Notes under the pieces: model-generated | The model's database searches: none | Told to the model about the DNA's origin: nothing | The model's input: only the letters and a program-made list of their open reading frames with translations | Shown here: piece by piece, positions 1-64,000 of the stretch | How the letters are laid out: each line of letters opens with the position of its first letter | How positions within the stretch are numbered: the stretch's first letter is position 1 | NCBI GenBank assembly: GCA_963665775.2 | Contig: CAXXTF010000002.1 | Location: 1,429,300-1,493,299 of the forward strand | Length of the DNA stretch: 64,000 bases | Direction: 5' to 3' | Source of the DNA: Dehalococcoidia bacterium | Lineage (GTDB): Bacteria; Chloroflexota; Dehalococcoidia; SM23-28-2; RBG-16-64-32 | Position numbers and translations under genes: made by a program

Positions 1-114
1 AGAGCCCCGGCCAACCACTGAGACTACGTTGAGCCCCGCGAAGCCTGCCTCGGCCAAGGCAGCCGTCACCGCCGTCACCTTCTCCACGCGGATGATTGCC
101 TCTATCTTTTTCAT
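1..114 (-). CDS. PII nitrogen regulatory protein (GlnB/GlnK family), 5' part; runs off the window
   Basis: Manual translation MKKIEAIIRVEKVTAVTAALAEAGFAGLNVVSVVGRGS is a PII N-terminus; GAGGAGA RBS upstream. Not in the ORF track. Confidence 0.9.
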   Translation of the reverse strand, partial: MKKIEAIIRVEKVTAVTAALAEAGFAGLNVVSVVGRGS

Positions 115-225
115 CGGTCATCTCCTCTCTGATCTCTCTCTCTATCGTAATTCCGGCCCGCTACGATATGGGTTCGTGATGTACACGACTCAAATTGAAC
201 AGCGTAGTTTACATTGCGACTGAAA

Positions 226-597
226 CTACTCCAACGCAGCGCGGGCCTTTTCCAGGTCATCGGCGCCGAAGGCGATCCGTGAGTGCGTGGCCTCGTAAAT
301 CAGCTGTATGTTGACCCCAGCATAGGCCATTCGTCGGGCGAGCTTTGCGATTTCACCAGGTCGATCCGGGACGTCTACGACCAACATCGCACGTTCGCCG
401 CTAACCTGAAACCCAGCCCCTTCGAGGGCACGTCGCGCTCCCGCTGCGTCCTCCACTAAAATATGGTCGACGGCCCCCACCTCTACTGGGTATCCAAACA
501 TCCCATCGATGTTGACGCCAGCGTTCCCCAGGGCTTCCAGGATGCCGGCAAGTGAGCCCGGTTGATCCGGCACGAGAAGCATAAGATCCGTAGCCAT
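226..597 (-). CDS. Tandem ACT-domain amino-acid-binding protein
   Basis: Two ACT motifs (PDQPGSLAGILEALGNAGVNI and PDRPGEIAKLARRMAYAGVNI); AGGAGG RBS before ATG 597. Confidence 0.85.
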   Translation of the reverse strand: MATDLMLLVPDQPGSLAGILEALGNAGVNIDGMFGYPVEVGAVDHILVEDAAGARRALEGAGFQVSGERAMLVVDVPDRPGEIAKLARRMAYAGVNIQLIYEATHSRIAFGADDLEKARAALE

Positions 598-819
598 GAT
601 TTTCCTCCTTCGCGTAGTGACTAAACGTCTGCCGCACATTATACCGTGCCACTTAGCTGTGGGGTGGAGCGAGGCCCTAAACAGAGTCGTACACGATAGG
701 ACTCCGGCTGAAGCACGAGCTAACGAGCGGCGGCCTAACTACGTTCGTGCCGCTGATGTTTCCTTCTTCACATTGAGAGGCAAACCCCCATCTGGTGGTC
801 GTACTTTTTTACCCCTGCT

Positions 820-889
820 TATTGTCTAGACCACGCGGGGACCACTGCCTGACCAGAACACGGTGGACGCGCCCTTGGTCTAGACTGGT
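820..889. promoter_or_regulatory. Pair of GTCTAGAC-core palindromes, GntR/HutC (DasR/NagR-like) operator candidates
   Basis: TTGTCTAGACCA near 822-833 and TGGTCTAGACTG near 876-887, upstream of the ACT gene; resemble TGGTCTAGACCA. Confidence 0.35.
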
Positions 890-976
890 GTGAAATATTG
901 CCCATTTGTAGGGCGTTAGCCTGGCTCACTTAGATACGGATGAGCATTGAGCCCCCACACCGCTTTGTCAGGGGGA

Positions 977-2320
977 TTACAGTATCGGCAAATAGCGCTT
1001 CAGTTCGTAGTCGGTTACGTGGCGGCGGAAGTTGCTCCACTCGATCTTCTTGTTGGTGAGCAGGCTCTCGAAGAGGTGGTCGCCCAGGCAGCGGCGCAAC
1101 AGCTCGCTCCCCTCGGCGTACTCGATCGCCTCCCAGAGGCTGCCCGGCAAGTGGCTGATGCCATCCTGCTTGCGTTCCTCATCTGTCATCGCGAAGACGT
1201 TCCTCTCCACCGGCTGCGGGCAGGGATACTCCTTCTCGATTCCCTCTAGGCCGGCGGCGAGCATGGCGGCGAAGGCCAGGTACGGGTTGCAAGCCGGGTC
1301 CGGGGCTCTGTATTCGATGCGGGTGGCGCTCTCCTTGCCGGGCTTGTACTCAGGTATGCGGACCAGATCGGAGCGATTGCGGCGGGCCCAGGAGAGATAT
1401 ACCGGGGCCTCAAATCCGGGGACGAGGCGCTTGTAGGAGTTGACCCACTGGTTGGTGACCAGGGTGATCTCCTTGGCGTGGTGGAGGATGCCGCCGACGT
1501 AGCTGCGGGCGAGGGCGGACAGGTGGTAGGGATCGTCGGCATCGAAGAAGGCGTTGCGCTCGCCCTTGAACAGGGACTGGTGAACGTGCATGCCGGAGCC
1601 GTTCTGGTCGGCCAGGGGCTTCGGCATGAAGGTAGCGTAAACGTTGTTCTTGAGGGCCACCTCTTTGACGACGAGCCGATAGGTCATGGTGTTATCGGCC
1701 ATTGTGAGGGCGTCTGTGTAGCGGAGATCGATCTCGTGCTGGGAGGGGGCGACCTCGTGATGAGAGGCCACGACAGCGATGCCCAACTCTTCCAGGGTGA
1801 GAACGGTCTCCCGGCGCAGATCGGTGGCGGCGTCCAGGGGGGTGAGGTCAAAGTAGCCGCCGGTATCCAGGAGCTCCGTGCTGTCTTGCCTAGCGAAATA
1901 GAAGTACTCCAGCTCTGGGCCTACGTAGAAGGTATATCCTAGGTCTGCGGCGCGCTGGAGGCTGCAGCGTAGGACGAAGCGGGGGTCGCCTTGGAAGGGG
2001 CTTCCGTCCGGGTGAAGGATGTCACAGAACATGCGGGCAACGCTGCGCTCCTGGGGGCGCCAGGGGAGGATGGCGAAGGTAGATGGGTCCGGCATCGCCA
2101 TCATGTCGGACTCGTCGATGCGGGCGAAGCCTTCGATCGAGGAGCCGTCGAAGCCGGTGCCTTCCTCGAGGGCCTGGGGCAGCTCCTCCACCGTAATGGC
2201 GACGCTCTTGAGGAAGCCGAGGATATCGGTAAACCAGAGGCGGATGAACTTGACGTCGTGCTCTTTGGCCATCTGTAGCACGTAATCGATGCTCTGGCGG
2301 CGGTTATTCATCTGGTTCAA
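977..2320 (-). CDS. glnA: Glutamine synthetase type I (I-alpha/GlnA2-like)
   Basis: [51 protein letters not shown] motifs; 447 aa. Confidence 0.93.
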   Translation of the reverse strand: MNQMNNRRQSIDYVLQMAKEHDVKFIRLWFTDILGFLKSVAITVEELPQALEEGTGFDGSSIEGFARIDESDMMAMPDPSTFAILPWRPQERSVARMFCDILHPDGSPFQGDPRFVLRCSLQRAADLGYTFYVGPELEYFYFARQDSTELLDTGGYFDLTPLDAATDLRRETVLTLEELGIAVVASHHEVAPSQHEIDLRYTDALTMADNTMTYRLVVKEVALKNNVYATFMPKPLADQNGSGMHVHQSLFKGERNAFFDADDPYHLSALARSYVGGILHHAKEITLVTNQWVNSYKRLVPGFEAPVYLSWARRNRSDLVRIPEYKPGKESATRIEYRAPDPACNPYLAFAAMLAAGLEGIEKEYPCPQPVERNVFAMTDEERKQDGISHLPGSLWEAIEYAEGSELLRRCLGDHLFESLLTNKKIEWSNFRRHVTDYELKRYLPIL

Positions 2321-2424
2321 TCCCCTGGCTGGCCCCGATCTTGATCAAACCATAAGCAGGAGCCTGCACCCTCGGGAGCAACGCGCCCGGGCCGGCCGGC
2401 TCACGGAGGCCGGGCGAGGCGGCC

Positions 2425-3867
2425 CTAGACGTCGAAGTAGAGATAGAACTCCCACGGGTGGGGCCGCAGCCGGACGGGGTCGATTTCAGCCTCGCGCTTG
2501 TACTCCTGCCAGACATCCAGGACGTCGCCGGTGAAGACGCCGCCATCGAGGAGGAAGTCGTGGTCTTCCTCAAGGGCGCGCAGGGACTCTTCCAGGGAGC
2601 CGGGGACGGTCCGGAGGGAGGCTTGCTCCTCTGGGGTGAGGTCGTAGGTGTTCTTATCCAGGGGCGGACCGGGATCGATCTCGTTCTTAATACCGTCCAG
2701 TCCGGCCAAGAGCAGGGCCGGAAAAGCCAGGTAAGGGTTGCAGGAGGGGTCTGGGGGGCGGAACTCTATGCGCTTGGCCTTAGGGTTAGTGTTGTAGACC
2801 GGGATGCGGGCGGCGGCGGAGCGGTTGCGGGCGGAATAGACGAGATTCACAGGCGCCTCATAGCCGGGAACCAACCGCTTGTACGAGTTGGTGGTGGGGG
2901 CGCAGAAGGCCATGAGAGCGGGGGCGTGCTTCAGCAGGCCGCCGATGTAGTAGAGGGCTGTTTTGCTGATCAGGGCGTAACCCTCGGGGTCGTAGAAGAG
3001 GTTGGTGCCGTTCTTCCAGAGGGACTGGTGGACGTGCATGCCGGAGCCGTTGTCGCCGAAGAGGGGCTTGGGCATGAAGGTGGCGACCATGTTGTGCTTG
3101 CGGGCGACGTTCTTGACGATGTATTTGTACCAGAGTACCTTGTCAGCCATGCTGGTGAGGGTATCGAATTTCATGTCGATCTCGCCCTGGCCGGCGGTGG
3201 CCACCTCGTGGTGGTGGACTTCGATGGGGATGCCGACACCCATCATGGTGAGGATCATCTCGCTGCGGATGTCCTGGAGGGAGTCGTGGGGTGGGACGGG
3301 GAAGTAGCCCTCCTTGAAGTGGGGCTTGTAGCCCAGGTTCGGGTTCTCCTCGCGGCCGCTGTTCCAGGCGCCCTCGATGGAGTCGATGTAGTAGTAGCCG
3401 GAGTTCTCGGTCTGGTCGAAGCGGATATCGTCGAAGATGAAGAACTCCAGCTCCGGCCCCCAGTAGGAAGTGTCGGCGACGCCGGAGTTACGTAGGTGTT
3501 CCTCCGCCTTGCGGGCGATGTAGCGGGGGTCGCGGGTATAGGGCTGCTTCGTCAGCGGGTCGTAGATGTCGCAGGTGATGGAGAGGGTAGGTATAGAGCA
3601 GGCGGGGTCCAGCCGGGCCGTGTCAGGGTCCGGAATAAGGAGCATGTCCGATTCCTGGATCTTCTGGAAGCCGCGGATACTGGATCCATCAAAGCCGATC
3701 CCCTCCACCCAGATGGAGGTGGTGAGATCCTCCATCTCCGTGAGCTGTGAGGGTGGGATGGAGAAGTGCTGCCAGAGGCCCGGCAGGTCGTTGAACTTGA
3801 AGTCAACGATCTGGATGTTGTGCTCCTTGATGAGATCGCTGACTTTCTGGGCGTCCTGTGGCGTCAA
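2425..3867 (-). CDS. glnA: Glutamine synthetase type I-beta
   Basis: FDGSSIRGF, the I-beta insertion, [12 protein letters not shown], adenylylation-loop-like DKNTYDL and [11 protein letters not shown] end; TTG start after AAGGAGG. Confidence 0.96.
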
Positions 3868-3994
3868 GTCTCTGTTCCTCCTTGAGATGCGGAATTGCTG
3901 GGGCTAATCGTAAGGCTAGCTGCTACCAATTAACCGGGGCTCACGTTACATGTTTATTAACGATGGTGAGCCTGTGCCCTGATCCGGAGCGCTT

Positions 3995-4248
3995 CTAGAC
4001 GACGCTCTCCCCCCTTTCGCCGGTGCGGACACGGATGGCATCGCTGACCGGCATCACGAAGATCTTGCCGTCGCCTATGTTTCCCGTCTGGGCGGCCTTG
4101 CAGATCACAGAGATCACCTCGTCGGTCTGGCTGTCTTTCACTATGACGTCGACGTCGATCTTGACCTTTGGCAGCATGTCTTTCTGGCAGGTCTGGCCGC
4201 CGCGGCCCACAGCTTCTCGGGGCGGATGATCGCTTCTATCTTCTGCAT
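3995..4248 (-). pseudogene. glnK: glnK/PII with internal deletion and frameshift
   Basis: ATG 4248 gives MQKIEAIIRPEKL, then a second frame gives GRGGQ...DMLPKVK...TGNIGDGKIFVMPV...RVRTGERG. Span is 254 nt (not a multiple of 3; PII genes are ~340 nt). Directly downstream of amtB. Confidence 0.85.
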
Positions 4249-4263
4249 GTTTCGGTTCGCTCC

Positions 4264-5613
4264 TTATGAGGCTTCGCTGCTGCCTTGCGGCGGTGCGGGC
4301 TGGGGGGTGGGGGCGGGCGTTCCGGCGGGGGCGATGGGACTCGCTTCCTCGAAGATGTAGCCCCGCTCGCCGTGTTGGGAGACGTCCAGGCCCAGCTGCT
4401 CCTCCTCTTCTGTTATACGCAACCCCATCACTCTGTCAAGCACGAGGAGGATGACGCCGGTGCCGACGAAGGAGAAGCCCCAGATGGCGCCGATGCCGGC
4501 CAGCTGCTTGGCTAGCTGGCCACCACCATCGCCATCGATGAGGCCGGCCCCTCCGCCTATAGCGGCGACCGCGAAGATACCGGTGGCGAAGGCGCCCCAG
4601 GTGCCGCCCACGCCGTGGACGCCCCAGACATCGAGGGAGTCGTCCAGGTTGAGCTTAATTCGGAGCTGGACGGCCAGATAGGTGAAGAGGCCGGCGCCGA
4701 TGCCGATGAGGAGGGCGGGGGCGGAGTTCAGGTAGCCGTCAGTGCCCGGCCAGGAGCCGATGAAGCCGGCGGCGGGGGTGATGGCAACCAGGCCGGCCAC
4801 GGCACCGGTGGCGGCCCCTACTATGCTGGGCTTCTTGTGGAAGTACCAGCTCAGACCGACCCAGGTGAGGGCGGCGGCAGCGGAGGCGACATGGGTGACG
4901 ACGAAGGCGTTGGTGGCGAGGCCGCCCGCCGCCAGGGCGCTACCGGCGTTGAAGCCGAACCAGCCGAACCAGAGGAGCACGGCGCCCAGTACCACCATAC
5001 TCACGTTGTGGGGCTCCATGGGCTCTCGGCCGTAGCCTAAGCGCCTGCCGAAGATGAGGGCCGCTACCAGCGCCGCCACGCCGGCGTTGATGTGGACCAC
5101 GGTACCGCCGGCGAAGTCCAGGGCGCCCAGCTCGCCTAGCCAGCCGGTGGCACCATTGGCATCGAGGGCCCATACCCAGTGGGCGACCGGCGCGTACACT
5201 ATGGTCACCCAGAGCACGGTGAAGACCATGAGGGTGCTGAACTTGGCCCGCTCGGCGAAGGCGCCGATGATAAGGGCCGGGGTGATAACCGCGAACATCA
5301 TCTGGAAGACCATGAAGGCTTGGTGGGGGATAGTCGTGGCGTAGATCTCGGATGGCTCCAGCCCCACGTTTCGGAGGCCGAACCAGGAGAGGTCGCCGAT
5401 GATGCCACCTCGGTCAGGGCCGAAGGCCAGGCTGTAGCCCCAGAGCACCCAGACCACGCTGACGACGGCCAGGATGGCGAAGCTCTGCATGATGGTGGCG
5501 CTGGCGTTCTTGTTGCGCACCAAGCCGCCGTAGAAAAAGCCTACCCCCGGCGTCATAAGCATCACCAGGGCGGCCGAGATGAGAATCCAGGTCGTATCGC
5601 CCGTATCTAGCAT
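4264..5613 (-). CDS. amtB: Ammonium transporter AmtB
   Basis: DTGDTTW, FQMMFAVIT, DFAGGTVVH, WFGWFGFNAGS, DDSLDVWGVHG motifs; AAGGGAGG RBS before ATG 5613. Confidence 0.97.
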   Translation of the reverse strand: MLDTGDTTWILISAALVMLMTPGVGFFYGGLVRNKNASATIMQSFAILAVVSVVWVLWGYSLAFGPDRGGIIGDLSWFGLRNVGLEPSEIYATTIPHQAFMVFQMMFAVITPALIIGAFAERAKFSTLMVFTVLWVTIVYAPVAHWVWALDANGATGWLGELGALDFAGGTVVHINAGVAALVAALIFGRRLGYGREPMEPHNVSMVVLGAVLLWFGWFGFNAGSALAAGGLATNAFVVTHVASAAAALTWVGLSWYFHKKPSIVGAATGAVAGLVAITPAAGFIGSWPGTDGYLNSAPALLIGIGAGLFTYLAVQLRIKLNLDDSLDVWGVHGVGGTWGAFATGIFAVAAIGGGAGLIDGDGGGQLAKQLAGIGAIWGFSFVGTGVILLVLDRVMGLRITEEEEQLGLDVSQHGERGYIFEEASPIAPAGTPAPTPQPAPPQGSSEAS

Positions 5614-5668
5614 GGATGATCCTCCCTTATCTATTTGCGACAACTTATCACGGGGTCAGGGGGAGGCA

Positions 5669-5707
5669 TGTTACGGGCGTGTTACGCGGCGGTTAAGACT
5701 ATGTTAC
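5669..5707 (-). promoter_or_regulatory. Four helically phased repeats (GTAAC-N6), GlnR/OmpR-type box upstream of amtB
   Basis: Plus strand TGTTAC 5669, TGTTAC 5680, GGTTAA 5691, TGTTAC 5702; exact 11-bp period. Confidence 0.7.
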
Positions 5708-6017
5708 GGGGGTGGCGCGGGAGACTACGGGTCGTCGGCATCCTCATTCCTCGTTAACGCATCGGCTGCGGTTGGATCCAGGCGAAGGCCCTTGGGCCGA
5801 TCGGGCGGCCGTTATCCTCCCGTAGTCCCGATAGCCGGCGCTCCGGTGCTCCACCGCCATCGGCCCCGCCCAGGAGCCACGCCGGCGACTGCTTGACTCC
5901 AGGGTCAGTGCCGCTATTCAGCCATAGCGTGCGGAAGCGAACCAGGCCCAATCCCTCAACCGGGAACAGATCATACCTTTTAGCCCTTTCGTCCGTTATA
6001 GCAACGGAATAGGGAGG

Positions 6018-8705
6018 GTGACAATGCGCCCAGGATGGCAACTGTCTCTCGTTGTTCTCGCTCTGTTGGCCCTCGCCGCCGCCTGCGAGGACAAGGCGGA
6101 GCTATCGCCGGCCGCGTCTGAACAAGCGCCTACAGCGACGCCCTCGCCGATGCCAACGGCCACGCCGGCACCAACCCCGACGCCAACGCCGACGGCGACG
6201 CCCGCGGCCGGCGCACCCGCCGAGGTCCAGGCGTTAGTGGACGCCGCCCTCTCCGGCGACCCCGAGGCGCTCCGCCCGTTTCTAGATTATGCTGCTATCC
6301 CCTGCAGCACCGCTATACCCGTGGGCCCTGGCGGACCGCCCTTGTGCCGCGAGGGTGAAGCTGACGGCACTCTTGTCGATGTGTTGTTCCTTTCGAGCTG
6401 TGAGGGTGGGTACTCGCGCCCTGACGAGCTCGATCGGACGTTGGTCACGCTGTCGGATATCGACTTCTATGCTGTCTACCGAATGCCGGAGCGGTTCAAC
6501 GCGTCGCCCTTCGCCGCCGAGTACGTGGCGATATTCTCGCGGATAATCGAGGGGGAAAAGGAGGATACCCAGGGCCTAGCGGGGCTGCTGGTCGATGAGG
6601 GCAAGCTAGTCGCCGTCATGTTTGGCTGTTTCCAGACGCCGGAGCAGTTCGTCGAGGCCTGGCAGCTGGAGGACGTCGTTGTTGCGCCGGCTTCGCCTCC
6701 GCTCGCCTCTCCTATTGCACCGCGATCGCCAACGATCACCCTTGACCTCCTTGCGCTGGAGTTCGGCAAATGCGGCTATTTTTCCGTTAGCGGGAAGGTC
6801 CTAACCACGAGCGGTTCGATTTCACGCCTAACTTGGCATTGGGGTGACGGCAGCATGACCACTAACCAGCTTCCAGCGTCACACCAGTACTCGACTAATG
6901 GTACCTATGAGGTGGAGGTAGGCGCGTTTTCCAGCACCGGCGATGCCGAAGCCCACGTAACAACTATTGCCATTGACATCACCAACGCTGACGACCCCGC
7001 CTGCAAAGGCAGCGTGCGAGCGCATCCGACAACCGTCATCCTCAGGGACGGCAAAACTACTGAACAACTTCGTCTTGAGATACGTGGCCCAAGCGGAGAG
7101 CTCGTTTCGCCGATTGGACGGGAAGTCATCTATACGAGTAGTGATCCCTCGCTGGTTCAAGTGGATGCATCGGGTGTGGTGACTAGCACCGGCTTCGGGG
7201 AGGCCGAGATTAGGGTATGGGTGGAAGGTATCGCGAGGCAGGGAACGACAAAAGTGATCGCCGGGCACTTTCGCGTTGAACCCCCGATCCTGCTGCTTTC
7301 CGTGGCCGATGAGCCGACCGGTGCCCTCATACTGAACGTGGCCAACGCCGACGGCACGCCGGTGAATCTGGCTGGCCGGAACATCAGCTTCTTCGGTGGA
7401 AACAGTGTGGCGAGCGTAAACGGTACAGGGATGGTCACGGCCCATCGCCCTCCTCAATCGTTTGGTGAGACGCCGTATATCAGGGCAAGCGTGGATGGCA
7501 ATGCATCATCTAACGCCGCCGTAATAAGAGTCACTACCAACACTCTCGGACTTGACATGTTCCTCTTGGAGCAGTCCAACGTCGCCTTCTATATCCCTGA
7601 GCAGATCGGCGACTTCAACTATCGCCAGGTCTTCAGCGATTACGACATCGCTCGCATCATTAATCTAGCCTATGAGTTTGAGGCACAGCTCAGCGGCCTG
7701 CGTCCTTTCGATGCTGCCCTCCAGTATCTCGTCGGCGAACCCTATCCAGGCGACAGTACCGGTCCATGCGGGCTTTCTGGCAATCCGATCCGCCTTGGCG
7801 CAGATGTCGACAACGTCCAATTCAGCTGCCTGGCTGTGACGTCCCGACCAGCCATTCCCCACTGGGCTGTCTACTTACACGAGTTGGGCCACAACTTTAC
7901 ATTTGCTTCGGTGCGCTTCGCTCAGTTCAAGCGTGGCAGCAACGTAGGCAATAGCAACTTTATCTACAGCGAAGCACTGGCCTCGATCGTGGGACTGTAC
8001 GCCGCCGAGATGATGCAGAGAGAAGCAGCCCAGTACGGAATCCCTGCTAGTACGGTTGAGGCGGTGATGTCCCAATTCGGGCACGCCGAAGAAACACCAG
8101 CCCTTAGCGATTACATCGAGAGCGGGTCAGTGTACTCCCAGATCAACGTTGCCGTGCTATACGACATGATGGCGACAATCGTAGATAACTACGACGGCTA
8201 TGATACGTTGTATCGCTTCTTTTCCGTGTTTCTTCCGAGCGACGTCCCTCTTCCGTTTAATATCGACTCCGATGCCAGGCAGGCAACCTTCTTCGTCGCG
8301 GCGATGAGTGCTGCCGATGAGACTAACTTACGGCCGCTCTTCAGGGAATGGGGCTTCCCCTTGGATGACACCTATTACGATCAGATCTATCCCCAGGTGG
8401 AACAGATGGTAGCCCAGCGTGACCCGGCGGCAAATGCGGGCAGAGATCGAGTGATACCGTTGGGACAAGATGTCGTACTGGACGATGCTTACGTCTTCGA
8501 CTGGGAGGGCGACCCGTTGACTCTCACCTGGGAAGTCGTAAGTCAGCCGCCCGGCAGTGCAGCCTTCTTTTCCGATCCGACAGGTCTGCACCCTACTTTT
8601 TCCGCGGATACGGTCGGCGCGTACGTCCTCACGCTCACAGCTCAGGGCGGAACGGTCGCCGGCATCTCTGACACAGTTACCGTCTCCGTTACGTTGACGC
8701 CCTAG
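6018..8705 (+). CDS. Large lipoprotein: PT-rich linker, PKD and Ig-like domains, HEXXH zinc metallopeptidase domain
   Basis: Lipobox LAAAC; WHWGDGS...HQYSTNGTY (PKD); YTSSDPSLVQVDASGVVT (Big_2-like); HELGH followed by YSEALAS; ANAGRD...EGDPLTLTW (PKD-like). Confidence 0.7.
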   Translation: MTMRPGWQLSLVVLALLALAAACEDKAELSPAASEQAPTATPSPMPTATPAPTPTPTPTATPAAGAPAEVQALVDAALSGDPEALRPFLDYAAIPCSTAIPVGPGGPPLCREGEADGTLVDVLFLSSCEGGYSRPDELDRTLVTLSDIDFYAVYRMPERFNASPFAAEYVAIFSRIIEGEKEDTQGLAGLLVDEGKLVAVMFGCFQTPEQFVEAWQLEDVVVAPASPPLASPIAPRSPTITLDLLALEFGKCGYFSVSGKVLTTSGSISRLTWHWGDGSMTTNQLPASHQYSTNGTYEVEVGAFSSTGDAEAHVTTIAIDITNADDPACKGSVRAHPTTVILRDGKTTEQLRLEIRGPSGELVSPIGREVIYTSSDPSLVQVDASGVVTSTGFGEAEIRVWVEGIARQGTTKVIAGHFRVEPPILLLSVADEPTGALILNVANADGTPVNLAGRNISFFGGNSVASVNGTGMVTAHRPPQSFGETPYIRASVDGNASSNAAVIRVTTNTLGLDMFLLEQSNVAFYIPEQIGDFNYRQVFSDYDIARIINLAYEFEAQLSGLRPFDAALQYLVGEPYPGDSTGPCGLSGNPIRLGADVDNVQFSCLAVTSRPAIPHWAVYLHELGHNFTFASVRFAQFKRGSNVGNSNFIYSEALASIVGLYAAEMMQREAAQYGIPASTVEAVMSQFGHAEETPALSDYIESGSVYSQINVAVLYDMMATIVDNYDGYDTLYRFFSVFLPSDVPLPFNIDSDARQATFFVAAMSAADETNLRPLFREWGFPLDDTYYDQIYPQVEQMVAQRDPAANAGRDRVIPLGQDVVLDDAYVFDWEGDPLTLTWEVVSQPPGSAAFFSDPTGLHPTFSADTVGAYVLTLTAQGGTVAGISDTVTVSVTLTP

Positions 8706-8804
8706 TGCATGGGGACGACTACTTCGCCGTATAGTCCGCCCGGTGCCGCAGGGGGGTTACGCGTAAGTTCGCGAGGCTGCCGGCCCTCGCCTTTCCGGCA
8801 GGCT

Positions 8805-8950
8805 AGGCAGCCCGGCGCAGGGAGCAACACCGTCTTCGCGGGCCGTGGGCTGGCCTTCAGTCCAGACGTGTTTTACAAACTCAACCAGCTACAGACGGGT
8901 GATACGATCAGGCTCGTCAGGGAAAACGGAACGGTGCTTCTGTATTCAAT
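8805..8950 (+). pseudogene. Sortase fragment
   Basis: PGAGSNTVFAGR...VFYKLNQLQTGDTIRL matches the sortase GNxVxAGH...FxxLxxLxxGD pattern, with His changed to Arg and no TLxTC. Confidence 0.55.
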
Positions 8951-9113
8951 TCACATACTGGGCCTAGCATTATCCAGCCATGTTTCCGACTTACCTGCGG
9001 CCATCGCTGGCGGTCGCCACTCTATTCACACACCATTAACTCATAGTGTCGCGCCGTCGATTGATTCGTTTCGGCCGATTCGCTCCCGTTACGTCCCACG
9101 TTCTCCGCCGCCT

Positions 9114-9147
9114 CGCTTGACTTCCTCTTGCAGCAGAGTGATGAATG
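9114..9147 (+). promoter_or_regulatory. Bipartite motif copy 1 upstream of integrase 1
   Basis: CGCTTGACTTC-N9-CAGAGTGATGAATG; related copies at 19875, 20373, 27937, 30044 and 62115. Confidence 0.7.
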
Positions 9148-9183
9148 CAACACGGCCTTCTATATCTAAGTGTGGGGGGGAGC

Positions 9184-10158
9184 ATGGAGAGAAACGGCGA
9201 CGGCAACGGTAGCCACCAGCGGGACCTGACGGGGATCATCGAACTCTACCTCACCTCCTGTCGCATCGAGGGGAAGTCCAAGGAGACCATCCGGTCTTAT
9301 CGGGAGACCCTTGGGATCTTTACGAATGTGATCGAGGAGAAGAGACTACCCGAGGATCTCGCCTCCTTCACCGCTGCCCACGTCTACCAGTTCCTGGGGT
9401 GCGTGGCCGACACCGGCGTCTCGGCCATGACCCAGTGGCGCCGGCAACGGGAGACCAGAGCCTTCTTCTCCTGGCTGATGCGTCATGACTACGTGGCGAC
9501 CAACCCGTTCTCCAAGGTGAAGAACATCAAGGTGCCGCAGAAGGTGATTCGGCCCTTCTCCCAGGAGGATGTCCTGCGCCTTCTCGCCTACTGCCATCCC
9601 TCGACCCACAAAGGGGGCAGAGACCGGGCCCTCATTCTCGTCCTGCTGGACACTGGCCTTAGGGCGACCGAGTTATGTAACCTTCTGCTGGAAGAGGTCG
9701 ACTTTGAGACTGGGCGCATGCACGTCAGTCACGGGAAGGGGAACAAACAGCGGGTGGTCCGGTTTGGGGATGAGGCGCGCCGGGCCATCCAGCACTACCT
9801 GGGACGGTTCCGAGGCGGTGGCCCCGGGCCGCTATTTCTGACCTGCCGGGGCGGACAACTGTGCCGGACTGCCCTGCGGACCATCTTCCAGAGGCTGGGC
9901 CAGAAGGCCTCTCTACATCACGTACATCCGCATCGCTTCCGCCACACCTTCGCCACCTGGGCCATCGAGCAGCAAGCGAGGGAGATTGACGTACAGGCGC
10001 TTCTTGGCCACTCCACGCCGGCGATGCTACGGCGCTACACGGCGACCTACGATGCCGAGAAAGCGGCGCAGGCCCACGTCCTGTTCAGCCCGGCAGATCG
10101 CTTGAAGGGGAGGCTAGCGGAGGGTAGCCCGATTTCTGGGAAGGCCCGATTAGCCTGA
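9184..10158 (+). CDS. Tyrosine recombinase/integrase (XerC/D-like)
   Basis: DTGLRATE (R), GKGNKQR (K), HRFRH, LLGH, RRY catalytic set; G-rich RBS before ATG 9184 (in-frame ATG also at 9145). Confidence 0.93.
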   Translation: MERNGDGNGSHQRDLTGIIELYLTSCRIEGKSKETIRSYRETLGIFTNVIEEKRLPEDLASFTAAHVYQFLGCVADTGVSAMTQWRRQRETRAFFSWLMRHDYVATNPFSKVKNIKVPQKVIRPFSQEDVLRLLAYCHPSTHKGGRDRALILVLLDTGLRATELCNLLLEEVDFETGRMHVSHGKGNKQRVVRFGDEARRAIQHYLGRFRGGGPGPLFLTCRGGQLCRTALRTIFQRLGQKASLHHVHPHRFRHTFATWAIEQQAREIDVQALLGHSTPAMLRRYTATYDAEKAAQAHVLFSPADRLKGRLAEGSPISGKARLA

Positions 10159-10392
10159 AGTTTCCCTAAAGGTATCCTCAAGATTCTGAATCTAGCGCCT
10201 TAGCAATTACCCTATCAATAAGGGCCCTCTCGGCTGGGGCGATCGCCCATGTAAATCCACCGAAGATTCACCGCAGGTTTACCGCAGGTTTGATTTGAGC
10301 CATTTAGCAATTGGGCCCCTCAGCGAGGTCCCGTTTCACCCTGTTCTTACCCCAGTTTCACCTCAGTTTTTGAATCTAGGGCCTTAGCAATT
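10153..10392 (+). repeat. Three degenerate ~55-bp units (three 11-bp tandem repeats plus GAATCTAGCGCCTTAGCAATT), putative integrase arm sites
   Basis: Units at 10153-10208, 10259-10312 and 10338-10392; a fourth at 30204-30259. Confidence 0.75.
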
Positions 10393-10406
10393 AGGGGTGA
10401 GAGCGT

Positions 10407-10453
10407 GACTTTTAATCCGGGAGTCGTGGGTTCGAATCCCACCGGGCCCTCCA
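10407..10453 (+). tRNA. 3' half of tRNA-Lys(UUU), att-like remnant, not an intact tRNA
   Basis: GACTTTTAATCCGGGAGTCGTGGGTTCGAATCCCACCGGGCCCTCCA has anticodon loop, T-arm and CCA; the upstream sequence does not rebuild the anticodon stem. Confidence 0.85.
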
Positions 10454-10570
10454 ACTCTCATATGTAAGGGGCGGAACCCGGCGGATAGCGGGTCTTGGCC
10501 CTAGACCCCCGGAGTGAATATCCGGGACTCTACATCGAGTTGCCACCTAGCTCTCGAAGACTTTAGGGGC

Positions 10571-10633
10571 CAACTGTAGAGCACCTGCTTCCCACGTAGA
10601 GGGCCGTGGGTTCGATCCCCATCGCCCGCTCCA
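10571..10633 (+). tRNA. Truncated, degenerate tRNA-Gly(CCC), D-loop to CCA
   Basis: CAACTGTAGAGCACCTGCTTCCCACGTAGAGGGCCGTGGGTTCGATCCCCATCGCCCGCTCCA; the 5' acceptor strand (GCGGGCG) is absent. Confidence 0.8.
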
Positions 10634-10759
10634 GTAGGCATGAACTCCAGTTCATGGGTACGGTTCTTGTCCCCTGAAACCCCACCTTGACGGCATTTTA
10701 GCCTACATTGCCGCCGCTATCCACACATAGTAGCTTGTCAAGGACCGGACGGGCCACGG

Positions 10760-11668
10760 TTAGTCGCTCCTGGGCTCGTCCAATCGCCTCTCGACGTCGT
10801 GGAGGAACCGATCCAGCTCAGGAGAAAGCGTGGGGCTGTCTTCCTCTCGTGCGGGTGACTCCGGCTCTAAATCGTAGGCCGCCTCTAACTCGCGCACCAT
10901 CGCTTCCGCACCAGAGTCCTGCCGGGTCTTCTCATCGAGGGCGGCGCACTGACCCCCCGATCTTTTCCGTACGTCGTCTAGGTTCAGAGATAGATCGTAG
11001 AGGCCGGACAGGAGTTCTAGCAGGGCGTTCAGGCCCCGGTAGTACGGGTCCACTTCAAAGTAGCCAGGCAACTGGAGCATCACGGTCAAGGTATCGATTC
11101 CTAGCGGTTGGACCTCGTTAGTAACGAGGCTAAGGATGGAGGTGGGCCCCTGATATGTTCCTGTGCCCACCCTTACGCCGAGCTGGCGCAGTCGCTCTTG
11201 AAGCGCGTCATCGCTGGCGCTGCCGCTAATTATCGGGGGCCTGGTGTGCGGCACCGGTGCCGACATGGAACCTACGCGGCAATAGTGGCGAACCCCAAGA
11301 TGCTGCAGGAGGGCGAGCACAGACGCCACGTACTCCTCGCCGTGCGCATGGGGTTCTAGCATGTTGAGGAGCAGCCAGTCTTGGCCGTCAGTCGCCTGCG
11401 CATAGTGCAAGGAGGTGTTCGGCAGAGTTAGTTCACGCTGTCCCTCTTTTAGAGTCGTGGTGGGACGATATCGGGTGAAGTCATAAAAGGTGCCCGGCCG
11501 AGTTAGCTGTCCCAGCAGCTCTGCTCGCCACTCCTCCCCCAAGAAGGTCAGGGCCTTCGACCCCACGGAGCCAACGTCGATCCAGGGTCGGAGGGCCGCC
11601 AAGAGACGAGGGTGCCTAAGCTTAGGCACTGGCTCCCGAAGTTCAAAGGCGCCAACTTGGATGGTCAT
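10760..11668 (-). CDS. PAC2 family (proteasome assembly chaperone-like) protein
   Basis: PWIDVGSVG, FYDFTRYRP, LEPHAHGEEY, VPHTRP, YQGPTSI, VRELEAAYD motifs. Confidence 0.85.
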   Translation of the reverse strand: MTIQVGAFELREPVPKLRHPRLLAALRPWIDVGSVGSKALTFLGEEWRAELLGQLTRPGTFYDFTRYRPTTTLKEGQRELTLPNTSLHYAQATDGQDWLLLNMLEPHAHGEEYVASVLALLQHLGVRHYCRVGSMSAPVPHTRPPIISGSASDDALQERLRQLGVRVGTGTYQGPTSILSLVTNEVQPLGIDTLTVMLQLPGYFEVDPYYRGLNALLELLSGLYDLSLNLDDVRKRSGGQCAALDEKTRQDSGAEAMVRELEAAYDLEPESPAREEDSPTLSPELDRFLHDVERRLDEPRSD

Positions 11669-11769
11669 GGTTAACGCTATATTGCCACGATTCTGTAATG
11701 CAGGCACGCCCTCCGAAGAAACGAGCCTCTGGGCCAGGGGAGCACTTCGCACACCTGCGTCACGCTGTC

Positions 11770-11905
11770 TGGCCTCCTCCCTGCGAGCCAATATCTCGCT
11801 CCGGCGCCCGTAGTAGACGTCTGCGGGCGTGACGTTGCCAATCCCCTCGTGGTTGCGTCGGTTGTTGTAGTACGCGATGAAGGCGGCCACCGCCTCTTCC
11901 AGCGC
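11770..11905 (-). pseudogene. C-terminal remnant of an IS3/IS481-type transposase
   Basis: LEEAVAAFIAYYNNRRNHEGIGNVTPADVYYGR, the YN-x-R-x-H...TP integrase tail. Confidence 0.8.
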
Positions 11906-12003
11906 AGTGCTAGCAGGTTCGGAAGCGGTGGCGACAACCACAAGAGGGCGAGCCTGTCTGTGCCGCTACCTCGACGTGACGGCGCACTGTGGCTGAATAG
12001 TGT

Positions 12004-12162
12004 TCATCTAATAGGTGGCCGCTGGGCCTGACCTACGGCTATCTTGGGCCCGGGCTCGATCTCTATCCCGCACAGCAGGCAAGCATAGTAGTCACCGTAG
12101 ACGTCGTGCTGACGTACGAGGTCGCCCAGGCATCTGGGACACGCCTTCAGAACGAAACTCAT
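12004..12162 (-). CDS. Small zinc-ribbon protein (52 aa)
   Basis: MSFVLKACPRCLGDL...YYACLLCG with two CxxC pairs; paralog at 62347-62553. Confidence 0.7.
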   Translation of the reverse strand: MSFVLKACPRCLGDLVRQHDVYGDYYACLLCGIEIEPGPKIAVGQAQRPPIR

Positions 12163-12241
12163 ATCGCCCCGGTCCTGCACCCGCTCTGGAGTTCGGTTGC
12201 GCATACAAACCGCCCTTCTCTTGCGGGCCGTCTCACCATGT

Positions 12242-12276
12242 AAAACGGAGCCAAGGGCCTTGCCTCTGGCTCCGTT
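12242..12276 (-). terminator. Intrinsic terminator, likely the riboswitch expression platform
   Basis: 10-bp stem AACGGAGCCA/TGGCTCCGTT ending in a short U-run on the minus strand. Confidence 0.65.
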
Positions 12277-12295
12277 CAACGGCACATGCGGCCCT

Positions 12296-12420
12296 CTCAG
12301 TGGCCTACGAGGTTAGCTGACGGACTAGGGCTGAGAGTAACTACCCTTCCTGCCAATGCAGGATACGCCCCCAGGAATTGGTTCCCCCGTTCCCCAACGA
12401 AGCTGGGGATTTGGCCTTCA
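12296..12420 (-). ncRNA. Cyclic di-AMP (ydaO/yuaA) riboswitch
   Basis: Minus strand GGCCAAATCCCC..GGGGAACGGGGGAACCAA..TGGGGGCGTATCC..GGAAGGG..CCCTAGTCCGTCAGCTAACCTCGTAGGCC follows the ydaO consensus blocks in order. Confidence 0.9.
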
Positions 12421-12489
12421 ACGTCCCTAATTAGATCACAGCCACCCAAATCCTGTCAATTAAACCAGGTCGAACGGACTAGCCAAAGC

Positions 12490-13923
12490 CTAGATGTCTG
12501 CCCGCTGGAGCAGCCTGGCGTACTGGACCAGGTGGCGCATGCCCAGGTAGTTCTCGCGTACTCTTTCGCCAGCGTTCCTACCGAGTTGCCCCGCGAAGTC
12601 ACTGTCCTCCAGGAGACGGCGTAACGCGGCGGTGAAGGACTCAAGGTCCGTCGGGTCTTGAAGCAGGAGGCCGTGAACCTCGTTCTCGATCTGGTCCTGG
12701 ATACCCCCGACAGCGCTGGCCACGATGGGGCGACGCTTCCACATGGCCTCGGTGACGGTCAGACCAAAGCCCTCCTCCAGGCTTTTCTGCACCATAACAG
12801 CAGCATGCCGCTGCAGCGCATTCACGATCGCCGCGTTCTCCTCCACGTCCGCCATGGGAAGGCAGGCAAGGCGAATCCGGTTTCGATCCGCATGAGACAG
12901 ACGGCGCCAAGCTTCGACCACCTCGTCGAAAGTAGCGGTCTGTTCGGGGTCGTCGTCGATCGCTCTCACATTGGGGCCCGCCAGGACCAGCTCGGCGTCG
13001 GCGGGTGCCGCGCCGTCCACCATCTCGGCGAATCCCTTGAGCACACCGACCGGGTCCTTCAGCCTATCCCATCGCGACACCTGCACCACCAGCGGCATCT
13101 CCCACATCGGGGCACGACCGACGCGGCTAATGTCGGCCCGGCGGTCCACGCGTCCCGGCGAGCCATCCTCGCGGACGAACGTTGGCGAAGCGTCGCCGGG
13201 CGGCCCTTCGACCAAACCTACATGCACCAGGATGGCCCGGATAGTGGGCTCGTCCAACTCCTGGTTCTTGGCGGAGAAGGGGTCGATGGAGGGCGGAATA
13301 ATAACGCTGCAGCCGCTATCGCAACACGCCGGGATGTACTGTTGACGGGTGAAAACGTTGGCCGCCACGTCCTCCAGGTAGGGGGCCAAGAAGTTCCATC
13401 CCAGATCTACCTGCTCGCTGACCTCGTCAGTGCCTATGTGGCATCGCCAGATCACTATGGCCCCCATCCGTATCAGATAGGGAGCCAGGCCAGCGGTCTG
13501 AGGATCGTGAAGGAGCACGAAATCGCGGGGACGGATCAGTCCTGACAGCTCCTCCGCATTGGCATGAAGCACCCGCTCATAGATGGCGCGTTCGGCCCCT
13601 CCTAGCGGCGTGCCGTCGCCTAAGGACCCGTGTAGAGTGTGGTGTAGGCGCTTGGTGATGTTGAAGAACTCGGGGGTTCCGCTTATGACGATCCATCGGG
13701 TGTCGATGTCTAGCCCGCGGGCGTACGGTAGGAGAGAGCGGATCATCTCGGCTACGCCGCCGCCCCGCGCTGTGGAACTCACGTTCCAGAAGACCCGACC
13801 CACCATCCTTCTCCGCGCTTCCTCAGCTACTTCATAGACCTCGTGGACCCCTTCCTCCCCGAAAAACGGCAAGAAGCGGTCAATCGGCTGGGCGCTGACC
13901 TGAACCTCGTGCAGCCGGCTCAT
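12490..13923 (-). CDS. treT: GT4 glycosyltransferase, trehalose synthase TreT-like
   Basis: SSTARGGGVAE, HDPQTAGL, WRCHIG, QVSRWDRLKD, QKSLEEGFGLTVTEAMWK motifs. Confidence 0.85.
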   Translation of the reverse strand: MSRLHEVQVSAQPIDRFLPFFGEEGVHEVYEVAEEARRRMVGRVFWNVSSTARGGGVAEMIRSLLPYARGLDIDTRWIVISGTPEFFNITKRLHHTLHGSLGDGTPLGGAERAIYERVLHANAEELSGLIRPRDFVLLHDPQTAGLAPYLIRMGAIVIWRCHIGTDEVSEQVDLGWNFLAPYLEDVAANVFTRQQYIPACCDSGCSVIIPPSIDPFSAKNQELDEPTIRAILVHVGLVEGPPGDASPTFVREDGSPGRVDRRADISRVGRAPMWEMPLVVQVSRWDRLKDPVGVLKGFAEMVDGAAPADAELVLAGPNVRAIDDDPEQTATFDEVVEAWRRLSHADRNRIRLACLPMADVEENAAIVNALQRHAAVMVQKSLEEGFGLTVTEAMWKRRPIVASAVGGIQDQIENEVHGLLLQDPTDLESFTAALRRLLEDSDFAGQLGRNAGERVRENYLGMRHLVQYARLLQRADI

Positions 13924-14169
13924 GTCGTTCGTCTCATCCGTAAATCAGACAAGCAGATCACATTAAATAGAACGCTTTCCATGGCTCCAATGTTGCACAA
14001 CACAGCCGGCCTGCGAGCAAGGGTTTCGGCCAAGTCCCGTGGGTCTCACTGACGCTACTCAGTGACTTGCCGATCTGACCAGCTATCATGAGATATGCAT
14101 TTGCGTCATCAGGTACTGTTACGTAAAATGGCTGCGCTAAACGGGCGCTAGCTAGAGGAGGTAATACCA

Positions 14170-14454
14170 ATGGCATTGTTTATCGCTCTCGGTCGCTCCA
14201 CGGACGACGGGCTCAAGAACATCGCCGACATGACGGCGCGGCACAACGCCGCGGTCGAACGCGTCGAGGCGGCTGGGGTGAAGGTGCATGGCACCTACGC
14301 CGTCATGGGCCGCTACGACTATGTGGTGATCCTCGACGCGGCCGACATGGCCACCTGCATCCGGGTTCTCAGCAAGGAGGCATCCGGCGGGAACATCCGC
14401 TACGAGACGATGCCTGCTATCTCCTCGAACGAGTTCGCTAGCCTGCTGTCCTAG
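14170..14454 (+). CDS. GYD domain protein
   Basis: YAVMGRYDYVVI...GNIRYETMPA; GAGGAGG RBS. Confidence 0.85.
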   Translation: MALFIALGRSTDDGLKNIADMTARHNAAVERVEAAGVKVHGTYAVMGRYDYVVILDAADMATCIRVLSKEASGGNIRYETMPAISSNEFASLLS

Positions 14455-14615
14455 TCAGATCGTCATATCGGGGCCCTCTATACCAGCCGCATGATGACGA
14501 AGAGGACGAAAATGGCCACCATGGGGCGAGGGTGCTAACCACCAGTAGTTATGCCCAGCCACGGGTGTCCCAGGCGCACCAGGCGTGCAACTCGCGACCG
14601 TCCACCTCGAAGACG

Positions 14616-16316
14616 CTAGCTCTCCGCATGGTAGTCGCGCCGCCGGCGGGCCAGCACCGCCTGCACCTCCTGGCTGGGCACCCCGAACCGATGCAGCGTG
14701 TGCCTCACGAACTCCAGCCCCACCTCGAACTCCCCGTGCACCACCTCGGCGGCACCGGCCCCACGGAGCCGCAGATGGCTCTCCTCCTCGCCGCCGCGCG
14801 CGACGATGTCCAGCCGCGGGCTGATCTGGTGGGCCGCCACCGCCACCGCCTCCACCTGCGACACGTCGGTCAGCGTCACCGCCAGTAGCCGCGCCTCCTC
14901 CAGCCCTGCCTGCGCCAGGACGGCGGGTAGCGCCGGGTCGCCCAAGATGCAGGGCACCCCCTGTGCCTGCAACTGGCGGATTACCACCGGATCCTGGTCG
15001 ATGACAAGAAAGCGAAAGTCCCTGAAGGAGAGAGCTGCTGCCACCTCCCGTCCCGCCTCGTTGAATCCGCAAATGACCGCGTGGTTCACCAGCGCCTTGG
15101 GCTCAGGGACGTGGGCCTCGGTTCGCTCCTCCATGAGCCCTCCCAAACCGGGCGCACTCCGCAGGGCTCGGAGCAGCGCATCCTGTCCCAGGAAAAGGAG
15201 GGGGCTGACGGCGATGCTCAGAAGGATGGCAGCCAGCACCGCCTCATTGATCTCTACATCGAAGACACCCTCGCTCACGCCCTGGCTAGCCAGGACGAAG
15301 GAGAACTCCCCCATGTTCCCCAGAGCGATTCCCGCCGTCAGAGCAGCCTTCCGCGTATACCCGAAGGCCACGGCGATCCCGCTTACCAGCACCAGCTTGC
15401 CGACGATCCCCAGCGCCGCCGCGCCGAACACGATCTCAGGCTGGTCCACGAAGCTGTTGGGATCGATAAGCATACCGACGGCCACGAAGAAGACCACCGC
15501 GAATACCTCTCGCAGGGGGAACACCTCGGCCAGCGTCCTGTGAGCGTACTCCGACTCCGAGACCAGGAGCCCGGCCAGGAACGCTCCGAAGGCCAGGGTT
15601 AGGCCCGCCAGGGAGCTGACGGAGGCGGTGCCCAGAGCCAGCGCCACTACGGTGAGGAGGAACAGCTCTCGGGAACGCGCCAGGCTAACCCGCGCCAGGA
15701 CCCGCGGCACTATCAATGTACCGACGATCCACACACCGACCAGCAGCCCCGCCGCTTTAGCAGCCGCCAGCCCCAGGGACGGCAGAACGTTCTCTTCATC
15801 CCCAGCGATTACCGGGATCATGACGATGAGTGGCACCACCGCCATGTCCTGGATGAGGGCGAAGGCCACGCCCGCTCTGCCCGCCGCCGCGCCTATCTCG
15901 CCCCGGTCCTCCAGGAGGCGTAGCGCCACCATCGTGCTGGAGATGGAGATAACCGCGCCCAGGAGCAGCGCCTCGTCCGTCGATAGCCCCAGGGCCCAGC
16001 CCAGCAGGACGCCCAGGCCGATCATCACCCCAATCTGGCTCAGCCCGCCGAACACGGCGAGGCCGCGCACCCGTACCAGCTCGCGCAGCGAGAAGCGGAT
16101 GCCCAGCGTGAACATCAGGAGGGCCACACCCAGATCGGCCACCGTCTGCACTTCGTCGATGTCGCCGACCAGGCCGGGGGTATTGGGCCCGATGGCGAGG
16201 CCCGCCGCCAGATAGCCTAGCAGAGACGGCAGCCGCAGCAATCGAGCCACCACCCCGCCCACGAGCGCAGCCGCCATCACGACGGCCAGGTTACCTACGA
16301 GGCCAAGTTCTTCCAT
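14616..16316 (-). CDS. CPA2 cation:proton antiporter with C-terminal TrkA-N/RCK domain (Kef/YbaL-like)
   Basis: Multi-TM; LLMFTLG, ISISST, IQD, FGAFLAG, GEFSFVL; HAVICGFNEAG..GDP Rossmann tail. Confidence 0.9.
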   Translation of the reverse strand: MEELGLVGNLAVVMAAALVGGVVARLLRLPSLLGYLAAGLAIGPNTPGLVGDIDEVQTVADLGVALLMFTLGIRFSLRELVRVRGLAVFGGLSQIGVMIGLGVLLGWALGLSTDEALLLGAVISISSTMVALRLLEDRGEIGAAAGRAGVAFALIQDMAVVPLIVMIPVIAGDEENVLPSLGLAAAKAAGLLVGVWIVGTLIVPRVLARVSLARSRELFLLTVVALALGTASVSSLAGLTLAFGAFLAGLLVSESEYAHRTLAEVFPLREVFAVVFFVAVGMLIDPNSFVDQPEIVFGAAALGIVGKLVLVSGIAVAFGYTRKAALTAGIALGNMGEFSFVLASQGVSEGVFDVEINEAVLAAILLSIAVSPLLFLGQDALLRALRSAPGLGGLMEERTEAHVPEPKALVNHAVICGFNEAGREVAAALSFRDFRFLVIDQDPVVIRQLQAQGVPCILGDPALPAVLAQAGLEEARLLAVTLTDVSQVEAVAVAAHQISPRLDIVARGGEEESHLRLRGAGAAEVVHGEFEVGLEFVRHTLHRFGVPSQEVQAVLARRRRDYHAES

Positions 16317-16512
16317 AGAAAACCGTCAGCAGGTCTGTCGGGCGCGCGCGCAACTGCAGAGAATAAGAGCTGGCTGATACCGGCAGGGGCGATCCCGGCC
16401 GTATCGTATCACGATCGGCCGCTGCACCACCTGAGGCTGGTTCTACGCGGACAGGTGGCTTTGGGGGGAGAAAATCACATGCGTATCTGAGAGGTTAGGC
16501 AGCCAGCCAGTC

Positions 16513-16824
16513 TTACTCGTGATGTAGGCCGCCCAGCACGGGCCCAGCCACGATCCGCTCGGACTGCGGCGCCACCTGTCGCCGAGGTTCCAGGCTGGGT
16601 CGACGCGGCTGGCGGGAGCGGACTGCGAGTTGCTGGCGGAGAGCAATATTCTCCAGGACGAGATGTTGCTCCATGGCCGTGTTGTCCAGGGGCCGGATGT
16701 CGCAGGACGACGTGGCGTCCTCGTCCAGGACCTGCCCCAGGGCCTCTATGATGGGCTTCTCCTCCGGCCCCAGCACATCTACGTAGCCGAGGATACGCTC
16801 TAGAGCCTCTTCAACGCTGATCAC
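16513..16824 (-). pseudogene. moeA: moeA N-terminus fused to both ends of an internally deleted IS integrase
   Basis: MISVEEALERIL..ALGQVLDED..PLDNTAM (MoeA), then LENIALRQQL and PVLGGLHHE (N- and C-terminal motifs of an rve-type IS protein). Confidence 0.75.
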
Positions 16825-16855
16825 AGGCGTTCACATCTCATCCCTTTAGGAGTCG

Positions 16856-17116
16856 CTACTCCTCCCCCGGGCTGATACCCCAGCTTACTAGGCAGGTGTT
16901 CGTCCGCAGCACTCCGTCCACCCGCTGGATGCCGCCCGTTATCGCCTGCCCTAGAGTGTCTAGGTCGTCCGATTCCAGAAGAACGATAATGTCATAGGGA
17001 CCCGTCACCGTGTCCACGGAGATCACCTCCGCGTCCTTGAGCCGCAGTTTCCTTACCCCATCCCCCACGGCTTTCGCGGTCCGTACGGCGGATTCGATGA
17101 GTACGTATGCCCGCAT
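16856..17116 (-). CDS. Stand-alone Lrp/AsnC ligand-binding domain protein
   Basis: MRAYVLIE...VTGPYDIIV...GVLRTNTC; AGGAGG RBS. Confidence 0.85.
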   Translation of the reverse strand: MRAYVLIESAVRTAKAVGDGVRKLRLKDAEVISVDTVTGPYDIIVLLESDDLDTLGQAITGGIQRVDGVLRTNTCLVSWGISPGEE

Positions 17117-17307
17117 GGTCCGGCACCTCCTTCTGGCCGCACCGCGCCAGCGGCTCACGGCTGCAGAGAATCATGACACGGTTTACCGCGTTGGAGTGGG
17201 CCCAGACGCGTTCTTGCACCTGCTGCATCCTATAATAGCGGTCAGCCCTCATCCGGGCCAACACGACCTATGTCTTCTGAATCAGAGGCAGCGTATAAGG
17301 TAAGGAG

Positions 17308-18254
17308 GGTTCCGTCAGAACTCAGGGCGCGGGGGTAAACTTGTCTCAATGTAGGAGAGGAGCCACCCATGAACTGCCCACACTGCCGATCGACGGCCAC
17401 CAGCAAACGGATGCACCGCACCACCCTGGGATACCTCAGGTTCTCGTGTAGGTCTTGCCATCGTCGCTTCAACGAACGTACCGGTACGCCCTACAACGAT
17501 CTCCAGTTCCCCACCGACATCGTCCTGTTGGCGGTCCTCTGGCGGCTACGCTACAAGCTAGGGTTCCGCGACGTCGCCGAACTGCTCCTTCAGCGAGGCT
17601 ACGAGGTCACGCACGAGACAGTACGGGCCTGGGAGTTCCGGTTTGCTCCTCTCCTGGGCGAACAACTGCGTACCCGGCGGCGCGGCCAGACAAGAGGTCT
17701 CTCCTGGTATCTAGATGAGACCTACGTGAAGGTCAGCGGTCGTTGGCGTTACCTGTACCGCGCCATTGACCCGGACGGCAATCTCCTAGACTCGATGCTG
17801 AGTGAGCGAAGGGATAGAGCGGCTGCCCGTCTCTTTCTACGGCGGCTGGCCGACGTCACGACCCACAAGCCGTTGCGCCTCACCACCGATCAGCATCCGG
17901 CCTACGGAAAGGCGATCCGCTGGATACTGGGACGGAAGGTCTTGCACCGGCAGAGCCGGTACCTGAACAATCGTATCGAGCAGGACCATCGGGCCATAAA
18001 ACAGCGCTACTACCCCATGCTGGGGTTCAAGCGAATGGAGTCGGCGAAGCGCTTCTGCTCGGCGTTCGAAGAGTTGCGTCAGTACTTGCGCATCCGCCCG
18101 CCCATTGGCAAGCAGGTGTCGTTGCCAGAGAGACGTCGAGTCTTCCTAGAGAGATGGAAAGCGTTGACGGCGGAGATGGCAGCGGCGTAATCGGTTCGGA
18201 TTTCGAACCGAGATTCATCTCCGCGGCATTGGCGCCCTGAGTTCTGACAGAACC
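17308..18254 (+). mobile_element. IS6-family insertion sequence
   Basis: TIRs GGTTCCGTCAGAACTCAGGGCGC (17308) and its inverse ending at 18254, 22/23 match; no target duplication seen. Confidence 0.92.
17369..18190 (+). CDS. IS6-family DDE transposase with N-terminal Zn finger
   Basis: CPHC..CRSC; WYLDETYVKV, YLYRAID, TTD, LNNRIEQDHR. Confidence 0.95.
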   Translation: MNCPHCRSTATSKRMHRTTLGYLRFSCRSCHRRFNERTGTPYNDLQFPTDIVLLAVLWRLRYKLGFRDVAELLLQRGYEVTHETVRAWEFRFAPLLGEQLRTRRRGQTRGLSWYLDETYVKVSGRWRYLYRAIDPDGNLLDSMLSERRDRAAARLFLRRLADVTTHKPLRLTTDQHPAYGKAIRWILGRKVLHRQSRYLNNRIEQDHRAIKQRYYPMLGFKRMESAKRFCSAFEELRQYLRIRPPIGKQVSLPERRRVFLERWKALTAEMAAA

Positions 18255-18370
18255 CATATCGCCTCCCTCCTCCAGCCATGTCACGTCAACAATTGTGTCC
18301 GCTGTCAATCACGAGGCCTGATCGAGTCGAACTGCATCGGTCTCCTGAGCGGTCTGGGCCTAGAACTTTC

Positions 18371-19546
18371 CTAACGTACGCGGCCGATCGCAAACTTCAG
18401 GTAATCGCCTTCGGGGAACGCTGACAAGACCGGGTGGTCGAATGCGGCGCCGTACAGGGCTTCGAACACCCAGTGGCGGCCGGCTTGGCGGGCACCGGCC
18501 TCGATACTTGCCAGAAAGTCGTCCTTCCCGAAGTGGCTGGAGCACGATGACGCGCACAGCAGACCGCCCGGCGCGGTGACCGCCGACGCCAGCTTGTGCA
18601 ATCGCTGGTAGGCCTGGCGCGCCGCAGGCACCGCATCCTTATTAGGGGCGAAGCTAGGCGGGTCGGAGATAACGATGTCCCATCGATCGCCGCGCTCGAT
18701 CGCCGCCTTCAAGAATGCGAAGGCATCGAGTGCGTGAAACCTCGCGCGATCCATGGGCAGATTGTTCAGTTCAAAGTTGCGCCGCGCGGCCTCGATCACG
18801 GGTCTCGCCATGTCGACGGTGTCCGTGCTGCGGGCGCCGGCCACCGCCGCCTGCACCGCGAAGCCACCCGTGTAGCCGAACAGGTTCAGGACGGACTTGC
18901 CACGGGCGCGCCCCGCCACTCGTACACGGTTCTCGCGCTGGTCGATGAAGAGGCCGCCCTTTTGTCCGTGCGCCAGATCTACTACGAACCGGACGGCGTT
19001 CTCCAGAACCTCTCGTTCGTCTTCCTTGGCACCCGTCTTGCGCGAGGATCGATCCAGCACCGCCCGAATCGGCAAACGCGGTCGCGCTGCCAAGCGTAGC
19101 CGCGGTTCAAACGGATCGTAGAAAGCGCCTGCACCGTCACCGTCAAAACGAACGACGGCGGTGTCGGCATAGAAGTCGACGTGTACGCCTGGTAGGAGAT
19201 CACCCTCACCGTGCACCCAGCGAAATACGTTGGTCTTCGAAAGATCTAGTCGCTCCAGTCGGCGGTCCAGCGCCGCTCGCAGCCGTTCCGCGAGTAGCGA
19301 GTCCGGATCTGCGAAACGGTGGCCGGGTCCGCCCGATTCCAGCACCCGCACGGCGATCGGTGATCGCTTGTCCCAGAAGCCCCGGGCGATGGGTCTTCCA
19401 TCGCGCGTGTGGATTTCGACGAAGGCGCCATCGTCCGGGATGACGCGAACATCCAGCGCATCTCGGTAGATCCAGGGGCGGCCCTGTCGAATGGAGCGCG
19501 AAAGGTTCTTCTTGAGAACCACGGCGCGCGGCCGATCGCGGGTCAT
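18371..19546 (-). CDS. RlmI-like class I SAM-dependent rRNA methyltransferase
   Basis: GRPWIY, HGEGDLLPG, GQKGGLFIDQRENR, LNLFGYTGGF, DPPSF, SSCS, FPEGDYLK. Confidence 0.88.
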   Translation of the reverse strand: MTRDRPRAVVLKKNLSRSIRQGRPWIYRDALDVRVIPDDGAFVEIHTRDGRPIARGFWDKRSPIAVRVLESGGPGHRFADPDSLLAERLRAALDRRLERLDLSKTNVFRWVHGEGDLLPGVHVDFYADTAVVRFDGDGAGAFYDPFEPRLRLAARPRLPIRAVLDRSSRKTGAKEDEREVLENAVRFVVDLAHGQKGGLFIDQRENRVRVAGRARGKSVLNLFGYTGGFAVQAAVAGARSTDTVDMARPVIEAARRNFELNNLPMDRARFHALDAFAFLKAAIERGDRWDIVISDPPSFAPNKDAVPAARQAYQRLHKLASAVTAPGGLLCASSCSSHFGKDDFLASIEAGARQAGRHWVFEALYGAAFDHPVLSAFPEGDYLKFAIGRVR

Positions 19547-19974
19547 GCTGAAGGCACTGCGCGAGCGTCGCCGCAGCTTACTGGTTCGGCGCCTCTCATC
19601 GGTGCTCCTCCACTTCTCCTTTTGCCCGCATCAATCGCCAGGTCACCGAGGCCGACCTAACCATGGGCACGGAGGCGTGGCTCAGCCTCCCCCGAAAGGG
19701 AGAGGAAGTGTTGCCGGGCGGAGAGCCGTTCCTCGTCACCGCGAGCAGGATAGTGGTTCGCCATGACGCCAGTTTACTCCCACAAGACAGATTATGGGAG
19801 GCGATTCCGCGTTCTCATCTTTGGGATTCGCACCTGTGGAGCGGCAATGGTCTGTCCGTAACTGAAGAGGTCGGCTTAACTTTCTTCCGGACCAGAGTGA
19901 TGCATATTCGTTGACGGCGCCAAGGAACGCCGCACTACTAGACCGAACGGCATCGCTTAGGAAGGAGGAGCATC

Positions 19975-20223
19975 ATGACTGCCAAGCGCCACCGCAAAAG
20001 GATCGTCCGCGAACTGCCGCCCGCAGGCACCACCCTACAGGGTAGGTTCAGAAGCGAGAACTTCTCCGCCACCATGCTGGAGGCCGACGGGCTCCTGGCC
20101 GGTAGAGGAGTGAAGTTCGGCGAGGATATCTATCCTTCCCTTAGTGCAGCGGCCAGGGCCATCACGAAGCAGTCCGTGAACGGCTGGCGCTTCTGGCAGC
20201 CGGTCGAGCAAGACCACCATTAA
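19975..20223 (+). CDS. Small RAMA/DUF2924-like DNA-binding protein
   Basis: YPSLSAAARAITKQSVNGWRFW signature; AGGAGGAG RBS; motif copy at 19875-19906 upstream. Confidence 0.7.
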   Translation: MTAKRHRKRIVRELPPAGTTLQGRFRSENFSATMLEADGLLAGRGVKFGEDIYPSLSAAARAITKQSVNGWRFWQPVEQDHH

Positions 20224-20402
20224 GCCGGGCCCATCACGGGCCACTTCAGCCGCCGGCAGCCCGTCTGACCGGCGGCTGGCTTCTGTCAGGCAGCCGAGCA
20301 ACTCGAACGCCTCTGGTGGCAACCAGCTCTGCAGTGTACCTCCCATTTTCTCGCACATTCGCCCCATCTTCGCTTGACTTCGTCGCCCCATCAGAGTGAT
20401 GA

Positions 20403-21389
20403 ATGTACGTGCCTACCATGATTAGAATGCAGCGACACACCACGGTCAGAAGAGGTTACGGAAACGGCCGTCTTCAGCGAGACCTTGGTTCCCTCATCGA
20501 CCTCTACCTGCTTCGCTGTCAGGTCGAGGGGAAGTCACCCCAGACGGTCAGAGCCTACGCCGAGACCCTCCGGCGCTTCGCCAAGATCGCCCACGAAGAA
20601 GGCTTCCCCAAGGAGACCGCTGGCATCAACCCGGCGCACCTCTACGCCTATCTCGGCCGCTACACCAGCCACTCCCTAGAGACCCGCCATCGCTACTTCC
20701 GGGAGGTGCGCTGCTTCTTCAACTGGCTCGTGGCGGCTGACTACCTGCAGGAGTCGCCCTTCCGCTCCCTCCGCAACGCCCGCCTGCCGCAGAGGATCGT
20801 CCAGCCGTTCTCCCCGGAGGAAGTGGCCGGGCTACTGACCTGCTGCGATCCTGACACACCGGCGGGGGTCCGCGACCAGGCCATCCTCCTCACCCTTCTG
20901 GACACCGGCGTGCGCTGCTCGGAGTTGGTGCAGCTCGACCTGGCCGATTTGGACCTGGAGAGCGGACGCCTGCGGGTCCTCCACGGCAAGGGGAACAAGC
21001 AGCGGGTCGTTCCCTTCGCCTCCAGGTGCCGGGAGGCGCTAGTCCGCTACCTCGCCTTTCGGGGCGATGCGCTGGGTCCGCTGTTCCTCGCCACCACTGG
21101 CCACGGTCGGCTCCTCCCCGGCGTGGGCCTGCGCAACAACGGCCTCAAGCAGATGCTGCGGCGTCGGGGCCGTGAGGCCGGCCTCCCCAAGGTCCACGCT
21201 CATCGCTTCCGCCACACGTTCGCCACCTGGGCGATCGAGCAGGACGCCCGCGAGCTGGACGTCCAATATCTCCTGGGCCACTCCTCGCCGGATATGGTCC
21301 GCCGCTACGCCTCGACATACAACTGTGAGAAGGCCGCCCAGAGGCACGCGGCCTTCTCGCCGGGCGACCTCCTCAGCGCATCTCTCTAG
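20403..21389 (+). CDS. Tyrosine recombinase/integrase, paralog of 9184-10158
   Basis: DTGVRCSE, GKGNKQR, HRFRHTFATWAIEQ, LLGH, RRY; start codon uncertain (20403, 20418 or 20427). Confidence 0.93.
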   Translation: MYVPTMIRMQRHTTVRRGYGNGRLQRDLGSLIDLYLLRCQVEGKSPQTVRAYAETLRRFAKIAHEEGFPKETAGINPAHLYAYLGRYTSHSLETRHRYFREVRCFFNWLVAADYLQESPFRSLRNARLPQRIVQPFSPEEVAGLLTCCDPDTPAGVRDQAILLTLLDTGVRCSELVQLDLADLDLESGRLRVLHGKGNKQRVVPFASRCREALVRYLAFRGDALGPLFLATTGHGRLLPGVGLRNNGLKQMLRRRGREAGLPKVHAHRFRHTFATWAIEQDARELDVQYLLGHSSPDMVRRYASTYNCEKAAQRHAAFSPGDLLSASL

Positions 21390-21408
21390 GCCATCGTGCC
21401 CGGATGGA

Positions 21409-22979
21409 CTAGTAGTACAGCCAGCGAATGCCAGCACCGGACCTGCACTTTTCCGCCAGCAAGCAGTACACCTCAGCATGGGCGTAATGGTCCGCCTTAC
21501 GATTGTCGACCCACCTTGCCACCCAGTTTCCCGAGCTGTCCTGCTCCAGGGTTCGCTTGGGTGTCAACATTTCCCGATAGTACTCACCGAAGCCCTCCTT
21601 GACCCGGCCACCCAGGTGGCGAGCATTGGCCGGCAACAACGCTCTTCCCTCTCGGAAGCGCTGATACATCTCGTCCAGGGCTTCGAGGCGGTTCACATGA
21701 TATACGTTGGGGTCATCCCCCTTACTCCCTTCCCAGTCATGGCCGGATTCGTGGCGGTCGTATCGCGCCAACCAGGCCAGGCTTCCATGACGGAGGGCAA
21801 ACAGCCGCGCTAGGTGTGCCTCTGGCTGAGAATCGACGACGCAGCGTCTGATATTGAAGCGGTCCAGTAGCCCCTCCAGTTCGTCGAAGGAATCGAGCTC
21901 CCCGGTGAACCAGAGTCGAGGAGTACCGCCGTCATCTCCACCGGTAACTGATTCTCGGACTACGACATGGAGCTTTGTGCCGACGTCGACGCCAATGTCG
22001 CATACTTCCCCGGCGTACTCGTCCAAAGTGTAATCATGGCGACAACGATCCAGGATATCGATGCTGGTGCCACCGCCGGGCGGCGCGAAGGCCTCCCCAA
22101 GGTCGCTATTTTGAAACTCCAGCAGGGCCGAAGGGGTGGTCGCCTCGCTGGCCTCGATCATCTCCCGAATGTTGGCCCACGGGCTGTACAGGCGGCTCAA
22201 ATGATAACCGTGGACGAGCCCGTTGCCCGGCGCCTGGGCCTGCCAGCGCCCTTGGGCCAAGACGTCTATGTGATGCCGACAGGAGCGGCAGACCACCAGG
22301 GCTTGCTCTAGGTCGACATTCTCCTCCCAGGTGAGCGGCTGTTCCAGCCCGCAGCCAGGGCAGGAAAGGAGGTAGCGGCGCTGATCGGACTGCAGGTAGA
22401 GACCGTTGACGCCGGCCTCAGGTAGCCGCGGCGTGGAAGCGATACGAAGTAGACCCCGCTGGCTGGAGCTGAGCCGCTTCTTGGCCAACTCCAACACCCC
22501 TTCGCCCATCTGGTCGAATTCGTGTCCAAGATCACGAGGTCAGCGTCGACGCTGGCGATCTGGCGCCGGCTATCAGCGCCCCGCAGGTAGATGTACCCGG
22601 GCCCCAGGTGCTTCAATCTCTTGCTGTCCGCTCCTTTTCGTCGGGGTGGTTCAGGCTGCAGGCGGGTTCTGAGATAGGGGTTATCTTGAAGGGCCTGGTC
22701 GAAGCGGGCCTGAGCGAAATCTTCCATCATGTTCTGGGTCGGCATCAGGAAGAGGACGTGGCCCCGACCAGCGTGGCCTGTGTCAGCTGCCCACAGGGTC
22801 AGATTCACGAGGAGCTCAGTGGCCCCGACCTGGGCGGATTTCTGGATCACGACCAGGGGATGATCGTCGCGGGCGATGTCGGCTAGGGCGGGGAGGTGGA
22901 CCAATGGTCTGCCGCCGACGCTCCGATGGGCCATCGCCCAGGCGTAAGGGTCACCGGGGCTCCTTCTGGCCTTCTCCAT
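21409..22979 (-). pseudogene. Phage terminase large subunit (lambda gpA-like), frameshifted
   Basis: IQKSAQVGATE Walker A; ILD-[AC]-EFD Walker B broken by 2 extra nt at 22522-22523; ASTP, CPGC..CRSC, GYHLSRLYSPW, GVDVG, DHYAHA. Confidence 0.85.
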
Positions 22980-23466
22980 CCAGAGCGCCCTCCGTGTATT
23001 CGAGGAGACGGTCGAGCTCCTCATCGCTGAGTCCTGCGAGTCTGGCGTTGATTCCGATTTCACCGTTAACCTCCTGTCTGTCAGTAGGCTCGCCCCTGGC
23101 TAACCGCTCTAGCTTCGCGCCTTCTACGACAGCGCGGATCGCCGCGTCGGCGGTGGCATCGTCGGCGCCCATCGCCGCCAGCCATTCCGCCCCCTTCTGT
23201 TGTAGCAGCAAGGCCTCTTTGGCCTGGCGCTCGTACATTTCCTTGAGCGCCGCGATCCTGGCCTCATGTTCCGCCTGCTTTGCTTCCTGCTCCATCGCGG
23301 CTATCTGGTGCTGCCAGTGATGGAGGCGGGACCATTCATAAATGGTGCGGAGGTTAGGCGCCCGACCATCGGCCTCAAGCTCAGCGTGGAGCTGCTCCAG
23401 GGTGCACGCTCCTCCCATACGCCAGTAGAGCTCGAAGGCCTCACGGTGCCTGGTTTTCTCAACCAT
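22951..23466 (-). CDS. Putative terminase small subunit (HTH plus coiled coil)
   Basis: REAFELY..TIYEWSRLHHW HTH, LERLARGEPT, LSDEELDRL tail; overlaps the TerL start. Confidence 0.65.
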   Translation of the reverse strand: MVEKTRHREAFELYWRMGGACTLEQLHAELEADGRAPNLRTIYEWSRLHHWQHQIAAMEQEAKQAEHEARIAALKEMYERQAKEALLLQQKGAEWLAAMGADDATADAAIRAVVEGAKLERLARGEPTDRQEVNGEIGINARLAGLSDEELDRLLEYTEGALDGEGQKEPR

Positions 23467-24136
23467 CGCAGCCCTCGCGATACCGTCGGCAGATGAGGCC
23501 CAGGGCCCGACCGCGCCGGTTGGCGCCGTTGAGGTCTGCCATCGCGATGCTGATCGCTTGCTCGACGGCCTCCTCGTCCTCGGGCAGGACGGCGAAGGAC
23601 ACCAGCCGTGGCGCTTCCTTCCGCTGGTGCTCGGCGGCGGCCGTCAAGTCTGCCAGCAGTGTCTCCGTGTCTAGATCGAGCAGCTGGATGGTCTCCGCGA
23701 TGGCTCGGCCATCCTCAGGTAGCAGCGCCGCTAGGTCCTCGGGCGGTAGTAGTCCGCTGAGCTCGGCGAGCAGCTCGGCTCGGCTGGCCGGCACATCCTC
23801 GCCCTCCAATCTGTTCAACGTTGCTAGGAGGATCAGAGCGGTAGCGTCGTCGCAGGGCCAGGGGAAGCAGACGACCTCGCCGTGCCCGAGACGGCGGAGG
23901 GCCTCCAGTCTTTGGTGGCCATCGAGGAGCTGGTAGGCCTCTTCCATGCTGGGATGGGGTCGCACGACCAGCGGCGGGTAGCGCCCCTCCCGAGCGATGT
24001 TCCGCGCGAGCTTCTCAAGGCGCTCCTTGGGCATAATATTGGCGTTGGTGGGGTGCGGATGGAGGTCTGCCAGTGGCACGCGGATCAGGCGCTCCTTAAC
24101 GACCGGCGACGACGAGGAATTCTTTGTTCGTGGCAT
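23459..24136 (-). CDS. ParB/Srx N-terminal domain protein
   Basis: LHPHPTNAN, PLVVRP, LLDGHQRLEAL. Confidence 0.88.
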   Translation of the reverse strand: MPRTKNSSSSPVVKERLIRVPLADLHPHPTNANIMPKERLEKLARNIAREGRYPPLVVRPHPSMEEAYQLLDGHQRLEALRRLGHGEVVCFPWPCDDATALILLATLNRLEGEDVPASRAELLAELSGLLPPEDLAALLPEDGRAIAETIQLLDLDTETLLADLTAAAEHQRKEAPRLVSFAVLPEDEEAVEQAISIAMADLNGANRRGRALGLICRRYREGCDG

Positions 24137-25097
24137 TCTTCACCTCGGATGCGATAGAACTGAGATGTCGATAGGGGACGGATAGGGCTCTGAGTACCGG
24201 GTGATGATGCCTGACCCGGGCCACCAGATCTTCCAGGGTGATAGCAGGTCCGCCGTAGGAAAGAAGGAGCAACGGTATATGGCGAGCCGCATCGAGCAGC
24301 CGGTCAAGAGTCGGTGGCGCGCTGCGGCCTACCTCGTCGCCCAGCAGGGCGTCCAAGACAGCGTACTCCTTAGCATATCCCGTTGTGCCAGGGTATGGTG
24401 GGTCTAAGTAAAGGACTTCAGCTTCTACGCCGCCAATGACTTCGACAGCATCTCCTTTGCGGGACTCGCCGCGGCCGCCGAAGACGCCGACATTTACCAC
24501 CTGCGCCACCGTCCAGACACCCTCCGGCGTGAGCATCCTCTCCGCCCTAAGGTAGTGGCCCAAACGGCGAGGGCTGACCCGGTCATAGTCGCCAGTGGCC
24601 GCCGCCCGGGCGTCGGTACCCGTTAGCATGCTCATAGACTGGCAGCGGAGAGCCACTTTGATGATGAGAAGTAGTAGTAGGCTTCGCACGGGCTCCGACC
24701 GGCGATTTGCCCGCGCCACAGCGCGGTCCAGCCAGGCGGCCTGAAATGCAGTGAAGACCGATGGAATGTGCTGGGCCGCGACCTGCGGATAGGAGTCGTC
24801 CGGTGACCGGAACAGGTCGAGCACGTCGTCCAACCTCAGCTGGCACGTGGAGTTCGCAATTAGGGCCCGGGCAACGATTGCCGCCCGCTCGGCGGCGTCG
24901 GAGGCGATGACGTGGAAACCCTGCGCCTTGGCGAAGAGAGCAATAGAGCCGCCACCGCAGAAGGGGTCGAGGAGGGTGTTATTCCGCCATTGTCCTCGGC
25001 GAAGATGCTCCCCAATGAGGGCGAAGATGAGGGGGCAGAGCCGCCTCTTCCCGCCAAGGTAGGAAGGTAACGCTCGAAAGAATTCTGGACCGGTCAC
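24096..25097 (-). CDS. DNA adenine methyltransferase (D12 class)
   Basis: SYLGGKRRL, DPFCGGGS, YLDPPY, LSY, EFLVV. Confidence 0.9.
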   Translation of the reverse strand: MTGPEFFRALPSYLGGKRRLCPLIFALIGEHLRRGQWRNNTLLDPFCGGGSIALFAKAQGFHVIASDAAERAAIVARALIANSTCQLRLDDVLDLFRSPDDSYPQVAAQHIPSVFTAFQAAWLDRAVARANRRSEPVRSLLLLLIIKVALRCQSMSMLTGTDARAAATGDYDRVSPRRLGHYLRAERMLTPEGVWTVAQVVNVGVFGGRGESRKGDAVEVIGGVEAEVLYLDPPYPGTTGYAKEYAVLDALLGDEVGRSAPPTLDRLLDAARHIPLLLLSYGGPAITLEDLVARVRHHHPVLRALSVPYRHLSSIASEVKNATNKEFLVVAGR

Positions 25098-25173
25098 GCG
25101 TCCAGCGTCTCATCGGATTAGGCTCCTGTCACGACCCGAAAAACCGCCGCGGTGGTTAAGCGGGCCGTGTTGC

Positions 25174-25851
25174 TCAAATCTTCCTGATGCCTGCCCTGCG
25201 TCGCAGTGTCTGTACGCGCTTCCGGTTGCGTGGCCCATTCTGGTAATAGTGCCCATCATCGGGCCATAGACCAGCCTGGCGACCGGCGTTGAAGATCTCC
25301 ACGTCGCTCCAATCCGGATGCTGCCTCATGGCTTCGATAACCCTTGCACGCTTCTCTTCCAGTGAACCCGGTGGCGGCCCTCCCTCATTTAACTCTCTTC
25401 CCAGGGCTTCCTGCTGCTGAAAGCTGATCAGTCCCCACAGCTCCCGATACTGGTCCGCCGTCAGGTCCGTGGCGTTCACCCAGACCTGGCCCAGATTCAT
25501 CCCCTGCCTGACGCTCTGCACGTCGTCATCGCTCAAGAGGACCCTCACCGCTCTATCCGGAAACCCCGGAATACCATGTAGACGGAGAGGCAAGTGCTGG
25601 CCGGCCTCGGGAAACACCCCTGCGATCACGAGATTCAGGACCAACGCCTCTCCCAGGGTGTTCTTCAGCCCGGGCTCACAGTCGATGAGCAATTGCGCTG
25701 CGCGCTTACACAGTTCGAGAATCTGCCTTGCCAGGGACTCCGCTTCGGGATCGTGTTCACTCGCATCCCGCAGACCTTCGGCAGCGTGACGCGCCTCAGC
25801 CATCGCTGCCATTACCTCAGGGTCTCTAAATGCGGCCCCTGCGACCTCCAA
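25174..25851 (-). CDS. Hypothetical protein
   Basis: 225-aa ORF co-oriented with the MTase-terminase module; no recognised motif. Confidence 0.45.
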   Translation of the reverse strand: MEVAGAAFRDPEVMAAMAEARHAAEGLRDASEHDPEAESLARQILELCKRAAQLLIDCEPGLKNTLGEALVLNLVIAGVFPEAGQHLPLRLHGIPGFPDRAVRVLLSDDDVQSVRQGMNLGQVWVNATDLTADQYRELWGLISFQQQEALGRELNEGGPPPGSLEEKRARVIEAMRQHPDWSDVEIFNAGRQAGLWPDDGHYYQNGPRNRKRVQTLRRRAGIRKI

Positions 25852-25990
25852 GATATTGTCCAGCTGAAGCCGAAACGTGGGCGAGGCCTCCGGTTACCGC
25901 CTCCGATCGGCTGACATGTCTAGCAGGGCATCCTACCGTGTAAGTGCTGAATCATTATGGGCATCAAGTCGCTGAGCCCTGAAGGAGGTG

Positions 25991-26314
25991 CTAAGGAACC
26001 GAACCACCGCGGTCAGAGTTCTGGACCATGATGGCCTCGTACGTAGTCAAATGCGGAGGACCTTCCAGGAGACCTGCCAGTGATCCCTGCCGGTGTCCGG
26101 CCGCAAACGCCTCGCTTTCGGTCCATGCGGTGAAAGACTCCCGGTCCTCCCAAGTGCTGTGGCTTATGTACTCGCCCGGCGTGTCCCCCCGAAGCAGGGC
26201 AAACTGGACGAATCCTGGAACGTCTTTGAGGTAGGATCTCCGCTCTCTCCACGCCTGCTCAAAGTCCTGCTCCCGGCCCCCGCCGACGTTGAAGCGATTC
26301 ATAGCGATGAACAT
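25991..26314 (-). CDS. Antibiotic biosynthesis monooxygenase (IsdG/HmoA-like)
   Basis: MFIAMNRF..FEQAW..VPGF..W..FTAWTESEAF..H. Confidence 0.88.
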   Translation of the reverse strand: MFIAMNRFNVGGGREQDFEQAWRERRSYLKDVPGFVQFALLRGDTPGEYISHSTWEDRESFTAWTESEAFAAGHRQGSLAGLLEGPPHLTTYEAIMVQNSDRGGSVP

Positions 26315-26616
26315 TGGACTTCCTCCAGGCTGACGTAAGCGGCGGTTTTCATTTGGGCAGATGCGTCACCAACTCCACGCTGACTTTCGACTAGACACTT
26401 CCTTATCTTGCTCAAGAATACACCGTTCGGACCGGATAGAGCTTCTCTGTTCTCAATTCACGGCCAGGCGAAATGCGGGCTCTGCTATCAATGACGCCTG
26501 ACGCATCTATAATTGGCTTTGATCATTCGGCCCTGAGCTCCAGGGAGCGCTAGCGTGGGACGAGCGCATATAAGTTCGCCCTGTAGGGTAGAATATTCCT
26601 TGTTGAAGGAGGCCCT

Positions 26617-27813
26617 GTGCTGACTCTGGACGGAGTGAAGATTCTCGACATGTCGCAGTATACGCCCGGGCACCACGGTACGATGCTGCTTGGTGATATG
26701 GGTGCGGACATCCTGAAGATAGAGGCTCCTACGGTGACCATCAGAGGGGGGCTGTCCTCCCGCCGCGAGCCTCCGCCCGAAGAGCGCCAGCGATCGCAGG
26801 CCTTCGACGCCCTGGGCCGTAACAAGCGGAGCATCGCTATCAACCTGAAGGACGAGCGGGGTAGGGAGATCTTCTACAAGCTCGCACGGGAGGCAGACGT
26901 GGTGTTGGAAGGGTTTCGGCCGGGCGTTGTCAAGCGTCTGGGCGTGGACTACCAGACGATATCGAAAATCAACCAGCGGATCGTTTACGCCTCGCTTAGC
27001 GGCTACGGCCAGGACGGACCCTACAGCCAAATGGCGGGGCACGACATCAACTACATAGCCCAGAGCGGCGCCCTGGGCGTGATCGGCCCGGCGCCCGATG
27101 AGCCGCCGGTCATACCGATGAATTTTCTGGCGGACCTCGCCGGCGGCGGCACCATGGCCGCCCTGGGGATCGTAGCCGCGCTGCTCAATCGCGAGCGAAG
27201 CGGCCGCGGCCAGTTCATCGACATCAGCATGGCCGAGGGCGCCATGCAGCTGACCTCGTCCATGCTCAGCAGCTACCTGGGGTCCGGGCGGGTACCGGTG
27301 CGGGACCGGGAATCGCACAGCGGCAGCGTCGTCTACTACAGCGTGTATCAATGCAAGGATGGCAAGTGGATCAGCATCGGCTGTATTGAGCCGTACTTTT
27401 ATGAGAGCTTCTGCCGCGAACTGGGGAGGGAGGACTGGCTCCCTGATCAGCACGCGGATCCGGGCAGGCAAGCCGAGATGATCGCCGCGGCCCGGGAGAT
27501 CTTCCTGACACGCACCCGGGACGAGTGGCATGAAGCCCTGAACAGGCACGACCTGTGCGCCATGCGGATCCTGGCGATGGACGAGATGGCGGATGACCCC
27601 CACGTCCGGGCACGGGGGATGATCATGGAGCTCCAGCACCCGAAGATTGGGCGCGTTAAACAGATGGGATCAGCGATCAAGTTCTCAGAGACGCCATCAT
27701 CGTTCCGCTCCTTCGCTCCAGCTAGGGGAGAGCACACGGATGCGGTGCTAAAGGAGTTGGGATACGCTACAGATCAGGTCGCCGCTCTCCGTGACGATGG
27801 CGTCGTGGTATGA
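26617..27813 (+). CDS. CaiB/BaiF class III CoA-transferase
   Basis: RNKRSIAINLK, EGFRPGV, SGYGQDGP, GHDINY, LADLAGG, GEHT. Confidence 0.95.
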   Translation: MLTLDGVKILDMSQYTPGHHGTMLLGDMGADILKIEAPTVTIRGGLSSRREPPPEERQRSQAFDALGRNKRSIAINLKDERGREIFYKLAREADVVLEGFRPGVVKRLGVDYQTISKINQRIVYASLSGYGQDGPYSQMAGHDINYIAQSGALGVIGPAPDEPPVIPMNFLADLAGGGTMAALGIVAALLNRERSGRGQFIDISMAEGAMQLTSSMLSSYLGSGRVPVRDRESHSGSVVYYSVYQCKDGKWISIGCIEPYFYESFCRELGREDWLPDQHADPGRQAEMIAAAREIFLTRTRDEWHEALNRHDLCAMRILAMDEMADDPHVRARGMIMELQHPKIGRVKQMGSAIKFSETPSSFRSFAPARGEHTDAVLKELGYATDQVAALRDDGVVV

Positions 27814-28214
27814 CGGAGGTTGTGGGCCGCGGGTGCAAGCCATCAACGAATTTCGGACCTATCGGCCCGCTTTCTAGATATTACCTGAGCTCGCCCCACC
27901 ACTACCGGGCCCCGGCCCATTCGGAAGGGCGGGAGACTTGATTGATGCGGCGGCGGGCATAATGAATTGAAGGATTTGCGAGAGGGCTCGTTGATGGGTA
28001 GACGCGACCATTCCAAGGGTAAACGATTTCTGGCGGGGCGCCGAGGAAAGCCTGGCGATGATCGTCTCCGATTTCTCGGCGCGTACCTGTAAAGGTTGAC
28101 AGGGACGAACACCGGCGCCCCAGGTAGGGCTGTTATACCATTGTCACAAGCGCGGAAAATGGGCAGCTAACGTTTGGCGCTGGCTTCCACGAGATGCTCT
28201 AAAGGAGGCTTGTC

Positions 28215-28583
28215 CTGTCTACGCTCAATTACCGCAATCTCGGCCGTTCCGGCCTTAAGGTCTCTCCGCTCTGCCTGGGCGCCATGGACTTCGGCAATCA
28301 GCGCTTCGGCTGCGACGAGGAGACCACGCTCAATATCGCCCGCGACTATCTGGACGCTGGGCATAACTTCATAGACACTGCCAATCGCTACGCTGACACC
28401 CGGTCGGAGGTAATCGTTGGCAAGGCAGTGAAGGGACGGAGGGACAGTGTGGTCGTAGCTACGAAGGCTGCCTATCCGCTCGGCCCCGGCCCTTTCGAAG
28501 GTGGGACGAGCCGCAAGGCCCTGTTGACTGCTGTCGAGGAGACCTGGCGGGCTATCGTGCGGGATGTTCTCTTGATAGTCTAG
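28215..28583 (+). pseudogene. Truncated aldo/keto reductase
   Basis: YRNLGRSGLKVSPLCLGAMDFG..FIDTANRY..SEVIVG..ATK; homology ends near 28545. In-frame CTG follows AGGAGG. Confidence 0.8.
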
Positions 28584-28588
28584 AGACT

Positions 28589-29443
28589 ATGGAAGACGGG
28601 CAGCGGAGGCTGGAACAGAAACTCCGAATCGAACTGATTCAGGACGGCTCTCCACGTGCGTTCCTGGCCGCCTACAACCAATTTCACCAACATGTTAACA
28701 GCCATGGTATGTGGGGCAAGCCCACATTCGGTCACCTATACCGGAGCAGGATTGATCTGATTGACACACTCCTGCTTCGTTTGATTCCGCCCCATTCCTC
28801 TGTGCTCGAGTTAGGAATCGGTGATGGAGTTTTCGCCTCAGCGTGCGCGAGCCAAAAGAGTAACGTAGTGGGCATAGACATCTCAGACATCGCCCTAAGG
28901 GTTGCGAGAGGCTTGCATGCGGATGGGGCTCAATTTCACGTCCTTCAAGGAGATGCTCGATTTCTTAGCTTCTTGGACGAATCCTTCCAGTATGTTATAA
29001 GCAGGGACCTCATAGAGCACCTGCCAGAGATAGATGTGGCAGCCCATCTCAGGGAGGTAAAGAGAGTGTTACAGCCTGACGGAATATATCTCCTCTGGAC
29101 TCCGCCTCCCTGGCTCGGGCACTCTCTAGGACTTCACCTTAAGGAATATACGGCGAAACAAGTCCTCCACGAGCTTGATAAGGAGGGGTTCGAGGCGAAA
29201 ATAATTCCGCTGCAGCTCAGAATGTTAGGCCTCGCTCATTCACTTGCACGGGATTCATTGGCACTGAAGGCCTTCTTGCGACTAGAGACGGTAACGGTCC
29301 GGCTTGGTATGTCCAAGCTCATTGAGAAGCTACCTGTCCGCTTCAGATGGGCGCTCCTACCTTCCGCATGTGTCGTTGCCACCAAGAGGAGTTCATCGTG
29401 CCCTGCTCTCCCTGTCGCACGAATTATGCGAGGGTCGTCGTGA
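28589..29443 (+). CDS. Class I SAM-dependent methyltransferase
   Basis: VLELGIGDG, GIDIS, GDARFLSF, IEHL, RVLQPDG, HLKEY. Confidence 0.85.
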   Translation: MEDGQRRLEQKLRIELIQDGSPRAFLAAYNQFHQHVNSHGMWGKPTFGHLYRSRIDLIDTLLLRLIPPHSSVLELGIGDGVFASACASQKSNVVGIDISDIALRVARGLHADGAQFHVLQGDARFLSFLDESFQYVISRDLIEHLPEIDVAAHLREVKRVLQPDGIYLLWTPPPWLGHSLGLHLKEYTAKQVLHELDKEGFEAKIIPLQLRMLGLAHSLARDSLALKAFLRLETVTVRLGMSKLIEKLPVRFRWALLPSACVVATKRSSSCPALPVARIMRGSS

Positions 29444-30203
29444 TGGATCACTGGTCAGCAGGGCAGAGGCACATGCATCGAGTGCCTACACCTCAAGTTC
29501 GCTTTTACGCAGAGCGTTGCCGATCTTGAATACGTCGGAGGTGCCTGAGGAGACAATGGAGCGGATCAACGAAGTGAGCGAGCCGTAGGTCAGATACCCG
29601 CACAACCGTGCTTCCATCGCACGCTCTGCACCGTCCTCGTGAGCAGCCCGTAGAGGGTCTGCATGGCGCCTGGTCTGCTGGCCCGCAGCCCTCCACATGT
29701 GGTTGTTAACCGATCCTGATTCCTGTGCCCGTAGCCCAATCTACAGCGGCTGTCCGGCTCGGTCTTGAGCCACTACCCATTGGGATTGGGGCCGGATGCC
29801 ACTACCTTGACACGATATCCCAGGGCGCCTCTGACGGATGCCACCGGGAGGACGCGGAATGCCTGAGTACGTAGTCGAGGCGTCCCAGGGATCGGGTAGG
29901 TCGAGAGGCCTTAGTGTCCAACGGCTCACCCCGAGCAGAAATAGTCAGCGCTGACAGCCATGTACGGGGCCCACGCAACCTCGCGCGGGCCCCGTACATG
30001 ACGTCGCCTTACCAGGCTGGGCAGGGGCATATTCGGCGGGCAACTTGACTGATTGGGCGGTGGGAGTGATGAATGGCACCAAAGTCGCGACGGCTCTGAG
30101 AAGTTGACGCGACGATGCAAGCTGTAAACAAGATAAGCGGCATGAGCGGTCCGCGGCAGGTCCTAGACTAAGTTTCAGTCGGTTATTCAGAGAACCGTTG
30201 TCA

Positions 30204-30259
30204 GCCTGCGTATTCCCTGCTGTTTACCTGCGGTTTTCGAATCTGGCGCCTTAGCAATT
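30204..30259 (+). repeat. Fourth copy of the 56-bp arm-like unit
   Basis: GCCTGCGTATT CCCTGCTGTTT ACCTGCGGTTT TCGAATCTGGCGCCTTAGCAATT; same length as 10153-10208. Confidence 0.8.
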
Positions 30260-30283
30260 GACCTGCCCGGCGCAACCAGTGTT

Positions 30284-30329
30284 CTTCCCAAGCAGAGGGC
30301 CGTGGGTTCGATCCCCATCGCCCGCTCCA
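30284..30329 (+). tRNA. 3' half of tRNA-Gly(CCC), att-like direct repeat
   Basis: CTTCCCAAGCAGAGGGCCGTGGGTTCGATCCCCATCGCCCGCTCCA; 44/46 identical to 10588-10633. Confidence 0.88.
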
Positions 30330-30523
30330 GATATACAATCGTCGAAATTCTGCCACGTCCTGGGGGACATGGCAGTGGTGATTCCTAGGATCCCACACCA
30401 TCCTCATCGACCAGGACCCGTAGCGCCAGACGATAGCCTAACCTGCATACTCGGGTCATCGATGGGCGCGTTGCGGTGTCTCGATAAGGGCTTACGTGCC
30501 GCGATTTTCTTTGACTTACTAAG

Positions 30524-32234
30524 CCCGAATCCACCGAAGGACGGCCTTGGGGACAGTCCTTGAAGAAGCCATCGGGTGCTCCTCTGAATCTGGGATAATG
30601 GTTTTGGAACAGAAACCAGCCCGGAAACAAGGAGCACCCAATAGATGCTGCCACAGAACAAACCCGACCGTATCCGCATCCTCTTTGACGACCATCGCCT
30701 GGTGGCCAATGCCGGCCTGCTCCTGCCAGCCACCCTAGCCCGGCACCTGGGCCTGCGGGAACTCGTCGACCATCACCTTGACCTCGGCGGAGCGCCGGGA
30801 CGGGCGAACACTGGGGACAAGATGCTGACGCTGGTCGCTTCCGCGCTGGCAGGCGGCGACTGCATCGACGACGCCGATGCGCTGCGCGCTGGTGGGACGG
30901 TCGGTGTTCTAGGCTGCGTGGTCAAGGCGCCATCCACCCTGGGGACCTTCCTGCGCAGCTTCCGGTGGGGGCATGTCCGTCAACTCGACCGCGTGAGCCG
31001 CCAGTTGTTGGCCCGGGCCTGGGCCGCTGGGGCCGGACCCGGCGACTCGCCCCTGACCATCGACCTGGACTCGACCATCTGCGAGACCTATGGACTGGCC
31101 AAGGAGGGAGCGCGCCACCACGGCTATACCGGCGCCCGCGGCTATCACCCGCTGCTGGCCATTGCCGCCGGCACCGGCGAGGTGCTGATGTCCCGGCTGC
31201 GCGAGGGCCGGGCCAACACCGCCCGTGGCGCCGCCCACTTCCTGCGTGAGACGGTGGGGCGGGTGCGCTACGGCGGGGCCAGGGGACAACTCACGGTGCG
31301 GGCCGACAGCGGCTTCTACGCCCACACTGTCGTTGCCGCCTGCCGGGAAATGGATGTCCGCTTCTCTATCACCATCCGCCAGCGCGCCAGCCTGCGGGAC
31401 CTGATCGAGGCGATACCAGAGGAGGACTGGACTCCCATTCCCTACTGGATGGACGGCGCCGCCGATGTCGCCGAGACGACTTACACCCCGTTCCAGACCA
31501 AGCCGGACGCCGCGCCGGTGCGGCTCATTGTCCGGCGGGTGAAGCCGACGCCCGGTTCCCAGCTCGCCCTCTTCGCCAGATACAGCTATCACGCCTTCAT
31601 CACCGACCGCGATGGGGAGACGCTGGAACTGGAGGCCGATCATCGCCGCCACGCCGAGGTCGAGAACGCCATACGCGACCTCAAGTACGGCGTCGGGCTG
31701 AACCACATGCCGTCGGGGCGCTTCGCCGCCAACGGCGCCTGGCTGGCGGTCCAGGTGATGGCGCATAACCTGGCCCGCTGGACAGCCCGCATCGGCCTGG
31801 GTCAGCAGATCGTGACCACCAAGACCCTCAGGCGGCGGGTCTTCGCTCTCGTGGGACGGATCACCCGCTCGGCGCGCCGCCTCACTTTGCATCTCCCCCG
31901 GCGCTGGCCTTGGGAAACCCAGTTCAGTCGCGCCTTGGCCCGGCTGCAAGCCATTCCATTCCCGGCCTGACGGCCAGCCTGCAACTGACCCAACGTCCCC
32001 GCAATCTCGCGCCACCCCGGTCGCGAGAGTCCCCTGCTGCGTATCCTCTCGCCATCCCGCGCATCGCAACTCCCGCATAGGGCCTTAGGGGCCCTGTGCG
32101 GCGACTGAAGACCGTCCGCCGGCCTCCCATCTACCCCAAGATCCAAGACCCCAGGCCATCTCCCTTGTAGCTCCCTCACCCACCCCCTTCCGCTGTCCTC
32201 ACGCCGTCCATCCGTGTCCTTCGGTGGATTCGGG
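30524..32234 (+). mobile_element. IS1380-family insertion sequence, complete
   Basis: Perfect 19-bp TIR CCCGAATCCACCGAAGGAC; 5-bp direct repeat CTAAG at 30519-30523 and 32235-32239. Confidence 0.93.
30645..31970 (+). CDS. IS1380-family transposase
   Basis: IDLDST, GYHPL, LREGRA, VRADSGFY, ENAIRDLK, AHNL. Confidence 0.95.
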   Translation: MLPQNKPDRIRILFDDHRLVANAGLLLPATLARHLGLRELVDHHLDLGGAPGRANTGDKMLTLVASALAGGDCIDDADALRAGGTVGVLGCVVKAPSTLGTFLRSFRWGHVRQLDRVSRQLLARAWAAGAGPGDSPLTIDLDSTICETYGLAKEGARHHGYTGARGYHPLLAIAAGTGEVLMSRLREGRANTARGAAHFLRETVGRVRYGGARGQLTVRADSGFYAHTVVAACREMDVRFSITIRQRASLRDLIEAIPEEDWTPIPYWMDGAADVAETTYTPFQTKPDAAPVRLIVRRVKPTPGSQLALFARYSYHAFITDRDGETLELEADHRRHAEVENAIRDLKYGVGLNHMPSGRFAANGAWLAVQVMAHNLARWTARIGLGQQIVTTKTLRRRVFALVGRITRSARRLTLHLPRRWPWETQFSRALARLQAIPFPA

Positions 32235-32326
32235 CTAAGGGATGATATAGTACTCGCCGTGAAGCGGCATGCGCGCCCTGCACCATGCCGCTGGATCGAT
32301 GTTTCCGCACACTGATTGGGGGAGTT

Positions 32327-33691
32327 ATGTCAACCCGGAAGTATGACGTGATCGTAGCCGGCGGAGGGACAGGGAGGGACATCGTCCTGGCTGCTCACGC
32401 CCAGGGTCTTAAGGTAGCTCTGATCGAAAAGGGACCGTTAGGCGGCACGTGTCACAACCGCGGCTGCATGCCTTCGAAGATGCTCATCCACAGTGCCGAC
32501 GTGGCTGAAACCGTCAGGAGCGGTGAGCGATTCGGGATCAAAGCTCAGATAGAGCACATCGACTTTCCTTCGATCGTGAAGAACGTGTTCGCCGTCTTGG
32601 ACGAGGAGACGAGGGAGCGGGAGGAGGCTTTGAGAGGCTCTTCCAACGTCACGTTCTATCAGACCGAGGGAAAATTCATCGGCCCTAAGACGATGCGGGT
32701 TGGGGAGGAGGAGATCACAGCGGACAAGGTTTTCATCTTTGGCGGCACCAAACCTACGGTTCCGAGAATAAAAGGGCTGGAAACTGTCCCTTACATGACG
32801 AGCGATGAAGCGCTCCGCTTGGAAGGACAGCCCAGGCGGCTGGCGATTATAGGAGGCGGCTACGTTGCGGCTGAGCTCGCCCACTTCTTTGGCTCACTGG
32901 GCACGGAGATAACAGTTCTTGCTCGGGGAGACCGGCTTCTCGATCGGGAGGACGCCGAGATCTCCGGATGGTTCTCACGTGAATTTTCAGCGAGGTACAG
33001 GACGATCCTCAACACGGAGACAGAGGAGCTCTCCCGGAAGGGCAGCGATATTGAGATAAAGCTCAGGGCAAGCGACAGGACAGCTGTGGCCGATCAGATT
33101 CTCTTCGCCACCGGCAGAAAGCCCAACACTGATATCTGGGACGTTCCGGCAACCGGTGTTGAGCTGGACGAGAAGGGTTTCGTCAAGGTCAACAAGTACC
33201 TTGAAACGAACGTCGCGGGCGTGTGGGCTCTTGGCGACATAGTGGGGGGTATGCCTCTCAAACACGTCGCCGTCCGACAGGCCAAGCACGTTATACGAAA
33301 CGTCTTCTTCAGTGAGAGAAAGCCGATGCGTTACGGCGCGATTCCCCATGCGGTGTTCAGCTCGCCGCAAGTAGCAGCGGTGGGAAAGACCGAAGACGAG
33401 CTGAAGAAGGAAAACATTCCATACAAAGTAGGAAGGTACGAGTTCAAGAACACAGGCATGGGTATGGCGCTGAAGGAAAACGGGCTGGTGAAGGTGCTGG
33501 CGAGCGAGACGGATGACATTCTGGGATGTCACATCGTGGGGCCGGACGCATCCTGCCTAATCCAGGAGGCGGTAGTCGCCATGAATACGACGGGGAAGCT
33601 GGACGCCATTATCGACGCCGTTCACGCTCACCCCGCGCTACCTCAGGTCGTCGAAGAAGCCTTCAAGTCGGCGAAGGCAGCCACGGTTTAG
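32327..33691 (+). CDS. Flavoprotein disulfide reductase (dihydrolipoyl dehydrogenase/mycothione reductase family)
   Basis: GGTCHNRGCMPSK redox motif, IGGGYVAAE, ATGRKPN, WALGD, HAHP. Confidence 0.9.
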   Translation: MSTRKYDVIVAGGGTGRDIVLAAHAQGLKVALIEKGPLGGTCHNRGCMPSKMLIHSADVAETVRSGERFGIKAQIEHIDFPSIVKNVFAVLDEETREREEALRGSSNVTFYQTEGKFIGPKTMRVGEEEITADKVFIFGGTKPTVPRIKGLETVPYMTSDEALRLEGQPRRLAIIGGGYVAAELAHFFGSLGTEITVLARGDRLLDREDAEISGWFSREFSARYRTILNTETEELSRKGSDIEIKLRASDRTAVADQILFATGRKPNTDIWDVPATGVELDEKGFVKVNKYLETNVAGVWALGDIVGGMPLKHVAVRQAKHVIRNVFFSERKPMRYGAIPHAVFSSPQVAAVGKTEDELKKENIPYKVGRYEFKNTGMGMALKENGLVKVLASETDDILGCHIVGPDASCLIQEAVVAMNTTGKLDAIIDAVHAHPALPQVVEEAFKSAKAATV

Positions 33692-33734
33692 AGAGAGCAG
33701 GCGTAGCAGACTTCCCGACCTCCCTCGCGCGCGG

Positions 33735-35063
33735 TCAATCCGTGATCCGTAGGGGCTCCACCTGTTCCGGCCCCGGCCGGTAGAGCCGGCGCCTTGGCGT
33801 TGGTCGCATCTCGTACATGTTGGTGCGCTCAGCCGCGTTCAGGAGGATCGGCATGAAATCCTCGCCGCGGACCTGGCCGAGCACGCCGCTCGCCGCCACT
33901 CTCTCGCCGAACTCCGCCACCGAGTCCACACGTACGTTCCCGCCGCGGACAGCGATAGGCACGCTCTCGCCGCTGTGCTGGTCGGAGAACTGTCCCCGAG
34001 CCTGACCTGCCCACACGGACGGGGTGGTGTGGTCCGTCGTTAGGACGGTGATGAGATCACGGTGGCCGGCGATCTCCTCCCAGTAGTACCCCATCCCCCT
34101 GTCCAGCGCCTCGATCACCTCGCGGACGCGCTCCGGCTCGTTGTCGTGCGACATCGGGTCAGGATACTTGGAGTGCAGATGGACGAACTCGAACCCCTGC
34201 GCCAGGAGTTCGCGGACCCGCCTCAGCCGCCGCCGCAGGTCGCCCTCGGGGTCCTCGCCCTAGATCTGCTCCAGGTGGAACCCCGCCTCGATCATGAGGC
34301 CGGACACCACCTCTTCGTCGGGAATGCTGGCCGCGCGCATGCCCCAGCGCTCCGCGAACGGCTCGTAGGCGGGCTTCAGGCCGGCCCACTTCGTGATCAG
34401 GCAGTTGATCGGCGGCTCGCCGTCCCGGGAGGCCGAGTGCGAGGCGAGCTGACCGTGGGCCCAGCGGAGGTATCGGTTCAGCGCCTCCGCCGTCCACCCC
34501 GCTAGCTCGGGATCGGTGGCCTCGGCGCGGGGCTTCGCCCGCAGGACGGGGAGGTCCAGACCCAGCGGATCGGTGTCCGTCAGCTGGTAGGAAGCCCCGC
34601 CCTCGATGAACAGGGTACCGTCGCCCCGGCCGCCATAGCTGTAGCGGAACGTCAACCCCTCCACCTCAAGGGTCACGATCGCCTCCGCCAGCGCCTCGCA
34701 CGCCGCCTCCCGCCCCTGGACGAAGCGCTGCACCAGCCGCAGATGGCCGTCCGCCTCCCGCACCGCGGAGGCGAAGCGCGCGGCCAGCACGACGGCCCCA
34801 TCCGGTATCGCCAGCCCTCGCGCCGTTGCAAGCAGCGGCCCGCGGTCCGGGAACTCCTCCTCCGGATAGCCGAACATCAGGTGCAGGGCGAGGGGGCTGC
34901 CCAGCGGATACCCCGGGGACTTAGGGTGGAGCAGGCCGTTGATCCCTTCCGCGGCCAGGCGGTCCAGGTTGGGCGTGCGGGCTGCCTCAAGGGGGGTCTT
35001 GCCGCCCAGTTCCGGGGCTGGACGGTCCGCCAGACCGTCGAAGATTACCAGAAGGATCCGCAC
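33735..35063 (-). pseudogene. apgM: ApgM-like cofactor-independent phosphoglycerate mutase interrupted by one in-frame TAG (34260-34262)
   Basis: DGLADRP..TPNLD, GS, then EQI*GEDP..FVHLHSKYPDPMSHD, TDHTTP, HSGESVP, all in one frame. Confidence 0.8.
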
Positions 35064-35068
35064 TACGG

Positions 35069-35608
35069 TCAGCGCCCCTGCTGGATCCGGCGGATCACCC
35101 TCGCCACGGCGGGCGGCACCAGCTCTTCCCAGTCCTCACCGCTCACCATCCGCCTGCGAATCTCCGTCGCCTCGATGGCCTTGGATATACCCGGGTGCAG
35201 CACCTCCACCCGGTAGCCCTGCTCGCGCAGCCGGTCCACCTTCGCCTGCTCCCAGGGGGAGAACACTCTCAGGTAGTGGACCACCTCCGGCGGCAGATAG
35301 TAGCGCCATCTCTCCGGGGCGTGCACCGGGAAGGGTATGATCAGCAGGCGTTCCAGCGGGATGCCTTCCTCGATGAGCACCTCCCGTATCATGACCGACC
35401 GCTGGAAGAAGGTGAAGGGGTTGGACTCTGGCAGGTGACGGTGCTCGCTTGTCGCCTCCTCGGATATCTGGGTCGGGTCGGCGTTGGTGATCCCGATGAC
35501 CATGTTCTGGCTCCGGCTTTCCGCCGCCCGGAGGTACTCCAAGTGCCCGTTGTGGAACGGCTGAAAGCGCCCGTGGATCATGCCGAACTGCGGCTTCTCG
35601 GCGGACAT
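35069..35608 (-). CDS. HIGH-family nucleotidyltransferase (NadM/cytidyltransferase-like)
   Basis: HGRFQPFHNGH, NPFT, ATEIRR..WEELVPPAV. Confidence 0.88.
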   Translation of the reverse strand: MSAEKPQFGMIHGRFQPFHNGHLEYLRAAESRSQNMVIGITNADPTQISEEATSEHRHLPESNPFTFFQRSVMIREVLIEEGIPLERLLIIPFPVHAPERWRYYLPPEVVHYLRVFSPWEQAKVDRLREQGYRVEVLHPGISKAIEATEIRRRMVSGEDWEELVPPAVARVIRRIQQGR

Positions 35609-35612
35609 CGGA

Positions 35613-36659
35613 TCAGGGAAGTACGGTAACGCCCTCGCCGGCGGCGATCTCGCCCACGCGCCAGACGGGAAGCCCCTCCCTGGCGAAGCCGCTCTCCACC
35701 GCTGGGGCTTTCTCCTCTGCCACAGCGAACAACAGCCCCCCGGAGGTCTGCGGATCGTACAGCAGATGGGCCAGCTCCGCCGTCACCTCCGGCGAGATGC
35801 TGACCTTATCCTGGAGGTACTTGCGGTTGCGCGCCGCGCCCCCGGTCACTATCCCCCGATAGGCGTAATCCAGAGCGCCCGGCAGGAGCGGGACCTCGCT
35901 GGCGAACAGGCGCATCTCCACACCGCCCGCCGTCGCCATCTCGTAGCCGTGGCCGAGGATCCCGAACCCGGTGACGTCGGTCATGGCACGCGCCTCCACC
36001 TCCCGCACGATGTGGGATGCGCATCGGTTCAGCAGCGTCATGCTGCTGATGGCGGCCTCCAGGTGCTCCGGCTCCGCCTCATCAAACTTGGCGGCCGTGG
36101 TGACGATGCCGATGCCCAGGGGCTTGCTCAGGTAAAGCACATCGCCGGGCCGGGTGCCCGCCTTCGTGAACACGTGCTGCGGGTGCACCAGCCCCATCAC
36201 GCAGAGCCCGTACTTCGGCTCCGAGTCGATGATCGTGTGTCCGCCGGCGATGACGGCACCCGCTTCCGTCACCTTGTCGGCGCCGCCGCGGATGATCTCG
36301 GCCACCACGTCGGGGTCAAGGTCCTCCGGGAAGGCGGCGACGTTAAGGGCGAGGGTGACCTCCGCCCCCATGGCGTAGATATCGCTCATGGCGTTGGCCG
36401 CGGCCAGGGCCCCGTACTGGTAGGGGTCGTCCACCAGAAGAGCGAAGAAGTCCACCGTGAGCACCACCGCCTGGTCATCGCTCAGCTTGTACACGGTGGC
36501 GTCGTACGGCGCGGCCAGGCCGACCAGGAGGCCCATGGGCTGGCCGTTCTACATTCCGGCCAGGTACCTCAATACGCGGGAAAGGTCCTCCGCCCCGGTC
36601 TTGGACGCGCAGCCGGCGCGGGCTGCCAGTTCTGTGAGGCGCACGGGATTCGTCACCAT
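35613..36659 (-). pseudogene. selD: Selenophosphate synthetase SelD (Cys form) interrupted by one in-frame TAG (36549-36551)
   Basis: MVTNPVRLTELAARAGCASK...AGM*NGQPMGLLVG, TVDFF, NAMSDIYAMG, GGHT, TDVTGFGILGH, DPQTSGGLL. Confidence 0.88.
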
Positions 36660-36985
36660 GGCGGCCTCCCTTCCAAGGCACTACGGCACTTCCGAATTTT
36701 GGTACCGTCAGTAGATGCTACGCACGGGGTGCGTCAGCAGATGATCGGGCTGGTAGCAGCCCATTCTACGTTGCCTGGTGCAAGTTTTCAAGCGGTGTGA
36801 TGTGTCCGCGTAGCGTTCCCACCCGTCGCCGAGACCGCTGGGCTGCCCCTGGTGAAGCTGCGGCGGGCGTCGTGGCGCGATTGACAGCGTCCTGGCTCTG
36901 CCGGACAATCTCAGCGACGATCCACGGCAATCGGGCGTTATCCGACCCACGTATCCCATAGAGAAGGCGGGAATGACGACCGCCC

Positions 36986-37323
36986 TCACGGCCCGCCCCC
37001 CTCCCTCCCACCTGACCCAGCGCCCGCCCGGCGCGCATACCCATCTTCGTCCAGGCGGACGAATGCCAGCCTCGGTGCGAGCAGGGCCGATAGCTTCTCG
37101 CTTAGGCCGGTGCGGGAGAACCGCCCTAAGGATTCGCGGGCGAGCTCCCGGAACCGTTCGTCGTCCAGGTCACTCGGGGCGAGACCGATGACGCAGACCC
37201 GCCGCCGCATCGTAGCGCTGCCGCCGCTAGGTTGTAAAGGGCGGGCAGGAGCTTGCGGCGTGACAGGTCGCCGAACGCCCCCACCACGACCACATCCTGG
37301 GGCGCTGGCGGTTCAAGGCTCAT
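36986..37323 (-). pseudogene. zwf: Truncated, frameshifted glucose-6-phosphate dehydrogenase
   Basis: VVVGAFGDLSRRKLLPALYNL, then in another frame VIGLAPSDLDDERFRE; the rest of the enzyme is missing. Coupled to the gnd stop. Confidence 0.8.
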
Positions 37324-38189
37324 TGTCCCTTCACGGCGTGCCCGCCGAACTCGTTGCGCAGGGCGGCGATCACTCTCATCGCGAAGGAGTCCTCCTGCCG
37401 CGAGGCGAAGCGGGCGAACAGGCTGGCGGCGATCGTGGGCGCCGGGACGTTCTCGTTGATCGCCTCGAACACCGTCCAGCGCCCTTCGCCGGAGTCCTCC
37501 ACGTAGCCGCGGATCTGGGACAGGTCCGGGTCCTTGTCGAAGGCGCTCTCCGCCAGCTCCAGCAGCCAGGAGCGGACGACGCTGCCGTGGTTCCAGAGAG
37601 CGGCGATCTGATGCAGGTCCAGATCGAACTGCGAGGCGTCCAGGATCTCGAACCCCTCGGCGTAGGCCTGTAGCATCGCGTACTCGATGCCGTTGTGTAC
37701 CATCTTGGTGAAGTGACCGGCGCCCGCGGGGCCTACGTGGGCGTAGCCGTCCTCCGGGGCAAGTGTCTTTAGGGCCGGCTCGATGTGGCGGAACGCCTCG
37801 TCGCTGCCGCCGACCATGAGGCAGTAGCCTATCTGCAGGCCCCAGATGCCGCCGGAGGTCCCGGCGTCCATGAACAGCAGCCCCTTCTTCTCCAGCTCGG
37901 CGCCGCGCCTCATGCTATCGCGGAAGTTGGAGTTGCCGCCATCGATAATGAGGTCCCCCTTGTCAAGCAGGCCCGTGAGTTCCTGGATGGTCTGCTCCGT
38001 GGGGTCACCGGCGGGCACCATCACCCAGGCCGCCCGCGGAGCCGTGAGCCTATCCACAAGCTCAGAGAGCGAACCGACGTCCGAGACCTCGGAATTGCGG
38101 TCGTAACCGATCACCTCGTGGCCGCCGCGGCGCAGCCGCTCCCTCATGTTGCCGCCCATGCGGCCAAGCCCGATCATGCCTAGTTGCAT
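37320..38189 (-). CDS. gnd: 6-phosphogluconate dehydrogenase (decarboxylating, short form)
   Basis: GLGRMGGNM, IDGGNS, GTSGG, KMVHNGIEY, DSGEGRW, RNEFGGH. Confidence 0.96.
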   Translation of the reverse strand: MQLGMIGLGRMGGNMRERLRRGGHEVIGYDRNSEVSDVGSLSELVDRLTAPRAAWVMVPAGDPTEQTIQELTGLLDKGDLIIDGGNSNFRDSMRRGAELEKKGLLFMDAGTSGGIWGLQIGYCLMVGGSDEAFRHIEPALKTLAPEDGYAHVGPAGAGHFTKMVHNGIEYAMLQAYAEGFEILDASQFDLDLHQIAALWNHGSVVRSWLLELAESAFDKDPDLSQIRGYVEDSGEGRWTVFEAINENVPAPTIAASLFARFASRQEDSFAMRVIAALRNEFGGHAVKGQ

Positions 38190-38194
38190 CGTTA

Positions 38195-40792
38195 CTACAC
38201 CTCCTCTAGATCTGATAGCCGGACCCTGGCGACCCTGCGCCCGCGGGCCCGCAGCGCCTGCAGGTCCCCCGCCGACTGGGCGTCCAGAAGCGTCCGAAAC
38301 GTGTACGGCTTCCCGGGGATGGCCAGGTCCAGCGACGGCTCATCGACGACCTGGATGAAGACGCCAGTGGCCGACCCTCCCTTGTGGAGCTGTCCGGTGG
38401 AGTGGAGGAAGCGGGGACCGAAGCCAACGGTGGTCGCCACGCGCAGACGATCGCGCAGCCTTGCCCTGGCTGCCTGAAGTCGGGACGTGTTGTCCGGGGT
38501 GCGCGGCAGGTAGGCCTGGATGGCCAGATAGTCGCCGGGGCGTACCCCCTCCAGGAGCGTCGCCAGGTCGTTATACGGCTCCCTCGGGAGGGCGTCCGCC
38601 TCCAGCAGGTGACGGGTGGCGTCCTTCGCCTCCTGGACGTTGGGCTGATCAAAGGGGTGGATGCCCAGGACGTGGCCGGCCACCGCGGTGGCGAACTCCC
38701 AGCGGAAGAACTCCGCTCCCAGCTTGGCCGCGCCGTCGAAGGGGATCATCACGGAAGGCTCCAAAGCGGTCTCCACGCCAAGGGAGACGAACAGGCGGTC
38801 GCTGCCGTAGACGTCCGGCGGGCCCGGCGGCTCGCCATCCACGGGTACGATGCCCGTGCCTTCCTTGCCGGTCGATTCGGCGATGAGCTGTTCGAGCCAG
38901 GCGCCGAAGGCGGCTACCTCGGCAGGGACCAGGAGGGTCAGCTTGTCCCGCCCTGCCTTTGCGGCCTCGCCCATGAGCGCGCCCAGCCAGAGCCCCGGGT
39001 TGTCCGAGACCGGCGCGCAGTCGGCGCAGGCGCAGGCCATCTCTTCCGCCGAGTCCAGCAGGGCATCAAGGTCTACCCCGATGAGCGCTGCCGGTACCAG
39101 GCCGAAGTAGGAGAGGGCCGAGTAGCGCCCGCCTATATCGGCCGGGTTGAGGAACACGCGTCGGAACCCCTTTGAACGGGCCAGCGCCTCCAGCGGCGTC
39201 CCGGGATCTGTGATGGCGACGAACTGCTTGCCGTCCTTGACCTTGTCGTAGAAGTAGGCGAAATGGGAGAGCGTCTCCACGGTGCCGCCCGATTTGCTGG
39301 CGACGATGAATAACGTGTTGCTGAGGTCACCGTCCGTCTCCACTGCCGCTATCGCCTCTGGATGCGTGGTGTCCAGCGCAGTCAGCGGCTTGCCCCCGAA
39401 GGTCGTCGAGAACACCTCCGGCGCCAGGCTGGAGCCGCCCATCCCCAGGAGGACGATCCGCTCGAATGCTGCACAGCTCTGGGCGAACTCCTGCAGCTGG
39501 TCCATCTGCTCGCGCATCTTCTCCGGTAGCGCTAGCCAGCCCAGGCGGTTGGTAATCTCGGTCGGGTCCGGCTTCCAGACGGTGTGATCCAGCGCCCATA
39601 TGCGCCGGGGCACCCCCGCCTTCTCCATGCTGGAGAGGCGCTTCTCCAGGGGCTTCGCCAGCGCGCCCAGACTGACCCGAGGCTGCCCCTGGGCCGAGAC
39701 GATCCGTTCGCACTTGGCCTCGATCCCGGCCAGCAGCTTCTCGAAGTCCTTCTGAAACGCCGCCAGCCCGTCCTCCAGCAGCTTGGCCAGCACCTCATCC
39801 AATCGCACGCCCAACTCCGGCAGCATACCGATCGTCATCTCAGCCTCTTCCAGGTCCGCCTCCAGCGCCGGCGGCGCCGACCGCAGCTGTCCGTGGTCGG
39901 CGAAGGCGTACAGCGTGCTCTCTGGCATCGTGTTCACGGTATGCGCGCCGATAAGCTCTTCGACGTACAAGACGTCCGAGTAGCCGGGGTTCTTCGTTCC
40001 CGTGGAGGCCCAGAGCGGGCGCTGGAGGCGCCCCCCCACCGCCGCCAGCCGATCCCAGCGCGGGCCGGAGAAGAGCCTGCGGAAGAGGCGGTAGGCCGTC
40101 TTCGCGTTGGCGATTGCGGCCTTGCCCCGCAGCGGCGACTCCTCCGGCAGCAGCGCGTCCACCGCCGTATCCACTCTAGAAACGAAGAAGGACGCCACGC
40201 CGGCGACGTCTTCGATCGACTGACCGGCCTCCAGCCGCCGCTCCAAGCCCGCAATGTAGGCCAGAGCGGCCTGCTCGTACGCCTTCACGTCGAAGAGCAA
40301 GGTAACGTTGACGTTGACGCCCTGCCTTGTCAGCTCCTCGATCGCCGGTGCGCCTTCCGGCGTGCCGGGGACCTTGATCATCACGTTGGGGCGCGCGAGC
40401 TCGCTGAACAGGCTCAGACCCTCCTGGATCGTGCCCTCGGCGTCTCGCGCCAGGTTCGGCGATACCTCAAGGCTGACGAACCCGTCGCCTCCCTTCCTGT
40501 CGTCGTAAACCGGACGCAGAACATCGGCCGTCATCCCGATGTCCTCGACTGCCAGGCGTAGGAAGATCGCCTTCGGGTCGCGCTGGCCGCTTTCCACGAG
40601 CGAGCGGAGGGCGTCATCGTAGTCGGTCGAGCCAGCGATCGCTTTGTTCAAGATGGTGGGGTTCGAGGTTACGCCAGCCACGGCGTACTCGTCGACCAGT
40701 CGCTTCAGGCCACCGGAAGTGATGAGGCCTCTACGGATGTAGTCGAGCCAGGGGCTCTGCCCGAAGTCTCGGAGCCGAAACAATGGGTTCAC
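38195..40792 (-). CDS. Bifunctional transaldolase / glucose-6-phosphate isomerase
   Basis: GQSPWLD, GVTSNPT, MIKVPGT, SFFVSRVD, WASTGTK; GMGGSSL, SKSGGT, GGRYS, FDQPNVQEAK. Confidence 0.95.
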   Translation of the reverse strand: MNPLFRLRDFGQSPWLDYIRRGLITSGGLKRLVDEYAVAGVTSNPTILNKAIAGSTDYDDALRSLVESGQRDPKAIFLRLAVEDIGMTADVLRPVYDDRKGGDGFVSLEVSPNLARDAEGTIQEGLSLFSELARPNVMIKVPGTPEGAPAIEELTRQGVNVNVTLLFDVKAYEQAALAYIAGLERRLEAGQSIEDVAGVASFFVSRVDTAVDALLPEESPLRGKAAIANAKTAYRLFRRLFSGPRWDRLAAVGGRLQRPLWASTGTKNPGYSDVLYVEELIGAHTVNTMPESTLYAFADHGQLRSAPPALEADLEEAEMTIGMLPELGVRLDEVLAKLLEDGLAAFQKDFEKLLAGIEAKCERIVSAQGQPRVSLGALAKPLEKRLSSMEKAGVPRRIWALDHTVWKPDPTEITNRLGWLALPEKMREQMDQLQEFAQSCAAFERIVLLGMGGSSLAPEVFSTTFGGKPLTALDTTHPEAIAAVETDGDLSNTLFIVASKSGGTVETLSHFAYFYDKVKDGKQFVAITDPGTPLEALARSKGFRRVFLNPADIGGRYSALSYFGLVPAALIGVDLDALLDSAEEMACACADCAPVSDNPGLWLGALMGEAAKAGRDKLTLLVPAEVAAFGAWLEQLIAESTGKEGTGIVPVDGEPPGPPDVYGSDRLFVSLGVETALEPSVMIPFDGAAKLGAEFFRWEFATAVAGHVLGIHPFDQPNVQEAKDATRHLLEADALPREPYNDLATLLEGVRPGDYLAIQAYLPRTPDNTSRLQAARARLRDRLRVATTVGFGPRFLHSTGQLHKGGSATGVFIQVVDEPSLDLAIPGKPYTFRTLLDAQSAGDLQALRARGRRVARVRLSDLEEV

Positions 40793-40902
40793 GTTCCCTC
40801 CTTCTCGATCACAGCGATTTTCTCGAGGCGGCGCACGATGCCCTCGCCATGGGCGTGCACCCTCATGTCCGGTCTCAGCTCAAGGTCGGCTTCGTCCGTC
40901 AT
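40789..40902 (-). pseudogene. 37-aa ORF between fba and tal-pgi, possibly a deleted rpiB
   Basis: AAGGAG RBS; GTGA overlap with tal-pgi; tail VRRLEKIAVIE resembles the RpiB C-terminus. Confidence 0.35.
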
Positions 40903-40915
40903 TTCTCTCCTTCCT

Positions 40916-41836
40916 CTAGCCCGCCTTACCTTCGCTGCCAAACAGACGGATGCGGGCCTCGACTGCATTCCGTACAACGTCTTCAACATAGCCCATCAGC
41001 TCGTACAGATTGAAGATGTCCGGCTGCTCCGCGAGAACCTGACGCATCCGGCCCAAGGCCGCCAGCCTCAGGTCGGAGTCGGTGTTGATCTTCGCCACGC
41101 CGAGGGAGATGGCTCGCCTGATGAACTCCTCCGGGATGCCTGTGGCCTTCGGCAGCTGGGCGCCGTATCGCTCGGCGAACGCCACCTCCTCCTCACGGAC
41201 CGCAGAGGCGCCGTGGAGGACGATTGGGTTGTCTAGGAGCCCGGCGATTGTGGCCAGCCGGTCGAAATCGAGTCGTGGTTCGCCTTTGAACTTGAAGGCG
41301 CCGTGCGAGGTGCCGATGGTGATGGTAAGCGAATCGACACCCGTCTCGGCTACAAACCGCACGGCCTCCTCGAGCACCGTGAAGGTGGCCGCCGCCGCCA
41401 CCTCGCCCAGGTCCTCGATTCCCGCCAGCTGACCGATCTCGGCTTCCACCTGGACGCTGCGGTCGTGAGCGTACGCCACGATCTCCCGCGTGGCGGCGAT
41501 GTTCTCCTCTAGCGGCAGCCGCGACGTGTCGATCATCACCGAGGTGTATCCGGCCTCCACCGCGGCCCTCGCCACTTCGATGCTCTTGCCGTGGTCCATG
41601 TGAAGGGCGACGGGGACCGGGGCCTCCTCGGCGAGGCGGCGGACGATTGAGGCGATGTTGCCGAAACCGGCATGCTTGACGGCACCCTCCGACGTCTGAA
41701 TCATAACCGGCGCCCGTAGGTTCGTCGCCGCATCGACGACGGCCCGAGCGGACTCCAGGTTGTAGACGTTGAACCCCCCAACCGCCCAGCCGTTCGCGCG
41801 ACCCGCTCTCAGATACTCCAGCGGGTTAACCAGCAT
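40916..41836 (-). CDS. fba: Class II fructose-bisphosphate aldolase
   Basis: FNVYN, LHMDHG, SVMID, VEAEIG, GTSHGAFK, VLHGAS, KINTDSD. Confidence 0.95.
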   Translation of the reverse strand: MLVNPLEYLRAGRANGWAVGGFNVYNLESARAVVDAATNLRAPVMIQTSEGAVKHAGFGNIASIVRRLAEEAPVPVALHMDHGKSIEVARAAVEAGYTSVMIDTSRLPLEENIAATREIVAYAHDRSVQVEAEIGQLAGIEDLGEVAAAATFTVLEEAVRFVAETGVDSLTITIGTSHGAFKFKGEPRLDFDRLATIAGLLDNPIVLHGASAVREEEVAFAERYGAQLPKATGIPEEFIRRAISLGVAKINTDSDLRLAALGRMRQVLAEQPDIFNLYELMGYVEDVVRNAVEARIRLFGSEGKAG

Positions 41837-41962
41837 CAGAGGGCTCCCCCTTGTTCGCAGGTAAGTCTCGCAGTTGCTCCTCTGGCGGCTCCTTACCCCC
41901 GTGTACCTTTCGCTCGTGTTCCTTGATCACTCGCCCTGAAGATAAGCTTATGTGGAGGCATG

Positions 41963-41994
41963 AGCATAAGGTGTCAATATTACCGTGTCAATAT
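41963..41994 (-). promoter_or_regulatory. Sigma-70-type promoter of the fba operon with an overlapping direct repeat
   Basis: TTGACA-N17-TATGCT on the minus strand; GTGTCAATAT repeated at 41971 and 41985. Confidence 0.7.
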
Positions 41995-42025
41995 GTTCGA
42001 TGAAGAATGGAGTGAGCGGTCAAGC

Positions 42026-42724
42026 CTAGGCGGGGGAACGCAGTCTGCTTATCAAGGTTTGGAACTCGCAGCGGGCGCAGAACTCGTAGGCCTCCACGAG
42101 GACGAAGAGGATCACGCCGCCCCAGAGATAGGCCGCCAGCACGTCGCTCGGCCAATGCGCGCCAGTGTATACCCGCTGGAGGCCCATCAGAGCGATCACC
42201 GCTAGGCTGGACCATCGCACCCATCGCCGTATCCGAGGACTGGCGATGAGCCACTCAGAGGCGAAGTAGACGAATCCCCACAGCAGAACCGCGCCCAACA
42301 CATGGCCGCTGGGAAAGGAGAACCCACCCGCCTGCTCCGTGACCTCCACCTGGAATGGCGAGGGCCGTGGCCTCTCCACCAGCTCCTTCAGCAGGAATGC
42401 CGAACCGCGGGCGATCACGGCTAGGACCATAAACAACGCCATCAGCCGTTGCCTTCGCAACGTCATGAGGGCCACTATCGCTAGTGCGATGAGCTGGAAC
42501 ACGGGTGAGAGCCCGATACGATAGACGAATTCGCTAAGCAGGTCCAGGCCGGGGAGGCGCACGTCCTGGACTGCTCGTGCCAGGGTTACGTCCCCCGGAG
42601 GGTAGGCGCCGAAGAAAGCGAGCGCCGTCAGGGCGATGGCAGCGATAAATGCCGCAAGCCACAGTCCCCACTGTCTGGGGCCAGGGGCTAGCATGGTCTG
42701 CTTCCACTTAGCAGTCATAGTCAT
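42026..42724 (-). CDS. PAP2-family membrane phosphatase
   Basis: K-x4-RPRP, SFPSGH, RVYTGAHWPSD; catalytic motifs intact. Confidence 0.92.
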   Translation of the reverse strand: MTMTAKWKQTMLAPGPRQWGLWLAAFIAAIALTALAFFGAYPPGDVTLARAVQDVRLPGLDLLSEFVYRIGLSPVFQLIALAIVALMTLRRQRLMALFMVLAVIARGSAFLLKELVERPRPSPFQVEVTEQAGGFSFPSGHVLGAVLLWGFVYFASEWLIASPRIRRWVRWSSLAVIALMGLQRVYTGAHWPSDVLAAYLWGGVILFVLVEAYEFCARCEFQTLISRLRSPA

Positions 42725-42774
42725 AGCATACCACCAGGAGAAGGCTCAACTATGTGCCTTCTACCAGGTATACG

Positions 42775-44094
42775 CTAGGGCTCGCTTGGCAGACCTCCGA
42801 CCACGGTCGGCTCGGAAACGGCTGGAAGCTCCTTCCACACTTCCCGAAGCTTCACCAGGTAGGCTGTCAGCAGGAACGCCGCTCCGATAACGTCGGTGGC
42901 GACATCAACCCCCTCCGGCGCTATCCCTTCGGACGCGAAGAAATCGGCCAGCCGCGAGATGATCAAGAATCCGATGCCTATCGCCAGGAGCGGGAATGTG
43001 GCTCGCGATCGCATGAGTTCGCCAAGGAAGATGGCGACCGCTGTGAGGCCCACAACCCCGTACCCGAGGAGAATCAGGTCATCCAGGCCGACCAGGGGCA
43101 CAGCGACGCCGAGGCCGTTCTCGACCGCGTCTCCCACCCGCCCGCGTATGCCGAAGTAGTCGTCGCCTCCTAGCCAAACGAGCCCGGCGCCGGAGAGGAT
43201 CCAGAAGAAGCTGCCCGGCGCATCCACCCGCTGTCCCGCCTGCGGCAGCCGCCAGAAGCGGGTGTAGATGTAGTACCCTGCCACTCCGGCCAGCAGCAAC
43301 TCGGCAGCCCTCAGGGCCTGCATCGGTCCATACGCTCCGAAGGTCTCCGATAGCTTACCCGCAAGGACACCCGCGATGGCGGCGACGACCAGAGCCACCG
43401 CGATCGCCGCCAGGATGCTCAGGACCAGAGTCCGGTGCGAGCGCAGCCTCACCGCCGAGTCCCTCACCCAAGCGAGGAGATGGTGCGGCCGCAGGGAGTG
43501 CCAACGACTCTTGACCATCCTGGGCGCTACGCCGGGACCGGAGCAGGCCAGCCAGCAGGTCAGCACCGCCAGGTGCTGGCGCCGGTACAGCCTAAACGGC
43601 AGCCTTCGAAACCCCTGATCGAGCAGAACAGCCAGCAAGGGGCGGTTCCTACGTAGGGGCTCGGCCAGGAGGTAGGCGAAGCTACCTAAGAACGGTACCA
43701 GCGACGCCGCGGCGACCGTCAGCGTGTGGATCTTTCGCGCCCCGCGGAGCCGCTCGTCGGATCCCCGCCTGATCAGCGCCCTCGCCTCTGCCGTCAGCCG
43801 GAAGAACACCGTCCATCCAAACCGAGCGACATTCTCTAAGGGGGTGAACAGGACTAATGTAATAGCGATATGCGCCCCAAGGTGCCCCAACGCAGCCATG
43901 GTCTCAGGTGTCTCCAGGCCACTTGTGGCTTTCTCCGCTTCCTCCCGGTCCAGGCTGCCCTCGTCTACCAGTCGCTGGACTGCCCTGCGAGCCCAGTCGC
44001 GGGTCAGTCCACCTCCGGCTCGCGCCTGACGAAAGGTGCCTCGTATCGCCCCGATCAGAGCCGGGGGCCATAGCAGGCGCAGCGGCCTAGGCAC
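42775..44094 (-). CDS. Uncharacterised membrane protein; N-half homologous to the C-terminus of 47717-49699
   Basis: HLGAH..ARFGWT..IHT..LVP..LLDQ..LPFRLY versus HLGVH..ARFLWT..IHT..LVP..VLDQ..LPFKIY; extra multi-TM C-half. Confidence 0.7.
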   Translation of the reverse strand: MPRPLRLLWPPALIGAIRGTFRQARAGGGLTRDWARRAVQRLVDEGSLDREEAEKATSGLETPETMAALGHLGAHIAITLVLFTPLENVARFGWTVFFRLTAEARALIRRGSDERLRGARKIHTLTVAAASLVPFLGSFAYLLAEPLRRNRPLLAVLLDQGFRRLPFRLYRRQHLAVLTCWLACSGPGVAPRMVKSRWHSLRPHHLLAWVRDSAVRLRSHRTLVLSILAAIAVALVVAAIAGVLAGKLSETFGAYGPMQALRAAELLLAGVAGYYIYTRFWRLPQAGQRVDAPGSFFWILSGAGLVWLGGDDYFGIRGRVGDAVENGLGVAVPLVGLDDLILLGYGVVGLTAVAIFLGELMRSRATFPLLAIGIGFLIISRLADFFASEGIAPEGVDVATDVIGAAFLLTAYLVKLREVWKELPAVSEPTVVGGLPSEP

Positions 44095-44884
44095 GACGCA
44101 GGGGCTTGAGCAAGACGGAGCCGACCTTCAGGACAAGCTGTAGCAGCCTGCCCCAGATCCGCAGCTCAGACTTCTGCCACTCCTCGGCGCAATGCTGATA
44201 CTCGTCTGTAGCATGCTGAAGTTCTCGAAGCCCCTCCGGTCCCAGGGCCGCTTCGATCTCGTCACCGTGCTTCTCGATATACTTGCGAGTCTTAGCGACG
44301 AACACGTCGTCGAACACCGGAATCAACCCCGCCTTGATGGCGTCGATCCATTGACCGATCGGCATCATCGGGTTGACCACGCCTGATTCCAGATCGATGA
44401 TCTTGTAGCTTCCGTCCGGCGTCTCGATCAGGTTCCCGGTCGCCTTGGGGTTCCAGGGAAGGACCTGCCAGGTAGGCAGCCCTACCTCCTGAAAGAGAGG
44501 TGTGAGCTTCCGCAGGAACGCCCGCGCCCGCTTCTTGTCCTTTGGCACCTCCCCTTCGATGAGTTGGGTCACGAAAATGCAACCCTTCTCATCGCAGCGT
44601 ATATCGAGAGTCGGAGCCACGTGGTCGGTGCCGAACCAGAACTTCGTCATCAGGCTGGCGATGGTCCGGCGCGCTTTGGCCGCTTGTAGAGAGGGCTCGT
44701 TCCGAACGTAGGGGAAAGGGGCCTGGAACGCCAGCCAGTAAAGGAGCTTAACCAGGAGAGGAGGCCGGTAAATCTTGGTTGCGGTGGCGTGTTCCCGGTC
44801 TAGAAGGACGCGGCTGGCCAGGCCGCCGGATACATCGGAGTGGGCTTCGTGGTCATCTGGATCCCTCGCTTGATCTGGGAACAT
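44087..44884 (-). CDS. Atypical protein-kinase-like domain protein
   Basis: GGLASRV..TATKIY, FVTQLIEG, GNLI..KIIDLES; homologous to the middle of 47717-49699; GGGAGG RBS before ATG 44884. Confidence 0.65.
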   Translation of the reverse strand: MFPDQARDPDDHEAHSDVSGGLASRVLLDREHATATKIYRPPLLVKLLYWLAFQAPFPYVRNEPSLQAAKARRTIASLMTKFWFGTDHVAPTLDIRCDEKGCIFVTQLIEGEVPKDKKRARAFLRKLTPLFQEVGLPTWQVLPWNPKATGNLIETPDGSYKIIDLESGVVNPMMPIGQWIDAIKAGLIPVFDDVFVAKTRKYIEKHGDEIEAALGPEGLRELQHATDEYQHCAEEWQKSELRIWGRLLQLVLKVGSVLLKPLRRA

Positions 44885-45198
44885 GGAGTCCTCCCGTCGG
44901 CGTCTCGGTTTCGACATTATACACCCGCGTACTCGGCGCGACGGCACCCGATTCTGGAAGCTCCATCGGCTGCATCGCGAAGGCTGGTCGGGTCAGTAAC
45001 TTGACGCCCCCTTCCGGCAGATGGATAATCCTCTTCGCCATCACCAGCCCAGATGGCGCCCAGCGCAATGGAGCAATCCCGCGATCCCTCTTTCGCCGTG
45101 GTTGTGCCATCCATACCGGTCGGTTGTGCATCATTTCGTGGCTGAACGCAGGAGCCGCTCAGGAACTTATCACATTAGTTAGGTGTGAGGCATAGGCT

Positions 45199-45486
45199 AT
45201 GGCCGAGCCGATCATTCTTACGGTCGATGACGAGCCGCAAGTCAGGAACGTGGTCGCCCGTAGCGACCACGGGCGCGAGCTGGAAACTTGGTTGGAGGAG
45301 CGCGGGATGGTAGACGCCTGGAAACTCGCGCCTGCGCTGGTGAATCTGAATTACGATACCGCCGGGCTGACAGCGCTGGCCGACAGCATCGCTCCCGACC
45401 AACTCCCCGCCGTGATTGGCGGGCTGGACACGACTTACGCGGTATACAGCGTACTCACAGAGATCGGTCAGAGCGCGGGACCCTGA
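45199..45486 (+). pseudogene. Deletion chimera: receiver-domain N-terminus joined to an internal histidine-kinase segment
   Basis: MAEPIILTVDDEPQVRNVVAR then SDHGRELETWLEERG..AWKLAPALV..EIGQSAG. Confidence 0.6.
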
Positions 45487-45569
45487 CGATCGAGTAGGCA
45501 CCTGTGATGGTGGGTGACGCAGGGCCCATGGACGTCGCTGATTGAAGGAGACAATAGGCGAGGAATGCG

Positions 45570-47456
45570 ATGATGGAAGAGGGAAAGGGTGACAAGCCTC
45601 GCCGCCGGCTCCCGTGGTGGCTGATCGTTGGCTTTGTAGCCCTCGTTCTGCTGGTATTCGTTCCCTTGATCGGCGGCGGGGACGATAAGAAGACCGAGGA
45701 GGTGTCTTTGCTGGCTTTCGCCAAGGCGGTGGAGGAAGCTGGGGAGACCGACCGCATCGTCGTGAAGGGCGATAAGCTCACTCTGGAGCGGGAAGATGGC
45801 ACCAAAGTAGTTAAGACCCGGAAGGAAGAAGGTATCAGCGCCATCGAGACGCTCCAGCGCTTGGGGGTCTCCGATGAGGCCCTGCAAAGAGTCGAGATTG
45901 AGGTCGAGAAGAAAGGCGCGAGCATAGGCTCCATCCTGCTCACTCTTGCTCCTCTCCTCTTCCTCGTCGTCATCGGGTTCGTAATCTTCCGGCAGTTCCG
46001 CGGCGGCGCCGGCGGCGGGATATTCGGCTTCGGCCGCAGCAAGCCCCGGGTCACTGGGGTCGACGGTCAGCGTCCGAAAACTACATTCGCCGACATCGCT
46101 GGCGTAGAGACGGCCAAGCTTGAGCTGCACGAGGTCGTTGAGTTCCTCGGCTCTCCTGAGAGGTTCACCCGCCTGGGCGCCCACGTTCCTAAGGGCGTGC
46201 TGCTGGTGGGTCCGCCGGGCACGGGCAAGACGCTGCTGGCCAGGGCGATTGCCGGCGAGGCCGGCGTGCCCTTTTTCAGCATCTCCGCCTCCGAGTTCGT
46301 GGAGATGTTCGTGGGAACGGGGGCCTCCCGGGTGCGGGACCTATTCGAGAAGGCGAAAGCGGCGGCGCCCTCCATAATCTTCATCGACGAGATCGACGCC
46401 GTGGGTCGGCGGCGGGGCGTCGGCCTGGGCGGCGGCAACGACGAGCGGGAGCAGACGCTGAACCAGATCCTGGTGGAGATGGACGGGTTTGAGACCGGCA
46501 CAAACGTGATCGTCATCGCCGCCACCAACCGCGCCGACGTGCTGGACGCCGCCCTCCTGCAGCCCGGACGGTTCGACCGCCGGATAGAGGTGGACCGCCC
46601 TGACGCTGAGGGCCGGGAGGCGATCCTACGGGTGCACGCGCAGGGTAAGCCGCTGGCCCCAGAGGTCAAGCTGGCGGACATCGCCAAGCTCACGTCAGGC
46701 TTCACGGGCGCCGACCTGGAGAACCTGATGAACGAGGCGGCGATCCTCGCCGCCCGCAAAGGCGAGCTCGCGATCGGTTCCACCGCGCTGAACGAGGCGT
46801 TCGAGCGGATCATCGCCGGGCCGGAGCGGAGCAAGAAGCTCCTCAGCCCGGAGGAGCGCCGCGTGGTCGCGTACCACGAGGCGGGCCATGCCGTGGCCAT
46901 GGAGTCCATGCCCAACGCCGATCCCGTGCACAAGATCAGCATCGTCTCCCGCGGGCCGGCTTTGGGCTACACGATGCCGCTGCCGGAGCGGGACAGGGTG
47001 CTGCGCTCAAAGGAAGCGATGGAAGACGAGATCGCCGGCCTTATGGGGGGGCGGGCCGCCGAGGAGCTACTGCATTGCAGCGTGACCACGGGTGCCGCCA
47101 ACGACCTGCAACCGGCCACGGCGCTGGCCCAGGCCATGGTCACGCAGTACGGGATGAGCCCTGAGATGGGCCTGCGCATCTTCGGCAACGGCGAGCAGTC
47201 ACCCCCCGGCTGGCCACAGCAGCAGCGCGAGTACGCCGAAGGCACGGCCCTCAGGATCGATACCGAGATCAACGGCATCCTGGACCGCGCCCATACCAGA
47301 ACGAGGACGATTCTAAAGGAACGCTGGGGTACAGTCTCTCGGATGGCCGCCGCCCTGCTGGAGCAGGAGACGCTGGAACGGCGGGACATCGAGAGACTTC
47401 TCGCCGAGAGCGTCGAGGGTACCGAAGTCTACTGCGAAGAGGAGACCGAGGCTTAG
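45570..47456 (+). CDS. ftsH: ATP-dependent zinc metalloprotease FtsH
   Basis: Two TM segments, [48 protein letters not shown]. Confidence 0.96.
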
Positions 47457-47716
47457 ACGGCAGGGGCTTGGCTGTAGTCCGTCGCACCCCTTTTCGTGAG
47501 CCTTGATGTGAATGTGGTCTGCGGTCTCCCCCACTGTGGCACCGTCGTCCCCTCGGCGGACGATCACCGGCACTGTCCAGCCAAAAGCTAAGTCCGTGCG
47601 CGCACCGGACACCGGATCATAGCATCTATGCGCTCGCGTCTACACAATGTTGACTATTGTCTGGGAGCGAGTGATACTTTCGGCCATAGGAAGAGGCAGT
47701 AATTCCAGGCCAGAGA

Positions 47717-49699
47717 ATGTCTACGCCAACACGCACCGACCTGAAGGGCATGGTGACCCTATCGGGCCTTTTTAAGGGGCCGTGGGGGATTATCTGGTTG
47801 ACTGCGGCGGGCGTGCTGACGGCCCTATTGATTCTCCTTAGCATAGCCGTCAACGAGGGCCGAACTGCTTCCCAGGACCAGGATGTCCTGGAATGGGTGG
47901 TCGGCTGGGACGCCCCTGGCCTGGCCGGTCTCGCAGACGTTATCAACTTTCTCGCTAGTACCTGGTCAGGGACCGCGATAGTGGCAGCGGGAATAGCAGT
48001 CATCTGGCTTCTTACGGTGGGTCGGGTTGCCTTCGGGCTTGCCATCGTCGGCATGGTTCTGGTCGTGGTCGCCTTCTGGGGCGATCGAATCCTGGCGGAG
48101 ATCGTAGGGCGATCTGGGCCTCTCGCGGAGGGATCGCAGAGCTTCCCTAGTGGGCGCCTATTTGGCAGCACGGTGTTCTTTGGATTCTTGGGATTCCTCG
48201 CTGTTTACTACCGGCTAAACAGGGTACTTCTTATCCCTCTGTTAGGCATTCTTCTCGCCTTGATCGTGGCTGCTGGCTTTGCTCGCATCTTTAAGGAAGC
48301 CGCATGGCCAAGCGATGTAGCAGCCGGATACCTACTCGGAGGCGTCTGGCTCCTACTGCTTATCCCACTGTTTATCTCCTTTCAGAGGTTTTCCTGGCTG
48401 TCCTCCCCGAAGCAAGCGCCAGACCTGACTACATTGGGATGTGAAACTTGTCGTATTGAAAGGTCTATCGCAAGCACGGTAGTGCTGGACCCCGAGCGAG
48501 GTACGGCGACCAAGGTATATCGGCCACCGGGATTGGTGCGCCTGCTTTACTGGGCAGCCTTCCAGGCCAAGTTTCCCTATGAGAACAACCGAGCCTCTCT
48601 GGATGCGGCGACGTACCGCAGGAAGATCGCGAGTGCCCTAACCACCCACAGATTCGGGAAGGACCTCGTCGCCCACGTGACCGCCGTAGAGTGCGAATTC
48701 GAGGCATGCAGCTTCGTCACCGAGTTTGTTGCAGGCGAAAAGGTCGAGAACGATGAGGAGACACAGCAATTCCTCGGTCAGGTCGCGGAGACGTTCGCCG
48801 AGGCAGGCCTGTCCGTTTGGCAAGTGAACCCACGGAATCCTCACGCCCACACAAACCTCATCCGGACGCCCGAAGGGGACAGCAAGATTATAGATCTGGA
48901 GTCTGCCGTAGTCACACCGATTCCCGCACCCGGGCAATGGCGGTCCTCGCTCAGGCGGGGAAGCCTCCCGATATTCGATGACATCGACTTCCAGCGATTG
49001 CGAGGCTACATCTCCTCCAATGAGACAGCACTACAAGAGAGCCTTGGGCCGGAAAGCTTGGCCGGGTTCAAGGCCAACGTGGATCGTGGCGAGCAGGCGA
49101 TTCACGCCTGGCAAGATTCTGAGCCCCGAATCTGGGGGCGGCTTATCAGCGGGGCGTACCGGTTACTGGACTGGCCGGGCTTCGCCAAGCGCTTGAAGCA
49201 TACGTTGGGTGGCGCCGACCGGGCCGCTGAGGCCTTCTTGAATCGTGGCATCGAGCGTTGGGAGATCGAAGGCCGGCTGCCGCCCTCGGAGGCGGCATGG
49301 CTGCGGTCCCAACTTTCGTCGGGCGAGGTCCAAAACGCGACGCACCACCTGGGAGTCCACCTGGTCTTAAGTGTAGCGATAGCTATTCCTATTCCAGGAC
49401 TTAGAAGCCTCGCTCGCTTCTTGTGGACGTTCACTTTCTGGCTCAAGTCCCAGGCTAGGCGCCTTCTGCGTCGCGCCCCGAAGCCGGCTCAAGGGGCCTC
49501 CAACATCCACACCCCCCTGGTCATGCTGATCGCCCTGGTGCCTGCTGTCGGAGGCGTTTCTTATCTTGCCTCTCGCCCGCTCCGTAAGAAGCTTCTAATT
49601 CGCTTGGTGCTGGACCAGATCGCCATTAAGCTGCCCTTCAAGATCTACACTCGCCTGAACCTGGGTCGGAGGCTGGCCCCTGCACGTACCGACCGCTAG
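47717..49699 (+). CDS. Fusion of a degenerate PAP2 domain, a kinase-like domain and a C-terminal membrane-associated domain
   Basis: SFPSGR and RIFKEAAWPSD (both His lost); TATKVY, FVTEFVAG, TNLI..KIIDLES. Confidence 0.75.
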   Translation: MSTPTRTDLKGMVTLSGLFKGPWGIIWLTAAGVLTALLILLSIAVNEGRTASQDQDVLEWVVGWDAPGLAGLADVINFLASTWSGTAIVAAGIAVIWLLTVGRVAFGLAIVGMVLVVVAFWGDRILAEIVGRSGPLAEGSQSFPSGRLFGSTVFFGFLGFLAVYYRLNRVLLIPLLGILLALIVAAGFARIFKEAAWPSDVAAGYLLGGVWLLLLIPLFISFQRFSWLSSPKQAPDLTTLGCETCRIERSIASTVVLDPERGTATKVYRPPGLVRLLYWAAFQAKFPYENNRASLDAATYRRKIASALTTHRFGKDLVAHVTAVECEFEACSFVTEFVAGEKVENDEETQQFLGQVAETFAEAGLSVWQVNPRNPHAHTNLIRTPEGDSKIIDLESAVVTPIPAPGQWRSSLRRGSLPIFDDIDFQRLRGYISSNETALQESLGPESLAGFKANVDRGEQAIHAWQDSEPRIWGRLISGAYRLLDWPGFAKRLKHTLGGADRAAEAFLNRGIERWEIEGRLPPSEAAWLRSQLSSGEVQNATHHLGVHLVLSVAIAIPIPGLRSLARFLWTFTFWLKSQARRLLRRAPKPAQGASNIHTPLVMLIALVPAVGGVSYLASRPLRKKLLIRLVLDQIAIKLPFKIYTRLNLGRRLAPARTDR

Positions 49700-49773
49700 C
49701 ATCTGTTAGCCATGACATTCTCAATAGCGCCTAGTCCCCAACGAAAACTGAATCTAGCTTAGAGGAACGAGCG

Positions 49774-51264
49774 ATGCAGAAGGACTGGATGTTAGAACTG
49801 GCCCGTAAGTATGAAGAGACTCGTCGTCGATATCCGAAGGACAAATTGATGGCCGTCTTCGACATCGACGGTACGATTCTAGATACCCGTTATATGATCC
49901 TCCACGTACTGCAGGACTTCGATAAGGAACATGGGACCCACCTCTTCCAGAAGCTCAATGTCTCGGATATCAGGACACACGAAAACCAAGTGGACCTTCT
50001 TCTGGCCGAGCTACAAATTCCGAATCAGAAGCAAGAAGAGATTCTAGACTGGTACAACCTTCAACGTTGGACACCGGAGCAAATCCTTCACGCTCATAAT
50101 CCGTTTTCTGGAGTACTTGAGGTTATTCGATGGTTTCAAATTCAGCCCGAGACGTTTATCGGCTTGAACACTGGACGACCGGAATCACTGCGAAGAGATA
50201 CGTTGAGATCCCTGAATGCGCTGGGGAAGGAGTATAAGGTCCGGTTCTCAGACGCGCTCCTCCAGATGAATCCTCGTGGCTGGGAACAGGAGGTGGATAA
50301 CGCAAAAGTTGCCGGGATACGCTACTTTCAGGCGGCTGGCTATCGAGTCTTCGCCTTTATAGATAACGAACCTGATAATTTACAGGCAGTCTCAAGAATC
50401 GATCCGGCGCAAGAGATCCTTCTTCTACATGCCGACACGATATTTGAATCCAAGAGAACCAGCCTTCCCGCTCATATGGTCAAAGGAAAGACCTATGATC
50501 TGACGGAACTTATCCCTGAGAAAGCCCTACCCAAGCACATTGAATTTGTTTGGCATGGCGTAAACGACGAGGTCAACCTACGTCAGTTTCTGGCCTCGGA
50601 CATCAGTTGGGGCGAATTTGATGTTCGGCTCGACCCTATAGGGAGCGAACTGATTCTGCGTCATGACTCCTTTGTAGACAGTCCACTTGACGCAGACGAG
50701 GATTGGCTGACCTTGGATCGACTCTTAGAGCGATTTCAACAGGCAGGCAAGTCCGCGAAGTTTGACTTGAAAGCCGGGGGTAAGGTGCTGGACAAAGTCT
50801 TGGAATTAGGGGCAAGGTATGACTTTTCCGAGACGCACTTGTGGTTCAACGGCAACGTCGAAAAACTGCAGGAAGAGGGTTTCAGAAGATTGGCCGACGC
50901 GCATCCGAAGGCCGTACTGCAATGCCCGGTGGATTTCTTAGCCCCTCTGATATGTCGCACTCCGAAGAAAGCTGGGGTGATCCTCAAATCGTTCACGGCA
51001 TGGGGCGTAAACCGCTTCTCTATTTCCTGGGAGAGCCCGGACATGCGCACCTTTCTTGACCAAATGGAAGATTGGGGGTTCGAGGTTAACATCTACAAGG
51101 TTCCTGACTTGAATTCATTTCTGGAAGCTGTACTGCTAATGCCTCGCTCGATCACCGCTGATTTCAATTTCCCCCAATGGCATTACTACGGAAGAGGCTC
51201 CGGGCAGGATAGTGAAAAGTACGAGTACTCCGTGCGGAAGAGGCGAACGAGAAGGCAGGCCTGA
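49774..51264 (+). CDS. HAD-family hydrolase fused to a GDPD/PLC-like domain
   Basis: VFDIDGT, NTGR, K, FIDNE (HAD motifs I-IV); WHGVN..EFDVR..LRHD..KFDLK. Confidence 0.7.
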   Translation: MQKDWMLELARKYEETRRRYPKDKLMAVFDIDGTILDTRYMILHVLQDFDKEHGTHLFQKLNVSDIRTHENQVDLLLAELQIPNQKQEEILDWYNLQRWTPEQILHAHNPFSGVLEVIRWFQIQPETFIGLNTGRPESLRRDTLRSLNALGKEYKVRFSDALLQMNPRGWEQEVDNAKVAGIRYFQAAGYRVFAFIDNEPDNLQAVSRIDPAQEILLLHADTIFESKRTSLPAHMVKGKTYDLTELIPEKALPKHIEFVWHGVNDEVNLRQFLASDISWGEFDVRLDPIGSELILRHDSFVDSPLDADEDWLTLDRLLERFQQAGKSAKFDLKAGGKVLDKVLELGARYDFSETHLWFNGNVEKLQEEGFRRLADAHPKAVLQCPVDFLAPLICRTPKKAGVILKSFTAWGVNRFSISWESPDMRTFLDQMEDWGFEVNIYKVPDLNSFLEAVLLMPRSITADFNFPQWHYYGRGSGQDSEKYEYSVRKRRTRRQA

Positions 51265-51353
51265 CCAGTAACCTCCAACCGCGTATCGCGATCCCGGCAT
51301 AGCGCCGCCAATGGTTGTGACCACCGAAGCTGGCAAGGGTAGCCGGCACGAGG

Positions 51354-52103
51354 ATGAAAATGTCGGCAGGCATTTCAAAATCGAATCGTACGCTTGGTCT
51401 CCTGCGGGATGCCTTCCGCCTCGCTGTAGCCCCCAGCCGGCGCAATCTGCTGCACTGGCTTTCCTGGACGGTTACGCTGGCGACACTGCTGAGCCTCACC
51501 GTTATTCTCTACGGCGGCCAGATCTACGGCTGGGAGCAGGACGTCACCCGGGAGTTTCAGGCCTGGGACTACCCGGAGTGGGCGTTCCGGATAACCTCCT
51601 CCAACCTGATCGATCCCATGGCCTGGCAAGGGGGATCGATCAGGGCCTCCGCCTTCCTCGCACTCCTTCTTCTGGGGCATCGGGTGGAGGCCGCCCTGGT
51701 GGTCCTGATCTTCCCGCTGCACATCCTGGGAAACTTCCCCAAGGCGATCGTCGACAGGGAGCGGCCTTCGGAGATGTTCGACGGCATCTTCGGTGTGGGC
51801 GGCGATATGAGCTTCCCGAGCGGTCACACAGAGTCTGCCGTCACATTCTTCGGATTCCTCACCTTCGTGGCCCTAACTCACCTCAGCGGCCGTGTCCGGC
51901 GCACTGGCATCGTGCTTCTCTGGCTTGGCTTCGCGATCCTGGTGGGTTACGGGCGCATCGCTCACGGCCACCACTGGCCGGTGGACGTCCTCGCCTCTTA
52001 CGTCGTTGGCACCGGGCTACTCTCGGGTTTGATCTGGCTCCATACGAGCCTCTCTGGAGCGCGGGAGCTAAGAGCAACCTCAGACGCAGGTGCCCGCCAT
52101 TGA
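51354..52103 (+). CDS. PAP2-family membrane phosphatase
   Basis: KAIVDRERP, SFPSGH, RIAHGHHWPVD. Confidence 0.9.
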   Translation: MKMSAGISKSNRTLGLLRDAFRLAVAPSRRNLLHWLSWTVTLATLLSLTVILYGGQIYGWEQDVTREFQAWDYPEWAFRITSSNLIDPMAWQGGSIRASAFLALLLLGHRVEAALVVLIFPLHILGNFPKAIVDRERPSEMFDGIFGVGGDMSFPSGHTESAVTFFGFLTFVALTHLSGRVRRTGIVLLWLGFAILVGYGRIAHGHHWPVDVLASYVVGTGLLSGLIWLHTSLSGARELRATSDAGARH

Positions 52104-52162
52104 CGTAGGCGCGGGCAAACTCCTAGAATGCGCGCAAACGCCTACCGAAGAAGGAGTATTTA

Positions 52163-52354
52163 TTGGCCGAGGTGCAGATTCGATCCAACGAGAGCTTTGA
52201 GCAAGCCCTGAAGCGCTTCAACAAGCTAGTGCAGGAGACGGGTGTCCTGGCCGAAGCCCGTCGCCGCCAGCATTTCGAACCCCCCAGCGCATACCGGAAG
52301 AGGAAGGCAGCGGCCAAGCGCCGCAAGAGCCGGAAGAACGCCGAGCGCGGATAA
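52163..52354 (+). CDS. rpsU: 30S ribosomal protein S21
   Basis: ESFEQALKRF..RRRQHFEPPS..RKRKAAA; TTG start after AAGGAG. Confidence 0.95.
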   Translation: MAEVQIRSNESFEQALKRFNKLVQETGVLAEARRRQHFEPPSAYRKRKAAAKRRKSRKNAERG

Positions 52355-52490
52355 GCTTGGGTCCACCTGAACGGCCGATACGGCCCACAAGCCCACCACT
52401 ACCGGTTACGCGATGCCCATCCAGAAGGACTTGGCGACCCAACGGTCGCCGAACGGCCGGTCGGCCCTTAGGAACGCCGGCGACGGTTAG

Positions 52491-52958
52491 CTAGAGCGTC
52501 CACTCGCCGGTACGGACAAACAGCTTGAGCTTCTCGCCAATGGCTTTCGGGACGAGTTCCACCCGCAAGCCATTGGCGCCACCCGGATCGAGGTAAGCGA
52601 CGCTGCCACTGGGGCCGATATCCTCTCTTGGCACACCCAACGCCTCCGCGCGCTTCAGCAGTTCGGGGAGATCCTCATCCACGAAATAGGCCACGTGGAA
52701 CACACCTTCGCCGTGCTCTCGCAGATGCTTGGTCGCACTGGACTCGACATCGAGCCTCGGCTGGATGAACTCCAGCCACGGGAATTCTGTCACCGAGAAC
52801 GCGATCTTCATGCCGGCGCCAGAGACGTCCCGAAGCCGCCAATCGGTGATGCCGAAAGCCTTACCGTATCGCTCGATGGCAGCCTCGATATCATAGACGG
52901 CGATCCCGATGTGGAAGGGCGCACCCAGTCCTAGGCTCTTGACAACGTCCTCGCTCAT
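52491..52958 (-). CDS. VOC family protein (methylmalonyl-CoA epimerase-like)
   Basis: HIGIAV, LEFIQP, GEGVFHVAY, VELV. Confidence 0.85.
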   Translation of the reverse strand: MSEDVVKSLGLGAPFHIGIAVYDIEAAIERYGKAFGITDWRLRDVSGAGMKIAFSVTEFPWLEFIQPRLDVESSATKHLREHGEGVFHVAYFVDEDLPELLKRAEALGVPREDIGPSGSVAYLDPGGANGLRVELVPKAIGEKLKLFVRTGEWTL

Positions 52959-53238
52959 GAGTCCCTCCCTTCTATTCTCTCCCACGCGATATCACCCGAG
53001 AGTTCCCATTTCGAGGTGGCCCCAGTGTAGGATCAGGAGCACATGACGGCTAAGATTGCTGTTAACGACGAGAGGTGTCATCAACCAAGCTGCCTCCTTC
53101 CCATTCGCGCCCTTTGTTGCAGGCACGGAAGGGCAATTTCTCTAGTGAACCTCTCCGTGGAGTGGAAGCGGTCTCCCCCGCCGATGGTGTGAGTTCTGAC
53201 GAGGACCCTCCTGGTCACGTCCGGGTCAGCACCCACAT

Positions 53239-53751
53239 TCATCGCCGGTACGATATGTCCTGTCGTGAGCGGTGACCGAGGGTCGCTCCGCCAGGCCCAG
53301 ACTCAACGACTGCGTCCACCCGGTTCCACTCGCCCACCAATACGCGATCGGCGATCTTCCAGGCCGAATCGCGCCGCTCAAACCGGTCGACGTAGCGGCC
53401 GGAACCGATCTGATCGTACTCCTTGCCGTCTCGCTCCAGCCGCGAGTAGGCCACGAAATAGGCTTCGCTATAGGCCACGTCGCCCGCTAGCTCCAAGGAA
53501 TTTGTCCCGATGAAGTGCATCGTGCTTTTCCACGTCTGGAGCAGTATCGGCACGATCATTTTGGCAAACTCCGGGCCACTTCCCCTGAAGAACTCTCCGT
53601 AGTCGACGGTCGAATCCGCGTGGAACACGGACCTGACCAGCTCCTCATCACAACGGTCAATGCCCCTACAATAACGCATGACCGCCTCGTGAATCTCTTG
53701 CTTATCCAGTAGGGCCTGAAGCGCCGCATCTCGCTGGTATTCGGTAGCCAT
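53239..53751 (-). CDS. SnoaL/NTF2-like protein
   Basis: RYCRGIDR, TMH, GRYVDRFERRD..WKIADR. Confidence 0.88.
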   Translation of the reverse strand: MATEYQRDAALQALLDKQEIHEAVMRYCRGIDRCDEELVRSVFHADSTVDYGEFFRGSGPEFAKMIVPILLQTWKSTMHFIGTNSLELAGDVAYSEAYFVAYSRLERDGKEYDQIGSGRYVDRFERRDSAWKIADRVLVGEWNRVDAVVESGPGGATLGHRSRQDISYRR

Positions 53752-54094
53752 GCCACTCTCCTTTGAATCGATCGAGCCTCGTAGGTCTTTGGCGCGACTA
53801 AGCTGCTGGCCGCCATTTTAGGTGAGCTGCCCCTGTGCCGTCCAGGTGAATGATCCAATGTTGTCACCCTGCATCGAACTTCAACATTATATCCTCATCG
53901 GGTGGATGTGACGGCCAGATGTTCCGCGTCCCTTCGTTGAGCAAGTCTTAACCCAAGGGTGATAGAAGTGATAACGGCCACCGCGAGGACAATTCCGAGG
54001 AGGGGCCAGGCTCTAGCCGCACATGCTTGCAACCGACAGCCCGTGCCCGCGTTCTATATAACATGATAGGCGCCTTAACTACCCGGAGGGTTAC

Positions 54095-54622
54095 TTGATG
54101 GAAGCTACACGCCAGTCATCTCTGATCGGCCGGATGATCCGGGCTGCCATGTTGGACGAGCAGCTCTACGAAGAGGTCGAGCATGACCAGTCAGCCACCC
54201 GCCAGGCGATGCTCGTTGTGGTGCTCGGTGCGGTTGCCGCCGGCATAGGCGCGCTGTACGGCGGCCTGCTTGCTCTCGTGGTAAGCATAGTAGCCGCCCT
54301 GATCGGCTGGGCCGTCTATGCATTCGTCGCCTACTGGGTGGGCACTCACATCTTCCGTGGGCCGCACACCTCAGCCACTTGGGGAGAGCTCCTGAGGACA
54401 CTGGGCTTCGCGAACTCTCCGAAGGTGTTGCTGGTCCTTCTGATCATACCGGTAGTCGGCCTGTTCATAGCTCTGGCCGTGTTCATCTGGACGCTGATCA
54501 CCACGGTCATCGCCATTCGCAGCGCCCTGGACTTCACCACCGGGCGGGCCATAGCCACTGCCGTAGTCAGCTGGATAGCCTTGCTCCTTGTGTTTGTCTT
54601 GACGGCCATCGTCGCGGGGTAG
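54095..54622 (+). CDS. YIP1-like membrane protein
   Basis: YEEVEHDQSAT, LLRTLGFANSP, multi-TM; start probably ATG 54098. Confidence 0.8.
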   Translation: MMEATRQSSLIGRMIRAAMLDEQLYEEVEHDQSATRQAMLVVVLGAVAAGIGALYGGLLALVVSIVAALIGWAVYAFVAYWVGTHIFRGPHTSATWGELLRTLGFANSPKVLLVLLIIPVVGLFIALAVFIWTLITTVIAIRSALDFTTGRAIATAVVSWIALLLVFVLTAIVAG

Positions 54623-54684
54623 CCGACTATGGACTATACGCCTGGAAAAATCGCCTAATCAGCGACAGGGGATGACTCGATCGG

Positions 54685-55503
54685 CTAGACATTCTGCTGC
54701 GCCTGCTTCACGGCATCGAGGAGGGCCGCGTGTATCAGCCCATTCAAGGCAACGACGTCGCCCTGGAAGAGCCAGGTGTCTCCGCCGCTGTAGTCGGTGA
54801 CTTGGCCGCCCGCTTCTGCCACCAGCAACGCTCCTGCGGCGAGGTCCCACGGCCTCTGCCCAGATTCCCAATACCCGTCCAGGCGACCGCAAGCAACATA
54901 GGCAAGTTCGAGCGCCCCCGATCCGAACCTCCTCACGCCGTGGGAATTCCTCGTCATCCTCGAGAACTCCTTGATGTTGTCGGGACTCGCTTCGCTGATC
55001 GAATCTGCAAGGCCCGTCGACATGACAGAGTCGGCGAGAGTGGCCGTATGGGACACGTGACATTCGTGACCGTTTACATAGGCCCCTGTGGCAGCAACAG
55101 CCGTGAACGTCTCTCCCAACGCAGGTGCGTGTATTACACCTAGCACAGGCCACCCCCTTTCGATGCGGGCGATCGAGATGCCGAAAAATGGAAGCCCGTG
55201 CACAAAGTTTATGGTTCCATCCACAGGATCCGCCGCCCATAGCGTGTGTTCCTGATCACCTGATGGCAGCTCCTCGGCATAGTCTTCAACCACGACAGCG
55301 TCTCCGGGGAATGACTCGCTTAGTTGGTGAAATATCAACTTAGCGCTCACAGCATCTGCCGCCGCTATTAGATCCTGGCTTCCACGAACTCGTATGTCTA
55401 GGTCGCCTGAGTTCCGGTACCGTAGTAGCGCTTCGCCCGCTTCCTCAGCAATGCGCCTAGCTTCGTGCAAAGCCCAGTGCGATGGTGAGTCGAGACTCGT
55501 CAT
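54685..55503 (-). CDS. Inositol monophosphatase family (SuhB-like)
   Basis: DPVDGTINFVHG, RRFGSGAL, WDLAAGALL. Confidence 0.92.
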   Translation of the reverse strand: MTSLDSPSHWALHEARRIAEEAGEALLRYRNSGDLDIRVRGSQDLIAAADAVSAKLIFHQLSESFPGDAVVVEDYAEELPSGDQEHTLWAADPVDGTINFVHGLPFFGISIARIERGWPVLGVIHAPALGETFTAVAATGAYVNGHECHVSHTATLADSVMSTGLADSISEASPDNIKEFSRMTRNSHGVRRFGSGALELAYVACGRLDGYWESGQRPWDLAAGALLVAEAGGQVTDYSGGDTWLFQGDVVALNGLIHAALLDAVKQAQQNV

Positions 55504-55736
55504 ATTAGTGCGAGCGGTGTTGATGTGACTCGTTAGGATCGAGGGTCAGGCTGACCTGCCCCCACAAACGTTACCACACGCTATGTTAGTGGGGCCATGA
55601 CTTGGTCTCGCCGGCGTCGTGCACTGCTGAACGTTCTGGGGTATTCACTCGGCGTCGGGACACACGCATCCTGATCCCCAGCGCTAACTACGGCTATAAT
55701 AAGGCCTGTACGATTCTGCTTTGGAGGAGGCATCAT

Positions 55737-56504
55737 ATGTGTCATGCGTATGACTCCAGGCCGCCCATCGCTCCAGTCGCGGGCGCGGCGGTGAACCACC
55801 AAGAACTAACGCTCCGCGCCGCAGATAGTGCAAGTTTTGCGGCCTTCGCCGCACAGGCTGGCGATCACACGGGAGCCGGTATGGTCGTCTTGCCCGACGC
55901 GGGCGGGCTTCGACGGTTCTATGAGGAGCTGGCGTTACGATTGGCGGAGGAGGGTATCGATGCCGTCGCCATCGACTACTTCGGCCGTACGGCCGGGGTC
56001 ACCAAGCGTGACGCTGACTTCCCGTACATGGAGCATTTGGCTCAAACGAAAGCCGCAAATGTTGCCATGGACGTGGGGGCGGCCATCGATTACCTGCGAT
56101 CGCCGGATGGCGGCAATTGCCGGTCGGTGTTCACCGTCGGCTTTTGCTTCGGTGGATCGAACTCTTGGCTGCAGGCCGCAAACCGCCATGGGCTCGCGGG
56201 GGCGATCGGCTTTTATGGATCGCCGGGCGGAACCCGAGACGGAGAACCGGGCCCCATGGCCCGAGCCACTGAAGTCGCCTGCCCGATACTCGCTCTAATG
56301 GGGGGCGCGGATGAGCATATTGCCGCTGAGCAGGTCGAAAGGCTCAGGCAGGCTTGGGAGAAATCTGGGGTGGAGCACGAGCTCGTCATCTATCCAGAGG
56401 CCCCGCACAGCTTCTTCGACCGAAGCTATCAAGAGCATGCAGATGCGGCAGCGGACGCTTGGCAACGGGTCCTAGCGTTCACCCGGCGGCTCCACGCTGG
56501 CTAG
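55737..56504 (+). CDS. Dienelactone hydrolase family protein
   Basis: GFCFGG nucleophile, GGAD, YPEAPHSF; GGAGGAGG RBS, TATAAT at 55695. Confidence 0.92.
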   Translation: MCHAYDSRPPIAPVAGAAVNHQELTLRAADSASFAAFAAQAGDHTGAGMVVLPDAGGLRRFYEELALRLAEEGIDAVAIDYFGRTAGVTKRDADFPYMEHLAQTKAANVAMDVGAAIDYLRSPDGGNCRSVFTVGFCFGGSNSWLQAANRHGLAGAIGFYGSPGGTRDGEPGPMARATEVACPILALMGGADEHIAAEQVERLRQAWEKSGVEHELVIYPEAPHSFFDRSYQEHADAAADAWQRVLAFTRRLHAG

Positions 56505-56557
56505 AGCGGAACGTTCCAGCTGACCGGGTCGACGCTGCCTGTGAATAAGAGAGATAG

Positions 56558-57223
56558 GTGGCTGTGGCCGCGCCCGAAAATGTAACGCCGCCGTCAGAAC
56601 GTATAGCACTGTCCACAGAACGTGGCACTGTCCGGTGCCTGTACCATCGAGGCCTACCCGGCGCGGCTGCCATACTCATGGTGGGCGGTACCGATGGCGG
56701 CTTCGACGGTCCAGCAGACGGCATCTATCCCACGCTAGCCGATGATCTGGGGGCATTGGGCGTCAGTGGTCTGCGCCTTAACTTCCGCATCCTGCAGGCT
56801 CCCGGGCCACTGGAGGAAGGGGTCTTCGATGTCCTGGCCGGTATACGGTTCCTGCAACTAGAGAGAGTCGGCCATATTGCCCTCGTGGGTCATTCGTATG
56901 GTGGCGCTGTTGTAATCGAGGCCGCGATCCACTCTCCTCCGGTCGCGGCCGTAGTGGCCTTAAGCACCCAAACTGCGGGCGCCCAACGGGCCGGAATGCT
57001 GGCACCGCGCCCACTCTTGCTCGTTCATGGCGCAGAGGACCAGCGGCTACCTCCTCTGTGTTCAGAGCTGGTGTACTCATGGGCGCGAGAGCCCAAGCAG
57101 TTGGTCATCCTTGAGGGCGCCAAGCACAGTCTCCGTCAGCGACGCAACGATCTACGTCAGCTGCTGATCGACTGGCTTAGAAAGCGGCTCAACCTGTCCC
57201 GAACCGCGCCGAGAGAGGGATGA
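56558..57223 (+). CDS. Alpha/beta hydrolase
   Basis: GHSYGG, HGAED, GAKH. Confidence 0.88.
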   Translation: MAVAAPENVTPPSERIALSTERGTVRCLYHRGLPGAAAILMVGGTDGGFDGPADGIYPTLADDLGALGVSGLRLNFRILQAPGPLEEGVFDVLAGIRFLQLERVGHIALVGHSYGGAVVIEAAIHSPPVAAVVALSTQTAGAQRAGMLAPRPLLLVHGAEDQRLPPLCSELVYSWAREPKQLVILEGAKHSLRQRRNDLRQLLIDWLRKRLNLSRTAPREG

Positions 57224-57430
57224 AGTCCGGGGCGGCTCGGTTCACTCTGCTGTCAATCCTGATGCAGTCTGGCTATCCGTTTAACGGGAAAGCCGTCTTT
57301 TCATTGGCAGAGAGCGGGAGTTTGACCCGATATGGAGTCAGGGGTAGGATACAGGCCGTCAGGGGCACAGCACGCTTAGGGGTCACGAGGTTGATATGGG
57401 GAATCCCGTCTAGAAGGCCTGGGTCAGCGC

Positions 57431-57877
57431 ATGAGGATGGATTTTGGGGATCAGGGGCAGCGGGCCCCGTCGTCGACCGGTCGGGCTCCACGTGCTGGAA
57501 AGGGACTACCGCTTACAAGTCGCGTCGATACTGGGCAATCGGACCAGCAGCAACAAATGGGGCAGGCGGTGGAACCCGCGCCCCGCGTACCGCAGGGGGT
57601 GGAGCCGCCGATTCCCCATGTGCCTCTAGGCATCGTGGTGGCGCGAACCATCGTCGTGTCGTCCCTGGGGCTTTCCGCCGCCGCGGGTGTCTTCCTACTG
57701 GTAGGCGGCTTCTGGCGAATCGGCCTCGGGGCGCTGGCTGCGGCCGCGATCTTGATCCTCCTCATGTTTCTCATTGAACGGCTGGCGCCGTGCAGCTGCC
57801 TCTCTATCAAGTGCAGCATTACCGGCTGCAGGAGAAGGCAGAGGGCGAAGAAGCCACCCACAGCTGGACGAGGTTAA
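57431..57877 (+). CDS. Hypothetical two-TM protein
   Basis: Two hydrophobic segments; boundaries uncertain. Confidence 0.4.
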   Translation: MRMDFGDQGQRAPSSTGRAPRAGKGLPLTSRVDTGQSDQQQQMGQAVEPAPRVPQGVEPPIPHVPLGIVVARTIVVSSLGLSAAAGVFLLVGGFWRIGLGALAAAAILILLMFLIERLAPCSCLSIKCSITGCRRRQRAKKPPTAGRG

Positions 57878-58097
57878 CGGAAGATTAGGCTTTACATTCC
57901 TGCTACTAGGACTAGGGAGATCACCGATTCGGCGGCTCCACCTCCAGCCTGCCGCAGACATCACGGAAGAGCGACAGGTGTGGCTTGTGCGCCGAACGGC
58001 TCCGCGAAAACGACTCCATAACTAGAGGTGCAAGCACCGAAAGAGAGGCAGTCACGCTACTCCTGGATAGTCAGGCCCGTGAGGGGCAACGAAGCTC

Positions 58098-58709
58098 CTA
58101 CCACTGTAGCCCAAGCCGCTGGAGTTCGGACACGAGTGAGGGCAGATGGCCCTGGTAGTGGATGCCGTGCATGCCCGCCTCACGAGCGCCGATAACGTTG
58201 CGCTGGATGTCGTCTATGTGTACACAGGCCGGAGGTTGCACCCCCATCTGCTCGGCAGCTAGACGAAAGATTCGTGGGTCTGGCTTGGCCATTCCGACCC
58301 GGGCCGAGTTCACGATGGGGTCAAACAGGTGATCGATCTCGTAGTGATCATGCAGAACGTCCTCCAGATCCAGACTCCCATTGGAGATCATCCCCACCTT
58401 GTAGTTTCTCCTCAGCTGCCTAGCCAAATCGATTACCTCTTCATTCCGCCCCCGCCAGACCCTCTCCGACTCGGCTACAATGCCCTGCAAGGAGCGGCCA
58501 GCAATCTCTTCCAGCCTCCGGCGCATGGCCTCTTGCCAGGCCTCCTCAATGCCTTTGCCAAAGCGCAGCTCTTGCCACTCCGGAATCTCGTAGGCTGCCT
58601 GCCGGAGTGCGCCCTTGGGCAGCCCGTACTGCTCCTCTAGGCGGCGCATCTCTTCAGGGTCGGGCGTCGCGATCACCCCTCCGAAGTCGAAGAAGACGGC
58701 CTCCATCAT
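58098..58709 (-). CDS. HAD-family phosphatase (YihX-like)
   Basis: FDFGGV, ISN, KPDPRIF, IDD..NV. Confidence 0.92.
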   Translation of the reverse strand: MMEAVFFDFGGVIATPDPEEMRRLEEQYGLPKGALRQAAYEIPEWQELRFGKGIEEAWQEAMRRRLEEIAGRSLQGIVAESERVWRGRNEEVIDLARQLRRNYKVGMISNGSLDLEDVLHDHYEIDHLFDPIVNSARVGMAKPDPRIFRLAAEQMGVQPPACVHIDDIQRNVIGAREAGMHGIHYQGHLPSLVSELQRLGLQW

Positions 58710-58860
58710 GGCTGGTACTCGACAGCCTCAGGACGGACCGTAATGGCCCACCTTACGGGAACGCCATTCGTCACGGAGCAGTCTGTACACAGCATTATCG
58801 GCTCTCTCCCCGCGTAGTATCTGATTGCCATGACGACTTCTGATACGGATACCCGAGAGC

Positions 58861-59469
58861 CTAGAAACCTTCTTCACCCCTCGGTGAGGCGTAATCACCG
58901 TCGACCGGCGCTCCGGCCAGCTTCGTTGCGAAATACCGACCTATGATGTGACGGTCTGCCTCAAAGGCTAGCTCCGGAAGTATATCAGAGACCGAATACC
59001 AAGCGACCGCATCGGCGTCATCGCCTGGGCGAATCTCACCACCGCTCACGTGAGCGAGGAGCACCACGACGAGTGTGTGGACTTTGGGCGAGAAGAAGTT
59101 GGACACGACACTTAAGACTGCCTTGATTTCCACGTCCAACCCTGTCTCCTCCTTCACCTCCCTGATGGCCGCCGTCAGGTAGTCCTCGTCGTACTCGACG
59201 TAGCCGCAGGGCAGGCACCACGGTCCGCCCTTGAAAGTCCCTTTGGCTCGGCGACAAAGAAGGAATCGGTCGTTGTCGACGACTAGTATCGATACTGCCG
59301 GAGCCGGGTTCTTGAAGTGCACAAAGCCGCACGCCTTGCACAACTTTCGACGCTTTCCGCCTACCGTGTCATGGATCAAACCAGATCCGCAGACCGGACA
59401 GACGTTGAAGCCGTCTTGATCCCCCGAGCTAATCTCAGTGTATTCCCTAAAGACCTGCTTCGGTTCCAT
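58861..59469 (-). CDS. NUDIX hydrolase with Zn ribbon
   Basis: CPVCG..CKACG; GYVEYDEDYLTAAIREVKEETG Nudix box. Confidence 0.93.
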   Translation of the reverse strand: MEPKQVFREYTEISSGDQDGFNVCPVCGSGLIHDTVGGKRRKLCKACGFVHFKNPAPAVSILVVDNDRFLLCRRAKGTFKGGPWCLPCGYVEYDEDYLTAAIREVKEETGLDVEIKAVLSVVSNFFSPKVHTLVVVLLAHVSGGEIRPGDDADAVAWYSVSDILPELAFEADRHIIGRYFATKLAGAPVDGDYASPRGEEGF

Positions 59470-60239
59470 GGGAAAGTCCTCACCTAGACAACGTGGACGG
59501 CCAGTTCAAAGCTCCTTCCTACAGTTTTCCACAGAGCCCTCGTTCGATCCATCTGATGAAAGACGGCACGGTCCACCGCCGGGGTTAGAGGCCCGCTGGC
59601 GGTACCGGCGGGAGCGGCGTAGCGGTCCACCCTCTGCTCACGCCCATTCGCCGGTAATCGCCCATAGCCAGATACCATGAATAAGCGGCGCGCCAAGCGA
59701 CACGAGCAACCCGCCAAGGTCAAGGAGGTCGCCATCTGCGGACAGGCCGCCGAAGGCTGCGGCCATTCTAGGCACGACCAAGTGCGTCGCAGGATTGACC
59801 TGGGACCAGTGTAGCTCCGTCGGGCCTACCGTTGCAGTGGTGTGGCGTTCCCCGGTAACTCCTTGCCCGCCGGAAGCGTTTCTATTATCGCGGCCCATCT
59901 CACATTGAGCTGCGCCAGGCCAGGAGAGGGTGACTGTAGATGCTTCGGAGATGGCTTTCGTGGTGGCACCATGTGCGGTGTCGAACCTGTCACTATCTGC
60001 CGCACCGGTAGCTCCAAAGCTTGCCGGGCGGCGTAGCCCAGCCCCATTGACCGTCCTGGCGTGTGGGGTGCCATTACCACATCCGCGGTACCAGCGAGCC
60101 GCTGGGCCAGCTCCCGCAACCCAGAAGTTCGAAATCGATTTATCCCTGCACGGTCGGACCTAGCTGAGGATGCGCACAGGGCACGCCCAACAAACACTTT
60201 CCGGTGCGGCGACCTAGTGCTGCCGAGAATTCGCAGGGC

Positions 60240-61103
60240 CTAGCTTCCCCGTTGGCCAGCGTCCGGCCGACCCTGTAGCTGCTCTCGCACGAACTCCAGA
60301 TGTTGAAGGACGTCTTCTGCGTCGGCAGCGTCGGGCACGCTGGCAAGATACACCTCCAGATCCGACAATGCACCGGCCAGATCGCCCAGGTGATAGCGCA
60401 AGAAACCCCGATCTCGTACTTGTGGTGGCTCTCCAGGCCTGATAAGGAGAAGCCGCTCCACCACAGCGAGCGCCCGTCGGTGATCCTCGCGGTGAAGGTA
60501 AATCGCCTTCAGATTGTTGAGGATCCGTGTGATTATCTCCTTCTTAGCGACCGCAGCCAAGTAGTCGTGATGGAAGGGAGTGGGACGGCCCGCCATACGG
60601 CTAAGGAGCTCTGAGTAGTCCGCTTCACTCATGATGATCCCCCGGTAGAATGGCGCGACGACGATCTCCTCGTCTGGAGCCACGTACTTGGCCAGGAAAT
60701 GCCCGGGCATGCCAACGCCAACGATCGGCAGCCCGAGCCGCCGGCCGACTTCTATGTATACCAGAGACAGCGTTATCGGGATGCCCGTCCTACGGTCGAG
60801 CACATCGTTCAGGAAACTATTGCGAGGATCGTAGTAGTCGTCCTCGTCACCGCGGAACCCCTCCTCGTCGAAAATGTACTCACTGAGGCGGTTGACTATG
60901 CTGTAGGGCTCTGTCTCATCCCCAATTCGCCGCGCCGCCTTCTTCGCCAGCCCATTCAACACCCCTAGATAATGGCCCCTGTCTAGATTGGGATACTCCT
61001 CCTGCGCTATCAATAGGGCCATCTCTGCCAAGTCGATCTCATCGTCCGGGCGGCTCAGGCCCTTCTCGAACAACTCGCGGATCTCTATCTGCTTCATTTT
61101 CAT
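60240..61103 (-). CDS. SirB1-like transglutaminase/TPR protein
   Basis: YYDPRNSFLNDVLDRRTGIPITLS, GVGMPGHF, RILNNLK, RDRG. Confidence 0.92.
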   Translation of the reverse strand: MKMKQIEIRELFEKGLSRPDDEIDLAEMALLIAQEEYPNLDRGHYLGVLNGLAKKAARRIGDETEPYSIVNRLSEYIFDEEGFRGDEDDYYDPRNSFLNDVLDRRTGIPITLSLVYIEVGRRLGLPIVGVGMPGHFLAKYVAPDEEIVVAPFYRGIIMSEADYSELLSRMAGRPTPFHHDYLAAVAKKEIITRILNNLKAIYLHREDHRRALAVVERLLLIRPGEPPQVRDRGFLRYHLGDLAGALSDLEVYLASVPDAADAEDVLQHLEFVREQLQGRPDAGQRGS

Positions 61104-61407
61104 CCATGCCTTGGCGCGACGGGTTACGCCTTTACATTCTCGCACTTCACAGCCCGAACCCGCCATATCCAGTGGGGGCCCAACCCGCCGGGAACCAGAA
61201 CTAGCTCCGCCTCGCTCCGGCAGGCAGAGAGGACGAAGTGCTGGTGGTAGCCGGCATGCGGTTTAACCCTCTCGGACTCCGCTTTTGCTGTTTGACCGTC
61301 GCTGGCTGCGGTTTCTAGATTCGGATTTGGAAACAGTTCTGCCTAATAATTTGTTCTATTGTTTACTAACGTGATAAAATCTTAACGTGGAGACAAGGAG
61401 CGTCCAG

Positions 61408-62016
61408 ATGCAGACGACCCGCCAGCAGATCCTGGGGCGTCTCCAGCGGCAGGGGCGGGCCACCGTGAAGGAGTTGGGTCAGCTCCTGGGGCTCGCATCT
61501 ACAGGGATCCGTCAGCATCTCACGGTGATGGAGCGGGATGGCCTGCTGGAGGCCCGCGAGGAGCGGGGCCGCGTAGGTCGCCCCCGCCTTGTGTACTCCC
61601 TCACGGAGAAGGCCGATGGCCTTTTCCCTAAGAGCTACGATCTCCTGGCCAGCGATGGTAACGATAAGCTGCATCAGCTCTTGCACCGCGTGGCCCTTCG
61701 GCTCGCCTCGCCCTATCTCGAACGGGTGAAAGGTAAGCCCCAGGCTCAGCGGGTCACGGAAACGGCTAGTATCATGGAGGAGCTGGGCAGCCTGGTAGAG
61801 TGTGGCGAAGTGAACGGCGAGTGGCGCATCGACGAGTTTACTTGCCCCTTCCTCACCGTCGCCCGGCGGGATCCCGCGGTCTGCGCTCTCCATGTGGAGT
61901 TCGTTAGCATCCTGACCGAGAGCGACGCTCGCCTCAGCCACAGCATCCTCCGCGGCGAGCGCTCATGCACCTATCGCCTGCCGCCGGTCGCCCAGACGTC
62001 TGCTGTCCCCGGCTAG
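61408..62016 (+). CDS. SufR-like HTH transcriptional regulator
   Basis: TRQQIL..IRQHL..GRPRLVYSLT..FP..Y; CPF..VC..H..CTY; AT-rich promoter TTGTTC-N18-TAAAAT at 61351-61380. Confidence 0.8.
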   Translation: MQTTRQQILGRLQRQGRATVKELGQLLGLASTGIRQHLTVMERDGLLEAREERGRVGRPRLVYSLTEKADGLFPKSYDLLASDGNDKLHQLLHRVALRLASPYLERVKGKPQAQRVTETASIMEELGSLVECGEVNGEWRIDEFTCPFLTVARRDPAVCALHVEFVSILTESDARLSHSILRGERSCTYRLPPVAQTSAVPG

Positions 62017-62346
62017 ACCGCCGGCCGTCCCCCCGCACTCCCCAACCTAGAGACTTAGGCGCCGGGTTTAACCGTGGGAGGGGACAAGAACCCATCCGTA
62101 TCTGAATGAGCAGGCTTGACTTTCTATCCAACCTGAGTAGTGCATGTCGCCTATGGGCGCGGAGGACCGCCCATCAGCACCTCGAGCCGTTTCGCCTGCG
62201 AAGGTGGGTTAGCGTGGACACCAAGCGCCACCGCAAGGAGATCGTCCGTGAGCTGCGGCCCGCTTGATGATTTCGACCTTGGAGACCTTCCGGGGATCGG
62301 GGCCACGCGCTTGGTGGCTATTGTCGCCAATTCGATTCCCCATCGT

Positions 62347-62553
62347 TTACAGCCGGAGTTTGCCGTGCGACGGTTGAGCGCGGCGACGGCGGTGCGCTCC
62401 GCTGGCCTGGCTCTCCAGCTCGAGAGTCGCCGGAGCACCTACCTCATTCAGGAAGCCGCAATGTAGGCAGGTGCTGTAGGCGCCATGACAGTCCTCCTCG
62501 GACAGCATTAAGCCGCTGCACCTGGGACAGTTACGCGGTGGCGCTCCATGCAT
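62347..62553 (-). CDS. Small zinc-ribbon protein
   Basis: CPRCSG..HGAYSTCLHCG; GAGGTGAGG RBS; paralog of 12004-12162. Confidence 0.65.
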   Translation of the reverse strand: MHGAPPRNCPRCSGLMLSEEDCHGAYSTCLHCGFLNEVGAPATLELESQASGAHRRRRAQPSHGKLRL

Positions 62554-62940
62554 CGACCCTCACCTCACTCGGCTAAACAACAATAAGCCTGCTACCAGTT
62601 CCCCTGGCCAGGCCCTTTCGCCCGCAGTGTGCCGCACCTGGCTATCCCAGAGGATGGAAGTTTCGAGTCCGCCTCTAGATAGCGTCTCGGCCAGAATTCC
62701 CTCCGACTGGCTGGGATAGACGGGAACGAGCCGTGTCCCTGTGCCGCCATAAAGCGATGCTTGCCAGACGAACAGCGAGGCGGGCCCTGACTTCCGCCTG
62801 CTCATGCCACGCTAGAGGCTTCACAGAAGTGTACTGTGACTGTTTGTACCGTTCCAACTGTATAAACTATACTATAGAGGTGGTCTCGTTTGTCTGAACA
62901 GCGCTGCCCGGTTTGATAAGTGGAATCGCGCTACCGTGCG

Positions 62941-63768
62941 TTAGGCCGCCTCGGACTCGGCAGGCACTCTGTCAAAGAACTGGTCCGGCGTCATTCCCCC
63001 AAGGCTCGAATGGGGCCGTCCGGCATTGTAAAACTCGAAGTACCGCCCGAGTCCAGTTCTGGCTTCCGGGACCGATTCGTAGGCTCTCAGGTACATCTCC
63101 TTGTACTTGACGCTCTTCCACAGCCGTTCGACGAACACATTATCCTTCCAGCCTCCCCTCCCGTCCATGCTGATCTGGATCCCATTGGCTTTCAGCAGGC
63201 CGGTGAAGGCGTCACTTGTGAACTGGCTTCCCTGATCTGTGTTGAATATCTCCGGCGCGCCGTGGCGTCCCAGGGATTCTTCGAGCGCCTCCACGCAGAA
63301 GCCTGTGTCTATTGTGACCGATACCCGCCAGGCCAGCACCTTGCGGCTATGCCAGTCCATCACTGCGGCTAGGTACACGAACCCCCTGGCCATCGGAATG
63401 TACGTGATGTCCATTGCCCACACCTGGTTGGGCCTGCTCACCTCAAGTCCGCGCAGCAGGTACGGATACACAGTATGGCCGGGGCGTCGCCGGCTGGTGT
63501 TGGGCTTGCGGTACAGCGCCTCGATGCCCATCCGCCGCATCAGTGTGGCGATGTGTCTACGCCCGGAGGAGAGTCCCTCCTGGCGGAGCAGGCCTCGCAT
63601 CATCCTACTGCCTGCAAACGGATACTCAAGGTGCAGCTCATCGATGCGGCGCATCAGTCCGAGACCGGCTTCGCCCACCGGCCGCGGCCGGTAGTAGATG
63701 CTCCCGCGGCTGATGCCCACTGCCTTTGCCTGGCGGGCGAGAGGCAGCTTGTGATCGCGGTCGATCAT
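62941..63768 (-). CDS. IS3 transposase OrfB (rve)
   Basis: WAMDITY, NTDQGSQF, DNVFVERLW, YNAGRPHSSL. Confidence 0.95.
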   Translation of the reverse strand: MIDRDHKLPLARQAKAVGISRGSIYYRPRPVGEAGLGLMRRIDELHLEYPFAGSRMMRGLLRQEGLSSGRRHIATLMRRMGIEALYRKPNTSRRRPGHTVYPYLLRGLEVSRPNQVWAMDITYIPMARGFVYLAAVMDWHSRKVLAWRVSVTIDTGFCVEALEESLGRHGAPEIFNTDQGSQFTSDAFTGLLKANGIQISMDGRGGWKDNVFVERLWKSVKYKEMYLRAYESVPEARTGLGRYFEFYNAGRPHSSLGGMTPDQFFDRVPAESEAA

Positions 63769-64000
63769 CGCCTTGCGCCCGGCAATCCCGCCTTCGTGAG
63801 CGCGGCCTCTAAAAAATCATTCTCCAACGCAAGCTCACCGATCTTAGCGTGAAGGACCTTCATATCTACCGGCTTTTCAGCCTGCCCTGTCCCGGCGCCA
63901 AATAACTGCGCCGCCCGATCCAGCAACTGGGTCTTCCATTGCGTGATCTGGTTCGGGTGCACATCGAACTGGCTTGCCAACTCCGAAAGTGTCCGGTCTC
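63765..64000 (-). CDS. IS3 OrfA (partial)
   Basis: FDVHPNQITQWK..LHAKIGELALENDFL; ATGA overlap with orfB. Confidence 0.9.
   Translation of the reverse strand, partial: DRTLSELASQFDVHPNQITQWKTQLLDRAAQLFGAGTGQAEKPVDMKVLHAKIGELALENDFLEAALTKAGLPGARR

Follow-up and report, generated by a model that had tools for sequence, protein, structure and literature searches.

Here we describe a rare family of membrane proteins in which the conserved entity is a kinase-like domain (KIN) joined to a two-helix membrane hairpin (TMH), mostly fused to a PAP2 phosphatase domain, and which is seen only in Chloroflexota-lineage records. The window, the whole stretch of 64,000 nucleotides analysed from a Dehalococcoidia bacterium, holds two anciently diverged copies of these modules: a fused protein (D) whose PAP2 domain is dead, and a split set of three genes (C, B and A), together with a further, live PAP2 (F). 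No named system was found for the PAP2/KIN/TMH locus, nor had a first-pass annotation of the DNA recognised one, and we take the PAP2 plus KIN-TMH family to be an uncharacterised enzyme or regulator of lipid phosphates working on both sides of the membrane, a function that we infer.

Split and fused copies in one locus

The first-pass annotation had placed seven genes here, with three modules occurring once split (C, B, A) and once fused (D), and the list of open reading frames bears this out, all seven being present where it had put them:

42026-42724, minus strand: A, a stand-alone lipid-phosphate phosphatase of the PAP2 family, motifs intact (PF01569, 63.5 bits)
42775-44094, minus strand: B, 439 aa, the membrane partner of C, with an N-terminal TMH and then a C-terminal domain, Bct
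44087-44947, minus strand: C, a soluble stand-alone kinase-like protein of predicted PKL fold, 286 aa
44948-45569, no strand: divergent intergenic region, C to FtsH
45570-47456, plus strand: FtsH paralogue, an AAA and M41 protease (TIGR01241, 740 bits, cut-off 600)
47717-49699, plus strand: D whole, 660 aa, a PAP2-KIN-TMH fusion
47717-48436, plus strand: D residues 1-240, a PAP2-fold membrane domain that has lost its catalytic residues (PF01569, 30.6 bits)
48449-49171, plus strand: D residues 245-485, the kinase-like domain, predicted cytoplasmic, 46% identical to C
49172-49699, plus strand: D residues 486-660, the two-helix membrane hairpin (TMH)
49774-51264, plus strand: E, a predicted soluble, bifunctional HAD phosphatase plus GDPD-fold (Menorin-like) phosphodiesterase (HAD_2, 25.6 bits, cut-off 23.8)
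51354-52103, plus strand: F, a second stand-alone intact PAP2 (PF01569, 59.6 bits in a genome search)

The order of these genes is not an assembly artefact, because each of four runs from four studies holds one contig across 46460-52600 and another across 41800-45052, with 0-16 differences. C, which has an alternative ATG start at 44884, overlaps B by 8 nt, and the split C, B and A are three genes coupled translationally or operonically; an open reading frame at 51311-52108 that overlaps F is a shadow frame. In the intergenic region between C and FtsH, public contigs show two alleles across 45033-45154 and the loss of one nucleotide at 45559, and a plus-strand promoter-like site lies at 45001-45029, the number of such sites being no higher than in shuffles.

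Judged by alignment, the paralogy between split and fused modules is far beyond chance. C matches D residues 251-478 at 46% identity over 228 aa (E 1e-67), B residues 36-175, approximately its TMH, match D residues 509-649 at 38% (E 3e-21), and A matches D residues 92-203 at 31% (E 6e-7), while the two stand-alone phosphatases A and F are 39% identical (E 1e-14). Unlike D, B carries a further membrane domain at its C-terminal end, about 240 aa long. A hydropathy scan finds about seven hydrophobic segments in B, which has no Pfam match, and Bct falls in no named family in the Atlas; in three relatives (L011, L013 and L015) C and B are joined as one open reading frame.

As in the first-pass annotation, the PAP2 proteins A and F are intact; the fused domain of D has lost its catalytic residues. 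A, well clear of the 27.2-bit cut-off that applies to it for PF01569, carries KX6RP, PSGH and RX5HX3D, and F carries PSGH and H-x3-D (HHWPVD). The D domain, with five hydrophobic segments above threshold by hydropathy, reads PSGR for PSGH, AAWPSD for AHWPSD and GP for RP, so that the Arg of motif 1 and the two catalytic His are gone. The genome holds four PAP2 domains, three of which are in this locus.

The kinase-like domain

The first-pass annotation had named the failure of structure searches to return a kinase fold as grounds for abandoning it, and the matches returned were almost exclusively kinase-like. For the AF2 model of C (pLDDT 93.8, pTM 0.90), the best Foldseek matches are RIO2, PknB, Ark1, OspG and CurKC, with probabilities up to 1.0, TM scores of 0.3-0.38 and E values of about 1e-3. 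When the same model was compared with 48,161 chains in VIA-align, it matched Bud32 (Z 8.2), ULK4 (8.2), Rv3197 (8.1), RIOK3 (7.8), APH (7.6) and YihE (7.3), with kinase-like proteins making up almost all of the 50 matches listed, and the nearest named clusters of KIN in the Atlas are kinase families. These comparisons of a predicted structure point to a protein-kinase-like (PKL) fold at a middling score, Z about 8. At the level of sequence, C has no Pfam or NCBIfam match, the KIN domain has none among Pfam, NCBIfam or PDB sequences, and no tie was found from KIN to any kinase family (RIO1, APH, ABC1 and the other Pfam kinase models). Hydropathy gives C no transmembrane segment, and the KIN domain of D sits between transmembrane blocks.

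Across 115 KIN sequences, K266, R302, W368, Q369, N380, D393, E395, S396 and D421 (D numbering) are near-universal, and Q283 and E469 are further invariant polar residues, so numbered in D. The family retains both the β3 Lys and the Asn of the catalytic loop, and has a metal motif that reads D-x-E-S. In the AF2 model of C, N133 stands directly before strand 134-136 and D146 directly after strand 142-144; the metal-binding Asp lies 13 residues past the catalytic-loop Asn, which is the spacing found in PKA, and KIN has an I-D-x-E motif similar to the ID-x-E of choline/APH-type kinases. None of the 115 sequences has the catalytic HRD Asp, its position being taken by Pro in 85, Leu in 11, Ser in 6, Met in 4 and Ile in 3 (Pro375 in D), and the family has no conserved αC Glu, an invariant Arg on the αC-like helix standing in its place. 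With no HRD Asp anywhere in the family, classical phosphotransfer is doubtful, and the phosphorylation cycle proposed in the first-pass annotation is not established.

The layout of D, an extracytoplasmic-facing membrane domain followed by a cytoplasmic kinase fold, resembles that of receptor kinases, and the protein might be one, its PAP2-fold domain sensing an envelope lipid phosphate and KIN phosphorylating a protein or itself. We hold this to be very improbable: besides the missing HRD Asp, the Pfam Pkinase model matches 0 of 57 family members at E up to 1, the fused PAP2 domain retains its catalytic residues in 41 of 51 cases, and the neighbouring genes show no response partner that recurs.

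Distribution of the family and its neighbours

The survey comprised 79 loci with the KIN family, all from Chloroflexota-lineage records, as judged by their titles, except one unclassified. TMH is present in 72 of them and shares an open reading frame with KIN in 58; PAP2 occurs anywhere in the locus in 57, within one open reading frame with KIN in 48, and as the triple fusion of PAP2, KIN and TMH in 41. PAP2 was not seen in the other 22 of the 79, some of whose contigs are truncated. The usual domain order is PAP2-KIN-TMH and the second is KIN-TMH-Bct-PAP2, with permuted fusions carrying a C-terminal PAP2 in L022 and P0282. A PhoD-like gene is found in the operon in 12/79 loci, often with overlapping stop and start codons, and a PHP phosphoesterase gene in two (L009 and L012). 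The hairpin of D has transmembrane segments at 544-562 and 597-615 by hydropathy, and in 45 aligned fusions W515, P558, R567, H598, Y616, D633 and P640 are invariant. Catalytic His, Arg and Asp are kept in 41 of the 51 fused PAP2 domains; the other 10 are degenerate, mostly with no stand-alone PAP2 nearby (one is present in only 3 of the 10), and KIN-TMH can therefore persist without PAP2 catalysis.

Perhaps KIN is a non-catalytic pseudokinase whose binding of a nucleotide or metabolite switches an outward phosphoesterase (PAP2, PhoD or PHP) via the hairpin, a form of inside-out regulation by the energy or phosphate state of the cell and not lipid chemistry. The absence of the catalytic Asp from every sequence, the changing partner phosphoesterase and the retention of KIN-TMH beside a dead fused PAP2 all favour such a switch. 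Beyond the nucleotide pocket, however, the family has invariant polar residues (Q283, Q369, S396, D421 and E469, and R567, H598 and D633 of the hairpin) more as expected of catalysis or of binding to a specific substrate, and among the 10 loci whose fused PAP2 is dead, 7 show no other PAP2 in the locus for KIN to regulate. We consider the pseudokinase the most credible of the alternatives, while still on the unlikely side.

The neighbourhood survey upheld only one of the two linkages put forward in the first-pass annotation, that of PAP2 to KIN, which recurs in one open reading frame and in two domain orders; the linkage to FtsH and the HAD-GDPD protein did not hold. Full-length FtsH occurs in 3/79 loci (in L009 it adjoins C), and the genome encodes another FtsH, outside this locus, with 53% identity to the one here. 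E likewise occurs in 3/79 loci (L010, L011 and L013), adjoining KIN or PAP2 genes in differing gene orders, and none of the 300 other Chloroflexota genomes sampled has it. Neither gene lies near the closest relatives of D (L071, L050 and L054). The HAD-GDPD assignment of E itself agrees with the new evidence: its HAD_2 match and its AF2 model (pLDDT 88.8), whose best Foldseek matches are GDPDs with E down to 7e-9, support a HAD plus a GDPD-fold domain, with invariant residues D30, D32, G33, E281, D283 and H297. E was probably acquired horizontally; its codon usage is foreign (GC3 0.58), and its homologues at 46-49% identity adjoin an oxidoreductase in five loci, not PAP2.

At 3/79 loci each, FtsH and E are therefore lineage-specific local neighbours and not conserved partners, and the 10-kb locus is thus not one system. 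The close, divergent packing of the genes and the loci in which E or FtsH adjoins family members would suit a single system, a phospho-switch or an envelope-stress circuit served by its own protease, much as the first-pass annotation had supposed, but against the rarity of both genes, the foreign character of E and their absence beside the relatives of D, we rate this as the least probable of the readings considered; nothing points to an envelope-stress circuit. The recurrence of phosphoesterases near KIN-TMH (PAP2, PhoD, PHP and HAD-GDPD) might instead indicate a phosphate-scavenging or membrane-remodelling cassette, in which exofacial PAP2 or PhoD and the cytoplasmic HAD-GDPD would free phosphate from lipids and glycerophosphodiesters with KIN-TMH as an accessory. 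This is improbable, since no pst or pho regulon genes occur in the scanned parts of the window, about 20-64 kb, E is a recent arrival, and the fusion to a kinase fold is left unexplained.

A candidate two-sided enzyme and its closest known relatives

Our preferred reading, held tentatively and with a little less than even confidence, is a two-sided lipid-phosphate enzyme in which KIN would act as a nucleotide-dependent ATPase or transferase on a lipid, coupled to the outward PAP2. In PAP2 enzymes the active site faces outwards, and together with hydropathy this topology would place KIN on the cytoplasmic side. There KIN may bind ATP or another nucleotide via the β3 Lys, the catalytic-loop Asn and the D-x-E that replaces DFG. 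Since the nucleotide and Mg ligands are kept but the catalytic base is missing, we suppose KIN to be an atypical ATPase or transferase, perhaps with a phospholipid or a polyprenyl phosphate as its substrate. In the hairpin, the invariant Arg, His, Asp and Tyr could hold the lipid at the inner leaflet, so that the KIN step there would be coupled to dephosphorylation of the same lipid pool at the outer leaflet; polyprenyl-PP/-P or PA/PGP turnover is our guess at the pool.

KIN shares its predicted bilobal minimal kinase fold, β3 Lys and catalytic-loop Asn with Bud32, RIO1/RIO2 and APH/choline-kinase-like proteins (YihE/SrkA), but unlike these it is without the HRD Asp, has Arg and not Glu on the αC-like helix, and is both fused to PAP2 and tethered to the membrane by a conserved hairpin. 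UbiB/COQ8 (ABC1) proteins also place transmembrane helices C-terminal to the kinase domain and act on membrane isoprenoid lipids, and KIN finds one of its best structural matches in the ABC1-like Rv3197 (Z 8.1); however, UbiB keeps the catalytic Asp, has a KxGQ motif and has no PAP2 fusion, and the Pfam ABC1 model, allowed E values up to 10, matches neither C nor D. The three PAP2 motifs of PgpB, BcrC, YbjG, LpxE and SepP are present in A, in F and in 41 of the 51 fused domains. Against NCBIfam, the best matches of the PAP2 domains here are undecaprenyl-diphosphatase models, as for A, and PgpB models, all far below their equivalog cut-offs. The PAP2 enzymes described so far are not known to be fused to a kinase fold.

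The SEAE1 "PAP2-PIK-like" module of Segetibacter, likened here by its description, links a PKL-fold putative lipid kinase to a PAP2 gene (bioRxiv 10.64898/2026.09.18.752743). In that preprint, the place of the usual Lys-Glu pair is taken by an Arg on the αC-like helix and an acidic residue two past the metal Asp, and by analogy R302 and E395 of D could pair in the same way. The same text describes SEAE1 as keeping the canonical catalytic Asp (D216), with 7,867 homologues, mainly in Bacteroidota, and its PAP2 link as one of neighbourhood only, seen in 4 of 20 genomes and without co-transcription.

In Actinobacteria, fusions of a kinase with PplT, an MprF-type translocase, join a kinase fold to a membrane lipid-handling domain (bioRxiv 10.1101/2022.03.11.483950). 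The proteins here differ from these, as described, in their membrane module, a two-TM hairpin with or without the unrelated Bct. B has no similarity to the PplT-like protein of L050. The hints of a lipid substrate are single cases: a DedA gene at L038, and GT-C and PplT-like genes at L050, where the PplT-like gene lies directly upstream of KIN.

Genes of the locus and their arrangement

The seven genes that the first-pass annotation had placed in two divergent arms are real, and it was right that the same three modules, a PAP2 domain, a kinase-like domain (KIN) and a two-helix membrane hairpin (TMH), occur once split and once fused. The genes are as follows.

42026-42724, minus strand: A, a PAP2 protein of 232 aa (PF01569, 63.5 bits)
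42775-44094, minus strand: B, a membrane protein of 439 aa, overlapping C by 8 nt; nothing meaningful in Pfam or NCBIfam
44087-44947, minus strand: C, a kinase-like protein of 286 aa; nothing meaningful in Pfam or NCBIfam
45570-47456, plus strand: FtsH (TIGR01241, 740 bits against a cut-off of 600), with AAA, AAA_lid_3 and Peptidase_M41 all present
47717-49699, plus strand: D, a PAP2-KIN-TMH fusion of 660 aa; its PAP2 match is weak, at 30.6 bits, and above the threshold of 27.2
49774-51264, plus strand: E, a HAD plus GDPD-fold protein of 496 aa (HAD_2, PF13419, 25.6 bits against a cut-off of 23.8)
51354-52103, plus strand: F, a second stand-alone PAP2 protein of 249 aa, recognised by its motifs and by a genome-wide PF01569 search (59.6 bits)

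A longer reading frame at 51311-52108 is a shadow frame over F. The split copy corresponds to the fused one module by module: C is 46% identical to residues 251-478 of D (E 1e-67), residues 36-175 of B are 38% identical to residues 509-649 of D (E 3e-21), and A is 31% identical to residues 92-203 of D (E 6e-7) and 39% identical to F. An extra membrane domain of about 240 aa at the C-terminus of B (Bct) is absent from D; searches with it gave neither a Pfam match nor a named Atlas cluster, and it did not resemble the PplT-like protein found in L050, one of the related loci. In a FastTree phylogeny of 78 KIN domains, C falls in an 8-row KIN..Bct subclade (support 99) and D in a 15-row PAP2-KIN subclade (support 98); because these are different, well-supported subclades, the two copies can be taken to be old paralogues and not a recent duplication. 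Fusion of C and B in relatives argues that these two proteins would associate.

In public assemblies from four studies, A-B-C lies on single contigs, and so does the stretch that begins in the 3′ portion of FtsH and takes in D, E and F, with 0-16 differences, so the gene arrangement is genuine. Within the intergenic region between C and FtsH, the stretch 45033-45154 exists as two alleles with 4 differing positions in two public runs, and two other public runs carry a 1-nt deletion at 45559, 11 nt upstream of the FtsH start. A promoter and terminator scan gave counts no higher than those of shuffled sequence, and the listed public runs contained no RNA data from which expression could be read.

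The flanks are ordinary central metabolism, comprising class II FBA, a transaldolase/PGI fusion, 6PGD and glyoxalase. The 865-aa transaldolase/phosphoglucose-isomerase fusion (38195-40792) adjoins the class II FBA and 6PGD genes in a compact pentose-phosphate/glycolysis block. Further upstream, a cofactor-independent phosphoglycerate-mutase-like gene (33735-35063) is present as two ORFs, one with the C-terminal part of Metalloenzyme (33735-34154) and the other with PhosphMutase and the N-terminal part of Metalloenzyme (34260-35063), which may reflect a frameshift or a gene that has been split. Mobile-element remnants lie at 20403-25097, 30645-31970 and 62941-63768, and include a phage-type integrase, a terminase fragment, ParB-like and D12 methyltransferase genes, a DDE transposase and an rve integrase.

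Fold and active site of the kinase-like domain

The claim of a kinase-like domain was to fall if structure searches returned no kinase fold, and they returned one. A confident AlphaFold2 model made from an alignment of 57 sequences (pLDDT 93.8, pTM 0.90) was compared with the PDB by Foldseek, which retrieved RIO2, PknB, Ark1, OspG and the kinase domain of a lanthipeptide synthetase at E values near 1e-3 and probabilities up to 1.0 (0.96-1.0 for RIO2, PknB and Ark1), with TM scores of only 0.3-0.38. Against 48,161 representative chains, VIA-align gave Z scores of 8.2 for Bud32 and ULK4, 8.1 for the ABC1-like Rv3197, 7.8 for RIOK3, 7.6 for APH and 7.3 for YihE and Rio2, and a Z of about 8 lies in the middling range of that program's own scale. 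Almost all of the best 50 rows listed are kinase-fold proteins, AsbB being one exception, and it is the uniformity of the match list, rather than the height of the scores, that carries the argument. The nearest named clusters in the ESM Atlas are kinase families as well (YrbL-PhoP_reg, Phage_T7_kinase and Kinase-PolyVal), which we treat as leads only. The domain is thus predicted, at middling scores, to have the bilobal protein-kinase-like (PKL) fold.

Sequence models, in turn, leave KIN without a family. Pfam and NCBIfam searches of C and D found only the PAP2 domain of D, apart from a chance-level NCBIfam row for L-pipecolate oxidase on C (E 0.034); no Pfam model matched KIN or the hairpin in our scans, and C had no NCBIfam or PDB-sequence match either. 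Searches of PDB sequences with phmmer and with a profile of the family alignment gave chance matches only and no kinase, no kinase family came up at E up to 1 when the 57 sequences of the alignment were scanned with Pfam, and the Pfam ABC1, RIO1 and APH models, run against the genome, left C and D untouched at E up to 10. A set of 20 long or divergent representatives yielded a single Pfam match above the cut-off, to a C-terminal PAP2. Membership in Pkinase, RIO1, ABC1/UbiB, APH or Kdo was rejected, as no sequence model matched. KIN may be likened to a PKL nucleotide-binding domain, and stands outside every named kinase family tested.

The residues that the family keeps were surveyed in 115 aligned sequences, including a divergent subfamily from an exhaustive profile search that yielded 427 clusters at E up to 1e-3, 337 at 1e-10 and 127 at 1e-30. 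Near-universal residues, in D numbering, are K266, Q283, R302, G364, W368, Q369, N380, D393, E395, S396, P418, D421, W465 and E469. The model places the Lys on the second N-lobe strand, the Asn just before a short strand and the Asp after the next strand, and K266, N380 and D393 accordingly occupy the places of the β3 Lys, the catalytic-loop Asn and the DFG-position Asp of PKL proteins, roles assigned by position and not by residue-level structural superposition. N380 and D393 are 13 residues apart, and the spacing from N171 to D184 in PKA is likewise 13. In kinases the catalytic Asp of the HRD or HxD motif sits five residues before the Asn. Here that position, 375, is Pro in 85 of the 115 sequences, Leu in 11, Ser in 6, Met in 4 and Ile in 3, and is never Asp, so that the catalytic Asp is missing family-wide; the αC-like helix carries an invariant Arg in place of the usual Glu. 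With the nucleotide and metal ligands kept and the base lost, this pattern suggests either an ATP-binding enzyme of an atypical kind or a pseudokinase, not a canonical kinase, and makes the family a test case for non-kinase uses of kinase folds.

The closest known proteins are the minimal PKL proteins (Bud32, RIO, APH-like), from which KIN differs in being without the defining catalytic residue, together with the UbiB-type kinase-fold ATPases with C-terminal TM helices, PAP2 phosphatases, the SEAE1 PAP2-PIK-like neighbourhood and kinase-PplT fusions. The literature searched gave no account of such a fusion between PAP2 and a kinase fold, and only the SEAE1 preprint surfaced on PAP2-kinase fusions (10.64898/2026.09.18.752743). 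According to that preprint, SEAE1 is a separate PKL family in which an acidic residue, located two places beyond the metal Asp, partners an Arg on the αC-like helix, and R302 and E395 here could form the same pair.

Distribution of the family and its association with PAP2

A survey of one genome per species across 185,579 species yielded 79 loci, all from metagenome-assembled genomes of the Chloroflexota lineage by record title, bar one unclassified "bacterium". Features were scored by BLAST with the window's own domains.

Number of the 79 loci that hold each feature. Because some contigs are truncated, counts of absences are upper bounds.
KIN: 79
Hairpin module TMH: 72
KIN together with TMH in a single ORF: 58
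PAP2 at any place in the locus: 57
KIN together with PAP2 in a single ORF: 48
All three modules fused, PAP2-KIN-TMH: 41
Stand-alone PAP2: 18
Bct: 11
Full-length FtsH: 3
HAD-GDPD gene: 3

The family is rare, being found in 6 of 61 relatives and in 2 of 301 genomes drawn from the phylum at large, the window's own genome counted in each. In a related locus (L022) and a related protein (P0282) the architecture is permuted, with KIN-TMH-Bct followed by a C-terminal PAP2. That PAP2 and KIN work together is strongly supported by the existence of two independent fusion orders, and because the domains are fused in both orders the functional coupling is probably direct. The core KIN family is real, conserved and unexplained, and the locus as a whole is no system. 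With about 427 clusters at 50% identity, the family is a clean natural "Rosetta stone" by way of its PAP2 fusions, which argue for an outer-leaflet lipid phosphatase coupled directly to a putative cytoplasmic nucleotide-binding domain.

Three of the four PAP2 domains of the genome lie in this locus. A and F match PF01569 and carry the KX6RP, PSGH and SRX5HX3D motifs, and their best NCBIfam matches are undecaprenyl-diphosphatase and PgpB models, at scores far below the cut-offs. In D the motif-1 Arg and both catalytic His are lost, the motifs reading PSGR, AAWPSD and GP, and this domain, with its fold match kept, is a predicted pseudo-phosphatase. The catalytic His, Arg and Asp are intact in 41 of 51 fusion-type ORFs and lost in 10, D among them. 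Compensation of a dead fused PAP2 by a stand-alone one was considered and rejected: a stand-alone gene adjoins the fusion in 3 of the 10 degenerate cases versus 7 of the 41 intact ones, which is too weak a difference among loci that are interrelated.

The one specific neighbour to recur in an ORF clustering of the 79 loci is a membrane-anchored PhoD-like phosphatase (DUF7670 plus PhoD), which lies directly downstream, adjoining the KIN-TMH gene, in 12 of them, often with overlapping stop and start codons (L019, L021, L039, L043, L058, L060, L063, L073, L076, L077, L085 and L086); otherwise only generic families recur (ABC ATPase, SDR, luciferase-like, acyl-CoA dehydrogenase and MFS), and the other same-strand neighbours are heterogeneous. 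In the loci of the two closest relatives of C, which are 93-95% identical to it, a PHP-family phosphoesterase stands in place of the PAP2 gene A (L009:10197-10919 and L012:10186-10857). Two isolated examples may be relevant to carrier or membrane lipids. In L038 a DedA/VTT gene lies downstream of the fusion (L038:3414-4040), and in L050, which is among the nearest relatives of D at about 60% identity, KIN is immediately preceded by a GT-C (PMT_2) glycosyltransferase with an LPG_synthase_TM (PplT-like) gene (L050:463-4201).

D is predicted to have a membrane block formed by PAP2, then about 320 aa of soluble sequence and finally two TM helices, and C is predicted to be soluble. PAP2 enzymes have their active site facing outward and both termini inward, and given this topology KIN would be cytoplasmic, where nucleotides are. 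The hairpin has invariant Arg, His, Asp and Tyr residues, and could keep a lipid head-group in place at the inner leaflet beside the KIN cleft. We tentatively favour, at a little less than an even chance, a reading in which KIN-TMH with PAP2 is an atypical ATP-using enzyme that acts on, or hands over, the very lipid-phosphate pool that PAP2 dephosphorylates outside. Were the substrate a polyprenyl or membrane phospholipid phosphate, the family would provide a new route of carrier-lipid or phospholipid homeostasis in a phylum whose envelopes are unusual. The main rival, rather unlikely in our judgement, is that KIN is a non-catalytic nucleotide sensor gating the outward-facing phosphoesterase; the missing catalytic Asp speaks for it, and the many invariant polar residues, those of the hairpin included, are more typical of catalysis or of binding to a specific substrate. 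A further reading, which we regard as improbable, makes KIN-TMH a new kind of ATP-driven, UbiB-like lipid-handling module that, fused to an exofacial PAP2, would be a self-contained machine for recycling carrier lipid across the bilayer: PAP2 would dephosphorylate polyprenyl diphosphate or another lipid phosphate outside, with the kinase-fold ATPase and hairpin then capturing, flipping or re-activating the product inside. Recycling of this kind, if true, would give Chloroflexota their own alternative to the sharing of work between BacA/PAP2 and DedA/DUF368.

FtsH and the HAD-GDPD gene

The proposal that FtsH and the HAD-GDPD gene are parts of one membrane phospho-switch with the PAP2 and kinase-like genes did not hold, since each is found in 3 of the 79 loci and neither is recurrently co-located; in annotation, the two genes are not to be read as system parts. 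The genome has two FtsH paralogues, 53% identical to each other, and FtsH adjoins KIN in a few loci only.

The description of E itself as HAD plus GDPD-like was accurate. It is a soluble protein with no TM segment (model pLDDT 88.8), whose N-terminal half carries the DxDGT motif and the PF13419 match of the HAD superfamily, with D30, D32 and G33 invariant in 49 sequences; homologues of E match PF03767. For the C-terminal half the top Foldseek matches are glycerophosphodiester phosphodiesterases (GDPDs), at E 7e-9 to 1e-6 and target-normalised TM 0.55-0.69, and this half is predicted to fold as one. The GDPD catalytic pattern is His...E-x-D...H-D on a TIM-barrel fold; E281, D283 and H297 are invariant, and H261 is present in at least 90% of the sequences. 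The Menorin model PF10223 reaches 28 bits, against a cut-off of 25, in two E homologues (P0209 and P0219), and was not reported for the protein in the window with E values up to 0.01 allowed. No HAD-GDPD fusion was described in the literature searched.

The E family is large, with at least 1,536 matches, and the best 120 of these are 58-99% identical to E and come from sources named Aminicenantes, Planctomycetota, Bacteroidota, Gammaproteobacteria, cyanobacteria and others, while none of 300 other sampled Chloroflexota genomes has it. In a metagenome neighbourhood scan that used a single-sequence query and covered only 11 loci, homologues at 46-49% identity adjoin a pyridine-nucleotide-disulfide oxidoreductase in 5 loci and do not adjoin PAP2. 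E looks like a horizontally spread, uncharacterised two-step enzyme that would take a phosphodiester to phosphate. Its GC3 is 0.58, against 0.68-0.84 in neighbouring genes, and it stands beside KIN or PAP2 genes only in the close relatives L010, L011, L013 and probably L097, which fits a recent acquisition inherited within one lineage.

Follow-up and report, generated by a model that had tools for sequence, protein, structure and literature searches.

In the eukaryotic LPPR/PRG family PAP2 folds have been retained despite the loss of catalytic residues; unlike the protein analysed here, these eukaryotic proteins are not known to carry a kinase-like fusion. The closest solved relative of the PAP2 module considered below is YodM/PgpB of B. 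subtilis (5jki). In PAP2 enzymes the histidine of motif C3 is the nucleophile and the active sites are described as facing the periplasm; PgpB with the exchange H207A is reported to lack activity both in vivo and in vitro (PMC7413402). Among kinase folds, UbiB proteins are described as lipid-activated ATPases, with C-terminal transmembrane helices in E. coli UbiB (10.1101/149823), and COQ8 is reported to chaperone lipid intermediates (10.64898/2026.02.03.703536). SelO is presented as having a kinase fold with the beta3 Lys but no HRD Asp, and the same source provides a precedent for proposing HRD-less kinase folds as active (PMC3281104). A full-text literature search, with subscription journals outside its scope, returned no paper on the fusion of the two folds reported here or on a bacterial dead PAP2. 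When we searched for catalytically dead phosphatases, protein-phosphatase pseudoenzymes were the only result.

We analysed a gene in a stretch of 64,000 nucleotides from a Dehalococcoidia genome, hereafter the window. Its product is a genuine pseudo-phosphatase joined to a kinase-like domain of atypical type. The frame is open over 660 codons, and the gene belongs, as an intact member, to an uncharacterised family of membrane proteins that occurs mainly in some Dehalococcoidia.

The fusion gene, its neighbours and its family

The positions of the gene, its modules and its neighbours are collected in Table 1. The promoter-like site upstream of the start codon is a consensus match only, six such sites being found in the region when 2.8 are expected. 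On the fusion gene lies a single identical 192-nt contig from one RNA library; a second contig of the same run maps to 52163-52200, and the remaining stretch is uncovered and uninformative on expression. Of the five ORFs that we scanned at 45199-55503, four gave an intact match to a family and the fifth matched nothing.

Table 1. Features of the fusion gene and of neighbouring genes (positions in the window).
Feature	Position	Strand	Basis or remark
Promoter-like site TTGACT, 17 nt, GATACT	47650..47678	+	39 nt 5' of the start codon
Whole ORF, 660 aa: PAP2 (dead), kinase-like domain, C-terminal membrane module	47717..49699	+	ORF, full-length homologues
PAP2 domain, residues about 20-230	47774..48406	+	PF01569; profile match to 5jki; hydrophobic segments
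C1 remnant, residues 127-135	48095..48121	+	Ala127 at the Lys position, R132, Gly134 for Arg, P135 kept
C2 motif SFPSGR, His147 to Arg (codon CGC)	48140..48157	+	departs from P-S-G-H
C3 motif R190..A196..D200, nucleophile His196 to Ala (GCA)	48284..48316	+	Arg and Asp kept
Kinase-like (PKL) domain, residues 245-485	48449..49171	+	hhalign, AF2, Foldseek, VIA
K266, equivalent of the beta3 Lys (TATKVY)	48512..48514	+	70/70 diverse members; aligned to VAVK
Catalytic-loop equivalent W368-Q369-V-N-P-R-N-P-H-A-H-T-N380	48818..48856	+	W-Q for H-R-D, Asn kept
D393-L-E395-S396, DFG-equivalent metal-binding loop	48893..48904	+	D, E, S each 69/70
C-terminal module, residues 505-650	49229..49666	+	helical linker and two hydrophobic helices
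Paralogous kinase-like protein, 286 aa, first gene of three-gene operon	44087..44947	-	homology
Membrane protein, 439 aa	42775..44094	-	GTG start overlaps upstream stop by 8 nt
Stand-alone PAP2, 232 aa, last gene of operon	42026..42724	-	three motifs intact
HAD-like phosphatase N-terminus and C-terminal half without assignment, 496 aa	49774..51264	+	Pfam HAD_2
Second stand-alone PAP2, 249 aa	51354..52103	+	motifs intact

The window also holds the three modules as separate genes, in the operon order kinase-like protein, membrane protein and intact PAP2. The 286-aa kinase-like protein is 46% identical to the 660-aa protein over 228 aa (E 2e-67), and the C-terminal module of the latter, which has conserved His, Pro and Arg, corresponds to residues 36-175 in the N-terminal part of the 439-aa membrane protein (38% identity, E 2e-21). 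When compared with orthologues from four related genomes, the 286-aa paralogue gave a dN/dS of 0.12-0.17; for the 439-aa protein it was 0.26-0.33. In another family member (P0153) the three parts of the operon are fused in one polypeptide in identical order. Both stand-alone PAP2 genes carry K-x6-RP, PSGH and R-x5-H-x3-D, in agreement with an earlier note on this DNA, made from the letters alone, which had described both neighbouring PAP2 genes as retaining these residues. A gap of 75 nt separates the fusion gene from the HAD-like gene on its downstream side. In related genomes orthologues with 81% identity to the HAD-like gene adjoin the split system, and the gene was found at none of 41 related loci; its protein gave only chance matches against PDB sequences.

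Out of 8000 candidates scored, 284 were homologues of the 660-aa protein at E <= 0.001, the best 120 of them full-length-like with 53-75% identity. Clustered at 50% identity, the family of the kinase-like domain comprises 269 clusters among 1.84 billion representatives. A domain scan of 82 of its representatives found PAP2 in 20, MMPL in one and known kinase families in none. In six closely related loci a form consisting of the kinase-like domain only adjoins a flippase-like gene and an Agl23-family gene. Clustering of the ORFs at the 41 related loci and the window yielded no neighbour common to more than 7 of the 42 loci; the next two neighbour clusters were antisense shadow ORFs.

Fold and active-site residues of the middle domain

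Searches of the middle domain against Pfam (E <= 10) returned a chance match to Pox_G7 only, NCBIfam returned nothing relevant, and a sequence profile search of the PDB (E <= 10) matched only PAP2 proteins. Profile-profile comparison by hhalign aligned the family with Pkinase (91.6%, P 8e-7, score 56.3; 60 column shuffles scored 14.9 +- 2.3 with a maximum of 23.2, and half-alignments gave 88.6% and 92.7%) and with ABC1 (62%, P 7e-5, score 43.5; shuffles 15.6 +- 2.9), negative controls staying at P >= 0.056. An AlphaFold2 (AF2) model of the domain reached a pLDDT of 84 and a pTM of 0.82. With this model Foldseek retrieved 28 chains at E <= 0.001, those listed all being kinase folds (TM-scores 0.26-0.36). 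In VIA the ABC1-family protein MSMEG_1954 ranked first (7cyr with Z 8.8 and rmsd 4.2 over 147 residues, 7cz2 with Z 8.7 and rmsd 3.8 over 148 residues), followed by DAPK1 (8.6), PRPK (8.4) and RIOK (8.2), where Z values of 7-9 are middling by VIA's own note. Of the 50 entries listed, 46 are kinase-fold by title and four are NIS synthetases. The middle domain is thus a protein-kinase-like fold without the usual catalytic loop, as the earlier note had read it.

The motif order proposed there also holds. In the pairings with Pkinase and ABC1, K266, the hinge FVTEF, N380 of TNLI and D393 of IIDLE fall on the corresponding profile positions in kinase order. In the Pkinase alignment W368-Q369-V370 stand opposite H-R-D, so that the HRD Asp is absent, and the loop has an insertion of 4-6 residues. 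The note had pointed to WQVxPxNP in place of HxD in both paralogues. The motif is indeed present in both (WQVNPRNP in the 660-aa protein, WQVLPWNP in the 286-aa paralogue), but the Trp-Gln loop belongs to the whole family and is not peculiar to these two: among 70 diverse members Trp is kept in 70, Gln in 66, P375 in 69 and N380 in 70. G364 is likewise found in 70/70, D421 in 100%, and E469 is also very strongly conserved. At the alphaC position of the Pkinase alignment there is no conserved Glu, and the equivalent of the Gly-rich loop reads SIASTV and is free of Gly. Since neither of these elements is conserved, even nucleotide binding is not assured.

The likeness to ABC1/UbiB extends beyond the top VIA matches. 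The SIASxV loop of the family is aligned with the Ala-rich loop of ABC1, and as described for E. coli UbiB (10.1101/149823), membrane helices lie C-terminal to the kinase fold, in a lipid context too. However, PF03109 gave no match at E <= 1 with the whole protein or at E <= 10 with the domain, nor in the 82 family representatives. The K.GQ motif occurs in 21 of 25 ABC1 ORFs and in neither the 660-aa nor the 286-aa protein; only about 20 residues separate the last PAP2 helix from the kinase core, without an N-terminal KxGQ domain. The family further differs from ABC1 in that its catalytic Asp is not conserved and its catalytic loop has a 4-residue insertion. RIO and Bud32/PRPK structures are of similar size and reached VIA Z values of 7.5-8.4 (7.5-8.2 for RIO; Foldseek E 1.5e-4 for Rio2), and the IID-x-x-S/A-V metal loop of the family presumably resembles the RIO loop. 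The hhalign comparison with a set of nine RIO sequences was not significant (P 0.04, score 21.7, shuffles up to 32), and unlike RIO the window protein has neither a RIO1 Pfam match nor HGD. With SelO the domain shares the HRD-less fold and the beta3 Lys, but SelO keeps the alphaC Glu, and SelO did not appear among the sequence or fold matches listed. In two genomes (G059 and G103) a RIO gene lies directly upstream of the kinase-like gene; both come from one family, so the adjacency counts as one observation. The Kdo-kinase family PF06293 was present in one of 101 genomes of the class.

The strong conservation of W368, Q369, P375, E395, S396, D421 and E469, together with the retained Lys, Asn and Asp of the nucleotide and metal site, raises the question of a true transferase, which could act on a lipid such as polyprenol, on a protein or by a SelO-like transfer, using E395, D421 or an Asp at position 371. 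Opposite the catalytic Asp of ABC1 stands position 371, where 28 of 70 members have Asp, and HRD-less kinase folds have, as noted, been proposed as active (PMC3281104). This position is Asn in the window protein, however, Leu in the 286-aa paralogue and variable family-wide, the alignments contain no equivalent of the alphaC Glu, and the gene context, with its lack of a widely shared neighbour, indicates no substrate. We regard a transferase as unlikely.

Loss of the PAP2 histidines and constraint thereafter

The N-terminal module matches Pfam PF01569 at residues 140-217 with 30.6 bits (gathering cut-off 27.2), and the family's PAP2 profile matches YodM/PgpB at E 2e-12 over profile positions 29-212 (about 184 positions). 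Hydropathy segments and the alignment to YodM are the evidence bearing on a putative six-helix membrane core with its motifs at the outer face. With YodM/PgpB and E. coli PgpB the module shares the profile match, P-S-G of C2 and the Arg and Asp of C3. Unlike both, it has lost Lys and Arg from C1 and His from C2 and from C3, and it is fused to two further modules.

C1 reads VGRSGP and does not fit K-x6-R-P, and C3 reads ARIFKEAAWPSD, at odds with S-R-x5-H-x3-D. All three motifs had been noted as altered in a frame that stays open. This is correct for the C1 Arg and both histidines. The C1 Lys, in contrast, is absent from the whole family, with Gly at this position in 110 of 118 aligned members, and its loss is therefore not special to the window copy. 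When the best 120 homologues were taken together with the window protein, the C2 His was kept in 113/118 and the C3 His in 117/121. Since the nucleophile is missing, the window PAP2 cannot work by the classical mechanism, and the description of it as dead is borne out. R132, P135, S145, G146, R190 and D200 of the phosphate site are still present.

Within the same set both histidines are absent in only four sequences (P0001, P0003, P0004 and P0005), which form a clade with a support of 1.0 nested inside the His-bearing family. The clade comprises the window protein together with variants at 99% and relatives at 75% identity, all retaining full length. Five further cluster members have the same dead motifs and intact motifs in the kinase-like domain. 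The His-less state is hence common to at least nine full or near-full-length sequences without stops, in two lineages that are 75% identical. In one of these the C3 His is replaced by Ala and in the other by Glu, while the C2 His became Arg or Gln. It had been suggested to look among homologues for the His loss and the Trp-Gln loop: the loop is family-wide and the 75% relatives are His-less, but homologues at 68% identity or less hold both histidines. The condition named in the note for simple decay, histidines retained by close homologues, therefore received a mixed answer. Judged from these alignments, the pseudo-phosphatase is a lineage-specific state, and the fusion in this family usually combines the kinase-like domain with a PAP2 that has its histidines.

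Among positions with a conservation of 90% or more in the His-bearing proteins, 97/101 are unchanged in the middle domain and 44/47 in the C-terminal part. In PAP2 31/43 are unchanged, including P135, S145, G146, R190 and D200, and 12/43 are changed. The ratio of PAP2 to middle-domain identity was 0.78 and 0.77 for dead pairs and 0.80 +- 0.08 for 336 His-bearing pairs, and the divergence ratio of close pairs was about 3.1 in the dead cluster and 2.85 in 163 pooled His-bearing pairs. On the stem branch of the dead clade the PAP2/middle ratio rises to 5.25, whereas 154 other branches have their 95th percentile at 4.11; for the whole dead clade the branch-length ratio is 3.0 vs 1.78 for the whole tree. 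PAP2 is thus somewhat relaxed in the dead clade. Single-nucleotide differences between three near-identical strains are nonsynonymous in five of five cases in the fusion gene (T29A, T82N, R132Q, E459K, P655L), and the two downstream genes show 4:1 nonsynonymous to synonymous changes each; strong recent constraint is not evident from these differences. When the window genome and 60 relatives were searched, only the former yielded a full-length match. A metagenome scan returned four loci, among them a 76% relative (L118) that covers only residues 303-655.

Part of this evidence could be read as the early decay of a redundant gene, in which the dead motifs are the first damage and the frame is open for lack of time. 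The exclusively nonsynonymous strain differences, the altered PAP2 positions with the raised branch-length ratio, and the lack of a full-length orthologue in the 60 related genomes agree with it, as does the presence in the same window of a complete paralogous system and of two intact PAP2 genes. Yet the dead state is older than the split into the two lineages, the conserved positions of the other two modules are kept, the rate of PAP2 relative to the middle domain after the stem branch lies within the His-bearing range, and an identical RNA contig was recovered. Simple decay of the window copy, the alternative raised in the earlier note with reference to many pseudogenes in the window, does not fit, because the His-less state is clade-wide and the kinase-like and C-terminal parts have hardly changed; a redundant gene heading for loss we hold to be quite unlikely. 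By sequence comparison we show instead that in the window lineage the C1 Arg, C2 His and C3 His were lost in one ancestor and that PAP2 has persisted since then as a membrane domain which is folded but non-catalytic. A PAP2 still catalytic by other chemistry, by substitute residues such as Arg147 or by transferase action is highly improbable in spite of its retained phosphate site, given the inactive PgpB H207A (PMC7413402) and the lineage-specific replacements, Ala or Glu in C3 and Arg or Gln in C2, by which the replaced positions are not themselves conserved.

The PAP2 histidines are also absent from three proteins of the wider family (P0185, P0169, P0180). Fitch parsimony on 18 tips required a minimum of four losses, and the wider family has lost the histidines at least twice.

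A proposed membrane module and its significance

As a whole, the data are best explained by a retained, non-catalytic PAP2 joined to an ATP-binding kinase-like ATPase or switch and a membrane module, to which we assign a probability of roughly 0.6. The PAP2 pocket would be at the membrane's outer face, with the kinase-like domain in the cytoplasm. By analogy to ABC1/UbiB, the latter would bind ATP and act as an ATPase or nucleotide-driven switch on a membrane lipid rather than as a phosphotransferase. In the window lineage the selected role of PAP2 may be that of an anchor which probably also binds a lipid phosphate head group; the earlier note had proposed it as a putative lipid-binding sensor for the kinase-like domain. 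Candidate ligands are above all a polyprenyl phosphate or diphosphate carrier or a lipid of the phosphatidylglycerol phosphate type, and where hydrolysis is needed it could come from the two intact stand-alone PAP2 genes nearby.

A more general and rather speculative proposal, which we consider unlikely, is that the Trp-Gln kinase-like domain forms a new branch of the superfamily and serves as the ATP-driven cytoplasmic partner of lipid-handling modules (PAP2, MprF-type flippase-like together with Agl23-type, MMPL). PAP2 would then be selected for binding lipid phosphate at the outer face and not for its hydrolysis, and the pair would report or gate the status of the carrier lipid across the membrane. 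Selection for lipid-phosphate binding would explain why phosphatase chemistry was lost at least twice while the fold was kept.

The kinase fold described here is not covered by current Pfam or NCBIfam families and is highly conserved despite the missing HRD; fusion and operon structure tie it to lipid-phosphate phosphatases. Live and dead PAP2 on one scaffold, and the fused and three-gene forms in one genome, constitute a natural experiment. A comparison of these forms could reveal how an HRD-less kinase fold functions at a bacterial membrane and if PAP2 folds can be modules for lipid binding instead of catalysis. For annotation there is an immediate gain, since these proteins now go only by 'phosphatase PAP2 family protein' or 'undecaprenyl-diphosphatase', and as a description of activity such a name is wrong in the clade of the window protein.

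PAP2 motifs of the fused gene and its homologues

The open ORF of the fused gene encodes a 660-aa protein in which PAP2 is the sole Pfam match (residues 140–217, 30.6 bits, cut-off 27.2); an NCBIfam scan of the protein gave no useful match. As the earlier note had described, all three PAP2 motifs (C1–C3) are altered in this gene and kept by the stand-alone PAP2 copies of the window. Of the four PAP2 matches in the host genome (2.35 Mb, two contigs, 91% complete), three fall inside the window. One 192-nt RNA-library contig identical to part of the gene and a promoter-like site give weak evidence of expression. At 0.55–0.58, the G+C content of 48001–52000 is below that of the 2-kb bins on either side (0.60–0.65). 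Two genes downstream of the fused gene the window has an intact PAP2; elsewhere, in a few loci (L120:695-1126, L015, L028, L031), a stand-alone PAP2 gene adjoins the fused gene, at L028 as three in a row.

Features of the window, of the 660-aa protein and of the single-chain homologue P0153
Feature	Position	Strand	Description
Fused gene	47717..49699	+	660 aa
C1 motif, 660-aa protein			VGRSGP
C2 motif, 660-aa protein			SFPSGR
C3 motif, 660-aa protein			ARIFKEAAWPSD
Promoter-like site	47650-47678		
RNA-library contig match	48638-48829		192 nt, identical
K266, G364, W368, N380			70/70 sequences
P375, D393, E395, S396			69/70 sequences
Q369			66/70 sequences
D421			100% (70-sequence alignment)
Stand-alone PAP2 (split system)	42026..42724	-	K-x6-RP, PSGH, R-x5-H-x3-D
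Membrane protein (split system)	42775..44094	-	439 aa, GTG start
Kinase-like paralogue (split system)	44087..44947	-	286 aa
95-aa ORF	45199-45486	+	
HAD-like protein	49774-51264	+	496 aa
Stand-alone PAP2	51354..52103	+	K-x6-RP, PSGH, R-x5-H-x3-D
P0153 kinase-like domain	13-253		
P0153 region like 439-aa protein	269-649		37% identity, E 5e-59
P0153 PAP2	676-887		all motifs present

In a homologue search of 5.8 billion proteins, 284 of the 8000 candidates scored were found at E ≤ 0.001. The best 120 show 53–75% identity, are mostly 640–690 aa long, and all carry a PAP2 Pfam tag; those with a name are listed as "phosphatase PAP2 family protein" or "undecaprenyl-diphosphatase" from Chloroflexi or Dehalococcoidia MAGs. 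When these 120 were aligned with the window protein, the C2 His was present in 113/118, the C3 His in 117/121 and the C1 Arg in 108/118 sequences; C3 Arg and C3 Asp were each present in 121/121. An additional conserved Arg, R132, lies two residues ahead of the RP Arg. At the C1 Lys position 110 of 118 sequences carry Gly instead of Lys. The absence of Lys is therefore a family trait: the missing C1 Lys noted earlier is real in the window copy but not peculiar to it.

Both histidines are absent in only four of the aligned sequences: the window protein with P0003, a 99% variant of it, plus P0004 and P0005, both 75% identical to the window protein. The loss is thus shared with these relatives, but most of the family keeps the histidines. 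In a FastTree tree of family members of at least 600 aa the four form one clade (support 1.0, stem 0.149) nested among His-bearing members. A cluster look-up adds P0271, P0274, P0275, P0277 and P0278, with C1 Gly, C2 Arg or Gln, C3 Ala or Glu and intact kinase-like motifs. The substitutes at the lost positions are unlike between the two lineages of this His-less clade, so these positions drifted after a single ancestral loss. Judging from its motifs, the clade cannot be made up of classical PAP2 phosphatases, since it lacks the C3 His, the established nucleophile; PMC7413402 gives PgpB H207A as inactive in vivo and in vitro.

We also considered 21 diverse representatives whose N-terminal extension is long; 18 of them align to the PAP2 profile. 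Three more proteins lack the C3 His (P0185 with Ile, P0169 with Met, P0180 with Ser) and are scattered among His-bearing members on the kinase-like-domain tree; P0179 lacks only the C2 His. Fitch parsimony, on a tree leaving out P0179 and three proteins without PAP2 match, gave at least 4 losses of histidines on 18 tips. Because local supports in the relevant part of the kinase-like-domain tree are only 0.5–0.9, two losses in the wider family are the safe count. The kinase-like invariants are retained in all wider-family proteins with lost histidines. Separately, the pairs P0072/P0097 and P0075/P0109 are near-identical in their kinase-like/C-terminal parts (divergence 0.004/0.000 and 0.029/0.018) and diverge by 0.33 and 0.38, respectively, in PAP2, which points to exchange of the PAP2 module through recombination, or else to chimeras in the metagenome assemblies.

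Constraint on the His-less clade

Between the two His-less lineages identity is 0.64–0.65 in the PAP2 core and 0.82–0.84 in the middle domain, a ratio of 0.77–0.78; in 336 His-bearing pairs of like divergence this ratio is 0.80 ± 0.08. Within the 90% cluster of P0004 we counted 22–24 differences in PAP2 vs 7–8 in the middle domain, a per-site ratio of about 3.1; 163 close His-bearing pairs, pooled, give 2.85. Where His-bearing members are at least 90% conserved, the clade has changed 12/43 positions in PAP2, 4/101 in the middle domain and 3/47 in the C-terminal part; P135, S145, G146, R190 and D200 are among the conserved PAP2 positions still present. Branch lengths were re-estimated for the PAP2 and middle partitions on a fixed tree. 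The PAP2/middle ratio is 5.25 on the stem of the clade (other branches: median 1.42, 5–95% range 0.20–4.11), 2.05–4.69 on its later branches, and 3.0 for the whole clade vs 1.78 for the tree. We read these values as a burst of change at the loss of catalysis, followed by real, if moderately relaxed, constraint on the fold of PAP2, with the middle and C-terminal modules under strong constraint.

In the window's own species a slow slide towards loss of the fused gene is possible. In contigs of three DNA runs that cover the whole stretch, five sites of this gene depart from the window sequence, all five nonsynonymously, and the two downstream genes each show 4 nonsynonymous to 1 synonymous differences. 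Over 47400–52200 the three genes together show 13 nonsynonymous to 2 synonymous strain differences, predominantly G>A; this pattern could reflect relaxed selection or small population size. Simple decay, the alternative in the earlier note, does not agree with the few changed conserved positions in the middle and C-terminal parts, nor with a dead state that is clade-wide. The protein is a genuine pseudo-phosphatase joined to an atypical kinase fold, and its pseudo-phosphatase state is the exception in a family whose PAP2 as a rule bears the histidines. The earlier note's observation is thereby borne out and its reading in part; the sensor role that it proposed would be a further possibility.

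The middle domain

For the middle domain, HMMER retrieved 269 proteins (E ≤ 0.001) out of 1.84 billion representatives. None of 82 representatives of this family has a kinase-family Pfam match; PAP2 was found in 20 (2 below cut-off) and MMPL in 1. Seventy near-complete middle domains were aligned, and hhalign was used to compare this alignment with those of Dehalococcoidia ORFs fetched by Pfam family. The middle-domain alignment matched Pkinase with a probability of 91.6% (P 8.1e-7, score 56.3, 197 columns; half-alignments 88.6% and 92.7%) and ABC1 with 62.3% (P 7.4e-5, score 43.5, 179 columns), followed by APH (P 0.012, score 25.3, 111 columns) and RIO (1.3%, P 0.04, score 21.7, 178 columns). 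Sixty column shuffles scored 14.9 ± 2.3 (maximum 23.2) for Pkinase and 15.6 ± 2.9 (maximum 25.8) for ABC1. The RIO score is not significant because its shuffles (15.2 ± 3.3) reach 32.0. Control comparisons gave P 0.056–0.81 for unrelated families and 4e-17 to 8e-6 for known kinase-family pairs.

An AlphaFold2 model of residues 241–495 has a mean pLDDT of 84 and a pTM of 0.82 and is weakest at model residues 160–180, just after the DFG-like Asp. A Foldseek search of the PDB returned 28 chains at E ≤ 0.001; every chain listed is a kinase fold (lanthipeptide-synthetase kinase domains 3e-5, Rio2 1.5e-4, TkArkI, MELK, ROCK1, p38, PknB), with TM-scores of just 0.26–0.36. VIA-align against 48,161 chains gave ULK4 (Z 8.3), Bud32 (7.9), YihE (7.8), Rio1 (7.7) and Rv3197 (7.7), and in the top rows of a second look MSMEG_1954 (8.8 and 8.7), DAPK1 (8.6), PRPK (8.4) and RIOK (8.2), values which the tool's own note ranks as middling; MSMEG_1954 and Rv3197 are ABC1-family proteins. 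By title, 46/50 entries listed in the first look were kinase folds and 4/50 NIS synthetases. The middle domain is a kinase fold, a conclusion that takes its weight from the agreement of three independent lines.

In the Pkinase alignment W368-Q369-V370 match H-R-D, with a 6-residue insertion ahead of N380, which bears out the earlier description of a kinase-like domain without HxD. In the ABC1 alignment the catalytic Asp falls on position 371, which is Asp in 28/70, Asn in 10/70 and Ala in 10/70 sequences (Asn in the window protein, Leu in the 286-aa paralogue). The SIASxV loop before beta3 aligns with the ABC1 Ala-rich loop, but the UbiB hallmark KxGQ, present in 21/25 ABC1 ORFs, is absent, and the family alignment has no conserved Glu at the alphaC position. 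On this anatomy we place the domain outside ABC1, RIO and Pkinase, in an HRD-less branch of its own within the kinase-like superfamily. SELO (PMC3281104) sets a precedent: it, too, is a kinase fold without HRD, and it has been argued to be active.

Split system, neighbours and proposed mechanism

The 286-aa kinase-like paralogue shares 46% identity with the middle domain over 228 aa. The membrane protein gene overlaps its stop by 8 nt, and residues 36–175 of the product resemble the C-terminal part of the 660-aa protein (38% identity, E 2e-21). The minus-strand operon runs from kinase-like protein through membrane protein to intact PAP2, and P0153 (911 aa) combines counterparts of all three, in that order, in a single chain. 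By their arrangement these modules belong together, and the window thus has the system in two versions: a split one whose PAP2 is live and a fused one whose PAP2 is dead. Four sister-genus genomes conserve the split version (kinase-like protein 90–93% identical), with dN/dS of 0.12–0.17 for the kinase-like protein, 0.26–0.33 for the membrane protein and 0.22 for PAP2, compared to 0.19 for an FtsH fragment. Among 61 genomes searched (the window genome and 60 relatives) only the window genome has a full-length match to the fused gene, whose nearest relatives in the genome collection belong to other families. This pattern suggests that the fused gene was added to a genome in which the split system was already present. 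The dS of the kinase-like paralogue to its sister-genus orthologues (L004–L007) is 0.27–0.30, about half that of adjacent genes (0.47–0.76).

The kinase-like domain was detected in 23/301 sampled genomes of the class (E ≤ 1e-10) and in 0/400 other sampled genomes of the phylum (E ≤ 1e-8). Across the loci compared the fused gene has no conserved neighbours. Six closely related loci (L044, L046–L049, L053; e.g. L047:2169-6738) carry a kinase-like-only form, 60% identical to the window's domain and without the C-terminal membrane module, directly after a flippase-like membrane gene (PF03706, E 2e-50; TIGR00374), itself preceded by an Agl23-family gene (TIGR03663, 258 bits). Agl23 translocates dolichol-linked glycans, as stated in PMC11182771. 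These partners (PAP2, the flippase-like domain, Agl23 and MMPL) all act on membrane lipids, which suggests a function in carrier-lipid or lipid-phosphate handling.

Alongside the observed architecture, dead motifs of clade-specific origin, kinase fold, invariant residues and fusion and operon links, a mechanism can be proposed. Going by hydropathy and the PgpB/YodM topology in PMC7413402, the PAP2 pocket would open on the outer side of the membrane and the kinase-like domain would be cytoplasmic; its K266, N380 and D393 may bind ATP. By analogy with UbiB proteins, described in 10.1101/149823 and 10.64898/2026.02.03.703536 as lipid-activated ATPases that extract or chaperone prenyl lipids, this domain would be an ATPase or switch acting on lipid. 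The dead PAP2 would serve as anchor and head-group binder, and hydrolysis, if any, would fall to intact neighbours.

In the HAD-like protein a HAD phosphatase N-terminus (DIDGT) is joined to a C-terminal half of about 240 aa without family or PDB sequence match. It may be part of the same system, because orthologues 81% identical lie beside the split system in related genomes. In two genomes of one GTDB family (L064, G059:C14; L059, G103:C145) a RIO1-family kinase gene lies directly upstream of the kinase-like-only gene on the same strand. The 95-aa ORF, which lies in the gap separating the kinase-like paralogue from ftsH, matches no Pfam family at E ≤ 0.01; its start may resemble a response-regulator receiver domain, and it may be a gene remnant. 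The gap that contains it measures 623 nt in the window and 368 nt in the related genome G032.
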